This document shows, in pieces, positions 1-64,000 of a stretch of DNA of 64,000 nucleotides. The stretch lies in contig CM059431.1 of assembly GCA_030390025.1 (NCBI GenBank), positions 121,088,001 through 121,152,000 on the forward strand, given 5' to 3'. This DNA is from Squalus acanthias. Lineage: Eukaryota. Numbering within the stretch: position 1 is the first letter of the stretch; each line of letters opens with the position of its first letter. The notes beneath the pieces are model-generated. The model did not search any database. It saw nothing but the letters and a program-made list of their open reading frames with translations, and was not told where the DNA came from. A program made the translations under genes and the position numbers.

Positions 1-1488
1 GGGCATGTAGTTTTGGTGTGCAGCATTATCATGCAGATCCTATTCAGAAACGGATATTGTCACTATCTCCTAGACTGTTTGTGCAAAATTATAGTACTTC
101 GGCATTAAACCATGTTATATCCAACAAATGTAGAAACTGTAGGAAATGTCATAGGATGTTGTATTACTTTCTCATGCAGCAGGGTGGGCAGGCACTGGCC
201 ACTGAAGTAGGCCCCCAGTAGGGGTGGAGGAAAATCTTGATTGCAATTCTTTGAGCGGGGATTCAACAGTAATCCACCCTGCCCCATTTACTGCCATTTT
301 GCACTCAAGGATCACATCAGAATAGATGGAATCTGAAAAGAAAATTTAGGCCAATAAAAACAGGATGGTACTAGCTTGCAAGAGGTCTCTGCCTTTGCCC
401 TACCCTACTTTCCTGATGGTATCATGGCCATTTATGAACAGGATGGACTCCTGAAACTGTACGAAAGACTTGTAATACCTGAGTGCTGCTCTAGTTTTGC
501 TTTGCTCCTTTTTTATGATGTGCTGTCTTATGTTGTAATATAAAAATATTCTTGAGATACTGCTATTTATGTAGCATGGATATACAGTTGTCCACCCTGA
601 CTGATACTAAATCAACATGCACCTAACAGTTTGGTTTTCCTCCAAAGATTTTAGGTATCAAGATCCTGTAAGATTTCTTTCTGACTGTAGTTTGAATTGT
701 AAGCTACTGCTTGCATTTGTCCTCTGCTTCAGTATGACCATGAATATTTGGCAGTCAGTAGGCTATTTCTCTAATGTAAGGACTGTACAGGATATTTTTT
801 ATTAATGATTTAGTAGAATTTTATTGTCAGGTTATCCATACTTGTCACTGCATGCTGGACTTTACCTCAGCAATTGTCTTCAACTCAGCCATTTTCTTCC
901 TGACCTGTATTCATGTCTTTTGGGGCTTGCACACAACATTTACTTTATCAGCAATCTGCTACCAAGCTGACTAGACCAGTCATTTATGGGGAGAATGCTC
1001 TCTATCCCATACAGTAGGCTATTCCATTTTCTCCTAGCTTCAAAGTCATAGAGCAAATCCCTGTCCTGCTTTCACTTGTGCAAATGCAGGGGCTTAACTG
1101 TCTGTAAAATGTCTGCTCATGCCATCCAACTGCTGCTGTGCATGATAACCATTGCCCACACTCCACTAAATGGCCTGCTGTGTCGGTGGAAGATCATGTG
1201 CAGCTAAAAACAATAATCTTGGGTTTATTAGGCAGGGAAGAAGCCATCTAAAAATATTTGGTAAGCTATCGTTAACCCCCAAATAGCACATCAATGGCAA
1301 TTGCTAGGGTATTGTCTCCACTTTAATTGCTTTGAATGAGTGAATACTTCATTCCACCATTGAATTTGGCTATCTGATTTAATACAGGTGGGCCAAAATG
1401 ATATGGGATACTGGATAATGTTGATTTAATGTGAAAGCTGGCAGGTACCTTCAATCCCAAAAATGTATTCTCTGCATGCATAGAGTGT

Positions 1489-1574
1489 GGGGGGGGGAGA
1501 GGGGGGGAGAGGGAGGGGGAGAGGGGGGGAGAGGGAGGGGGAGAGGGAGGGAGGGAGGGAGGGAGGGGGGAGGG
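1489..1574. repeat. G/A-rich polypurine low-complexity tract (left part)
   Basis: (GGGA/GGGGGA)n run, continuous with 3222-3737 if the solo LTR and one AGGG TSD copy are removed. Confidence 0.95.
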
Positions 1575-3221
1575 TGTAGAATTCGCAAAATTATCGCGAT
1601 TTTATAAAATAAGAAGGAGACATAAAGTTTCGTACAAACAGCTTTATTTCAGCAGAATGCTGTCAGGTTTCAAAGCGGACACAAACAGCCTGTAAAATGG
1701 CCGCCACGCCTCATGGCAGAACGTTCTAGACTTTCAATGGGCAGACAAGATGGCGTTCCAATAAACATTTGTGCAAGATCGTACAGGACTCAGCACATTT
1801 GAGATAATTGACAAGACATGATGGGTTTGCATTTTATACATAAATACTGGAATCGGTCTCCCAGGTGCGAATAAGGGCTATTGTACCGAGCGATCAAGAA
1901 CCCATCCAAAGACATTAATATGCAAAATCCCCACGACTCTACGATGAGAGAGCCGTTTGCGGGTAGTTACAGAAAGCATTTGGAAGCCCCAAAACCCCTC
2001 CAGGTTCCACAATGGGAGAAGTATTAACGGGTACTCAGACAGTTACAAGTATCACCGAAACCCATTAAAAACGGAGATCACCCTATACAAGAAGTTTGAG
2101 CACCAAAACCCTGACAAAAGATAGACATTAAGATTGGGCGGGAAAAAGAAGAATTACAGCACTATAACTGTAAGGTACAACCGTCCATCTTTCTCTCTTG
2201 CCTCTTGCTACTCTTGCTGCTGACTGCTGTCTCTGCTTCTTTTTGCACTTGCTGCTTTGACTCGCTGGAAGACTGTTGAACTTTTATTCTCTTGCCTGAC
2301 GGCTCTGGACTCTGATCCGCTAGGATCAACCTCGTGGCTTGCTGCGAAGATCTGTCTAGAACTGGGCTGTGAGGCCTTGAAACGGGCACACCATCCCGAG
2401 AAGTCGGTAAACGGTGTTGGAACCGAAGCCCCGAGAGGAGATGAGATGAGATGAGATGAGATGAGAAGAGAAGAAGACGACAATACGTATCGCCACGGTC
2501 AGTAAGCCCCGACCGCGCCTGTAAGTCGAATAAACACTTCCTTGCCCAGGAAGACTTTTCTTTGAATTTTACAAACTGGTGAGGGCACAGGAAGACTCTT
2601 CTTCGAGTAGTATCGGAACTCCGAGGACAACACAGATCTTCATGACAGCAGACGGTCCAGCCTGCTAGCCGGAGCAGAAACGAGTAAACAAGTGGGGTAC
2701 AGAGACCCCTGATCAGCACGTGGATAGTCAGGTGCTGCGGTAAAAACATCCGAGCAGAGTTTCGGAATTCTCCGAGTTATCACGAGTGGTGAGCATGAGT
2801 CTCGATCCTACAAATCTAGATTAGGACAGATATTGATAGGGGAGGGTTTAAGTTTTAAGGATAAGTATAATGTGTGTCCCTTTTTACGATGTGTCATGTG
2901 CTCCTCGTTTCCCTAAAATTAGTTACATAACTGTGTGTAAGATTGTACTGTCATTAATCTGTGCTTATGACATGTATCTCGTAATCTTGAATAATATGCA
3001 ATAAAGATTTTCCATTTCGCACTATTCGACCGGGTCTACCTGAGTTTCTCTGCATTATTGCTCTCGCACCTAAGTCCTGTGTCAGAACCGTAAGGGCGAG
3101 TGGGTCGAACCACTCACAGGTGTCTAGTGTTACCAGGCTGGCTGGAGACCAGAAGAGGCAACAAGGCCTAACCTCGCACTAGCACCCAGGCTAAGCACAG
3201 AGCCACAGGTCACCCCTTACA
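1575..3221 (+). mobile_element. Solo LTR (~1.65 kb), family A
   Basis: Starts TGTAGAA and ends CCTTACA. 4-bp TSD AGGG at 1571-1574 and 3222-3225. TATAA ~2163, GGTGAGCAT ~2788, AATAAA 3000-3005. Termini and U5 motif are shared with 36739-38438. Confidence 0.9.
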
Positions 3222-3737
3222 AGGGGGAGGGGAGGGGGGGGGAGGGGGAGGGGAGGGGAGGGGAGGGGAGGGGAGGGGGAGGGGGGGAGGGGAGGGGGAG
3301 GGGAGGGAGGGAGGGAGGGGAGGGGGAGGGAGGGGAGGGGGGAGGGGGGAGGGGGAGGGAGGGGAGGGGGGGAGGGAGTGGGAGGGGGAGGGGGGAGGGG
3401 GAGGGGGGAGTGGGAGGGGGGAGGGGGAGGGGGGAGAGGAGGGGGGAGTGGGAGGGAGGGGGGAGTGGGAGGGGGAGGGGGAGAGGGAGGGGGGGAGAGG
3501 GAGGGGGGGGAGAGGGGGGGGGAGAGGGAGGGGGGGAGAGGAGAGGGGGAGGAGAGGAAGAGAGGGGGAGCAGAGGGGGAGAGGAGGGGGGAGAGGGGGG
3601 TGAGAGGGAGGGAGAGGAGGGGAGGGAGGGGGGGGAGGGGAGGGAGGGGGAGGAGGGGAGGGAGGGGGAGGGGAGGGGAGGGAGGGAGGGGGAGGGGAGG
3701 AGGGGAGGGAGGGGGCGGAGGGGGGGGGAGGGGGGGG
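3222..3737. repeat. G/A-rich polypurine low-complexity tract (G-quadruplex/triplex prone)
   Basis: About 515 nt of almost only G and A. It is the source of the spurious poly-Pro and poly-Gly ORFs. Confidence 0.95.
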
Positions 3738-4393
3738 TGTTTTTGTGTCAGCTTTGCCTCTGACTTCTGAGCGTTTCGAATCGCTCCCACGCCCTTGGTT
3801 CTAGACCTTGGACTTATTTGTGGGTTGTGATACAAAAGGTGCAGCAGACAACTGAGTTTGATGAAAGAACTTCAATCTTTATTCAAGAAAGTAAAACAAA
3901 ACACAAACACTCTTAACACTCTAAAGGTGGGGTACACTTCGGTACAAGTGAGGGAAATAACATTAGAAGAATACTTCACCCCTCCCAACCCCACTTCACT
4001 AGCTAGGTTGGACTCTGGAGAATCAGGGATAATGCTCACCAATCAAATCTTTGACAGTTGAGAGTTAGGGTTTAGAGTCTTTTGAGTAAAAGGTTTCGTA
4101 AGGCCCTTGTTGCCGCGAGGTGTCCGATGGTCACTGAGGCTGGCCGCTCTGGTTTCTTCTTGCGTGTCGGCCTGCTTCTGGAGCTGTTGGCCTTCTTTGT
4201 TGAACTGTTTCTGTTGAACTCTGCCTCTGTTTAAACTGTCTTCTTCCGAGCTGTGGAACTGTCTTCTTGCAGAACTGTGGGAACTGCCTTCTGCCTGCTT
4301 GTTGAACTTGAACTGTTTAACTGGAGAACTGGAGAACTCCCTTCTTACGGAACTGTCTTCTTTAACTGCCCAACTTGCTTCTCCTGAACTCTG

Positions 4394-4612
4394 ATGTGGA
4401 GATGCCGGTGTTGGACTGGGGTGGACAAAAATGAGAAGTCGCACAACACCAGGTTATAGTCCGACAGGTTTATTTGAAATTACGAGCTTTCGGAGCGCTG
4501 CTCCTTCGTCAGGTAAAGTGAGGGAATACAAATCAGTTACAAAGCATATATAGACAGAGAACAATGTGTCTGCAGAGATACAATCCGTCAGGGATTGTCA
4601 AACCGTCAGTAA
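4394..4612 (-). mobile_element. 5'-truncated Penelope-like (pLTR) insertion
   Basis: Absent from the other LTR. 12-bp TSD TCCTGAACTCTG (4382-4393, 4613-4624). Has the same terminus as the 9060 insertion and contains a hammerhead core. Confidence 0.85.
4480..4516 (-). ncRNA. Minimal type I hammerhead ribozyme
   Basis: Minus strand reads TTAC-CTGACGA-A-GGAGC-AGC-GCTCC-GAA-AGCT-C-GTAA. This gives the CUGANGA and GAAA boxes, a 5-bp helix II, a palindromic AGCU helix III and a 4-bp helix I. Confidence 0.85.
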
Positions 4613-5330
4613 TCCTGAACTCTGTAATTCCAGCACTGACTTCTGCTGAAAACAGGCTTTCAAATTGAACTGCAGAACTGCCTTCTGTTGAACTTGAACT
4701 GTTGTTACGGTTTTTTTTGTTGAACTGCTTGATGGGCCTTCAATTATACTAAATTGAAGTGGCCTTATCAAAACCAAATCAAATCCCGGTCATTGTAAGA
4801 CCTCGTTAACAGTAACGACTTTACTAGCATGTTAACTGGTTTTGTAAATGTGTGAAGTGGTTTCAGGATAGCTCCATCCTGTCGATCTGTTGTTTAATCG
4901 GAGTTTGAATTGTCCTCATGTTTTGGGTTTCTTGACTGGGCCTAAGACTTCGATCGAATATTTGCTTTATGCATGTCTTTAATGGGTTCTGTAATCGGTT
5001 TGATGGGACCTGTTGTTTTGGGTGGGACTGTCTCCTCCTAGGGTTTATTGTCAAAATGTTAATGCTTGCTGGGGCTTGAGTGAGGTCATCCCGATTCCCC
5101 AGACAATGCAATTAACTGCAATACCCAAAACTGCTTTTGCAGAGGTTGAACCCACTTTCTTTCGCATCCTTTTCTCCCTTTACAGGCCCAGACATGTTTT
5201 AAAATGCCAAAACTTGGTTTTTGGTCTTAAATTCCTTATGTTAGGCCCAAATGCATTTTTATCACTCTGAGGTAGTTCCAAGGCCTTTTTCCTTAGGGTT
5301 AGGGGATCTGCAAATTTTGGAAACCTTACA

Positions 5331-5340
5331 GTCCCTCCTG
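5331..5340 (-). promoter_or_regulatory. Short polypurine tract
   Basis: CAGGAGGGAC immediately precedes TGTAAGG of the 3' LTR on the minus strand. Confidence 0.7.
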
Positions 5341-5616
5341 CGATACTTTAACTCACTACAGTATCATTGTGGGTGAACAAAATTCCTGATCCCTGAAGAC
5401 CCAACCTTCCGCTGTATTACCGAGACTAAAACCCAAAAACATACATTCCCCTTTTTGGTGTAGTGTTCCAATACATACAGGTAAGAATCAATAATACATA
5501 CACATCCAAGCACGGTGGGGGTCCTACACCCCTAGCAAAACTATAGTACATACATAGTAAAATAATACACGATCACAAACTTTATGCATTTTAATAAAAA
5601 CAAATTAAGGCTCGCC

Positions 5617-5766
5617 CTAAACCTGGCCATAGGCTTTATTGCAATGCTGGTCCCATGCTTTCTCATGTCGGGATCGGAGCACTCTGTCCTTTCCCTTGCA
5701 TTTTGTGCACAGCAAGTCACCGATGCTCACCCCTACCAGGGCGAGCAGGAGTAGAACCTTTCTCAT
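5617..5766 (-). CDS. 49-aa signal-peptide ORF in the env position (env remnant or accessory peptide)
   Basis: MRKVLLLLALVGVSIG|DLLCTKCKGK... has a basic N-terminus, a hydrophobic core and a small-residue cleavage site. It is preceded by the acceptor TTTTGTGTGTCCCTACAG (AG at 5781-5780). Confidence 0.5.
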   Translation of the reverse strand: MRKVLLLLALVGVSIGDLLCTKCKGKDRVLRSRHEKAWDQHCNKAYGQV

Positions 5767-6055
5767 GCCGATTTCCTTTCTGTAGGGACACACAAAACAG
5801 ACAGCCATGTCCCGAGAAGGTTCTTTGGCTTGACAGGTGATCGATTCTCGAGAAACTTTCAAACTTACTCACTAAAATCCTTAATTCTTAAAAATCCTAA
5901 AACTACGAAACTGTAAAATACTAAAATACATTAAAACTCTGTACATTCGCCGCACGTCTCCAGACGGCAGGGCTAAATCCTGTATGGCCTCTGCCTTGGG
6001 CAGCTTCTGAGCAGCCGGTAAGGTGGCCTGTACCGCAGGACCCTGAGAGTCCTTC

Positions 6056-7073
6056 TTAGAGCAACTGAGGGTTTCCCTGAATCCCTGACAATCCCGGGAG
6101 TGTCCCCTCCTTTGGTGTGGCTGCTGAGTCCCTGTCCTGTCCTGTGGGTTCCCCGCAGCCTGAGGCTGCAGGCTGGGGATCCCTAACTTTTGAACGCTCC
6201 CTGGCCTTGGGCACTCCTTTTCGGGTTGCAGCCTCTTTTGGGCTGACCCACTGATGTACCGGTGACCACGGCAGTTTAGGCTGTGGTGTGCGAGGAGACC
6301 TTCTCAGGACTCTGGCCACTGCGGGTGTGCCTGAGTCCCACAAAATCGGTGGAGTGTACCCTCCTGTGATACCAGCCACGGTCCCTGTCGCTGCAGCCTG
6401 TGAGTCTGCCACAGCTGCTGGCTGGGGATTTCTAACTTTGGGGTGGTTCACCTTTGCTGACTGTTCCCTTTTCTCGGGTTTAAACAGCTTACACTGGTTA
6501 ATCTCCCACTCGTGGGTTCTCTGGGGTTCTAACAGCAGCCGATTTTTCTGGTGCTGGCTCCCCAGGTTACTGGCTGCTTGCCAGTGAATCTGTTCTAAAA
6601 TCTCGTCCGCTGCCCTGAACGGACCTTCTGTATGGACTCCCCATTCTCTCTCTTTACCAGGACGGCCTTAAGGACGGGATCCTGGGCTTGGACCTGCTTT
6701 AAGTACGGGGGCAAAGCTACCCCGTGTGCCTCCCTTGACCCGGATTGCGGCTACCGGACCTGCTTTATAGGGATCCCAGAACTCTCCTTCCCTGGCCCCC
6801 TGCTTGGCCCTTTTGGTTACCCTCCCACGTGGTATGGAGGGATCCTAAATCTATGTTCAAAGGTTTGGACATTGCCCCAGCCTGCTCGTTCCCTGTGAAC
6901 TCTATTATGCTAAATGGGAGCTTGTTAGACCTGGGTGAATTGGTCGGCTCTTCCGAATGGACCACCGTGCTGGAAGCCCCGGTGTCCACCAAATATCTCC
7001 TCTGCACCGTCTCCACCCCCATCTTACCATCGTATTCCGGGGAACACAGGTAGACAGGCTGCGCTGGTTCTAG
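6056..7073 (-). pseudogene. pol: pro-pol remnant: aspartic protease N-half fused to RNase H C-terminal, pre-integrase linker and integrase C-terminal fragments
   Basis: Contains the YLVDTGASST protease motif. Shifting frames then give EGNQK..AKQGAREG, LKQVQAQDPVLKAVL, ILEQIHWQAASNLG and INQCKLF. No RT (YxDD) or integrase DDE core fits in the 1 kb available. Confidence 0.75.
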
Positions 7074-8894
7074 TCATAGATCTGCGTTGGGTGGGGCAGA
7101 TGGGATTACAGCACCAATGGCTGTAGCTACCTTCCCTGGGCCATCAAACAGGACTCTGATGGCCGCTACTATTGTGTCCAGTGTGGGGGAAGAGGTCGGT
7201 GCCTCTACTTTTCGGGCAGAAGCTGGGGAATTCTTTGCTAGGCTATCCTTCCAGGGATTTCTACAGTCCTTCCTCCAGTGCCCACTCTTCCCGCACCCGA
7301 AGCAGTTACACTTCGTGTCGGAAGGGTTACTCCATTCCTGGTGCCACTGTTTCTTACCCTGGCTGGGTTTTATCTCATGCACCTTCCCCTTGGGTGGATG
7401 CTCCTCTGCACCTCTACCGTTTCGGTAAGCTAGCGTCAGTTGTCTGACTGTCTCTTCGGTGCCCCGGGGGTCCCTTGGGTCAAACCACAGCTCGGCCTTG
7501 GCCCTGATCCGTGGCAAGCTGTTCGCCACCAGACTTCGGAGCCAGTGGGCCAGCTCATCCTGAGTCAGGAGAGATCTGTCGAGAGCCCCATTACAAGCAC
7601 TCCTGTACACAGGCCACAGTCGGTCTGCGAAAGCCTGTGAGGTCTCCCCTACTAGCTGTGTAGTCTTCTCCACCCTGGAGAAAGGACTACCATCGTTCAT
7701 ACCCATGGCCTCCAGGACTTCCTCTCTGATAGCAGCATATCCACCCTGCCCTCTTTTACTCTCTGCGGAGAGGGACTCGTAGATTTTGCTGTCCAGTGAG
7801 AACAGGAGCATTTTTGCCATTTCGGCATCATCACAGACATTGATGCCTGCTGCCTGTTCCACTTCCATGAAGTGGACTGAGGGGTCTCCCTTTTGGGTAA
7901 GTTTACTCAGGTGGCTTACCATAGCCCTAAGCTGTTGGGTACCGTGGGGAGCCACAAATTAATTTTCAAGGGGTCCCTGACCTCCACCACCAGCGGGCGG
8001 GCCAAACTTTTGCTGTCGGGCTGGGCACATCGGCCCCGGCCCCGACTTTTCCTGCTTTGGTTCGCCCTCCCCGTCCTGCTGCCAGACCAAGTCAAAACTC
8101 GGCTCCACAGGTGGTGGTGTGTCCTCCCTGTCAGCCTCACAGATTATCTGCCCCTCCTGCTGCCTAACTAAGCTTCTCCTTGGCGCCACAGGTGGTGGTC
8201 AAACAGTTTCCCTTTGCTCTTCCAGGCCTTCCTGGGCCGCACCCGGGCTTATCAGGCACACCATGCCTTTTGCCTTAGACAGGGCAAGGTTCAGACTCTC
8301 AATCTGCTTCTGACAGGGGCCGTGGTCTCCCACCTCAAACTCCCTAGTACTGGCTACTCTGCAAGCTGTCTGAACGTCTTTTAACTTTTCTTTAAATTCC
8401 CTTAATTGCTTGGCAAGGCGGGTGTTCTCTTCCCGCAATGCCAGTTCACTACTTTTGGCCTCGGTGGCCTGAAACTGGAGGTATCCCTTACTGGCACGGT
8501 GTTCCTCTATTATCTGCAACTGTTCCTGATCTTTTGAGTTTAGCTCTGCTAATAACCTTTCCCCTGCTATAGCCCTAGCACGGGACAGTTGGCTTGCTTC
8601 CTTTAGCTCTTCTGTGAGAGTCTGAATGCGCTTCCCCAAAAGCTGCATCTGTTTCTGGGAGCAGACCAACCATATGGCCTTTTCCACAGATTTATTATAT
8701 TCCTTGCTCTCAGTCCATGTAGCTGCAGCGTCCATAGGACGTTCAGCATGCAACAGCCTGAGTATCCATTTCTTGGTTATATTAACCTTTTTGTACACAT
8801 AGGAGGACATCCTCTCTTCCATTTTTGTTCTCTCCTCAAAAACAGCATCTACTGCTTCACAACCCTTTTGCCAAGGTCCTGCTGCGATCGCCAT
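7074..8894 (-). pseudogene. gag: gag (coiled-coil, capsid-like region, CCHC zinc knuckle) with two in-frame nonsense codons
   Basis: ORFs 8199-8894, 7959-8189 and 7074-7955 lie in one frame, split by TGA (8201-8199) and TAA (7961-7959). CFGCGKSGHWRKDC matches Cx2Cx4Hx4C. Confidence 0.92.
8877..8893 (-). promoter_or_regulatory. Primer binding site (tRNA-Ser-like)
   Basis: TGGCGATCGCAGCAGGA starts 3 nt after the 5' LTR end. Its complement TCCTGCTGCGATCGCCA resembles Ser tRNA 3' ends. The tRNA identity is tentative. Confidence 0.75.
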
Positions 8895-9144
8895 TATGTA
8901 GGGGGTGGTGTTTTTGTGTCAGCTTTGCCCCTGACTTCTGAGTGGTTGGAATCGCTTCCACTCCCTTGGTTCTAGACCTTGGACTTATTTGGGGGTTGTG
9001 ATACAAAAGGTGCAGCAGACAACTGAGTTTGATGAAAGAACTTCGATCTTTATTCAAGATGTGGAGATGCCGGTGTTGGACTGGGGTGGACAAATGTGAG
9101 AAGTTGCACAACACCAGGTTATAGTCCAACAGTTTTATTTGAAA

Positions 9145-9181
9145 TCACAAGCTTTCGGAGCGCTGCTCCTTCGTCAGGTGA
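9145..9181 (-). ncRNA. Minimal type I hammerhead ribozyme
   Basis: Minus strand reads TCAC-CTGACGA-A-GGAGC-AGC-GCTCC-GAA-AGCT-T-GTGA. Confidence 0.85.
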
Positions 9182-9710
9182 TTTCAAATAAAACTGTTGG
9201 GGGTAAAAATTCACTTGGTTGCGCCTCCCGTTAGCGCCTTAAGAGGGCGCTAATGGGGCGTTAAGCCGCTAACGCCCGGGCGCAGCGATGTTTGCGCCGC
9301 TCGAGAACTTAACTTGAGATTGTGCGGCGGCGCTAAAACTTACCGCTGCGACCACCTGCGCGCGCAGATTATGACGTCATTCCATGGTGCAACGCCCTTG
9401 GGGCGCCCCGGAGCGGAAATTGAGTGGCGCCCCCTGCCTTACCGCCTGGCGCTTCCAACGACCGGAAGACTGGAACGCTATCAATCGGTGTGGGGCTGGG
9501 GGGGGCGCTATTTAAAGGGGGCCTCTTCCTGTCTTTTTCTGTGGTCGACATTTATGCACCACTCGTTCTGAGAGAGAGAGAGAGATTCGGAGAGAGAGAG
9601 AGAGAGACTTCTACATTGACTCAACGCTTTGTGAGGTAGTTTTGCCTATTCATCCTAACTTTGTTGCTACTTTAGTTGCTGTACCTCATTACTTTTCTGG
9701 CAAAGAGAAT

Positions 9711-10871
9711 ATGGGGGCTGCAATGATTGGGGGCGTCGTCCTGCTCCAGCTGAATCGGAGGATACAGAGACGCAGACAGAGAGTGGCAATGATGGCCAGA
9801 CGGAGGAGGGCCATCAGGCGCATGTACAGGAGAGCTTACCCTCCCAGGGTATATCGTGAACAGCTCTCCTACATCCATATGTCCGAGGAGCTGTGTTTGC
9901 GAAGGCTGCGATTCAGCAAGGAGGTGGTCACTGAGCTCTGCCACCTGCTGCAGCCAGATCTGCAGCCTCAGCTGAGGTCCAGGACGTCTCTGTCGGTGGC
10001 AGTGAAGGTCACAGTGGCTTTGAACTTCTACGCCACTGGCTCATTCCAAGCTGCTGTTGGGGACCTCGCCAATATCTCCCAGTTTGCGGTGCATCGCTGC
10101 ATCCGGCAGGTCACCAATGCCCTCTTCAGAAGGAGATGAGACTTCATCTCTTTCCCTATGACCCCAGACAAGCAGCGTGACCATGCTCTGGGCTTTGCGA
10201 GGGTAGCGGGCTTCCCCATGGTGCAGGGCGCCATTGACTGCACGCATGTGGCTTTGCGTGCTCCGCGAGAGAATGCAGAGGAATTCAGGAACAGAAAGGG
10301 GTTCCATTCCTTGAATGTGCAGTTGGTCTGTGACCACAGACAGGTGATACTCGCTGTCAATGCCCACTATCCGGGCAGCTGCCACGATGCTTTCATCCTG
10401 CGCCAGACTACTGTGGCAGAAGTTTTCGAGGCACCGCATCAGCCAGTTGGTTGGCTTCTCGGGGACAAGGGGTACGCATTGAGCACCTGGCTGATGACAC
10501 CACTCCGTACGCCAAACACCCCTGCTGAGCTGCGGTACAATGAAAGCCATCAAGCAACCAGGAACATTATTGAGCGCACAATCGGCGTGCTGAAACAACG
10601 GTTCCGCTGTCTGGACCATTCCGGAGGAGCCCTGCAGTACTCGCCTGAGCAAGTTTCGAACTTCGTAGTCGTGTGCTGCATGTTGCACAACATGGCAATC
10701 CTCAGGACCCAACCAATGCCACCAGGCCTTGTAGCACCACCAGAGGAGGAGGAGGAAGAGGAGGAAGAGGACGAGGATGATGATCATCAGCAGCACCAAG
10801 GCGGGAGGGCGGCCCACAATGGTCAAACTGCAAGGGCCGTCCGTCAACGGCTAATAGCAAGCCGCTTCTAG
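9711..10871 (+). pseudogene. Harbinger DDE transposase (HARBI1-like, ~386 codons) with one in-frame TGA at 10137-10139
   Basis: Motifs GAIDCTH, NRKGFHSLNVQLVCD, YPGSCHDAFIL, GDKGY, IERTIGVLKQRFRCL and CCMLHN. The two ORF halves are in the same frame. Confidence 0.95.
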
Positions 10872-12495
10872 GGCCCCTGCCATTGCTACAAACACTAATC
10901 AACCCAGCACGCAACCCCTAAGCCGGCCAAGGCACCAATAATTCCAACCACCAGCCATGTATATTTTGAATACAGAAACTTATTTATTTTACAAACTCTG
11001 TGTGTGTCAATTCCTCATGACAAACTCATAGAAATAAACACAAAAAAACAGTCAATAACATAACTGGTTCTCACAACCTGGAGATAATGTCCAAAACACT
11101 AAACAAAAGTTGGACCATGAACCTCGGCCTTTAATAAAAAAATGACCAGCATTTTGTCACACCTCCTACTTTTTGCCCTTCGAGGGTGATCTCCTTCCCT
11201 TGCGCACTTCCCCCCTTCTAACCCTACTGCTCCTCCGTAATGGGACCTCAGTGGCTGCAGCAAGGCTGGTGGAAGGCTGCTGCTCGTCAGACCCTGACAC
11301 TGCAGATGCCCCTGAAGGACGGCCTCAACCACTTCTGGGCCTGGAGGGCCCGGCTGCAGACTGCACCAACTCTGCATGGGCGGCAGCAGTCTGTCCTACA
11401 GGCGGTGGCAAGTGCAGTGGAGAAGTGACAGTGTTGGCAGCAGGAATGCTGTCATCGTGAGAGAGGCCAGCAACTCCCTGCTCGCCCGACACACTGGCAC
11501 TCCCACGGGGCAGCACTTCAGCATCCGGAGCAATCTGCCGGAGAACAGATTGCTGGCCTGCTGCGGCGCGGTGACAGCCCCGGGGACATGTGCACGAACC
11601 ATCGAGGTTGGCAGCAGTCTGTGCTCGCGTGGCCTCCATCTGAGTCTGTATGAGAGCAGTCAGAGGTGGGATCACGGCAGCCAGTGACTGAATTGCAGCA
11701 CTAAGCGTTAGTCTGGCATCTGCCTGTGCTACAGCGAAGTGCACCACACTCCTTGCCAGTGACTCAATGCATTCGGGCACCCTTCCCACTGCACCCATGA
11801 GCTCAGTGTGCATGCCCACCGCCTGGGTGTTCATTTCTGCAATCAGCCGCTCCTCCTCTGCGTCCATTGCAGTAGGAGTGTCTGGCATACTCTCCCTCTG
11901 GGAAGAAGGCCCCCGTTCTTCCCTACCCCCCCCATGGCGTTGCTGCAGCCCGCTGGGTCCTGGAGCTTCACCATCATCAGCCCCTTCCCCCCTGCTCCCC
12001 TCCGGGGAACGCGTGTTCCCAGTGTGGGCATGGGCTTCCTCGGGAGAGGGTGGCACTGATGCTCTGGCTTCCTCTTCCTCCTCAGCTGCAGCATCACTCC
12101 CAGTGGCAGCTTCAGGGCCCGTCTCCTCAGCTGGTGAATCACCATCTGAAAGCAGGGAGGTACAAGAGTGGCTTTAGCGTGAGGACAGGGTGGCAGTAAG
12201 GGAGGAATAAGTGCAGCGAGTTAGCAAGTTGGATTGAAAGTGTCAAAGGCTGGTGTTGTGAGGGACAAGTGGAAGGACAGAGGACAAAAAGGTGATGACC
12301 TTACCATTGCTGTCCACAACGGGGTCGGCGTCTCCAGTGGTGACGGGACCGATCACCCGGCTTGCCACAATCCTGTGGACGCGCTCCTCCAGATCGCTGA
12401 GGGGTTGCAGCTGAAGCCGCCGTCCACCTGTCCATTGCTGCTGTCTCCTATTATGAGCCAGCTTAGCCTGTAAGAAAAAGGACAGCATCTGAGTA

Positions 12496-12641
12496 AATAT
12501 ACAGCCATGGTCTTGCCTGATGTGCCTCCCATAGGTGAATAGCCCTTACAATATACAGCCATGGTCTTGCCTGATGTGCCTCCCATAGGTGAATAGCCCT
12601 TACAATATACTGCCATGGTCTTGCCTGATGTGCCTCCCATA
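12496..12641. repeat. 54-bp tandem repeat, ~2.7 copies, in ORF2 intron 1
   Basis: Unit AATATACAGCCATGGTCTTGCCTGATGTGCCTCCCATAGGTGAATAGCCCTTAC. Confidence 0.95.
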
Positions 12642-12644
12642 GCT

Positions 12645-13075
12645 GAAACATAGAAACATAGAAACATAGAATCCAGGAGCAGGAGTAGGCCATTCGGCCC
12701 GTCGAGCCAGCTCCACCATTCAATACGATCATGGCTGATCATCCAAATCCAGTACCCTGTCCCTGCTTTAATCCCCACAGTACACATATTCCACCCTACC
12801 CCCGTAACCCCACGTATTTAATTCCCCCTAACATATCCCATCCTATCCCCATATTTAATCCCCCCCGAACACTAAGGGTCAATTTATCATAGCCAAATCA
12901 ACCTAACCCGCACATTTTTGGACTGTGGGAGGAAACCGGAGCACCCGGAGAAAACCCACGCAGACATGGAGAGAATGTGCAAACTCCACACAGACAGGCA
13001 CCCGAGGTCAGATTCGAACCCGGGTCTCTGGCGCTGTGAGGCACCAGTGCTAACCACTATGCCACCGTGCAGCCC
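12645..13075 (-). mobile_element. tRNA-derived V-SINE (HE1-like) with CR1-type tail
   Basis: A-box TGGCATAGTGG, B-box GGTTCGAATC, V-domain GTGTGGAGTTTGCAC..GGTTTCCTCCCAC, and a (TTTCTATG)n tail shared with CR1 3' ends in this window. Confidence 0.88.
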
Positions 13076-14041
13076 TTACTGTATGCAAAGTGTGGAATGT
13101 GTGTGTGTGTTTGATGAAAGGGCCATAGGTGTTGGATGAGTGTTGTGCATTGGGGTTTTAAGACCCTCTGGCCATAGAGTGAGGTTGAGATGGAGGGATG
13201 GAGAGGTATTGAGAAAAAGCCACTCACCCTGACGACCCGAGTGAGGTCGTTGAACTTTTTGCGGCATTGAGTATGGGTCCTGGGCACCATGCTCCTGGAG
13301 GAGACGCTCTGAGCCACCTCCCTCCACACTCTTCTGAACTCGCGTGGCAAAGGCCTCCTGCCACTCTCAGGGAACAGCATACATCGTCTGCGCTCCACTG
13401 CGCCAACCAGAGTATCCAAGGCCCGCTCGGTGAAGCGATGAGCGCGTTCTCTCACCCTCTCCATGCTTGGCAGCAAAATGGTTTCACAGGTCTCTCCAGG
13501 CTGAGATTCAAGGCTGCAATGAGCAGGGTGTGGCTGGGGAGCAAGTGGCCCCCCCCGCTTTAAGAAGTGTCCGGCGCCAGTGTGTCTGTGTTCCCTCGCT
13601 AACGGCAGCAGCTGCGCTGCGCTCGCGCGCTGAGTTAGCGCCTCACTCCTTGGCCTTTGCGCCTTAAGACAGGTGTGCAGCGCCTGCTTTAGCGCTCCAC
13701 TCACCTCCCGGGGCGGTAAAAGTGAAGTTTCCTGTCAGTGCCGATAATTAGCGCCAGGCGCTAATATTTGCGTCCGGACGATATTTGCGCCCCAAATGGG
13801 GCGCGACCTAATTTCTACCCCTTGGACTATAACCTGGTGTTGTGCGACATCTTTATTCAAGAAAGTAAAACACAACACAAACACTCTTAACACTCTAAAG
13901 GTGGGGTTCACTTCGGTACAAGCGAGGGAAATAACATTTGGAGAATACTTCACCCCTCCCAATCCCACTTCACTAGCTAGGTTGTACTCTGGAGAACCAG
14001 GGATAATGCTCACCAAATGAATCCTTGACAGTTGAGAGTTA

Positions 14042-14885
14042 GGGGGAAAAATTCAGTTGGTTGCACCTCCCGTTAGCGCCTTAAGAGGGCGCTAATGGGG
14101 CGCACAGCATCTAGCGCCCAGGCGCGGCGAAGTTTGCGCCGCTCGTGAAATTAACTAGACATTTTGCGGCGGCGCTAAACACTACTGCCACGATCTCCTG
14201 CGCCGGCAGATATTGAGTGGCGCCCCCTGCCTTACCGCCTGACGCTAGCAACGACAGGTTGAGGGGAGCGTTCTGCAGTCATGAAGGGAAAGGGGGAGCG
14301 TTATTTAAAGGTGACCGCTTCCTGCCTTTTATTGTTGGTGCCATTTTTGAACTACGCATTCTGAGAGAGAGAGGGAGAGACTTCTGGAGAGTTTCAACGT
14401 TGTGTGAAGGAGTTTTGGGTACTGAGCAGCACTTTGCAGGTTCATTTTGATTTGCCATTCCTTGTATCGATTTAGAAGAGACTGTGGGGGCTGCATTCTG
14501 AGCTCTTGGCCTGGTACTCTCCATTGTTCTTTCCAGCACATTTGATGTGCAGGTCTCTCCAGGCCGAGATTCAAGGCTGCAATGAGCAGGATGTGGATGG
14601 AAAGCAAGATTAAACATCCCCTTTAAGAACTGGCCCGTGCCATTGTGTGTATGTTCCATTGCTGACTGACATTACATGAGCTTCGCCAGCGCTCTGAGGT
14701 AACGCCTTGCTCCTCGGCCTTTGCGCCTTAAGACAGGTGTGAAGTGCCTGATATAGCGCTGCAATCACCTCCAGGGGCGATAAAAGTCAAGTTTGCAGTC
14801 GGTGGCGTTAATTAGCGCCAGGCGCTAATCTTTGCGCCCGGCCGATAATTGCGCCCCAAATGGGGCGATACTGAATTTCACCCCC
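14042..14885 (+). mobile_element. Non-autonomous Harbinger (MITE)
   Basis: TIRs GGGGGAAAAATTC / GAATTTCACCCCC, TSD TTA. Absent from the 3' LTR and homologous to the ends of 9200-13821. Confidence 0.92.
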
Positions 14886-16894
14886 TTAAGGGTTTAGAGT
14901 CTTTTGAGTAAAAAGTTTTGTAAGGCCCCTGTTGCCGCGAGGTGTCTGATGGTCACTGAGGTGGTCGCTCTGGTTTCTTCTTGCGTGTCGGCCTGCTTCT
15001 GGAGCTGTTGGCCTTCTTTGTTGAACTGTTTCTGTTGAACTCTGCCTCTGTTTAAACTGTCTTCTTCTGAGCTGTGGAACTGCCTTCTTGCAGAACTGTA
15101 ACTGTCTTCTTGCAGAACTGTGGGAACTGCCTTCTGCCTGCTTGTTGAACTTGAACTGTTTTACTAGAGAACTGGAGAACTCCCTTCTTACGGAACTGTC
15201 TTCTTTAACTGCCCAACTTGCTTCTCCTGTAGTCTATAATTCCAGCACTGACTTCTGCTGAAAACAGGCTTTCAAATTGAACTGCCAGAACTGCTGTCTG
15301 TTGAACTTGAACTGTTGTTACTGCTTTTTTTTGTTGAACTGCTTGATGGGCCTTCAATTATACTAAATTGAAGTGGCCTTATCAAAACCAAATCAAATCC
15401 CGGTCATTGTAAGACCTCGTTAACAGTAACGACTTTACTAGCGTGTTAACTGGTTTTGTAAATGTGTGAAGTGGTTTCAGGATAGCTCCATCCTGTCGAT
15501 CTGTTGTTTAATCGGAGTTTGAATTGTCCTCATGTTTTGGGTTTCTTGACTGGACCTAGGACTTCGATCGAATATTTGCTTTATGCATGTCTTTAATGGG
15601 TTCTGTAATCGGTTTGATGGGACCTGTTGTTTTGGGTGGGACTGTCTCCTCCTAGGGTCTATTGTCAAAATGTTAATGCTTGCTGGGGCTTGAGTGAGGT
15701 CATCCCGATTCCCCAGACAATGCAATTAACTGCAATACCCAAAACTGCTTTTGCAGAGGTTGAACCCACCTTCTTTCGCAGCCTTTTCTCCCTTTACAGG
15801 CCCAGACATGTTTTTAAAATGCCAAAACTTGGTTTTTGGTCTTAAATTCCTTATGTTAGGCCCAAATACATTTTTATCACTCTGAGGTAGTTCCAAAGTC
15901 CTTTTTCCATAGGTTTTGGGGATCTGCAATTTTTGGAAACCTTACAGTAGATTGTATTAGCTCCGCAGTTGGCTATTACAGTGTCTTTTCAACTGCTAGC
16001 CATAAATATATAAAGGTTAATGGGCAAACATTTCCCTTCTGCATCTCAAATTGATCACTCTCTGACATGAATGACTGGGAATTACCTGTACATGAAGCAG
16101 CCTTCATTGTGATGTCTATAGCATTTTGAAGGCACGACTCTGCTCTATAATTGCTACATTGGAGCCTGATCAACTTTTTATTGACAACTCTGGTCATACA
16201 ATGTCAAAAATACAAAATTAAAATGAATACTTACTATTTTCTTGTTAGTCCTGTTGGGTATGTGCCATAAGTTTTCTGTCTCAGCAATTAATTAAGTTAA
16301 GCTTGGTCTATTGTCTTCATGAGAATGGAACTGCTCCAAAATACTTACCATGCTTAAAAATATGATTGGGTAAAATTTCCGGCCAATGATATTAATTTGT
16401 CAGTGCAGTCTGGGCAGCCATATAATAGCATGTTCTCAAATTCTTCAGCTCCCTGCTTGTTTTGCGAACTGTGAATCCTTCCATTCCTGGTTTCCCACCA
16501 GTGCTTGTTCTCATATTGAATGTATAAAAGCTTCTTTAGATGTTCAACATTCATTCAAATGAGGAGATTATGATTCCTTCCTCGATTTCCCAGCTTTCCT
16601 GTCCAGTGCTAACTTTGTCCATTTAAATCCTACAAGATTACTACTTGTCTGGAAGGGAGCTCTTAAAGGTACACTTTTTTTTTTTAACCTGCCATTCCAC
16701 TGCAAGTTATGGGGTTTGCTTTCAAAGCATCTCTTCGAGTGATTTCATGGAAGAGGATGAAGTATGTCAAAGAAGGCACCAGAGGTGGACTGTCTGAAAC
16801 TACCAATTTGTCAGCAACCATAACTGCAGGCCCAGGCACAGTTACCTAGCAATGACTGAGGGAGAACCTACTTCTGCAGGCTCCAGTTGAGCTG

Positions 16895-16994
16895 AGTGCT
16901 GACGAAGGGTCATCGACCTGAAATGTTAACTCTGTTTCTCTCTCCACAGATGCTGCCTGACCTGCTGAGTATTTCCTGCATTTTCTGTTTTCAT
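16895..16994 (+). mobile_element. 100-bp Penelope-like insertion (second family) starting at a hammerhead ribozyme
   Basis: 13-bp TSD TCCAGTTGAGCTG (16882-16894, 16995-17007). Core CTGACGA-AG-GGTC-ATC-GACC-T-GAAATGTT at 16899-16927. Confidence 0.85.
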
Positions 16995-18825
16995 TCCAGT
17001 TGAGCTGTGCCATCTGTTGCTAGGAGATCTGCAGCTAACCTCAACCATAGGAACAGCAGTGCCAATTGCAGTCAAGGCCACCTCCTCCTTCAGCTTTCTG
17101 CAATATCTGCTGACTTGCAGCCCATAGATGCATCGAACAAGAGATTGATGCATTGTTCACCCAGAGCCAGTATATTTAATTTTCTTTCCCACAGAATAAC
17201 AATAGGGCATGACACAACTGCTCAATATTATAATACTGCTACATTAACCAAAGTAATGTAGGTGCCTAATGGCATTCATGTGATTCTCCTCATTTGTCAA
17301 TGTCATTGACTCCTAACTAGTGCACAGTGACTCATTCAGTTCTACTTCCTCAAGCTCATTAGTTTCATCCTCCTTGCAAATAGCTGTGCTGATTCTTGAA
17401 AATGTTGGTAAGACTGCTGCAGGGTACTATGAGGTATTGACTTGCTCGAGGCCCCTGCCAGTGCTGACAGGCTCACCTTTCAGTAAGAGCATAACCTATT
17501 TTTGAACACTGGCTGCAAAAAACACCTTCAACCGAACTTGTATTGCAGGATACTGTTCTACTTTTCGGAGTGTCTTCGTGGTTGTGCGTCAGTGACTTGG
17601 AAGTCATAACAAGAGCGGGATGTTACTAGCCCTGAGCTTGGGAAAGACTTTCAGTGCTTCTTCCCCTTTCCCTCAATACGCTTGAATGTCCAGAGTGGCC
17701 TTCTCAAAGAAAACCCAGGATTTGGAATTTCTGGGCCCTCCTCCATTTTGGTCCTGTTACCTTTTATTGTACGCCATCTTTTCCTGCAAGTAGTAAAGCA
17801 TTCTTTAAGGACTGCATACAAGGTTAAATTCAACAATTTTGGACTACCAATAAGGGGGCTGCGCTCAAAAGGACTGTGGTTGATGTTAAGGCTATAATAC
17901 TGCAGCATCAATTCTCTGACTTGTGTTCCTATCTATTGTGGCTCCCTGCTAAGAATTTACTCTACAATGACAAGATATGTGCTTAAACTGAAGCTCACCT
18001 TGTGTGTCAGTAACTGTGCATTGCGCAGTTAGGTTATATGAAAGGTTGTGCTGTGTGAGGCCCCTTTAAGATTTCAACGTGACAGCAGTTTCAGATGTAA
18101 GTTGTAGCCTGTATACATGCCACACTACTGCATGACCATACAGGCTAAACATTGAAAAGACTGTGAGGTTGGGTGAAAGTATTAAAGTGTTGAGCAGTAA
18201 CAGGTATTGAGGACATACTGTACTTTGTTTCGTGAATGCTTGGGAGAGATTGTTGCTGTAGTATTACTTTGGCACTTTTCCTCAGTTCTGCCATCTGCTT
18301 CCACTTTTGCAGGCAAAGCCTCTGGTGCTGCAGTGATCTAGTCAGTTATTCTATCAAGTGTACTTGATGTTCTTTATTATTGATGGGCAATCTATTCACT
18401 CTTTGCTATCAGTTATATGAATTGATGCTCTGTCTGTCTAGTCTTCTCTGCCTATATCCATTGGTGTTTACTATACAGATGGGAGCTTATCCCCCAGTAG
18501 TGAACCCATGAAGGCACAGGAGGTATCTATAATGTTAAAACCAGCGTATCAGACAAGTTGTGTGGCATCCTGGTGCCTGAAAAGTTTGGGTATATGTGCT
18601 GCTCTGGAACCTGCTTGGAGTCAAAACCTTCTCATGACAATGTCAGTTTATGTCAAACGGGGCTTCTTTGGTAGCTATGCTACAATTATTTCACCACTTA
18701 TGCTAGTTGCAAATTGGGTATATCCCTTCAGGAGCCCACACCATGCCGTACAATTTGAACTAACAAATTTCAAACATTTTACATCAGTACCAAGCAATAC
18801 TAACAGTCCAAATCAACCATATATA

Positions 18826-20445
18826 AGAACATAAGAAATAGGAGCAGAGTAGGCCATTCGGCCCATCGAACCTGCTCCACCATTCAATAAGATTGTGGCT
18901 GATCTTCTATCTCAATTCCACCTTCCCACACTATCCCCATATTCCTTGGCTCCCTTAGTATCCAAATATCTATTGATCTCTGTCTTGAATATACTCAACT
19001 GAGCATCCACAGCCCTCTGGGGTAGAGAATTCCAAAGATTCACAACCCTTTGAGCGAAGACATTTCTCCTCATCTCAGTCCTAAATAGCTGAGCCATTAT
19101 TCTGAGACAGTGATCCCTGGTTCGAGACTCCCCAGCCAGGGAAACATCCTCCCAGCAATGTTCCCTTTAATTTTGCGTGGTTTTTCCTATTTAAAAGCCG
19201 ATGAGCTGGCTGTGCAGGAACTGTAGAGTGCCTCGCGGCCGCACAGCTTAAAGGGATCTTTGCCTCCCAGCACCTATCCTGTCAAGCCCCTTAAGAATTA
19301 TATATGTTTCAATGCGATCACCTCTCATTCTTCTAAACTCTAGGGAACATAGGTCTAGTCTACTAAATCTCTCCTCATAATAGGACAATCACCCCATCCC
19401 AGGAATCAGTCGAGTAAACCTTCTAAGGCAAGTATTTCCTTCCTTAGGTAAGGAGACCAAAACTGTACAAAGTAAGACTTCTTGGGGTAGAAATTAGGTC
19501 GCGCCCCATTTGGGGCGCAAATATCGTCTGGACGCAAATATTAGCGCCTGGCGCTAATTATCGGCACTGACTGGAAACTTCACTTTTACCGCCCCGGGAG
19601 GTGAGTGGAGCGCTAAAGCAGGCGCTGCACACCTGTCTTAAGGCGCAAAGGCCAAGGAGTGAGGCGCTAACTCAAAGCGCTGGCGAAGCTCATGTAATGT
19701 CAGTCAGCAATGGAACACACACACAATGGCACGGGCCAGTTCTTAAAGGGGATGGTTAATCTTGTTTTCCATCCACATCCTGTTCATTGCAGCCTTGAAT
19801 CTCGGCCTGGAGAGACTTGCACATCAAATGTGCTGGAAAGAACAATGGAGAGTACCAGGCAAAGAGCTCAGAGTGCAGCTCCCACAGTCTCTGCTAAATC
19901 GATACAAGGAATGGCAAATCAAAATGAACCTGCAAAGTGCTGCTCAGTACCCAAAACTCCTTCACACAACGTTGAATCTCTCCAGAAGTCTCTCCCTCTC
20001 TCTCTCAGAATGCGTAGTTCAAAAATGCCACCAACAATAAAAGACAGGAAGAGGCCCCCTTTAAATAGCGCCCCCCCCCAGCCCCACAGCGATTGATAGC
20101 GTTCCAGTCTTCTGGTCGTTGGATGCGCCAGGCGGTAAGGCAGGGGGCGCCACTCAATTTCCGCTCCAGGGCGCCACAAGGGCGTTGCACCATGGAATGA
20201 CGTCACAATCTGCGCGCGCAGGTGGTCGCAGCGGTAAGTTTTAGCGCCGCCGCACAATCTCAAGTTAAGTTCTCGAGCGGCGCAAACATCGCTGCGCCCG
20301 GGCGTTAGCGGCTTTGCGCCCCATTAGCGCCCTCTTAAGGCGCTAACGGGAGGCGCAACCAACTGAATTTTTACCCCCTTTACTCTTATACTCCAATCCC
20401 TTTGTAGTAAAAGCTAACATAGCATTTGCTTCTCAATTGTTATAC
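18826..20445 (-). mobile_element. CR1 LINE 3' fragment, interrupted by a MITE
   Basis: FRTEMRRNVFAQRVVNLWNSLPQRAV motif and a TTCTTATG-type tail at ~18826. Confidence 0.88.
19484..20377 (-). mobile_element. Non-autonomous Harbinger (MITE)
   Basis: TIRs GGGGTAGAAATT / AATTTTTACCCC, TSD CTT (19481-19483, 20378-20380). Arms are near-identical to 9200-13821. Confidence 0.93.
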
Positions 20446-23395
20446 TCCAATACAGACTGCTAATTAAGAGCAAGTCCAATCAGTACCAGATAAAAGAAAT
20501 CTAAGGTGCGGAATGGTACTAAGTTGGTGAAAAAGAAGCATTCTGTTTCTTTCAGTGCTGACGTCATTACCACTAAGATTTTTTTTTTCATATTCCCATC
20601 TGTAACACCAAACAGCACGAAGCATGATTTTAAATTTCAGCTTAATGTCTGCAAGCTCCCACTCAGCTGGCTGGGTAGATGGGAACACGCCAAAAATACT
20701 TAATTATGGGGAAACCTTGTGTACATGTCTGGTAGATGTATGGAAGCATGCGGTTCCCTCCGCCAATTCACCCAAAACAGAATTTTTACCCTGATAATCG
20801 ATATAGAACATACCATATTTCTGAATATTTCTATTGAACTTCCTTCCGCTATTATTGTTGTTTTTAAAGCAATTAAGCAGAAATTTGAACTTCGAAGCAT
20901 AGATACATAAAGTCACATGTTAAATATTTAAAAAGAGAAAGCCTGGGGCTGTTTTATTCATATGATATGGGATCTGATGCATTGGGCTAGAAATTTATCT
21001 CCTTACCAACACTCCGTAGTGCCAAGAAATGGCGATAAAATGGCGGCCGTCGCTCTTTCGCCAGCTAGTGGTTATGTTACTGGGCTAGTAATCCAAAGGC
21101 CTGGACTAATGATCCAAGAGATGTGAGTTCAAATCCCACTACGGCAGCTGGGGAATTTAAATTCAGTTAATTAAATAAATCTGGAATAAAAAGCTAGTAT
21201 CAGTAATGGTGACCATGAAACTATCGGATTGTCGTAAAAACCCATCTTGTTCACTAATGCCCTTTAGGGAAGGAATTCTGCCATCATTACATGGTCTGGC
21301 CTATATGTGACTCCAGACCCACAACAATGTGGTTGACTGCCTTCTGAAATGGCCTAGCAAGCCATTCAGTTGTACACAACCGCTAAGAAAAACAATAAGA
21401 ATAAAACCGAACGAACCACCCGGCATCAACCTCAGCACTGGCTATGGACACGGCAACAGCACACCCAGCCTAGGCGACCCTGCAAAGTCCTCCTCACCAA
21501 CACCTAACGACTTGTGGCAAAATTGGGAGAGCTGTCCCACAGATGAGTCAAGCAACAGCCTAACATAGTCATACTCACAGAATCATACCTTTCAACCAAT
21601 GTCCCAAACTTCTCCATCACCATCCCTGGGTATGTCCTGTCCACACGGCACAGTGTTATACAGTTGGGAAGGAGTGGCCCAAATTTGACTCCGAACCCCA
21701 TGAAGTCTCATGACTTCAAGTCAAGCATGATGGGCAAGGAAACCTCCTGCTGATTACTAGCTACCACCACCTCTCAGCTGATGCATCAGTACTCCTCCAT
21801 GTTGAACACCACTTGGAAGAAGCACTGAGAGTAGCAAGGGCACAGAATGTACTCTGGGTGGGGGACTTCAATGTCCATCACCAAGAGTGGCTCGGTAGCA
21901 CCACTACTGGCCGAGTCCTGAAGGACATAGCTGCCAGTCTGGGCCAGCGACAGGTGGTGAGAGAACCAACATGAGGGAAAAACCTACTTGACCTCGTCCT
22001 CACTAATCTACCTGTTGCAGATGTATCTGTCCATGGCAGCATTGGTAGCAGTGACCACCACACAGTCATTGAGCAGACAAAGTCCCTTCTTCACACTGAG
22101 GACACCCTCCATCGTGTTGTGTGGCACTACCACCGTGCTAAATGGGATAGATCAGAACAGATCTAGCAGCTCAAAACTGGGCATCCATGAGGCACTGTAG
22201 GGCAGCAGCAGAATTGTATTCCACCATAATCTGTAACCTCATGGCCTGGTATATCCCTCACTCTACCTTTGCCAGGAGACCAACCCTGGATCTATAAGGA
22301 GTGTAGAAGAGCATGCCAGGAGCAGCACCAGGTGTACCTAAAAATGAGGTGCCAATCTGAGGAAGCTGTGACATGCATGCTAAAAAGTGGAAGCAGCATA
22401 CCATAGACAGCTAAGCAATCCCACAATCAACAGATCAGATCAAAGCTCTGCAGTCCTACTACATCCAGTCATGAATGGTGGTGGACTATGAAACAACTAA
22501 CAGGAGGAGGAGGCTCCATGAATAGCCCCATCCTCAATGATGGTGGAGCCCAGCACGTGAGTACAAAAGACAAAGCTGAAGGGTTTGCATCCATCTTCAG
22601 CCAGAAGTGCGAGTGGATGATCCATATCAGCCTCCTCCCGAGGTCCCCACCACCACAGAAGCCAGTATTCAGCCAATTCGATTCACTCCATGTGATATCA
22701 AGAAACGGCTGAGCGAACTGGATACAGCACAGGCGGATAGATGTCAGTGTTATAGCTGTACAGGAACAGCTTGGCTAGAGGCGCGGCTAGTTCTGGAACA
22801 CTAGCCAAGCTGTTCCAGTACAGCTATAACACTGACATCTATCCGACAATGTGGAAAACTGCCCAGGTATGTCCTGTCCATAAAAAGCAGGACAAATCCA
22901 AACCGGCCAATTACTGCCCCATCAGTCTACTCTCAATCATCAGCAAAGTGATGGAAGGTGTCATCGACAGTGCTATCAAGTGGCTCACCAATAACCTGCT
23001 CACTGATGCCCAGTTTGGGTTCCACCAGGACCACTCGGCTCCAGACCTCATTACAGCCTGGGTCCAAACATGGACAAAAGAGATGAATTCCAGTGGTGAG
23101 TTCAGAGTGACTGCCCTTGACATCAATGCAGCATTTGACCGAGTTTGGCATCAAGGAGCCCTAGTAAAATGGAAGTCAATGGGAATCGGGGGGGAAACTC
23201 TCCACTGGATAGAGTCATACATAGCACAATGGAAGATGGTTGTGGTGGTTGAAGGTCAATCATCAGGGAACTGTCCTAGGCCCAACCATCTTCAGTTGCT
23301 TCATCAGTGACCTTCCCTCCATCATAAGGTCAGAAGTGGTGATGTTCGCTGATGACTGCACAGTGTTCAGTGCCATTCGCAACTCCTCAGATAAT

Positions 23396-24898
23396 GGGCC
23401 GGATATTCCGATCCTGCGCTGTGCACCCACCCATAGGGACATCAGAAATGGCGGTTTCAGGCATGCGCTGAAAACCGGCATTTCCGATCTGTCAAGAATC
23501 CTCTTGACAGATTCTCCGGCTGCCCTGGAGAAGGGCCTCTGCAGGCGGATAGTTCCGCTTTTTGGAGACCCTCCGCCCGCAGAAAATCCTTACAATTCTT
23601 ACGACTGATAAAAGCAGGCGAAAGGCCTGCTTTTACCAGGATAAGAGTAGAAAAAAAGTTTTAAAAACAATTTTTTTTCCACTGATTTATCATTTAAAAA
23701 TACTTTAAAGAAGGTAAGTTTATTTTTAGCCCCGTGAAATACTTTAATTAATTTTTTCAAAAAATAAAATTTTTGTTTAAAATACTTAATTAATTGTAAT
23801 TCTGTGTCATTTTAAAAATGTGATTTAAAAAAAAAATTATTTAAAGATTTACTGGGCCAAAAATTTGGCCCTTCCCATGTGAGTACACAGTCCGTACTCA
23901 CCCGTAATGCGTCCCGAAGTGCCGGTTTCCTGCATGCACTGCACATGCGCAGGAAACCGGAACTTCCGGTATGGTGAAGGGGGCGGTTCCGAGGTGAACC
24001 GCGTGCGCGGTAGAGGCTGCGCGCACGCAGCAAACTTAGATTTTTTTTCAGGTTTCTCCAGGAGGGTAAGTATTGAAGAAACTACGCTATTAAAAAGGAG
24101 GCGCAAGACCCGTTTTCAACAAGGTAAGTGGTTAATTAAGTATAATTTTAAATTTTTTCAACAGGTTTATCTATTTTAGATACTTTAAAGAAAGGTAAGT
24201 TTATTTTTATCACTTTTAAAAAGTTTTTTAATTTTTTCAAAAATTAAAATTTTTGTTTAAAGTGGTTAATTTATTTAACTATAGTTATTTTATAAATGTG
24301 ATGGTTTTAAAAAAAATATATTTTAAGTTTAGCTGTTCTTTTGGGGCCGATTTCAATTCACAGATTTGACAGGTCTCCTGTCAAATCTATGAATGAAAGA
24401 TGGTATGCTGCCATTGGCTCTCCATGGCCCACGTGATCCCAGGGGATGCATCACACTAACTATGCCCCTGGAACACGCAAGCACTGCGCGCTGGCAGTTG
24501 GGAGAGGCCCAGGACCCGAAGTTCCCGTGGGCCCAAAACACAACGGCAGGCGCGATAGGTAAGAGTGCGCGCGATCCTTACCCCCGCGGCAAGCCGGAGA
24601 GGCGAATTTCTGGGCAACTATGTTTTTTCATTGATCTCCATTCAGATATTTGACAAGTCTTCCTGTCAAATGTATGAAGGGAGATTCCCTTCTGTGATTG
24701 GCTCCCCATGGCCCACGTGATCCCAGGGACGCTGCAAACTGCCTGCGCCTCTGGGATACGTGGGCCCTGCGCACTTGGAGTTTGGAGAGGCCTAGCATCG
24801 GAACTGTGTGCGTCCCGGGAGCCCTCAGGTAAGGGCACAGATTTTTCCAGATCGGAGGCCTCCACCCGCGGGAGGCCTGCGATCGGAAAATACGGGCC
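23396..24898 (+). mobile_element. MITE (GGGCC-end family) inserted in LINE RT, carrying a nested MITE
   Basis: Imperfect TIRs GGGCCGGATATTCCGATC / GATCGGAAAATACGGGCC, TSD AAT. Removing it restores SDNEAVH as in the 31.6 kb copy. Confidence 0.88.
23854..24616 (+). mobile_element. ~760-bp MITE (GGSCCAGAAATT TIR family)
   Basis: TIR-like ends, TSD ACT (23851-23853, 24617-24619). Homologous to the 46898, 54486 and 56117 copies. Confidence 0.88.
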
Positions 24899-27345
24899 AA
24901 TGAAGCAGTCCATGCCCACATCCAGCAAGACCTGGATGACATTCGGGCTTGGGCTGATAAGTGGCAGGTAACATTCGTGCCACACAAGTGCCAGGCAATG
25001 ACTATCTCCAAAAAGCGAGCATCTAACCACCGCCCCTTGACATTCAACAGCATTACCATTGCCGAATCCCCCACCATCAATATCCTGGGGGGTCACCATT
25101 GACCAGAAACTTAACTGGACTAGCCACATAAATACTGTGGCAACAAGAGCAGGTCAGAGGCTGGGTATTCTGCGGCGAGTGTATCACCTCCTGACTCCCC
25201 AAAGCCTTTCCACCATCTACAAGGCACAAGTAAGGAGTGTGATGGAATACTCTCCACTTGCCTAGATGAGTGCAGCTCCAACAACACTCAAGAAGCTCGA
25301 CACCATCCAAGACAAAGCAGCCCGCTTGATTGGCAACCCATCCACGACCTTAAATATTCACTCTATCCACCACCGGTGTACCGTGGCTGCAGTGTGTACC
25401 ATCTACAAGATGCATTGCAGCAACTCGCCAAAGCTTCTTCGGCAGCACCTCCCAAACCCGCGATCTCTACCACCTAGAAGGACAAAGGCAGCAGGCACAT
25501 GGGAAGACAATCACCTCCAAGTTCCCCTCCAAGTCACACACCATCCTGACTTGAAAGTATATCACCGTTCCTTCATCGTCGTTGGGTCAAAATCTTGGAA
25601 CTCCCTCCCTAACAGCACTGTGGGAGTACCTTCACCACTCGGACTGCAGCGATAGAAGAAGGTGGCTCACTACCACCTTGTCAAGGGCAATTAGGGATGG
25701 GCAATAAATGCTGGCCTTGTCAGCGACGCCCATGTCCCATGAACAAAAAAAAAAATGGACCTCAGGCCAGCATCTAACCCTCTCAGTAAAATCTATTGGT
25801 GACACCACTTTGCCAAGTATATTGTTCCTTTCATTAAGTGAGTCCTTTTTACTTTCTTAACCTGTGAAGTAATGATGTATGCAGACTGTTACTGCAGTAT
25901 GGGGAGGGAGAAATTTCTATAGTGTCGTCTGTATCATGAACTTCAATGTTGCAAAGGATCAGACTTCTGGATTCCCAACCTATGAAGCTTGCACATGGGC
26001 CAACATAAGTCACGGAAAGCACTCTAGTATTAACTACACAATGCCTCAATTTATTTCTTCAGTGACTGAACGATGTGATATTTACCAAAGATACTAGGGC
26101 TCAATTTTCCTCTGCTATCCCGTCTGATTTTTGGTTGGAGAGTGGCAGAAAAGGGGCAATATCTTGTATCTTGTTTCCTCCCTGAGTTAGATTTCCCTCG
26201 CCCGGCTCCCTTTGGCATCAACTTCTGGCCATTCCTTCCCCACCAGCCACATGCAGGTGTTTGCAGGGAGGTGGGGCCTGGGTGCCCAGCAGATTTTTTT
26301 TACCATCTGACCCTCTGAAAGCTGCTCCCTGGCACCAGCTGGAGAAAGGTGATGGTAGGCCCTGGGGCAGCAGAAGTCAGGCCAAGAATTCTTCGAATGG
26401 AGTGAGAGGGCCGAGAACAGACCTCCCCTTCTTCAAAGGCATCTTACCTTTTTGGTCAAGGCTGAAAAATGTTCTTTACTTGCCCTTCAGAGGTCTTCCA
26501 CCTCCTTTAAATCCCAAGTCGAATCTTCTCATGCTGCAGTGGACTCACAGCAGTGGGCTCCCTCTTAGTGGTGGGGATCCCACTAGGAATCTACCCTACG
26601 TTACAAATCACCTTAGCCCAGGAAGATGGGTTTGGGTCACAACACAATCAGTGGGTGGGCAGAAGTCCTGCTCCACCACTGCAAAGATGGAAATGCACAC
26701 TCCATAATGTTCAGCATATATCACTTACCTTCTTGAGTACAGTGGCCAATTGCTCCCAGTAGGGACTCTGGAAATGGGAGTCCTAGGACAGCAAAGTCAA
26801 CTCCTGTAAATTCCCATCACCGGTGCCATGTCTGACTCTGCTGTTCAACAATATTTTGGCCAAAAGGAAGCAAAAAGTGTGTTTGAGTAAAATGTTAATG
26901 ATAATCAAAGGAGGTGGATAACTGCAATCCTGATTATCCCATCATTAAAAATGCACTATTAAATTCAATTGCAATGTACCTTGGTGCATTTTGAGTTGTT
27001 TGCTCGTACCAATATTTGTTTTGTTTTGTGAAAATAATTGATGTAATTTGCAATTCTAATCATGCATGAATAAAGCCTTTACCTCAGCAATTCTCCAATC
27101 TGAGCCCCTGTCAAGTGAGTCACTGCACCAGGAACAGAGTCTCTGAAAATTTACCCTTTAGCCTAGAGAGTTCAGGATAGTTTTAGCTTTTGTTTTCAAG
27201 TAACCTGTATCATGTCGAGTGGTGTAAACGATTTGTTCAAAATACTGTGAACATTACACGAATCTAACAGCCAAGCATATGTTTTCTGCTTGTTACTTTC
27301 AATATTAATAACTCTTTGCAGTTGAGTAACAACTGAGGTGGATTA

Positions 27346-27935
27346 AGAACATAAGAAATAGGAGTAGGAGTAGGCAATACGGCCCATCAAACCTGCTCCG
27401 CCATTCAATAAGATCATGACTGAACTTCTCAATCAACTCCACTTTCCTGCCCTAGCCCCATACCTCTTGATTTCCTAAGTGCCCAAAAATCTATCAGTCT
27501 TGAATATACTCATTGATTGAGCAATCACAGCCCACTGGGTAAATCCAAAGATTTACAGCCCTCTAAGTGAAGAAGTTTCTCCTCATCTCAGTCCTAAATG
27601 GCCGATCACTTATCCTGAGTCTGTGACCCCTAGTTCTAGACTTGCCAGCCAAGGGAAACTGTCTTTCAGCATCTACCCTGTCAAGCCCTCGAAGAATTTT
27701 ATGCGTTTCAATGAGATCACCTCTCATTCTTCGAAACTCCAGAGAGTATAGGCCCATTCTACTCAATCTCTCCTCAAAGGACAGACCTCTCATCCCAGGA
27801 ATCAGTCTGGTGAACCTTCATTGCACCCCCTCTAAGGCAAGTATATCCTTCCTTAGGTAAGGAGACCAAAACTGTACACAGTATTCAAGGTGGTCACACC
27901 AAAGCCCTATATAATTTAGCAAGACTTCCTTACAA
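27346..27935 (-). mobile_element. CR1 LINE 3' fragment
   Basis: GLYSLEFRRMRGDLIETHKILRGLD...TRGH...MRRNFFT, followed by the CR1 tail. Confidence 0.9.
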
Positions 27936-28071
27936 CATTGTAACATGCCTGCTGAATCTGGAATTGTTTTGTGTTTTAATAATAGATAGCAACTATTGGC
28001 AGTACATGTAAGCTAGAATGCAACAGAAAAGTACTGTTCATGTAGAATTGACGTTAAAAAGCAAACACTAA

Positions 28072-28948
28072 GGCCTAGAAATTAGATCAATCCCTGTGTT
28101 GCAATGAGTAGGCCCAAGGAGTACCTGATATTGGCTCCCAGGCCTCATTTACATTGGAGAGAGCTTCAGACATCTGCTGGGTGTTTCCAAACCGGTTGAC
28201 AGTGAAGAAGATTTGAATGTGTCACTGGCAGCAGCCCTCAGATAGGTCTTGCAAGAGATTAATCAGGAGGGATTGTGTGACCGAAAGAGGGGCGGGGTGA
28301 CCAGGAGAGGGATGGGACCAACTGGGAGAAGGGGAGAGTGACCATGAGAGGGTGGGGGTCAATTGGGAGAGGGTGCTGGGGCAGCGATCGGGAGAAGGGG
28401 TCGAGGCAGCGATCGGGGGCGGGGGTCGGTATCGAGGCAGTGATCGGGAGAAGGAGTCGAGGCAGCGATCGGGGGGGGGGGGTGGTAGAGGCATCGATCA
28501 GGAGAGAGGAATTGAGACAGTGATCAGGAGGGAGGCAGGTGGTGGCTTACAGCGCCTGTGGTTTTAATGTGGAGCCGGGAGGAGCACTCCTGCTTTAAAA
28601 ACTTAATTTTTGGTGTTGGCCTGGAGCGGTCCCTTCAAGGACTGCGGGTTAGGTTGCATGTAGACCTGGTTTTCCTGAACGCAGCCGGCCTGGTGCTGGC
28701 TCGTTCAGGGCAAAACAATTCGGTAAAGGGGACATCAAGAGGCGTAAGTCCCCTTATTTGCATATGCAAAGAGCCTGATACCTGTTTCAGGCTCGGGCCC
28801 TGGCCACCTCGTATGGTGCCTAAACCATTATGGTGGGTGGCACACTTCCGGCTCAGAATGTGCGTGCGCACGCCACCTGCAATATTGGATGCTTTGGTGC
28901 CCGTTTTACACCTGTAAGACGGGTGCAGTGTCACCGAATTTCTAAGCC
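28072..28948. mobile_element. Probable MITE with internal GCAGCGATCGGG minisatellite (28380-28530)
   Basis: GGCCTAGAAATT ... AATTTCTAAGCC inverted ends and a GC-rich interior. The TSD is not clean. Confidence 0.55.
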
Positions 28949-30069
28949 AACGGGTCAAAATCACGGCATGAGTTTCCAGCGTGTTAACACGTAATGCTTT
29001 CATCTCTCTGTTGTTGTAGCAGAGGTGTCAACCTATTTATTTTAAACTTGTAAATTCTTCAGCTAAAATTGCAGAGCAAGGGATTGCAGATGAACCCATT
29101 AAGCATTAATACACAGATATCTCACAGCGTAATTTCAGGGCCATGTGATTCGTGTGATTCAGAAAAAAATAGATTTTGGAGTGTCCATCTGACACTATCT
29201 ATGATTTTCAGGGTGGCAGCCATTTATCTTTCATCCCGCTGGTATTTTGAAAAATCCCCTGCTGGGTATCTGTCAGTTGGCAGTAGTAACTGCCTAAGTT
29301 AATTGCTCAAATTGGTGTTGCTTTAATGTGAATGGCACATCAATAACCAGCCCCTAAAGTTGGTACTGCACTGAGAGGTAGCCAAAGAGATTCTTTGCTA
29401 TTTTTGAATTCCCTCACATCTTGAAAACCATCAACTGTTCCAATAGACCCATCTGTGCATCTACGAAGAAATTACACAAATAATTAAAAAAAAACACTTC
29501 CAATCAATTAATCTACAGGTCTGTTATGGTGCCAGCAACATTTCCACACATGTTTCTCCCACCTGCTCGAGCAGCACCCTCACTCTTTTACACCTGCAGA
29601 ATTTGGACCAGGTAGGAAGTTCTTTCATGAAAGTGGCAATAATTCCACTTTCTCTTCGGGTGACGGAGCCTATTGCCTGAAGCTGTGGCTCATGATTCCA
29701 ATGCCAAATCCCTATGATATGCACATGAGAAGGGCAATGACTCAACAAGAACACTCAGAGAGCCAATAGTTGGCAATGTAAAAGTAATATTCAGAACATT
29801 AGACTTCCTGGGAGGTAGATGATAATGCAATCATGCCATTTTGCAATATATGCTCTGCTTCAGTGTGGGTATGTATTAATAATGCTAGCTGCAAAATGAT
29901 GACATTGACATTTTGCAAGGGTCCCCTCCCGATCAAATGTAAAAATAGCAGAAAATACATTTATAAGTGCACTTTGCCAATTCACCAACGCATTTGAAAG
30001 TAACAATGTTGAAGACCGATTTGCTACTCTGACTCAACCATGTTAACCACTACTCTGCTTTCCTCTCCT

Positions 30070-30420
30070 CGATCAAATCCTTCTATTACTCCAAGATTAT
30101 CCTGGATGGCAAAGACTACCCATGACTCCATTTCTCCAGAACAAATTGTCTTCATAAACCTCATCCCCCTGCCCCTCCAGCACCTAATGAAAAGACCACA
30201 TGATTTCTTTGTCTCTAAGATTAAGACCATTGTCTGCTTCCACATGTCCCATCTGTGCCCCTGCCCCCAGCCATCTCCCTGTCCCCCCACCAACCCTACA
30301 ACCTATCTCCAGTCATTCTGCAGTTCTTCTCTTATCTCTCCTCCTACCTTTCAAAACATACTACTTCCTGGAGATCCGGCTCCTACTCCTTCAATGTCCT
30401 CACCACCCAACTCCTAATCA
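30070..30420 (+). mobile_element. Old L2-like LINE fragment
   Basis: Degenerate YYSKIILDGKD...FFVSKIKTI, typical of the L2 ORF2 linker. Confidence 0.5.
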
Positions 30421-30741
30421 CTCAAATACCTCTCTTGGCCTCTCTCCATGTCCCCCTGCCCCCGGCTCCCCTGCACCCCTGCCCCCCCTGCCCCCTGTTT
30501 GCTAACATTACTACTGGATGCTATCTACTCGGTTGCCTCGGCCTTCTCCAGCCCCTGTGCCCTCCCTGATCGTTCACACTCATCTCTGAACTCCAGTTAT
30601 GATCTCAAAACACTCTGTAGTTTCTCCTCTTCCTCGACCGGAGCCTTCATCAGACAACAGACCAGAAATTGCTGCAATGGAGGGTTTGGTGGTGAACAAT
30701 GTTAATTGGACTTTTACACTCATCATTGACATCACACTATA

Positions 30742-33700
30742 TTTTTTTTATTCATTTTTATGGGATGTGGGCGTCGATGGCAATGCCAGCATTTATTGCC
30801 CATTCCTAATTGCCCTTGAGAAGGTGGTGGTGAGCCGCCTTCTTGAACCGCTGCAGTCCGTGTGGTGAAGGTACTCCCACATTGCTGTTAGGTAGGGAGT
30901 GCCAGGTTTTTGACCCAGCAACGATGAAGGATCGGCGATACACTTCTAAGTCAGGATGATGTGTGACTTGGAGGGGAACGTAGAGGTGGTGGTGTTACCA
31001 TGAGTCTGCTGCCCTTGTCCTTCTAGGTGGAAGAGGTCACGGGTTTGGGAGGTGCTGCCGAAGAAGCCATGGCGAGATGCTGCAGTGCATCTTGTAGATG
31101 GTACACACTGCAGCCACGGTACGCCGGTGGTGGAGGGAGTGAATGTTTAAGGTGGTAGAGGGGGTGCCAATCAAGTGGGCTGCTTTGTCCTGGATGGTGT
31201 CGAGCTTCTTGAGTGTTGTTGGAGCTGCACTCACCCAGGCAAGTGGAGAGTATTCCATCACACTCCTTACTTGTGCCTTGTAGATGGTAGAAAGGCTTTG
31301 GGGAGTCAGGAGGTGAGACACTCGCCACAGAATGCCTAGCCTCTGACCTGCTCTTGTTGCCACAGTATTTATGTGGCTGGTCCAGTTAAGTTTCTGGTCA
31401 ATGGTAACCCCCAGGATGTTGATGGTGGGGGATTCGGTGATGTTAATGCCATTGAATGTCAAGGGGCGGTGGTTAGACTCTCGCTTGTTGGAGATAGTCA
31501 TTGCCTGGCACTTCTGTGGCGTGAATGTTACCTGCCACTTATCAGCCCAAGCCTGAACGTCGTCCAGGTCTTGTTGCATGCAGGCATGCACTGCTTCATT
31601 ATCTGAGGAGTTGTGAATGGTATTGAACGCTGTGCAGTCATCAGCGAACATCCCCATTTCTGACCTTATGTTGGAGGGAAGGTCATTGATGAAGCAGCTG
31701 AAGATGGTTGGGCCGAGGACACTGCCCTGATGAACTCTGCAGCGATGTCCTGGGGCTGTGATGATTGACCTTCAATCACCACAACCATCTTCCTTTGTGC
31801 TAGGTATGACTCCAGCCAGTGGAGAGTTTTCCCCCCGATTCCCAATGACTTCAGTTTTACTAGGGCTCCTTCATGCCACACTCGGTGAAATGCTGCTTTG
31901 ATGTCAAGGGCAATCACTCTCACCTCACCTCTGGAATTCAGCTCCTTTGTCCATGTTTGGGGCAAGGCTGCAATGAGGTCGGAAGCCAAGTGGTCCTGAC
32001 AGAATCCAAACTGGGCATCAGTGAGCAGGTTATTGGTGAGTATATGACATTTGATAGCACTGTTGATGACACCTTCCATCACTTTGCTGATGATTGAGAG
32101 TAGACTGATGGGCCGGTAATTGCTGGATTGGATCTGTCCTGCTTTTTGTGGACAGGACATACCTGGGCAGTTTTCCACATTGTCGGATAGATGCCAGTGT
32201 TGTAGCTGTACTGGAACAGCTTGGCTAGAGGGGCGGCTAGATCTGGAGCACAAGTCTTCAGCACTATAGCTGGGATGTTGTCAGGGCCCATAGCCTTTGC
32301 TGTATCCAGTGCACTCAGCCGTTTCTTGATATCACGTGGAGTGAATCGAATTGGCTGAAGACTGGTTTCTGTAATGGTGGGGACCTCAGGAGGAGGCCGA
32401 TATGAATCATCCACTCGGCACTTCTGGCTGAAGATGTTTGCAAACGCTTCAGTCTTGTCCTTTGCACTCACATGCTGGGCTCCACCATCATTGAGGATGG
32501 GGATATTCATGGAGCCTCCTCCTCTCGTTAGTTGTTTAATGATCCACCACCATTCACGACTGTATGTGGCAGGACTGCAGAGCTTTGATCTGATCTGTAG
32601 ATTCTGGGATCGCTTAGCCCTGTCTATAGCATAGAAACATAGATAGAAACATAGAATCTAGGAGCAGGAGTAGGCCATTCGGCCCGTCGAGCCTGCTCCG
32701 CCATTCAATACGATCATGGCTGATCATCCAAATCCAGTACCCTATCCCTGCTTTAATCCCCACAGTACACATATCCCACCCTACCCCCGTAACCCCACGT
32801 ATTTAATTCCCCCTAACATATCCCATCCTATCCCCATAACCCCACATATTTAATCCCCCCTAACACTAAGGGTCAATTTATCATAGCCAAATCAACCTAA
32901 CCCACACATTTTTGGACTGCTGCTGCTGCTTTTTAGCATGCATATAGTCCTGTGTTGCAGCTTCCCCAGGTTGGCACCTCATTTTTAGGTACGCCTGGTG
33001 CTGCTCCTGGCATGCTCTTCTACACTCCTTATTGAACCAAGGTTGGTCCCCTGGCTTGATGGTAATTGTAAAATGAGGAATATGCCAGGCCATGAGGTTA
33101 CAGATTGTGGTGGAAAACAATCCTGCTGCGGCTGATGGCCCACAGTACCTCATGGATGCCCAGTTTTGAGCAGCTAGATCTGTTCTGAATCTATCCCATT
33201 TAGCACGGTGGTAGTGCCACACAATGGAGGGTGTCCTCAGTGTGAAGACAGGACTTTGTCTCCAAAATGACTGTGCAGTGGTCACTGCTACCATTACTGT
33301 CATGGACAGCTGCATCTGCGACAGGTAATTTGGTGAGGACGAGGTCAAGTAGGTTTTTCTGTCGTGTTGGTTCTCTCACCCCCTGTCGCAGGCCCAGACT
33401 GGCAGTTATGTCCTTCAGGACTCGGCCAACTCGATCAGTCGTGGTGCTACCGAGCCACTCTTGGTGATGGACATTGAAGTCCCCCACCCAGAGTACATTC
33501 TGTGCCATTGCTACTCTCAGTGCTTCTTCCAAGTGGTGTTCAACATGGAGGAGTACTGATTCATCAGCTGAGGGAGGGCAGTAGGTGGTAATCAGCAGGA
33601 GGTTTCCTTGCCCATGCTTGACCTGAAGCCATGAGACTTCATGGAGTCCGGAGTCAATGTTGAGGACTCCCAGGGCCGCTCCTTCCCGAATGTATACCAC

Positions 33701-34320
33701 TGTGCTACTACCCCTGGTGGGTCTGTCCTGCCGGTGGGACAGGAGGATCGTGATTGATGAGTCTGGGACATTGGCTGAAAGGTATGATTCTGTGAGTATG
33801 ACTATGTCAGGCTGTTGCTTGACTCATCTGTGGGACAGCTCTCCCAATTTTGGCACAAGTCCCCAGATGTTGGTGAGGAGGACTTTGCAGGGTCGACTGG
33901 GCTGGGTGTGCCATTGCCGTGTCCGTACCGATGTCGATGCTGGGAGGTCTGTCCGGTTTCATTCTTTTTATTGTTTTTGTAACGGTTTTTTACAACTGAG
34001 TGGCTTGCTAGGCCATGTCAGAGGGCAATTAAGAGTCAACCACATTGCTGTGGGTCTGGAGTCACATATAGGCCAGACCAGGTAAGGACGACAGATTTGC
34101 TTCCCTAAAGGACATTAGTGAACCAGAAGGGTTTTTACGACAATGCCGATAGTTTCATGGTTACCATTACTGATAGTAGTAATTATTCCAGATTTATTTA
34201 ATTAACTGAATTAAAATTCTCCAGCTGCCATGATGGGATTTGAACTCACATCTCTGGATCATTAGTCCAGGACTTCTGGATTACTAGCCCAGTGACATTA
34301 CCACTACACTACTGTTCCCC
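30742..34320 (-). mobile_element. Second copy of the single-ORF, tRNA-headed LINE (near full length)
   Basis: A-box TAGTGTAGTGG and B-box GAGTTCAAATCCC at ~34235-34312. APE motifs VLLTNIWGL, ILTES, GDFNVHH and SSDH; RT motif MFADD. Same 3' tail as the 21-25 kb copy. Confidence 0.92.
32631..32917 (-). mobile_element. 5'-truncated HE1-like SINE inside the LINE
   Basis: Near-identical to 12645-12925. Confidence 0.88.
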
Positions 34321-36351
34321 TAATTTATGCTACAATTTGCTGGAACGTTGATCTGATAACAGTGCAGCAATTTCAATGTTGCATCTTGGACCTCGTGAAT
34401 GTCGTGTCCAAAGGACAATGAAAGAAAAGGATAGGGAAATAAACAGCCTGAAAGACAGAGAACGAAATAGAGTGAATTAGAGTCAAACAAGATGTAGAGG
34501 CAGAAAGACGATTAAAGAGAGGGAAAGAAAGAGAGTGGATTAAAAGAGAGAAAAAAGAGAAAGGAAAAGTAAGAAAAAAATTACAAAGAACAATTATGTT
34601 TAGAAATTAAAGTATTGAGCCTTGAGAATTTAATGAGCGAATAGTAGGTTAGGGGTGTGAAATGTACTAACATTCTTATCCCATGAAGTATAGAACCAGT
34701 GGCCCCATCCATCATGATCAGGAACAGTGGAACACTCAGTGGGTACGCCATTGCACTGCTTTCATAGGAACATCAGAATTGCTAGATATAAATAAACCAA
34801 GGTCTTGTCTAGCTCTTCTTCTTCCATCCTGGTAGTCGCATGATACAATGAGAATGGAGTTGTTGACTAAACATAGCAACCAATCTCTATCAATTAGTCT
34901 ACAACAGACTCAGACATGAAGAATTGCTTAGTGGTGGAGAGCTTTGCGAATCATAGGTCCAAAGTCACCTTTTTCCCCTCAAGCATGCTATACTTACCAC
35001 ATGTCATGTCTCAAATTCCTGATATACTATATCCCAAAATGTTATTTTCTGAACGAAATCTATCCAATTTGCCTTTGAATGAGTGACCTTCTTCTAAGTG
35101 TCGAAACAGCTTTGCATCCGGAAAATAATTGCCTTCTGACACTAACAGGTGTGTGGATGGAAAGAGTGGCACAAAAATACTGCCAATACAGATAAGCAGT
35201 ATGTAAAACCTCAAGGAGCACATCACTACCAGCTGACCTGAAACTCTACAGCTTCATTGGTTCCTTTATATAGTGTCATGTCAGGACTATAAATCATGAC
35301 ATTAACAGGGTCCCTCTACGACACTATTTACAGCCCTAAATGGCTGCGGAGGGAATAATTCATAATAACTTCATAAACACAGCAATTTCATGATTGCCAT
35401 TGAGTTCAATGGGGAGCGTCACGGCGAGAAAAGACTTTTATCAGTTCAGATAGGGGCTAACCGCGGAGCGGCGCAAATCGTCTAGCAATTTGCAAAGAAT
35501 CAGAACTCATGCCGTATCTCTTTCACTCTGCAAATCCCTGAATTTTTTACATATTACTAATGGCATGAGCCGTTAATGTGTTATTCTAATGAGGCGACGT
35601 CCCAGCAATTTCTGGCCCATCTGCTCCATTAGACCCGCCATCCTTAAACCCCTCTTAATTTGGCTTGTGACAAATCAACTACATTTCCTTGGCCAATGAT
35701 CACTGAGATCATCAACTGCCTCCTATCCTCAGGCACTGCAGTAATCATACTGCTCCTTTTAAAGCCCTACCTCAACCCCAGCCCCCTCGCAAAATAGTGC
35801 TCTGTCTCCAACTACTACTCCATCTCCAATCTTATTTTCTTCACTGAGGTTCTACAACATTTTACTGCAACCCAACTCCATGCCTTTACCTTGCTTCCTA
35901 CCTTGATAAGCCTCCTTAAAATTTATCTCTTTGACCTGCCTTCAGCCACCTTCCCTAAGTTTCCTTCTACTCTTGCCTGAGTCTAACCCCCAGCTATGAA
36001 ATATCTGGTAATTTGGCTACATTAGAAGTATTGTGTAAGATTTTCAGGAGCTACACTGTGTTGCTAGTCCCCATGGTACTATTTTTAAACACCCCCTTTT
36101 TCTCCAAAAACGATGAGTGAACATTATTCGTAGGATCCATTCAGAAAGACTGTTGAAGCTTTCCTGTACAGTCATGATGTTCACAATGCAAATGTAATGA
36201 GATCCTTATTTTAAATATCCATCTCTTTCATAATGACATCTTTCACAAAATTATATCTGGATAAGTGAATGGCAAAGTATGGCTTCCAATTATAGTATAA
36301 ACTGCAGTGTATGCAACTTAATTTCTGATTGACTTTATGTGGAATTACATT

Positions 36352-38520
36352 GATTATACAGCACAGAAACAGGCCATTCGGCCCAACCAGTCCATGCCAG
36401 TGTTTATGCTCCACTCGAGCCTCCTCCCATCCTTCCTCATCTAACTCTATCAGCAAAACCCTTTATTCCCTTCTCCCTCATATGCTTATCTAGCCCCCCC
36501 CCCTTAAATGCATCTTAACTATTCGCCTCAATGAATCACTGTGGTAGCGAGTTCCACATTCTCACCACTCACTGGGTAAAGAAGTTTCTTCTGAATTCCC
36601 TATTGGATTTTTTGGTGACTATCTTATATTGGTGGCCTCTAGTTTTGCTCTTCCCCACAACTAAAAACACTCTCTCTGTGTCTACTCTACAAAAACCTTT
36701 CATAATTTTATAGGCCTCTATTAAGTAACTCTCAGCCTTGTAAGGGGGGCGGCGAGGTGAGGCTTTCGTTGCCTGTGATTCTTTGCTATTGCTTGCTCTG
36801 GTCTCCGGCCAGACTTTTGCAATAATCACCTGTGAGTGGTTCGACCCACTCGCCCTTACGGTTCTGACACCTGGACTTAGATGCAAAGGAGCAGTAATGC
36901 AGAGAAAGACTCAAATAGACCTGGTTGAATAACACGAAATGAATGCCTTTATTGTACGGTGTCCAAAATAATGAAATACATGTCATATGCGCAGATCAAA
37001 GAAATTACAAGTATACACACGTCTATAAAACTTGGCCTATACAAATGGGGAAACACACGGCACATCGTAAAGGGGGGAACACATTACACATTAACCTTAG
37101 GAACCACCCTCCCTTACAATACCTAAACTACGTCTGGATTTGTAGGATTGGGAAACATGCTCACCACTCGGGTTACTTCGGAATTTAAAATGAGGCTCGC
37201 AGCCTTTCGCTGCAGCGCCTGGCTGTCACGTGGCTGTAAGGGCTTCTGAGCTCGACTTGTTTACACTCGCTGCCGCGATGGACCCACTTGAGACAGCCCT
37301 GATGAACGTTTGTCGCGGATGGCCCAGGCTACCCGCTCAAATAACCAGAAGATAAGCCTGTCTTCCTGGATCTTCGGTAGGATTCAAAAAGGTGGATTTG
37401 AACCTACTTCGTCGTTTATCTTCGGGCACAGTCGGGGTTTTACTGACCGTGGCGTCTCCCACGTGAAATTTCTTCTCGTCATTCGGGCCTCGCTCGGCCG
37501 AGATTCTTGTCTTCTTCGCTACCGGCGGCTGGTCATTCGGAACACACCGCTGTGTTGCCCTGATGGATCCGGACACCGTTTACCGACGATCGGGATGGTG
37601 TACCCTACTGCCTGCCGTGTCGAGGTGGCTCGTTCTGAGGTTCCGTTTCTGGCCGACATGGACCACGAACAACGAACTCAAACCCGAACTCCACCCAACA
37701 CTCGAACAACCGACCAACACAGCACCGCGGAAAGAACAAGAGACTTGCAATCCGCAACTCTTCCAATCTCACTGTACCTAATCCGTAACTCATCCGTAAC
37801 CCCTGATGAGCATTCGTCCTCTATAGTTATACTGTTTGGCCGGGCCTTATCTCCCGCTCAAATCAAGATGCTGTCTTTTGTTTAATTTTGGCGCCCAAAG
37901 TTCTCGGTATGGGGTAATTGTCTTCTCAACTGGTTTCGGGATCACCCGAAACTGGCCAACTACCCGTTAATGTCTTCTTCATTGTTGAGCTAGGCAGGAT
38001 GTGTATACTTGTCTCCTCAACTGGTTTCGGGATCACCTGAAACTGGCCCAATCACCCGCCAATGTCTCTCTCATTGTTGAGCTGGGGGGGGTATTTGTGT
38101 ATTGATGTGTCTGGATGGGCCCCCGATTGTCCAGTGCAATGATTCTCACCGTGCATATGAAACGATTCAAGCACTCATATCATTGTTTTTGTCCAAAACG
38201 CAAATGGGTTGCATCCTGCCTTCCCAATCTATACCGTGCATGGTTTCATTATGAATGTATATTCAGCGCCATCTTGTCTGCTCACTATGTTCTGGAAAAC
38301 GTCTGACACGATGCTCAGTGGCCATTTTACAAGGCTGCTGTGCCCTTATATTAAAAGCAGCCTTTCGTTCAATAAAAATGTAGAATTGAACCTGCTTCTC
38401 TCACATTATTAGAATCGCGATAATTGCGAAACTCTACAGCCTTCTGTTTTCAAGAGAAAAGAGCTCCAGCCTGCTTATCCTTTCCTGATAGGTATACCCT
38501 CACATTTCTGGGATCATCCT
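36352..38520 (-). mobile_element. CR1-like LINE 3' fragment split by a solo LTR
   Basis: LELFSLENRR|LR..LIEAYKIMKGF...TRGHQYKI...FRRNFFTQ joins across 36739-38438. Confidence 0.82.
36739..38438 (-). mobile_element. Solo LTR (1.7 kb), related to family A
   Basis: TG...CA ends and 4-bp TSD GCCT (36735-36738, 38439-38442). Start TGTAGAGTTTCGCAATTATCGCGAT matches 1575. Contains a ~90-bp-period direct repeat at 37920-38085. Confidence 0.92.
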
Positions 38521-38977
38521 TGGTGGCTATTCTTAAGTTGTGGTATTCCTTCTTCACATTGTATCATGCCTGTTGTGTTTCTGAGCCGGCCTTGATTCAT
38601 TCAGATCTGGTCCCAAAAATGTTATCTTGCCTCTCATACTGTCAGTCAGAAAACCAGGGTTTTTGAATGTCGTGAGCAGTCATTGTTTTTGAGCTATGAT
38701 TTCCTCATTCCACAGCCAGCTCTATGGTAGAGTAATCCAAGACTAATCTCACTGTTGGGAAATATTAGTGAGTAAGCAGCTTGTTGAAAGTGTACAAATG
38801 ACTATCAGTACAGGTATGTACAGACTGAATAGTTTATTGAATTCATGATGCAGGAATCCAATTAGACTAACCCAGAAGATGATAATCTCTAACATAAATG
38901 GGTGAACTTTAGTTCTTATTTTAAAGGAGGAAATATACCTATGTGTGCGTGAGCAGCACTGAGTTATGTTCTTACAT

Positions 38978-41900
38978 CTTCTTAGGCATTCCCTCGGAAC
39001 CGAGGATGACTTGCTTCCACATTAAAAATGAGTTCTCAGGTGACTGATGAGTCCAATGCGGGACCTACAGCCTCTGTCACAGGTGGGGCAGACAGTGGTT
39101 GAAGGGACGGGTGGGTGGGGTGCTTGGGTTGACGTGCGCTCCTTCTGCTGTTTGCGCTTGGCTTCCGCTTGCTCCCAGCGAAGAGGCTCGAGGTGTCGGC
39201 GCCTTCCCGGATGCTTCTCCTTCACTTTGTGCGGTCTTGGGCCAGGGATTCCCAGGTGTCGGTGGGGATGTTACACTTTTTCAAGGAGGCTTTGAGGGTG
39301 TCCTTGAAGCGTTTCCTCTGCCCACCTGGGGCTCTTTTGCCGTGTTGGAGCTCCGAGTAGAGCACTTGTTTTGGGAGTCTCGTATTGGGCATGCGGACAA
39401 TGTGACCCGTCCATCAGAGCTGATCGAGCGTGGTCAAAGCTTGAATGCTGGGGATGTTGGCCTGAGCGAAAACACTGATGTTGGTGCGCCTATCCTGCCA
39501 ATGGATTTGCAGGATCTTGCGGAGGCAGCGTTGGTGGTACCTCTCCACTGCTTTGAGGTGCCTGCTGTACATGGTCCATGTCTCTGAGGCATACAGGAGG
39601 GCGGGTATTACTGCTGCTCTGTAGACCATGAGCTTAGTGCCGGGTTTGAAGTCCTGGTCTTCAAACACTCTCTTCCTCAGACGACCGAAGGCTGCACTGG
39701 CACACTGAAGGCGGTGTTGGACTTCGTCGTCGACGTCTGCCCTTGTTGACAGTAGGCTCCTGAGGTATGGAAAGTGGTCCACGTGGTCCAAGGTCTTGTC
39801 ATGGATTTTGATAATCGGGGGGCAGTACTGTGTGGCGGGGGCAGGTTGGTAGAGGACCTTTGTCTTACGGATGTTTAGTGTAAGGCCCATGCTCTTGTAT
39901 GCTTTGGTGAAGGTGTTGACGATGGTTTGGAGTTCGACCTCCGTGTGAGCGCAGACGCAAGCGTCGTCTGCATACTGTAATTCGACGACAGAGGATGGGA
40001 TGACCTTGGATCTGGACTGGAGGCGACGGAGGTTGAACAGTTTCCCGTTTGTTCTGTAAATTAGCTCCACTCCAGCGGGGAGCTTACTCAGGGTGAGATG
40101 GAGCATTGCAGCAAGAAAGATCGAGAAGAGCGTTGGAGCGATCACACAGCCTTGCTTGACTCCGATTCGTACGTGAATTGGGTCTGTGGTGGAACTGTTG
40201 GTCAGGATCACGGCTTGCATGTCGTCGTGAAGCAGGCAGAGGATGGTGACAAACGTTTGAGGGCAGCCGAATTTGAGGAGGACACTCCATAATCTCTCAT
40301 GGTTGACAGTGTCGAAGGCCTTTGTGAGATCAAAGAAGGCCATGTACAGCGGTTGGTGCTGTTCCCTGCATTTCTCTTGTAATTGACGTGCGGTGAAGAT
40401 CATGTCCATTGTGCCCCATAGTGGGCGGAATCCGCATTGCGACTCTGGGAGGAGCTCTTCGGCCACTGGGAGAAGGCGATTGAGGAGGATTCTTGCGATG
40501 AGTTTCCCTGTGGCAGACAGCAGGGAAACTCCTCTGTAATTACCGCAATCGGACTTGTCACCTTTCTTGATGATGGTCACAATTATGGCATCTCTGAGAT
40601 CCGCTGGCATGCTCTCCTCCTTCCAGATAAGAGAAATGAGTTCATGAATTCGCGCCAGTAGTGCTTCTCCGCCATGCTTTAGTGCCTCGGCGGGGATTCC
40701 ATCTGCTCCTGAGGCCTTTTTGTTCTTCAGTTGTCGGATGGCCTTTTCAACCTCATGCCGGGCTGGGGTTGTGCTGAGATGGTGGCGGGTAGCATGCTGC
40801 GGGATGGAGTTGAGTACACTTGTGTCGAAGACAGAGGGCTGGATTTTCATAGGGCCGTGGAGGCGGGTTTGGAGGCGTGTGGGGGGTTAAAATTGCGAAA
40901 AGTGGCGGGCGGACCTGATCCCGCCTCCATTCCGCCTTCACGCAATTTTAATAAAATCGTGTGCGGTGTTCCCGACTCCGTTCCGCCTCCAAGAGGCGGG
41001 AGAGGCCATTAAAACCCTTAACAAGCCCTAAATTGGTTCTGTAATGCCATTTTGAAATGTTTTAGCTAGTTTAACCCTTTTCCGACGTGAAGCACGCCTG
41101 ATGTGAAACACGCCAGTGAAACCTGGCGGGAGCACAAGTGGATAGCTGACTATCAGCTGCAGGTCCACTATTACAACAGAGATGTGATGAAGGCAGTAGT
41201 AGTATTAGGTCTGAAAGAGACTGCCTGGCCTTTGCTGTGAGAGGACCTGGATGCAAAAAAAATTCTCTCTCTCTCTCTCTCTCTGAGAGATGCTGCTCAT
41301 TTTGCATCCAGTTCCTCTCACAGCAAAAGCCAGGCAGTCTCTGACCTGCAATGTAGCAGCAATGATAACATCATCAGAGGCGACTTTCAGACTCAAACCA
41401 CTAATTGGTTCATGGGTTCCCACATGCTGGAACTCAATTGCCCAATTAGGTGAAAATTGCATCAATCTCCCACATCCAATTGCAGTCGGGTGGATAACAT
41501 GAAATGCGGATGACACGACCCCAACCCGCCCCAGTATCAAAATCCAGCCCAGAGTCTCGGTTAAGGAGATCTTCGAAGTGCTCCTTCCAGCGGGCACTGA
41601 CTGCCTCTCTGTCCTTGATGAATACCTCGCCGTTCTTGGCCCGCAGTGGGGTAGGGTCTTGGGTGCTTGGGCCGTAGGTGGTCTTGACTGTGCTAAAGCA
41701 TCCACGCACGTCGTGGTTGTCGGCTAGCTGCTGGATCTCCTGCGCTTTCTCCACCCACCATCTGTTCTTTAGGTCGCAAGGTTTTTTTTGGACCTCGGCC
41801 TTCAGGCATCTGTAGAGCTGCTTTCTTGCTCTCGAGTTGTGTTGCTGTTTCCAGATCAGGAATGCCTTGCGCTTGCGGCTTATTAGCTCCTGGATCTCCT

Positions 41901-43075
41901 GGTCGTTCTCGTCGAACCAGTTTTGGTGTTTCCTGGTCGAGTGACCGAGCGTCTCTTCACAGGTGCTGATTATGGAGGCCTTGAGTGCAGACCAGGCACT
42001 GTGGACACTCTGTGTCTCTGCATCACTGGGAGTCGTCAGGTTGTTTGTGAGGCGCAGGCTGAATAGGGCTTTCTTAGCAGGGTCTTTGAGTGCTCCAACG
42101 TTGATTTTCCTGCAGCATTGCTTCTGTTGCCACCGCTGTTTTGGGGCTACATTGATGGAGATGACAGAGCGGATTAGGCGGTGGTCTGTCCAGCAGTCAT
42201 CAGCTCCTGTCATGGTGTGGGTGATGCGGACGTCCTTGTGGTCCCTCGCTCGGACAATGACGTAGTCCAGCAGATGCCAGTGCTTGGAGCGAGGGTGCTG
42301 CCATGAAGCCTTGTACTTGTCTCTCTGATGGAACAAGGTGTTGGTTATGACAAGGCCATGTTCCAAGCATTTCGACAGGAGGAGGGTACCGTTGGAGTTG
42401 GCTTTCCCTACCCCCTCTCTGCCGATCACACCTCCCCAGAGGTCTGTGTCCTTTCCAACTCTGGCATTAAAGTTACCAAGGAGGATCAGCTTGTCGCCCA
42501 TTGGGACTCGGGACAGGGATTGTTCGAGGCTGGAGTAGAATTCCTCTTTGGTCTCGTCTGTGGCTTCCAGTGTTGGGGCGTACACACTGATGACCGTAGC
42601 GCATTGGTTCCAGACTAGGGTGAGCCGAAGTGTCATGAGGCGCTCGTTTGTACCGCTAGGAGCGTCTCTGAGACGCCCAATCAGTTCATTTTTTATAGCG
42701 AAGCCTATCCCATGGAGGCGGCATTCTTCTTCAGGTTTGCCTTGCTCCTTGCTCCTTGCTCCTTGAGCTGGCCTTCTCCTGCCCGCCGGGTCTCACTTAG
42801 GGTGGTGATGTCAATGTCGAAACGTCTGAGCTCCCGGGCAACGATAGCAGTACGGCGTTCCGGTCTGTCGCTGTTGGGGTTGTCCATGAGGGTCCTGACG
42901 TTCCAGGTCCCGAACTTCATTTTAAAGGGTGGGAGATGCCTGTGCGTGAATTCATTTAACGTGGGGTGGCTGTTGCACACCAGCTACCACACCGGCTTGA
43001 CAGAGCAAGGTCTTGGTCCAATGGCAAGGGGATCCAAGATGATTGGAGACCAGGCTCTGCTACAATGGCCTAGCA
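38978..43075 (-). mobile_element. Near full-length RTE-clade LINE (APE + RT), disrupted
   Basis: Motifs GTWNVRTL, LSETR, VYAPT, TDH, DLTKAFD, GVKQGCVIAP and QYADD, plus C-terminal CPTC..HLRTH. Removing the 40836-41550 MITE restores RDS|VFD in frame. Confidence 0.93.
40836..41550. mobile_element. MITE (GGGCTGGATTTT TIR)
   Basis: Perfect 12-bp TIR, TSD AGA (40833-40835, 41551-41553). Confidence 0.9.
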
Positions 43076-43807
43076 CACACACACAAACATACTCCTACTG
43101 TCCTCCTCCCTCCTTCCCGCAGGTCCTCTCTGCCTGGGTTTCGTAGGATGCATTGTGGTCCTCCCGACTTCGCTGTTGGCCCGTGCCGCACCTTCCCTGG
43201 GCCCCGACCCCGCTGCTGGTCCACGCTGAGTATCAGCTGAGTTATGTACGATGCAACTGACTTATAATTATTGGGTTTCAATTTAATTCCAAACCATGAC
43301 CAGCTTGTTCCAATAAATAGTATGTATACCTTGTATGTGTTGATTGACAAGCATTTCAGTAATAGTTTCGACAAAATCAATATCACAATCTTGTGATCCG
43401 TCCAAATATGTGATTGTGTTTACTAGCTTGCCTAGGATTTCGATTCAAAATGCAGTGAGATAGACCAGGGCTTCTCAACCAGGGGTCCTTGCCCCGCCCC
43501 ACCCCCAGGGGTCTGCAATAAGATTTCAAGACGTCCGCCAAGTGGTCCGCGATTTTAAAAACTCAGATTTAAAAAAATAAAAATTAAAAATACCCTGTCG
43601 CTTAAAGGTGGGATGAAGCTGAGCAAATTGCGGCTCCGGCCCAGACTCGGACCTCTGTTTCCCCCATCCCGAACGTCTGTGTGCGGATGGCGGGAGCTGC
43701 CACTGAGCCCAGGCCACTGCTCACAGACATGGAAGAGAGGCAGCGTTCGCTGGTCGCTGAGAACAGATCCCCCGGCTCGAGCTCTCCTCTCGCCAGGTCC
43801 CGCTCTA

Positions 43808-45518
43808 GGGGGGGAATTTTTGGGGGTCAGCGGGCACGTTTGGAGGTGGGTTGGTTGTGAAAAAAATGTTTTTGACAGCGGGTAGGGAACCCGCTGTCAC
43901 CCCACCATCACACTAGTCTCCCAGATGTCGGGTCTGTCATCGCTGAACAGACCCAACACCAAGCGGTGGGGGAGGCAATTTAGATGATTAAGAGCCTGTT
44001 AACTATTTTGAGCTCACCCTTTATATTTTACGAGGTCGCCCATGGGTTCCCCGCTGCTCGGGGATCACATCAGGTAAGCAGGTCAGGAGTTGTGTCACCA
44101 TGATATAATTTCTTTACTTGACAGCTGCAAATGTGCTATAAAAGCACCCATCTCATAGCTGTTCACTTTCCAAGGTCAGAAGCTGTTGCTTACTGCATTT
44201 GGAAGACAGATTGAGATTTATGCAGGTTGCAAGTGTTTGGAGGAAACTCACTATCCAGTGTCACCTCATTGGAGCAACCTCTCTCACCATTGACAGATCG
44301 CTTCTGTCATCTCAACTTCACCTGCCATCTATTACATCGGTGCCCTTGAAACTCTCTCACCTTGGTCCTCAGAATTCCACCACGATCAGCCCCAAAACCA
44401 GCAGCACGAGGCACACCAGCAGTACCAACAACAGCACCAACCTTCTCCGCAATCAACTGATGCTACACTGGACACAGGGCATTAGCACCCGACCACATTG
44501 CTGCACACCCTGGCTGCCACATGATGCGCCAGGTTGACACCACCCCACACCAACACCATAAAGCATCCCTACAATTCCCAAGCCATTCTGTCCACACTCA
44601 TCGCCATTGCGGGGGGTACCATTATGCCTCACCATTCACTGCAACTCACTAAGCCACTTAAAAAGGTGCACACAAATCTGTCCAAGAATGCAAAGTGCTG
44701 ACAATAAAGGTTTCAATGTTTGACAGCACATTAGCAGAAACTTTACATGAACATTGGCTAAAACACACAAGTGCCTACGCTTGTGTGTTGTTACTTGGTA
44801 TGATTGGACTAGGATGAGGGTGAGTGTGAGGGGTGGCTCGTGAGATGGGGAAGTAATAATGTAGATAGAGAGGGATGGGTGGAGGTGCAAGGTAAGTTGG
44901 TGTGAGTCAGAATGCGCAGGAGTAGGGCAGGGAAGGCAGAGTGATGGGGGGGTGATGAGTAGCACAGCAGGTTGAGGTTGAGTGTGGCTTTGCAGTAATG
45001 TTTCGTGATCTACTGAGATCATTGAAAGGTTTGCGCCACTGCAGCCTGGTCCTCCTAACGACATCCCTGCCTATGTCCTCCTGTGCAATTGCAATCAGGC
45101 TGCATTGGTCTCCTGGGGAGGTCTCTTCCGCCCATGGGAAAGGAAGAGAACCTCCCTGCGTGCTGTGACTCCCTCCATAAGCATATGGAGGTAGTCATGG
45201 GAGAGCCTGGGTGCAGCCCTGCACCTCTGTGCAGTGCTTGTCAGTGTTTGCAGCACCTCAATGCTATAGAACACTGACAGCAGAACTGTCAAAATAAATT
45301 TGCACATGGCCCCTTTAAGGAAACCGGCTGATGACGCGTCATCAAATGACTTCATCAGACCCGCTTCCTTCAACTGGCCGGGAAACGCGCTGTGTGGGCT
45401 TAACAAGCCCAATCAGCGTAAGATCACTTTGGACAGCGGGCTGGAGCCAGCAGCGGGTCGTGACCCGCCACCGAACCCGGCTGGACCGGACCCGCCGAGG
45501 TAGCGGAAATCGCGGCCT
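43808..45518. mobile_element. Old internally deleted Harbinger with Myb exon-1 relic on the minus strand (~44990-45190)
   Basis: LMEGVTARREVLF..GRKRPP and Q.RK.FNDL remnants, with degenerate GGGG..AATTT-type ends. Confidence 0.6.
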
Positions 45519-45921
45519 GTATTTCGTTCCCCCCACACTTGTCCTAATGGTACACTGCTTAGGTTGTTGTTCCCCCTCCCCTGGCCTAATTGGGGCTGTT
45601 GCTCTTCTACTTTCACTACTTTCATTGGCTCCCTCAATCCTCTCACTGCCATACATCACCAGCGGCAACTGTAACCCATCCAGTTCAAGTCTTCCGTGAT
45701 GTGCGTCAGGTTCCATTTCAAATTTGAGTTTTATTTTGTTTTATTTTTGTTATTCGCCCGGTCGCGATTGTGAATCAAAGGAAGAAAGGCAATGTAATAG
45801 GCAGCAGCTGCAAGGAGGAAAGGAGCTGCTGGGGTCAAATAGTGAGTCACTGTCTTCATGGAGGAAGAAGAGCGGAATATGTCAACCTTAGGAAGCTATT
45901 AGGATTACCACTTATTTCCAG

Positions 45922-48556
45922 CATAGAAACATAGAAAAGTAGGAGCAGGAGTAGGCCATTCATCCCTTCGAGCCTGCTCCGCCATTCAATATGATCATGG
46001 CTGAACCTCTATCTCAATACCATATTCCCACTCTCTCCCCATACCCCTTGACGCCATTTGCATCTAAAAAGCTTTCCCCTTCTTAAATATATTCAGTGAC
46101 TTGGCCTCCACAGCCTTCTGTGGTAGAGAATTCCACAGGTTCACCACCCTCTGAGTGAGAAATTTCTCCTCATCGCAGTTAAAAATGTCCTACTCCATAA
46201 CCTGAGACTGTGACCCCTTGTTCTAGACCCCCCAGCCAGGGGAAACATCCTCCCTGCATCCAGTCTGTCTAGCCCTGTCAGAATTTTATATGTTTCAATG
46301 AGATCCCCTCTCATTCTTCTAAACTCGAGTGAATACAGGCCTAGTCGACCCAATCTCTCCTCATACGACAGTCCTGCCATCCCAGGAATCAGTCTGGTGA
46401 ACCTTTGCTGCACTACCTCTATGGCAAGTATATCCTTTTTTAGGTAAGGAGCCCAAAACTGCACACAGTACTCCAGGTGTGGTCTCACCAAGGCCCTGTA
46501 TAGCTGTAGTAAGACATCCTTGCTCCTGTACTCAAATCCTCTTGCAATGAAGGCCAACATACCATTTGCCTTCCTAACTGCTTGCTGCACCTGCATGTTT
46601 GCTTTCAGTGACTGGTGTACAAGGACACCCAGGTCCCTTTGTACATCAACATTTCCCAATCTATCACCATTTAAATAATATACTGCCTTTCTGTTTTTCC
46701 TACCGAAGTGGATAACTTCACATTTATCCACGTTATACTGCATCTGCCATGTATTTGCCCACTCACTCAACTTGTCTAAATCGCCTTGAAGCCTTTTTGC
46801 ATCCTCCTCACAAGTCACAATCCCACCTAGTTTTGTGTCGTCAGCAAACTTGGAAATATTACATTTGGTTCCCTCATTCAAATCATTGATATATATTGGC
46901 CCGAAAATTAGACCTAATACGTGAGAGTACGCACTGTGTACTCTCGCGTATTAGGTCCCGAATTGCCGGTTTCCTGCATGCACTGCGCAAGCGCGGAAAA
47001 CCGGCACTTCGTGTATGGCGAAGGGGGCGGTTCCTAAGTGAACCGCGTGCGCACTACAGGCTGCGCGCACGCAGTGCACTTAGTTTTTTTTTCAGGTTTG
47101 AACGTGCAGGTAAGTGGTGAAGATTTTACACATAAAGAAAGCAGGCGTAAGACCCCCTTTTAATGAGGTAAGTAGTTAATTAAGTGTTATTTTAATTTTT
47201 TTTCAACAGGTTTATGTTTTTTAGAGACTTTAAAGAAAGGTAAGATTATTTTTATAACTTTTAAAAAGAATTTAAATTTTTTCAAAAATTTTATTTTTTG
47301 TTTAAAGTGGTTAATTTATTTAACTATAGTTATTTTATTAATGTGATGGCTTTTTAAAAAATTTAATTGAGGTTTAGCTGTTCTTTTGGGGGCTTGTTGT
47401 ATTCATAGCTTTGACAGGTTTTCCTGTCAAAACTATGAATGAAAGATGGTGTGCTGCCATTGGCTCTAACTGGCTCACGTGATCCCAGAGCTCGCACGAA
47501 CTAACTGCGCCTCTGGGACATGCAAGCACTGCATGCCGGCAACAGGGAGAGGCCCTCGAACTGAAGTTCGTGTGGGCCCGAACCATAAAGGTAGGCATGG
47601 TGTGCGATATCGCGGGGAATCCTTACCCCCGCGGCAACCATCGATGTTTAATTTCTGGGCCATTGTGAATAGCTGGGGCCCAAACACTGATCCCTGCGGC
47701 ACCCCACTAGTCACTGCCTGCCACCCCGAAAAAGACCCATTTATTCCTACTCTCTGTTTCCTGTCTGTTAACCAATTTTCAATCCATGCCAATATATTAC
47801 CCCCAATCCCATATGCTTCAATTTTGCACACTAACCTCTTATATGGGACTTTATCAAAGGCCTTCTGAAAATCCAAATGGACCACATCCACTGGCTCTCC
47901 CTTATCTATTCTACAAGTTACATCCTCAAAAAACTCCAGTAGGTTTGTCAAACACGATTTCCCTTTCATAAATCCATGTTGACTTTGTATAATCCCGTTG
48001 ATATTTTCTAAGTGTCCTTTATAATAGACTCCAGCATTTTCCCTACTACTGATGTTAGGCTAACTGGTCTGTAGTTCCCTGTTTTCTCTCTCCCTCCTTT
48101 TTTAAATAGTGGGTTTATATTTGCCACCCTCCAATCTGCAGGAATTGTTCCATAATCTACAGAATTTTGGAAGATGACAACCAATGCATCCTCTATTTCC
48201 ATGGCTACCTCTTTTAGTACTCTGGAATGCAGATTATCAGGCCCTGGGGATTTACCGGCTTTCAGTCCCATTAATTTCTCCAGCACTATTTTTTTACGAA
48301 TACTAATTTCCTTTAATTCCTCCTTCTCACTAGATCCTTGTTTCCTTAGCATTTCTGGGAAGTTAGTTGTGTCCTCTTCCGTGAAGACAGAACCAAAGTA
48401 TTTGTTTAATTGCTCAGCCATTTCCTTGTTTCCCATTATAAATTCTCCCGTTTCTGACTGTAAGGGACCTACATTTGTCTTCACTAATCTTTTTCTTTTT
48501 ACATATTTGTAGAAGCTTTTACAGTCCGCTTTTATGTTCCTTGCAAGTTTAGCAAG
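45922..48556 (-). mobile_element. CR1 LINE 3' half (RT), interrupted by a MITE
   Basis: NYRPVSLTS, DFQKAFDKV, SGVPQGSV, KFADDTKLG and LEYCVQFW, with a CR1 tail. Confidence 0.95.
46898..47661 (+). mobile_element. ~760-bp MITE (GGSCCAGAAATT family)
   Basis: GGCCCGAAAATT / AATTTCTGGGCC, TSD ATT (46895-46897, 47662-47664). Confidence 0.92.
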
Positions 48557-49310
48557 TTCTGGCTGTCCTTTGGTGTCTAACCTCATTCATCCTTCACCTG
48601 CGAGCCTGTATCTTGAGTGTTAGCAGTCTTGCTCTACCAAGGAGGGCCTCACAGGCAGACCTGATTGTTCACACCCAATGTTGGCCTCCAGCTAGGATTT
48701 CAACCTGCCAGGATTGTCCTGGAGTCACCAGGAATAAAACATTAATCTGGACACTGCTGCCAGCAATTTGGGAGAAAATCATACGGGCCTTAAAAAAATT
48801 GTTTTTTTCATTTTCATTGTACACTTTTGATTATCAGTTATAAAGCTATTGGAGATGGGGCGAAAAAGGCTGTTTGGCTGACAATCAAGCAGAGGACTGG
48901 GACTGACTGATGTACCGGGAACAGTCGGTGAGGGAGTCGGGGGCTGCGGGGGAAAGAGGGAGGCTCGGGGTCAGGTGATTGGGGCTCATGTGGAGGGAAA
49001 GAGAGTGGGATGGGCGTGGGGACCAGTATTGTCTGCAGTGCCGGGACAGCAACAGCAGTAACATGCTGAGAAGGAGTGGCGCTGAGAGAAGTTTTATGCA
49101 GAAAAAATACTTGTGTTGTGTTACAGGGTCTGTGGAATTTTTATAACATAGGAGTGGGGGGGGGGGGTGGCGGGGGCGGGGGGCCTCAGAAGCCAAAAGG
49201 TGGAGAACCCCTGAGATAGACCATTACTAAACAAATAACACATTGTTAAAACTTAAGGCAATGATGACAGTAGCTATAAATTCATAATAGAAAATTAAAA
49301 AAAACACCGT

Positions 49311-49715
49311 GGGGGAAAAATTGAGTTGCTTTGCGCCTCCCGTTAGCGGAAGGTTAGCGGCGGCAGTAGCCGGTAGCACCCTGTGGCGCTGCGCCTCCGG
49401 CGATTATGTCATCACCATGTGCAGCGCTCTGCTCGCGCCCTGGCCACAAACTTCAGTTGTGCCCCCTGACCTACCGCCGGACGATATGTCCGACAGGATC
49501 AGGGTGGTGTTTTTGTGGTCGTGGCGGCGCAAATTAAAGGGCAGGTGCTGGGCGGCCATTTTTTTGGGGCCGCCTGCCAGCACCTGCCCCCTTTCGCTTC
49601 CTCATGCGGGGTGCCGGCCGCGATCGGTCAGCCCGGCATTCCTCTTGAGTGCTGGGCTGTTTTCCCGGCACCCCGCTCCCCGGTGGTCCAGCAGGGCCCC
49701 GGTGCGCGCAGCGGT
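49311..49715 (+). mobile_element. Harbinger-MITE left-end fragment
   Basis: GGGGGAAAAATTGAGTTGCTTTGCGCCTCCCGTTAGCG resembles the ends at 9200 and 14042. No right TIR was found. Confidence 0.6.
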
Positions 49716-50429
49716 AGGTTGATCTGTATCTTAACTCCATCTACTTGCCTTAGTTCCATGTCCCTTAATACCCTTGCCTGACAAAAATCTATCAAAATTC
49801 AAATGTCAAATATTTTGAATTCAAATTCTGACTAAAAATGTAGGAGTTGAATTTCTGCATGAGTTCTCCTGATTGCCCTCTGTAACTTCAGCAGAAGATC
49901 CACAGAGACAGCATTTATACCATTTCTGTCATTTCTCCAGGGGTTTCTACGGATCTCCTACCAGAGTTACAGTGGAGGATTGGGAGAACTGCTGCCGAAA
50001 TTCAACCCTGTCTTGTCATGACTGTACATGTCTAACAACATTCATTATGAATTGTTACAATTAAACAGTTAATTAGAGGCACTTACCTTAACCAGTGGTG
50101 ATCATACCAATATCATAGTCCCCATGGAAAATGATTCAGCCATTTTTTTTAACAGCAATCATTTTTGTCAGGGTGAAATAACCATCTCTGCAACCACACA
50201 AGTGTATTAATTCAACATGACAATTTCCTAATACCTCACATCATTAAATCTTTTCACTGTCATCTTGCCAGGATTACAAGAGATTGTGTCCATTACTCAA
50301 TAATTTGAGCCATGCTTTTCTTCAAGATCTACAGTTTGGGGTTTCAAAAATGCGGTGCTGCTTCTTCAGGTCTCACTCTACAATCCATGTCATGTTATGT
50401 TTTTTCTCAATCCTCTCTGTAAGAACACT

Positions 50430-50981
50430 GGGGGAGAACTTCCATTCACAGCCAACCATTTTACACCTGAAAAACAGGTGGCAGGTGGAAACTGGGGATG
50501 GGCCACCTTGTCCCCCCCAGTAACGCCAAGGCCTATCTGATGCAACATTCAGGTGGGCCTATAAATGGGCGAACTGCTTGATCACCTAAGACTGCTTAAA
50601 TATGGAAATCAGGGTCTTATGCCAGTTGTACGTCCCCGATTGCAAAATTCAGGTACAAACAGGTGGCAGATACTTCATGCACGCTCCATCTACATGTACC
50701 AAGTGCTGAAGAGGAAGAAGCCCCAAAATGGTAAGTGATTGTTTTTAATGGGGCCAGCAAGGGCAGGAGTGCTCCACAAGAATAATGTGGACTCCTGAAG
50801 CCCCAGGCTCCCCACTTATGCGGTTGGTTCTTCCCAGACCTAACTTCCTGATGACCAGGTCGGCCACTGGGCTGCCCAATATTGTACCAGCCCAGAGCGG
50901 GCGAGCCTCATGCACTGCCAACTGGTGGGGCTGCACTGCCAACTTTGCACCTGTTTTGGACAGAATTCAAATTTCTCCCCC
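50430..50981. mobile_element. Probable old MITE
   Basis: GGGGAGAACTT ... AAATTTCTCCCC inverted ends. The interior resembles 28560-28900. Confidence 0.45.
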
Positions 50982-52084
50982 ATTATTTTCAGTCCTATCC
51001 TTTGGCTGCAGAACATCCTGGAATCCTTCTGGGATTCTTGGGGCACAGTAGCTCCATGGGCTGTGGGTTCAAAGGGCACTGCTTATGAGACAGACACGTT
51101 AAAGGCCTGTGGAAATTTTGGGTCCTAGCTATCTAAGCCCGCACATGAAGAACGTCATCATGGGCGAGGGCTGTTGGTACCAATGAAATTACAGCAAGAA
51201 TCAGTACCTCAGGAGAGGAGGGGAAAATAAACATTTTCCATCATAACAAGCAAGATCTGAATGTGACGTGTACTTTTTGTTATGTGTTAGATTGCATCGA
51301 GACAGTTTTGGATGAGATGTCACTGGGAAGAGTAATCAAAAACTAAGCTGACTGAAAAGATACAGCCCAACATAAAGAATAACCTTTGTGGGGTTTTTTT
51401 TTCTAATGTATGCTAGACAATCAGAAGACAGGATAAGTAGTTTCTGGTGACAAGAGAAGAATATTAACTGGGAGATAACAAAGGTGTAGAAAAGTTACTA
51501 TTATTCTAGAAAGTGTACCTGCTGTGCTGTCAAACTATTAACATATACATGGTCAAAGCTTTGAAGTTGACATCTGAAGTGTAGGTAAATCTCCTGTGGT
51601 TTTGCTCATAGTGAATCAGAGGATGCCTTTTTGCAAGGGGATGCTAGGATGTGGAAGTGGGGGAGGAATCCATATCTCATTGGAAAGAAATATATGTATA
51701 TATAAAATATTTAAAACTGGAAGCAGCTCCTTGTCTTTAATGTCTATGTATTTACAGTTTTTATAGCAAAGGCCAAGAAATATATCAAACTTAAAAAAAA
51801 AGCTAATGTGCATCTTTCCTTTCTTACCAAATATCACTGCAACAGTACTCGAGCCCCAGTTTTAAGTCAGGGCAGGAATCGGAAGAGTGGGGGCCACAGC
51901 GGTTAGCCAACCACCCTAACCTCAGCAGCGTGAGGCCTGGGAGATTTTAACTCCCGGGCCTCATCCTCATGCCCCTGGTCACTTTCCTCCTGAAACCTGC
52001 GGGCAGCACAGCAGCTGGCCGGCGAACAGGAGCTCAATGTCGGGAAACAGGAGGCCACCGGCTGTGAAGATTTACAGCAGGCTT

Positions 52085-52590
52085 TACAGCATACAGCACA
52101 TCACCACAATCCTTGAGACCCTCACCAGACTATACTGCAAGGTGGCGCCAGATCAATCCAGGTACATGAGGCATACCTTCAACATTCCTATTGTGCGCTC
52201 AAAGGTGACTCTGGTCGATGAATGGACCAGGTTATAGTACCGCTAAACTGGGGTGCTGGAAAAATGGAAGAGTGGCATTAGCCAAGGCTGCAGACGATAG
52301 TTTTTATCTCTGATGAGCCACCCAAACACTAGTCTTCCTGCCTTAAAGAATTCTGGCAACTTTGTATTCTATAAAACAAAGGCATGAAACCCATTGCCAA
52401 GGAAGCAGGCATTCACTTACATGATGGCGTGTTTCTGATTAAAAACCAGCTGCACCATGAGAAAGTGGTATCCTTCCCAAATGATGTACATCTGGGCATT
52501 GGTGATGGGACCCCATATGGCCATGTTGTGTCGTCTATGACTCCTTGGTCTTGGGGAGTCCCAGCATTCAGTAAAATATCAGTGCTTTGT
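52085..52590 (-). pseudogene. Harbinger transposase relic
   Basis: Minus frame reads GYHFLMVQLVF, VNACFLGN, GWLIRDKNY..PWLMP, ERTIGMLK and VVMCCML, with stops. Confidence 0.8.
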
Positions 52591-52719
52591 CATGTTAGGA
52601 CCAGTTGTTGATGGGTTAGTTGATGAAATTTCTAGCTTTAAAGAACAAGGCTTACTTGACACATCTGTGCACAGAGGTTTATTTTATGTTCCTTCAGTGG
52701 CAATCTAGGTCATTCTAGA

Positions 52720-52990
52720 CTAATTAAATAAATCTGGAATAAAAAGCTAGTATCAGTAATGGTGACCATGAAACTATCAGTTTGTCGTAAAAACCCATCT
52801 GGTTCACTCATGTCCTTTAGGGAAGGAAATCTGCCGTCCTTACCTGGTCTGGCCTATATGTGACTCCAGACCCACAGCAATGTGGTTGACTCTTAACTGC
52901 CCTCTGAAATGGCCTAGCAAACCACTCAGTTGTAACAAACCGCTTTGAAAAACAATTTTTTTTTAAAGAATGAAACTGGACGGACCGCAC
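52720..52990 (+). mobile_element. 5'-region fragment of the tRNA-headed LINE/SINE
   Basis: Near-identical to 21165-21420, including the junction into the ORF leader. Confidence 0.85.
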
Positions 52991-55708
52991 CTTGTCGAAT
53001 GCCTTCTGAAAATCCAAATACACCACATCCCCTGGTTCCCTCTTATCTATTCTGCTAGTTACAACCTCAAAAAACTCTAACAGCTTTGTCAAACACGATT
53101 TCCCCTTCGTAAATCCGTGTTGACTCTGCCCAATCCTATTATTATTTTCTAAGTGCCCTGTTACCACGTCCTTAATAATAGATTCTAGCATTTTCCCTAC
53201 TACTGATGTCAGGCTAACTGGTCTGTAGTTCCTAGTTTTCTCTCTCCCTCCTTTCTTAAATAGTGAGGTTACATTTGCTACCTTCCAATCCATGGCAACT
53301 GTTCCAGAACCTATGGAATTTTGGAAAATGACAACCAATACATCCACTATCTCTATAGCCACCTCTTTTAAATCCCTAGGATGTAGGCCATCAGGTCCAA
53401 GGAGATTTATCGGCTTTCAGTCCCATTAATTTCTCCAGTATTATTTTTTTACTAATACTAATTTCTTTCAGTTCCTCATTCTCTCTAGTGCCTTGGTTCT
53501 CCACTATTTCCGGGAAGTTTTTTGCGTCTTCTTCCATGACGACAGACACAAAGTACTTGTTTAATTTCTTTGCCATTTTCTTATTCCCCTTTATAATTTA
53601 TCCTGTCTCAGCCTGTAAGGGACCCACATTTACTTTTGCTAATCTTTTCCTTTTTACATACCTATAGAAGCTTTTACAGTCTGTTTTTATGTCTCTCACT
53701 AGTTTACTCTCATATTCTATTTTCCTTTTCTTTATCAATTTCTTGGTCCTTCTTTGCTGAATTCTAAAATCCTCCCAATCCTCAGGCTTACTACTCTTTT
53801 TGGCAACATTATAAGCCTCTTCCTTTGATCTAATACAATCTTTAACTTCTCTTGTTGCACGGTTGGACCACTTTTCCTGTGGGGTTTTTGTGCCTTAAAC
53901 AAATGTATATTTGTTGTAAATTATGTATTAATTCTTTAAATGCTAGCCATTGCTTCTCTACCATCATACCTTTTAATGTAGTTTCCCAATCTACCTTAGC
54001 CAACTCGGCCCTCATACCTACGTAGTTTGCTTTGTTTAGAGTTAAGACCCTAGTTTCGGATTTAACTAAATCACTTTCAAACTCAATATCATATTATGGC
54101 CACTCTTCCCTAAAGGCCCCTTTACTACAAGGTTGTTAATTAACCCTGTCTCATTGCACAATACTAGATCTAAAATAGCCTGCTCCCTAGTTGGTTCCTC
54201 AACATACTGATCTAGAAAACTATCTTGCATACATTGCATGAATTTGTCCTCCACACTATTACTGCAAATTTGGTTTGTCCAGTCTATATGTAGATTTAAA
54301 GTAGCCCATGATCACTGTATTACCCTTGCTACATCCACCTCTAATTTGCTGATGTATACTCTGCTCTACATTACAACTACTGTTTGGGGACCGATAAACA
54401 ACTCCCACCAATTTTTTCTGCCCCTTGCTGTTTCTTAGCTCCACCCAAACTGATTCTACTTGTTGACTTTTGGAGCTAAAATACTGGGCCAGAAATTCGG
54501 CTCTTGTCGGGTGAGTACGCGCTGTGTACTCACCCGTAAGGCCACCTGAAGTGCCGGTTTCCTGCATGCACTGCGCATGCGCGGGAAACCGGAACTTCTG
54601 TTCCCCTGAAGGAAGGGGTTCAGAAGTCGAACGCGTGCGCGGGAGAGGCTGTGCGCATGCAGCGAATTTCGGTTTTTTTTCAGGTTTCTCCGGGAGGGTA
54701 AGTATGGAGAAGCTGCACTTTTAAAAAGGAGGTGCAAGGCCTGTTTTTAACAAGGTAAGTGGTTAATTAATTACAATTTAAACATTTTTTAAACAGGTTT
54801 ATCTTTTTTAGATACTTTAAAGAAAGGTAAGTTTATTTTTAGCACCGTTAAAAGTATAATTAATTTTTTCAAAAATGTAAATTTTTGTTTAAAGTAGTTA
54901 ATTTATGTAACTTATAGTTCTTTTAAAAATGTGATTTAAAAAAAAAATTATTTGAAGTTTAAGTGTGGTTTTGGGGCCGATCTCTATTCATAGATTTGAC
55001 AGGTCTTCCTGTCAAATCTATGAATGAAAATGCCCTGTTAGTATTGGCTCTCCATGGCCCACGTGATCCCAGGGGACGCTTCGAACTAACTGCGCCCCTG
55101 GGATATGCAAGCACTGCGTGCCGGAAGCTGGAGGAGGCCCAGGACCTGAAGTCCTCGTGGGCCCAAAGCACAACAGCAGGCACGGTAGGCAAGTTCGCGC
55201 GCGATGCTTGCACCCACAGGAAGCCGGAAACCCGAATTTCTGGCCCATGTCTTTATCCCATCCTTTATTATCAGGGCTACCCCTCCTCCTTTTCCATTTT
55301 GCCTATCTCTTCTAAAAGTTAAGTATCCTGGAATAATTAGTTCCCAACCTTGGCCACTTTGCAACCACGTCTCCGTAATGGCTATGACATCAAACCTGTT
55401 AATTTCTATCTGCGCTATTAATTCATCTATTTTGTTGCGAATGCTTCACGCATTCAGATATAGTGCCTTTAGCTTTGATGTATTCTATTTTTCCCTGATG
55501 TCACCTTAGTCACTGATGCCTTATTACCTTTGTTACTCTCTCTGTCCCTCCCTGACCCATTCTGCTTATTTTTACCCAAAACTCTGCTCTGCTCTAGAGC
55601 CTTGACATTTCTCTCGCTGCTTTTAAATTTACTCTTTCCTGAATCCTCCCACCCCCCCTTCATTAGTTTAAATCCCTATTTACTGCCCTAGTTATTTGGT
55701 TCGCCAGG
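52991..55708 (-). mobile_element. CR1 LINE ORF2 5' part (APE to start of RT), interrupted by a MITE
   Basis: FRRDRQNGKGGGVAL, VGVVYRSPN, ILDLVLCN, NYRPVSLTS and YLDFQKAFDKV. Confidence 0.92.
54486..55246 (+). mobile_element. ~760-bp MITE (GGSCCAGAAATT family)
   Basis: Perfect GGGCCAGAAATTCGG / CCGAATTTCTGGCCC TIR. Flanks ACT and ATG, so the TSD is imperfect. Confidence 0.9.
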
Positions 55709-56116
55709 ATAAATTTAAAAAGTACTTAATAATAACAGCAAAAGAAACTGAATACGTTCCTCCCTTTAAAGTTCTACCTTCAAGGAAGTACCTAGCCAGT
55801 GTAATTGACAGGAAATTGGGCGGATAATCTCCCCACATCATTACTTACTCATTTACATGAGACTACCCAAAAATAGACCGGCCACTTCCACTATCCTTTT
55901 GCAATAGGTGCTAAATTAGCCGGGCATCCACCATAACAAATCCCTGTGCAGTTACTGCCCACACGTGTCCAATTACTGCCCCAACATATGGAGTAATGTG
56001 GTGGTAAATCTTAGCTGAGAAGTATAACAATAGCATTATACAGCAACAGTAAGATGCCTTAATATGTCAAATTTGAATCCTGTATTTGTGCCTAAATAGC
56101 TGCCATTAGGAACAAT

Positions 56117-56861
56117 GGCCCAGAAATTGATCTCGCTCTGTTCCCGCGGGGGTAAGCCTTTCCCGCGATGTCTCACCTCGCTTATGCTTTTTCTGATCCA
56201 GCTCGCACGAAATTGATGTTCTGGACAGCTGCTGTGCTGGGCTTGCGTATCCCAGCGGCGTAGTTAATTCGTGCGAGCTGTGGGATCACGTGACTCAGTT
56301 AGAGCCAATGGCAGCACACCATCTTCCATTCATAAGTCTCACAGCATGGCTGAGAGACTTATGAATCTTACACCCCCCCCAAAATAACAGCTAAACCTCA
56401 ATTAAATTAAAAAAAAAAACCATCACATTAATAAAATAAGTATAGTTAATTAAATTAACCATTTTAAATAAAAAATTAAATTTTTGAAAAAATTTAAAAT
56501 CTTTTAAAAAGTTATAAAAATAAACTTACCTGTCTTTAAAGTCTATAAAAAAGATATACCTGTAAAAAAAAATTCAAAAAAATACTTAATTCACTACTTA
56601 CCTTCTTAAAAGCGGGTCTTACTCCTCCTTTTTACATTTCCAAAATCTTCAGTACTTACCTGCGCGTCCAAAGCATGAAGTGCACAGCGTGCGCGCAGCC
56701 TGTAGCGCGCACGCGATGCACTCCGGCCCCGCCCCCTTTTCGGAAGAGCAATTGCCGGTTTTCAGCGCATGCGCAGGGCATGCAGAAAACCGGCAATTGG
56801 AGTGGGAATACGCGAGAGTACGCAGTGCGTACTCTCGCGTCCCGGGATCAATTTTCGGCCC
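56117..56861 (-). mobile_element. ~745-bp MITE (GGSCCAGAAATT family), reverse orientation
   Basis: GGCCCAGAAATTGATC / GATCAATTTTCGGCCC, TSD AAT (56114-56116, 56862-56864). Confidence 0.92.
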
Positions 56862-57552
56862 AATGTTTTATCATCAGTCAGTGGCTTCTAGATGGTGTGG
56901 TTCAAAAGTCAGTACATTGCTGTTATAAAACAGGCAGTCTATATGGACACTTCACAACTGCACAATTATTTACAGGAAAAGAAACGTTAAACATAAAAAT
57001 GAATGAGAAGGTTTTTGCAATACTCTCATCGCTGGCTGTGCAAATATTGAGAAATGCCAACCAAAACAATAGCTGCACAAGTCCAAACAAAACTAATTCA
57101 ACTCGATAAATATTAGATCTATGCAAATGTGTTGAAAGGAAAGCTTTGGATAATGTGTCAAGAATGGCTCATATAAAGGTTATTTATAAACATTGCACCA
57201 TCAATCACCTTGTTGAAAGAGTACAGAAATATATTTTAATGATCTACTAAATACTAAGGACTCATAGTTTCTGGCAGTTTTTTGCTCCATTTTCTCACTA
57301 TCCTTAATAGCTGAATGGTGATACTTATAAATTTAAGTGTCAACCAGATCCACAGCAATGTAGAATGATCTTGTATAGCATGGGGTTGCATGAGTTAATC
57401 CAACAGATATTCCTCTAAGCAAAAACAGTGGCTAAGATATCCTTATTTCTAATCATTAATTATTTGTAATATATATTTCTACAAATATTTATGGCAGTTC
57501 AAATTTTTTGACACGTTAAATCAGCGTTAAATTTGATGATTTACGTAATCTA

Positions 57553-57690
57553 GGCCTGAATTTCTTCAAACTTTTTGCCCCTGTGCCGCCATCATTTCAT
57601 CGGATGTGCAACGTAAACCCCGTTTTCAAGTGTGCTTATGACACAGTTACAGCAGGACAACAGCAGAGAGTTGGAGGAATTTCAGGGCCC
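57553..57690. mobile_element. Tiny (~140 bp) MITE remnant
   Basis: GGCCTGAATTTCTTCAAACT vs AGTTGGAGGAATTTCAGGGCC imperfect inverted repeat. Confidence 0.5.
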
Positions 57691-58279
57691 TAATGCCAAA
57701 TCTGCCTTGACAACATATAATAAAAGCAATAATTGTTAAGTTGGATCATAACTAAAACTATAAAAACTTATGGTCAGAACAATGTGATGTGATGTAGGAG
57801 AGAGGAACTCTGAACTTAACAGAAGCTTCAAAAGATTTTATAGGGGAAACATATTATGCAGGTAACCATTTTTATAGTTGCTGTGTCTCATATGTGCCAT
57901 GTTACTGCATAGACTTCAAAACCTCCTCTGAACTGGCCAGTGTCAAAAACAAATTGTTGTCAAGATAACAAAGAACCAGAGAAGCAGCAATTGGCATTGT
58001 AATATGATCTGTGTTACATTTAATATGTCTGTGGAACAGTTAATACAGTTTAGGATTGAATAGTGATAATGTATTTGATTTGAAATATTTCTTAGTAATC
58101 TGTTCCTGAAGTGCCAATAAGTTATGAAAGGGCTGAATCTGAAATGGAGGTTGCACATTGAGAACTTCCTGGATATGATATTTAACCTGCAAGCAGGCAC
58201 AACCAATAAAGCATCAGTAACAAAGTTTATATTATGGTTAAAGACAGAAACAAATACGTGTTAGAAAAGGACAAAAGAA

Positions 58280-58620
58280 GGAAGAGAGAGGTAGAGAAAA
58301 GGAAAGGTTTAGGAAGGGAATTCCAGAACTTAGGGCCTAGACAGCTGAAGGCACAGCCACCAATGATAGGGCAATGGAAATCAGGGATGCGCAAGAGGTC
58401 AGAATTGGAAGAGTGCAGAGATCTCGGAGGGGTTTTTTTGGGCGGGAGAAGGTTACAGCGATAGGGAGGGGCGAGACCATGGAGGGAATTGAGTACAAGG
58501 ATGGGAATTTTAAATCTGAGGCATTGCCGGACTGGGAGCCAATGGAGGTTAGCAAGCACAGGGGTGATAGGTGAACGGGACTTGGTGCGAATTAGGATAT
58601 GCAAAATACAAGTTAGGATA
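58280..58620 (-). mobile_element. L2 LINE 3' fragment
   Basis: PITPVLANLHWLPV..RFKI...HGLAPPY...AFS..GPKFWNSLP. Confidence 0.85.
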
Positions 58621-59147
58621 CGCAGAAGACAATAGACTGGAGTTTCCTCTAAATTACCTCTTATTTTGGCTGGATTTGTGACAGTAAACAGAATAAAATG
58701 AGCCACTTCAAATCTGCCACTAAAATCTGCAGAAGAATTATCCTGCCAAAAATATCACCAGTCACCTTTGAGCTCCTTTTAAATGGAATCTAGGGGTGTG
58801 GCTAATCTATTCAAACTTCTTTCCACAAATTACATCCCAACCCTACCTAAATAGTTACCACCATTATATAATTGGCCACGGGAGCACCAGTAAGGGAATC
58901 CTGAGTTGGATATTGCTTGGAGAAGGCCATTTGGTTTGCTACAACTGAAGGGTGGCACTAATTTGCCTGCATATTAAAGTTTTTGATGCTTTGAAGGTTC
59001 TGTCAGGACTTTAGCTGCTACTTTTAGTCAGCTCTGTAAAAGATACAGCTTTGGATGGGGACATGGAATTCCTAATGGGAATCCCTCTATTCCTTTTTTA
59101 AAGGAAGGACCAGGAAGAGACGGGAGAGGCTAGATTGGAAACTCTTA

Positions 59148-59952
59148 GCGGGGAAAATTCGGTTGCTTAGCGCCTCCCATTAGTGTCTCTGGGGGGGTGC
59201 TAACGAACCGCTAGGAAGTTAGCGCCCGAGCATGGCGATTTTAGCGCCGCTTGCAAAATTGACCAGACATTTTGCGGCAGCGCTAAACACTACCGCCACG
59301 ATCTCCTGCGTTCGCAGATTGTGACATCAGTCAAGCGTGCAACACCCCGTTAGCGCCCCAGACCGGATATTGAGTCGCGCCCCCTACCTTAGCGCCTGCC
59401 GCTAGCAACGACAGGTAGAGGGGAACGTTTTCAAGTCGGGAAGGGGCTGGGGGAGCGCTAATTAAAGGCGGGCACTTCCTGCCTTTTCTTGTCGGCAAAA
59501 TTTTTGGTTTCAACACTGTCCTAAGGAGTTTTGGTCCTCAACACCACTTTTGAGGTTCCTAAGCGCCAAGCTCTTTCCCTGGGCCTATCCATTAGTGCTT
59601 CCAAAACAATTGCTTTTGAGGTCTCTCCAGGCCGAGATTCAAGGCTGCAATGAGCAGGGAGTGGCTGGCCAGCAAGATGGCCCCTCCCCTTTAAGAACTG
59701 GACGGCGCCAGTCTGTCTGGCTTCCATGATAACTGGCATCACCTGAGCTTCGGTAGCGTTCTGCGATAGCGCCTCACTCCTCAATGTTAACGCCTTAAGA
59801 GAGGTGTGTAGCGTCTGATTTAGCGCTCAAATCACCTCCAGGGGCGATAGAGGCGAATTTTGCAGTCGGAGGCGATAATTAGCGCCGGGCGCTAAACTTT
59901 GCGTCCGGCCAATAATAGTGCCCCAAACGGGGCGATACCGAATTTCTCCCCC
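59148..59952 (+). mobile_element. Non-autonomous Harbinger (MITE), diverged relative of 14042-14885
   Basis: GCGGGGAAAATTC / GAATTTCTCCCCC, flanks TTA and TAA. Collinear with the 14 kb MITE. Confidence 0.85.
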
Positions 59953-60039
59953 TAAGAGTGAGACATCGCTGAAGATGTTTATTGTCTACATGCAGATACA
60001 TACACACCAGGGTTCACAAGAAGGCCTTACTTAGACTTT

Positions 60040-61050
60040 CCTGAATGGCAATTCCTTAAATGATTATGATTCTCCCCCAAGGCAATATGCAAACTGTTGG
60101 CTGATGACCTGCAACCCACTTCCACAAGGAGAAGAAAATTGCCTGTACCGCTCAAGGTCAAAACTGCCTTGAATTTCCTTGCAAACAGATCCTCCCAGGC
60201 TGCATCTAGTGACCTTCGCCACATTAGTCAGGTAACAACTCACCACTGCATCAAGATTACTGATGCTCTATTCAGGATGGTTTTACAATTCATATCCTTC
60301 TCACTGAAAACAGGAAAGAGCAAGAGAGAGAGAGAGACAGAGACAGAGAGAGCGAAAGCAATCCAGTTGTAGAGACTGGCAGGGTTTCCACAGGTGCAAA
60401 GAGCAATTGATGAAATGCATGTGGTGCTGTAAGCTCCATCAGATACAACGAGGCCACTTTGACACTTGTAGTTGCATGGGCCTCATTAAATCTGCTATGT
60501 GAAAGTCTTACTGGCATCATTAGTCATGGCTGTAAGGGTTAGCTCCATCCGATCACCAAGATATCAGTGTGATACATGGCTCTGAGTAATGAGGGCTGGT
60601 ATGGTATTACCACATGATAAAAGTGTTGTGACAGCTTGCTGGATAGCAGGCATTCACATGCAGGATCAGATGATTTGCATTGCACACTAACTGCCCTGCA
60701 ATAGAATGACAACATTTGCTGTTAATAAAATTGAGGGTGCAGTCTCAGTGCTTCCCTGACATCCAGCTGATGACAGAAAGAGAGTATGAAAGGTAAGAAG
60801 GTGAGGGAAGGCTATATCCCAATGGCAGAGGATGTGCACTGGAACCAGTGCCTTGACTTACCTTGGCTGCCCTTGTGAGGTCATTGAACCTCTTCCTGCA
60901 CTGTGCGACGTTTCTTAGGTTGGTAAAGATTTCACTGACTACTCTTGCCACTTCACACCAGACAGCCTGAACCACCTTCTTATGGGGCTTCCTGCCCTCC
61001 GTGCCCAACAGACAATCCCTTCTCATCCTGACTTCATCCAGCAACTCCTA
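60040..61050. pseudogene. Old Harbinger relic: transposase N-terminal fragment (+, ~60090-60430) convergent with Myb exon 1 (-, ~60860-61050)
   Basis: DLQPTS..LPVPLKVKTALNFLA..SSQ on the plus strand. LLDEV..RRDCL..WCEVARVV..RNVAQCRKRFNDLTRAAK followed by GTAAGT on the minus strand. Confidence 0.8.
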
Positions 61051-63086
61051 AAGGCTACACCAGCACTGTACTTATTTTCCTCCCATGAAGAATGGTATTA
61101 CCACTCCTAAACTGCCCTACATGGGTAACGAGGGTCACAGGAGGAAATGTCAATGGGTTAACCCAACAATAGGAGGAGAATCTAACCCAATTCCTCCATA
61201 AAGTGGAGATTCTGCCTCACAGGTGTTAAATTGTGAGGTGAACAATGCAGCCCATGTTCTAATTAGTTTTAAATAGTACGTGCCAGTAACAGAAAATACT
61301 AATTGATAGAAATCACTGATATTCAAATATCTGTGAGGAAATAGATTTAATCAGCATCATTTTTGGATAGTGAATATGGAGGATGGCATACAATCACAAA
61401 ATAAATATGGAAAATAGAAGAGCTTTCAGCCCATCCAACTAATCCATCCAAACCAAACTACAGTACCCAAGTCCCATCATAGCATCCGCTTCTTTCTTAA
61501 ATGATTTAAGGTTTTTTGCTCCACTATCCTAGCCAGAAATTCTCATGCTAATCACCTCTAATGTGAGGTGGTTTTTGACCTCAGTCCTAAATTTTCCTTG
61601 CTCCAGTTTGGACCTGTGGTTCTTTGCCCCACTGTTGTCGTTTAACTTAAAATAAGTTTATTCAACTTGTTTGGATGACTCATTTGCTCACAAGAGGATA
61701 TAGCGAATATTAAAGCATCTTCCACATTTATAACAGTCCTCCTTAGAACAAAATCAAAGGTATTTTAATGAACATTGATTCATTTATGGCAGAGTATTCA
61801 ATGAATAGTACACAATTTTAATCCAGGATAATCATGTCACTCACACGGTGGGAGTGCGTGTTCAGAAAGCTCAGCTATAGATACGGTACTTTGGATTTAC
61901 CGCACTAAGTACTGCACTCACTGATCTTCTGCCAGCTATAGCTAAAACCACAATACCAATAAACAATAATTACTGCAAGCTCCGAAACCAGCTATTAACA
62001 TATCAAATTTTCATGGACTATCTGCTGTTTACATCCACTTGTTAACAAATCATATATTTTACATGTGGTTTATAAACAGATAAATACTTTTGCCATTTCT
62101 TCAAAAAGTATAACGATTCAGCTGTGATGACAGCAAACATCTCTCAATTTGTCCCTCAGTCTCCACAAAAAGTGTTTTGCTAGCCCTTGCAATAACTAAA
62201 ACAGATGATTCCATCTCAACCTTTTCCTTTGAGCAGTAACTCAAATGCCTTTTTAAATGTTCCATACTGGAAGTAAAGAGCACAAATTGAAATACATCTT
62301 TAACATTTACTGTCTGCTGCACTGATATGAAGCCAACACTCATGTTTAACTTCTGTACAGGAAAAATAGGTAAAACTATTGCTGGAAGGTATTATGTAAG
62401 ATAGAAGTAGAGCATGATTTACAGAACTGATATATTAAGTGTATGTTTTATTTCTGTTCTGAAGCGAACAGTAAATTGTAAATTGTACTTTTGTTTTTAT
62501 TTTTATTTCGCCCCAAACCGGAAAATACATATTGGCCAGGTTTCGCGTTAAGAATAACAATGAGGCTATCAGCACTCACCATTATTGTGGAATACATTGG
62601 ACACAACTTCCAGAAGCTGCACATGCACAGTTAAACGTGGAAATCAGGAAGTTGCTGTCCGAGTTACCCTGCCCCGCCACAGCCTGTGCTCTACCGGTAC
62701 CTCGCCGAGAGACTCGACATTCAAATTCATGTAAGGGCGTGAAGTTGCTGTACTTGCCCACTAGTTGCCCATTAAACAGCAGAAAAAGTTAGGGTTGGTG
62801 CATTCAGGTGCAAGTGATTTTTTAATGGCATGATAAGTCATAATTACTGCCAAGCAACCTCTCTGGCACTGAAAATTGAATTTTACAAGTGTGGAGTCTC
62901 ATTCCTTTAGAATTTAATTAGTGTTGGAGATTTAAAAAACTTTTTTTTCTTTTTTTACTTTTTCTTTCTGTCTCTTTTATCTCTCTCTCTTAATCCCATA
63001 TTTCTTTCCCTCTCTTTAGTTTGCTTTCTATGCATGATTTTACAATGAATTAAATATTCAAGTTTATACTTCCTGGTTTAGCATCT

Positions 63087-63981
63087 GCGGCCGGAATTTT
63101 CTGACATCCGTGTGGGCGGGAATGGAGGCGGGTTGGGAGGGAAATTTGAAATAACTTGGAGCAGGTCGGGAACCTGCCGTCATCCCACCCCCACGTGCCT
63201 TTCACTCGGGCACATTTGCCAGCGCGGCAGCGACCCGAACTGCAGAGGCAGCCAAACTAATTCAAATGATTATTAGGTACTTGACAGACTCTTAAGCATC
63301 TTTTTAACCCTACCTTTCAAATTTCCCTGGATGACCACGGGAATCATGCAGCTTGGCAACCACGTCTGTGTACCTGAGGCAGAAGTTCAGTGGCCATTGA
63401 TCCAGCTCATTAGTGCACAGCATGGAAAGCACAGTAAATACTGCCAACAGACACATGGGGGGGAATTGAGGCTTTTCCCCATTTTACGCCTGCAATTGCG
63501 GGCTTCCCGACAGCTGCGAACCTCGCCAGGGTCAGCGAGGTGACTAGTGGGTCTGCGGGGGTGAGAGGGGTCGAAATATTCAGCTGTAGAGGTGAGTGAT
63601 GGGTGCAAGTGTGGACAGGTAAGTATGAGAGGTGAGTGTAAAGTGTTGGAAAAAGTTTCTTTACCTTTGCTTCTTCCTGCAGGCTTCAACTGTTGAGGAT
63701 CCGAAGGTGCCTCATCTGAATGGCAGAGATGACAGAATGGCTGCTGCATTCTCAAATGCTGTAGCCATCTGCTTTCTACTGAGGAGAGAGGTCTTGGTGT
63801 TCCTTTGTGCAAGGGTTCACCTTATAACAGAGATTGTCAGTGTTTGACAGCAGGGCGGGCTTAACAAGGCCAATCAAGGGAAAATAGTGTGGGTTCGTCA
63901 TACGTCGCTAGGGGTGGGACTAGAACCCGGAAGGCAGCAGTCCCACCCCCAACTCATCTCGGCCTGGCAAAATCCAGCCCC
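63087..63981. mobile_element. Probable MITE related to the GGGCTGGATTTT family
   Basis: GCGGCCGGAATTTT ... AAAATCCAGCCCC. The GC-rich ends resemble 40836-41550. Confidence 0.55.
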
Positions 63982-64000
63982 TCGTTACTTTACTAAGGCA

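Follow-up and report, generated by a model that had tools for sequence, protein, structure and literature searches.

The window analyzed here (64,000 nucleotides of the dogfish Squalus acanthias) contains an LTR element with retrovirus-like hallmarks, and the question that it raises is to which lineage such an element belongs. The original prediction had placed it in an intermediate lineage of lokiretrovirus or Odin grade in a probable cartilaginous fish, a host that agrees with the closest named relatives. The stretch concerned, 5331-8896, fits exactly the inter-LTR (internal) region of a minus-strand provirus (Table 1): the 3′ LTR opens with TGTAAGG at 5330, behind the polypurine tract, and the 5′ LTR closes with TACA at 8897. 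With a probability of roughly 85%, we regard the element as a dead and non-autonomous member of an endogenous retrovirus (ERV) family that occurs in many copies in a cartilaginous fish, is canonical by its reverse transcriptase (RT) and belongs to the early-branching, snakehead retrovirus (SnRV)-like or class III grade.

Table 1. Positions in the window of the provirus, its parts and the insertions that it carries
Feature	Positions	Strand	Remarks
Whole provirus	3729-15946	minus	
3′ LTR	3729-5330	minus	about 1380 nt without insert; K2P 0.036 versus 5′ LTR pieces (1382 sites)
Putative LTR poly(A) signal, AATAAA	3878-3883	minus	
Splice-donor-like site TTG/GTGAGC (4039) in LTR	4033-4042	minus	candidate; upstream of poly(A) signal at 3883
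Short non-LTR insert in 3′ LTR	4393-4612	minus	hammerhead-like core
Polypurine tract	5331-5341	minus	abuts 3′ LTR
env remnant	5617-5766	minus	49-codon ORF from ATG 5766; signal peptide fused in frame to cytoplasmic tail
Candidate splice acceptor	5780-5803	minus	pyrimidine tract and CAG at 5780; 13 nt before env ATG
Integrase C-terminal remnant and pol tail	5976-6594	minus	
RNase H last helix and integrase start	6628-6824	minus	frameshifted in window copy
Protease N-terminal part (DTGA)	6825-7073	minus	truncated by pol deletion; 60% to the protease of a relative (89 aa)
gag stop, UGA-CUAG context	7070-7076	minus	putative readthrough site
gag	7077-8875	minus	coiled-coil N-half, helical capsid region, one zinc knuckle
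Primer-binding site, tRNA-Arg(TCG)	8876-8893	minus	16/18 matches in window copy
5′ LTR, inner piece	8897-9057	minus	TACA end
Insertion in 5′ LTR: Penelope-like piece bearing Harbinger DNA transposon	9058-13848		PF13359, E 1e-39
5′ LTR, middle piece	13849-14040	minus	
Non-autonomous Harbinger insert in 5′ LTR	14042-14887		TTA duplicated
5′ LTR, outer piece	14889-15946	minus	TGTAAGG start; 97% to 3′ LTR

As had been noted, gag and the protease occupy one frame, separated by a stop (TGA at 7074-7076); in the window copy, gag is additionally interrupted by stops at 8199 and 7959. The zinc knuckle of Gag matches PF00098 (E 0.013) and the DTGA-bearing protease matches PF13975 (E 0.017); a structure model of Gag, built without an alignment, was poor (pLDDT 48). 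The in-frame gag-pol stop is retained in 19 of 21 copies, and its UGA-CUAG context in 16 of the 21 and in all three copies from a subfamily that is 73% identical, a conservation suggesting that Gag-Pol may be produced by readthrough of this UGA. Hairpins follow the stop at the same position in three subfamilies, with a stability no better than that of shuffled sequences (z −1.67 to +0.39 in eight folds). The context matches the UGA-CUA of type II readthrough in alphaviruses (UGA-CUA or UGA-CGG), whereas the signal found here sits at a retroviral gag-pro junction and has no supported downstream stem-loop; for retroviruses, the review concerned gives UAG, UGAAGA, UGACGA and UGAAGU (PMC13517186).

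Downstream, the segment at 6809-6658 matches the RNase H end and integrase start of pol-bearing relatives at 80 to 81%, which bears out the proposed C-terminal RNase H remnant, with the qualification, unmentioned at the time, that the quoted motif lies across two frames in the window copy as a result of a short local deletion. A search of the same genome for autonomous copies did recover relatives encoding protease, RT (YVDD), a tether domain (PF17917/PF17919), RNase H (PF00075, E 1e-19) and integrase, together with a full env, in the order LTR-PBS-gag-pro-pol-env-PPT-LTR and with a short target duplication. The dual RNase H (tether plus RNase H) is thus present in relatives of the window copy. 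The primer-binding site for tRNA-Arg(TCG) is free of mismatches in 6 of 19 copies and has at most two in 16 of the 19, and 4-bp target duplications flank five of seven related copies; that of the window copy itself is illegible because its 3′ end is eroded, a G-rich tract (3171-3740) having encroached on the outer end of the 3′ LTR.

The pol deletion junctions of the window copy are common to 11 of 20 fetched copies, which places this copy in a pol-deleted, non-autonomous subfamily; the env junction is common to 2 of the 20 and is crossed by 36 of the 40 best-scoring places. The sequence signals suggest a life cycle in which transcription would begin in the LTR and reverse transcription would use tRNA-Arg(TCG), matched by the primer-binding site, and the polypurine tract as its primers; integration yields the 4-bp duplications seen in relatives. 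The window copy probably arose from a pol-deleted form that retained gag and the cis-acting signals and lost env later; given the common junctions, enzymes supplied in trans by full-length relatives may have copied the deleted form.

The splice acceptor and signal-peptide ORF that had been noted between pol and the polypurine tract were likewise found, the ORF being a truncated env: about 2.2 kb, comprising the ectodomain and membrane anchor, is gone at 5716, and what remains matches the start and the end of the Env of a relative at 88% and 83%, respectively. The acceptor is present in 13 of 21 copies, the remaining eight lacking it or not being aligned over that part. The long LTRs do contain an internal donor candidate, as proposed; TTG/GTGAGC was the only donor-like site for the pattern scanned and occurs in both LTRs of the window copy and in 10 of 11 other LTRs. 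The env mRNA would accordingly be spliced from this site to the acceptor ahead of env, and a donor inside the LTR would be needed since gag starts right behind the primer site. No RNA record was listed as containing the stretch, and the LTR-to-env joint was absent among the joints listed for four contig sets of presumed-RNA runs, which carries no evidence either way.

An Env resembling fusion (F) proteins had been anticipated for the ORF following pol, and several comparisons with the Env of the family point the same way. A profile matched a paramyxovirus F (E 5.6e-4) and the snakehead Env (92%, E 6.7e-7, with 0.2% for the control, snakehead Pol). A structure model matched the F proteins of hPIV3 and RSV (E 2e-7) and the foamy virus Env (8rm0, Z 8.4), in a comparison where overall confidence in the model is low (mean pLDDT 50) and the best Z, 9.1, lies barely above the tool background of 7 to 8. 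The predicted Env is therefore a class I fusogen like paramyxovirus F or the foamy Env, with a furin site (RxxR) and a short tail. It probably carries an Ig-like head, for which a UniRef label on a relative is better support than the fold matches (Z 4 to 5, background level). Pfam searches of Env detected PF00523 in none of 21 members and yielded one Ig_3 match (E 0.0085), and PF00523 found no match anywhere in a genome search, controls included, which makes that search uninformative. Pairwise BLAST against SnRV was not significant for Env (E 0.34) or Gag (E 0.034), so that the profile alone reached the SnRV Env; as expected from the deletion, the env remnant of the window copy did not match the Env core profile. 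We found no published link between the snakehead Env and F proteins, and subscription papers, Repbase and bioRxiv supplements may bear on the novelty of this point.

Placement of the family rests chiefly on its RT, which fell within the canonical retrovirus clade in a 36-row tree (support 100/97), in a 28-row tree under a mixture model (99/96) and in a quick tree of 62 rows (SH-aLRT 98), all built without exogenous foamy virus, class II virus or Odin sequences. The anchors were P0136, the snakehead retrovirus Pol, and P0158 and P0038, which match by eye the published RTs of Loki-Lro and Loki-Aro. In approximately unbiased (AU) tests, grouping with lokiretroviruses (Loki; P = 0.0013) and with Gypsy (P = 0.0028) was rejected; a clade with SnRV was not recovered in any RT tree and not rejected (P = 0.23). 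Identity was 46 to 51% to ERVs of frog, coelacanth and turtle, 43% to SnRV and 34 to 37% to four Loki rows, and a ranking of PDB entries gave 197 bits to MLV-type, 178 to foamy and 138 to Ty3 RTs. The nearest kin are accordingly the frog, coelacanth and turtle ERVs; SnRV is the closest named virus, not a supported sister, and "SnRV-like" is used here as the name of a grade rather than of a tested clade.

The other Pol domains are less uniform. RNase H groups with Loki and a foamy-like row and is separated from SnRV and class I (96/94, and 96/92 in another tree), on the Loki/foamy side of an unrooted tree yet outside the Loki clade. Integrase scores are higher to Loki (188 to 213 bits for five full-length rows) than to SnRV (127 bits), and in the integrase tree Loki nests in the grade of the family (80/91 with the frog and coelacanth rows). 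Of the intermediate position originally proposed, this leaning of RNase H and integrase toward Loki stands, whereas the RT is canonical. Since the nearest group differs between the RT and RNase H trees, and since retroviral domain swaps are on record (PMC7947760), the family might be a recombinant of a canonical RT with the RNase H, integrase and env of a Loki-like virus. We consider this unlikely: a basal grade that kept an ancestral domain would look alike in an unrooted RNase H tree, neither an RT-like arrangement (P = 0.16) nor one uniting the kin with Loki (P = 0.35) was rejected for integrase, and both Loki papers caution against relying on trees of RNase H or integrase (PMC7947760, PMC9040795). 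Moreover, Env aligns with the snakehead Env, and no Loki-named protein was returned by the Env homolog searches.

That the family itself represents the first lokiretrovirus, or first element of Odin grade, from a cartilaginous fish appears very improbable. It does share with Loki a dual RNase H, an RxxR-bearing, F-like Env and related RNase H and integrase domains (PMC7947760, PMC9040795); its coiled-coil Gag N-half resembles that of zebrafish BHIKHARI, and BHIKHARI shows that Loki, too, has non-autonomous derivatives (bioRxiv 2024.03.25.586437). A published screen of six chondrichthyan genomes yielded no Loki match (PMC7947760 supplement), which leaves a gap for Loki in these fish, and our literature search (to which subscription papers, Repbase and bioRxiv supplements might add) found nothing on point. 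However, the RT falls with canonical retroviruses where these part from Loki and has LPQG in place of the PFG found in 24 of 24 Loki RTs of a published alignment. The best genome matches of a Loki Pol query were members of the family at only 37 to 38% (51 of 22,924 candidates scored, in a stricter first look), and a close Env relative (62%) occurs in Scyliorhinus torazame, a genome scored Loki-negative. Odin elements have no env (PMC9040795), in contrast to the relatives described here. The lokiretrovirus/Odin assignment fails on the RT, and the hallmarks on which it was based (a dual RNase H, a spliced env and an F-like Env) cannot tell Loki and canonical retroviruses apart. The reading as a common Gypsy (Metaviridae) retrotransposon whose post-pol ORF is fortuitous, which could draw on the GPY/F-type integrase tail with Tf2-like SH3 matches (PF24626, E 1.6e-4) and on the automatic "Gypsy integrase-like" labels of several relatives, is refuted by the second RNase H and full env of those relatives and by the AU test, in keeping with the initial view of a deleted, retrovirus-grade element.

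The canonical ERV family thus represents a variant of the SnRV-like/class III grade in the lumped sense of the literature, in which SnRV and SnRV-like ERVs include the elephant-shark CmiERV lineage I (PMC4422223, PMC4977317). By eye, a 38-residue integrase stretch of that lineage is about two-thirds identical to the family, and SnRV has a similar Ig-like stretch at the Env N-end. Common to SnRV and the family are also a coiled-coil Gag, one zinc knuckle, a YVDD RT, a homologous Env core and the arrangement of gag, stop and pol in one frame with readthrough (putative in the family), the SnRV stop being UAG (PMC13517186) versus UGA-CUAG here. Unlike SnRV, the family has its RNase H on the Loki/foamy side, a signal peptide within the env ORF, a candidate donor within the LTR (in SnRV, the primer site is followed by a donor-like site and a short hydrophobic ORF), an Env tail of 33 rather than 136 amino acids (PMC12193657) and no visible 3′ accessory ORF.

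Foamy viruses, for their part, resemble the family in their F-type Env, YVDD RT, LTR-internal donor (a candidate site in the family) and RNase H group common with Loki. RT identity to the foamy-like ERV of the same genome is only 33%, and this single, long-branched row does not group with the family in the RT trees. The splice donor of foamy viruses lies in R, their Gag is not known to carry a zinc knuckle and their Pol is made from its own spliced mRNA; the family differs in having a Gag with a zinc knuckle and a Pol behind an in-frame stop.

The Loki papers left four scenarios standing for how retroviral env arose, and they reported no detectable similarity between canonical and Loki envelopes (PMC7947760, PMC9040795). 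A lineage with a canonical RT and an F-type Env, tied by sequence to the snakehead Env and by fold to the foamy Env, favors a common ancestor with an F-type envelope and shows that an F-like Env is not diagnostic of a lokiretrovirus. Tentatively, and with more doubt than confidence, we suggest that the family and its frog, coelacanth and turtle kin could be the earliest-branching surviving canonical lineage, splitting off before SnRV, ERV-L and possibly foamy viruses, and could retain in ancestral form the RNase H, integrase and F-type Env that it has in common with lokiretroviruses. If so, both a paramyxovirus-F-like envelope and the production of Pol by stop readthrough would go back to the common ancestor of all retroviruses, gamma- and beta-type envelopes would be later replacements, and the snakehead virus would be an extant carrier of an F-type envelope. 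The surprise is limited, since SnRV-like shark ERVs and an F-like foamy Env were already known and the window copy is a decayed derivative; thousands of candidate copies in one genome nevertheless make the readthrough signal, splicing and trans-mobilized derivatives easy to study.

Finally, the 5′ LTR of the window copy is not short; insertions have cut it into three pieces. The Harbinger transposon within the Penelope-like piece spans 9200-13816 and has duplicated TTG, and the small insert in the 3′ LTR is presumably Penelope-like. An Rfam scan of 3000-21000 returned nothing of note and left the hammerhead-like core of that insert unmatched. Both the stops and these transposon inserts were probably acquired by the window copy after its own insertion.

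The family to which the deleted endogenous retrovirus (ERV) in the window belongs is a canonical retrovirus of snakehead retrovirus (SnRV)-like grade and not, as the original prediction had proposed, a lokiretrovirus (Loki). Two homolog searches yielded 240 proteins among the matches listed; a foamy-like ERV from the Squalus acanthias genome was added to the reverse transcriptase (RT) set, and the labels class I, ERV-L-like and Gypsy were assigned here by Pfam content, motifs and tree position. As reference points, SnRV Pol (P0136) matched both the SnRV RT given in the PMC7947760 supplement and a 10,688-nt contig (L029), while P0158 and P0038 agreed by eye with the published Loki-Lro and Loki-Aro RTs, respectively. 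In RT trees lacking Odin, exogenous foamy and class II sequences, the family fell inside the canonical clade with a support of 98 in FastTree (126 rows, after 181 of 242 hits proved long enough and were thinned at 85%), 98 in a quick mixture tree (62 rows), 100/97 in a careful LG+G4 tree (36 rows) and 99/96 in a careful mixture tree (28 rows). Loki lay outside that clade in all four (99-100). The predicted position outside Gypsy stood (a family-Gypsy grouping was rejected by the AU test, p=0.0028), but the affinity to Loki did not (p=0.0013); a grouping with SnRV was not rejected by the same test (p=0.23). The RT motif is LPQG in the family, SnRV, foamy and gamma viruses, versus PFG in 24/24 Loki RTs of the published alignment. 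RT identity to the family decreased from frog (51%), coelacanth and Xenopus (50%) and turtle (46%) to SnRV (43%), Loki (34-37%) and the foamy-like ERV (33%). The nearest group was a frog-coelacanth-shark clade (83/96 and 92/94), for which the RT trees gave no firm branching order relative to SnRV, the ERV-L-like rows and a turtle clade. The same genome contains a foamy-like ERV family (L031, L032 and L047), with the foamy protease family PF03539 matched 49 times.

Two other domains of Pol gave signals towards Loki. An unrooted RNase H tree (31 rows of sufficient length out of 49, with the foamy-like row added) recovered the Loki-foamy grouping (97/92) reported by Wang and Han and placed the family on that side (96/94), with SnRV and class I opposite. 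In the integrase comparison, which used 46 of 49 rows, Loki scored higher than SnRV and nested weakly among the family's kin, and topology tests rejected neither an RT-like nor a kin-plus-Loki arrangement. The trees of both domains are unrooted or weak, and the two Loki papers (PMC7947760 and PMC9040795) treat RNase H and integrase trees with distrust. A basal grade with retained ancestral domains explains both signals, with no need for recombination.

According to the supplement of PMC7947760, lokiretroviruses were found in none of six chondrichthyan genomes screened. One of these nevertheless contains an Env relative (62%), which is to be expected if the family scores as canonical. SnRV-clustering ERVs have been described in the elephant shark (PMC4422223), and over a stretch of 38 integrase residues that lineage is, by eye, about two thirds identical to the family, with a neighbouring group equally close. 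Shark ERV RTs are described as mostly class III in PMC11089739.

Searching the 3.7-Gb genome gave 7070 first-look candidates with a gag query and 7843 with an env query, which are not copy numbers. The 20 copies fetched from 133 scored gag matches form a biased sample, because they were picked by likeness or long frames. Among them, L010, L014 and L021 carry both pol and env, and other copies are without pol, env or both. In the pol-bearing relatives, Pfam identified protease (PR), RT, integrase and two RNase H domains, one degenerate and of Gypsy type (the tether) and the other matching PF00075 (E ~1e-19), unlike a Gypsy element with its single RNase H. Mapped onto L010, the window copy has lost most of the segment from PR to RNase H, the core of integrase and ~2.2 kb of env, the signal peptide now being joined to the cytoplasmic tail; it is indeed a deleted member of a retrovirus-grade lineage. 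The pol deletion junctions are common to 11/20 copies and the env junction to 2/20; of the 40 top-scoring places for window positions 5340-6100 (self included, selected for likeness), 36 span the env junction. Since junctions are common to several copies, deleted forms multiplied in the deleted state; their copying would need enzymes in trans. In L009 (6693-7913) and L019 (6746-9757), the stump of the protease and the tails of RNase H and integrase share one open frame of ~400 codons, and pol-deleted copies of this type retain env, making them gag-env derivatives without RT. A second subfamily of the lineage (L044-L046), with a DNA identity of 73%, shows long open pol frames at dozens of places.

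The observations underlying the original prediction were confirmed, and its interpretation is partly supported. In the window copy, gag and protease share one frame with a TGA between them (gag carrying 2 additional stops), the RNase H tail is present, and pol is followed by a splice acceptor and a signal-peptide ORF. The gag stop is TGA in 19/21 copies and stands in a UGA-CUAG context in 16/21, a context also seen in 3/3 copies of the second subfamily, although the codons ahead of the stop differ. UGA-CUA is given as the alphavirus type II readthrough context in PMC13517186, which also records readthrough for SnRV (UAG) and fish retroviruses. Gag-Pol would accordingly be produced by readthrough of this stop, judging from its context; a hairpin downstream of it was without statistical support in a folding comparison. 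The single donor-like site lies, as predicted, within the LTR and is retained in 10/11 other LTRs. Because gag starts directly behind the primer site, the donor can hardly be outside the LTR, and splicing would run from there to the env acceptor. The primer site corresponds to the 3' end of a tRNA-Arg(TCG) gene from the same genome; of 19 copies counted, 6 have 0 mismatches and 16 have no more than 2 (L009 and L010, the 5' ends of which did not align, were excluded). Target duplications measured 4 bp in 5/7 copies tested; in one of the other two the 5' end was not located, and in the other the flanks were unlike. The tRNA-Arg(TCG) and tRNA-Ser(GCT) genes lie in large tandem arrays with a period of ~1623 nt (L034-L036, contig C26), and the arm of the primer tRNA is matched 422 times in the genome.

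In L010, the longest natural env frame (P0001) encodes a signal peptide, a beta domain with two cysteines, a Thr/Pro stalk, an RQRR site and heptads, with the membrane anchor and tail encoded in the next frame. It retrieved 33 relatives, and the named ones among ten looked up belong to sharks, a skate and a frog. The suggested similarity to class I fusion or F proteins was borne out: a 21-row Env profile matches a paramyxovirus F (E 5.6e-4) and aligns across 290 columns to the Env of SnRV (92%; SnRV Pol control, 0.2%), and Atlas ranked F0 first (0.92). A structure model (mean pLDDT 50, core 70-87) matches hPIV3 and RSV F, and foamy Env (Z 8.4) is within its top eleven rows, all F-type. The envelopes predicted for walleye epidermal hyperplasia virus 1 and walleye dermal sarcoma virus match the model as well (at E 1e-6 and E 2e-3, respectively), so that epsilonretroviral Env may be F-type too. 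For the Ig-like head, the basis is a motif, one Pfam match and a UniRef label, with fold support at background level. Foamy Env is already known to be F-like (PMC12583693), as a 2024 study by Fernandez reportedly also finds; in a literature search without most subscription papers, we found no publication that connects F proteins with the Env of SnRV or with SnRV-like Env. From its sequence, we infer that the family works as a simple retrovirus, its envelope being of F type and its Pol made by readthrough. In two annotated sawshark proteins (P0247 and P0249), pieces of the family's Env are joined to host frames of zinc-finger or Niban-like type; these may be artefacts of gene modelling or exonised env.

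The 5' LTR of the window copy is interrupted by a Penelope-like insert, a Harbinger transposon and a Harbinger derivative, and the extent of the provirus follows from its three pieces (see the table). Each LTR independently gained one short insert that combines a minimal hammerhead-like core with a partial copy in inverted orientation. Penelope-like elements have the same features, and we take these inserts, not flagged by Rfam, to be of that kind. The two LTRs differ by a K2P of 0.036 (1382 sites). This corresponds to ~8 or ~80 million years at the two rates applied in PMC4422223 (2.2e-9 or 2.2e-10 per site per year), a span so wide that the copy can be called no more than old.

Features of the window copy and its surroundings (window coordinates)
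Feature	Position	Strand	Remarks
Provirus	3729-15946	minus	
Internal region	5331-8896	minus	
gag stop	7074-7076	minus	TGA
3' LTR	5330-3729	minus	start TGTAAGG, preceded by polypurine tract
5' LTR	9057-8897, 14040-13849, 15946-14889	minus	inner end TACA at 8897
Harbinger DNA transposon	9200-13816		in 5' LTR; HARBI1-type transposase, PF13359, one stop at 10137
Non-autonomous Harbinger versions	14042-14887, 19467-20377, near 59619		
Short inserts with hammerhead-like core	4393-4612, 9058-9199, 13817-13850		
Low-complexity G-rich tract	3171-3740		in place of 3' LTR outer end
LINE reverse-transcriptase fragments	22756-53416		several, decayed

By eye, no host gene stood out among window ORFs of at least 170 aa. 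Harbinger-like sequence is also present in 3/20 other fetched copies (L013, L019 and L022).
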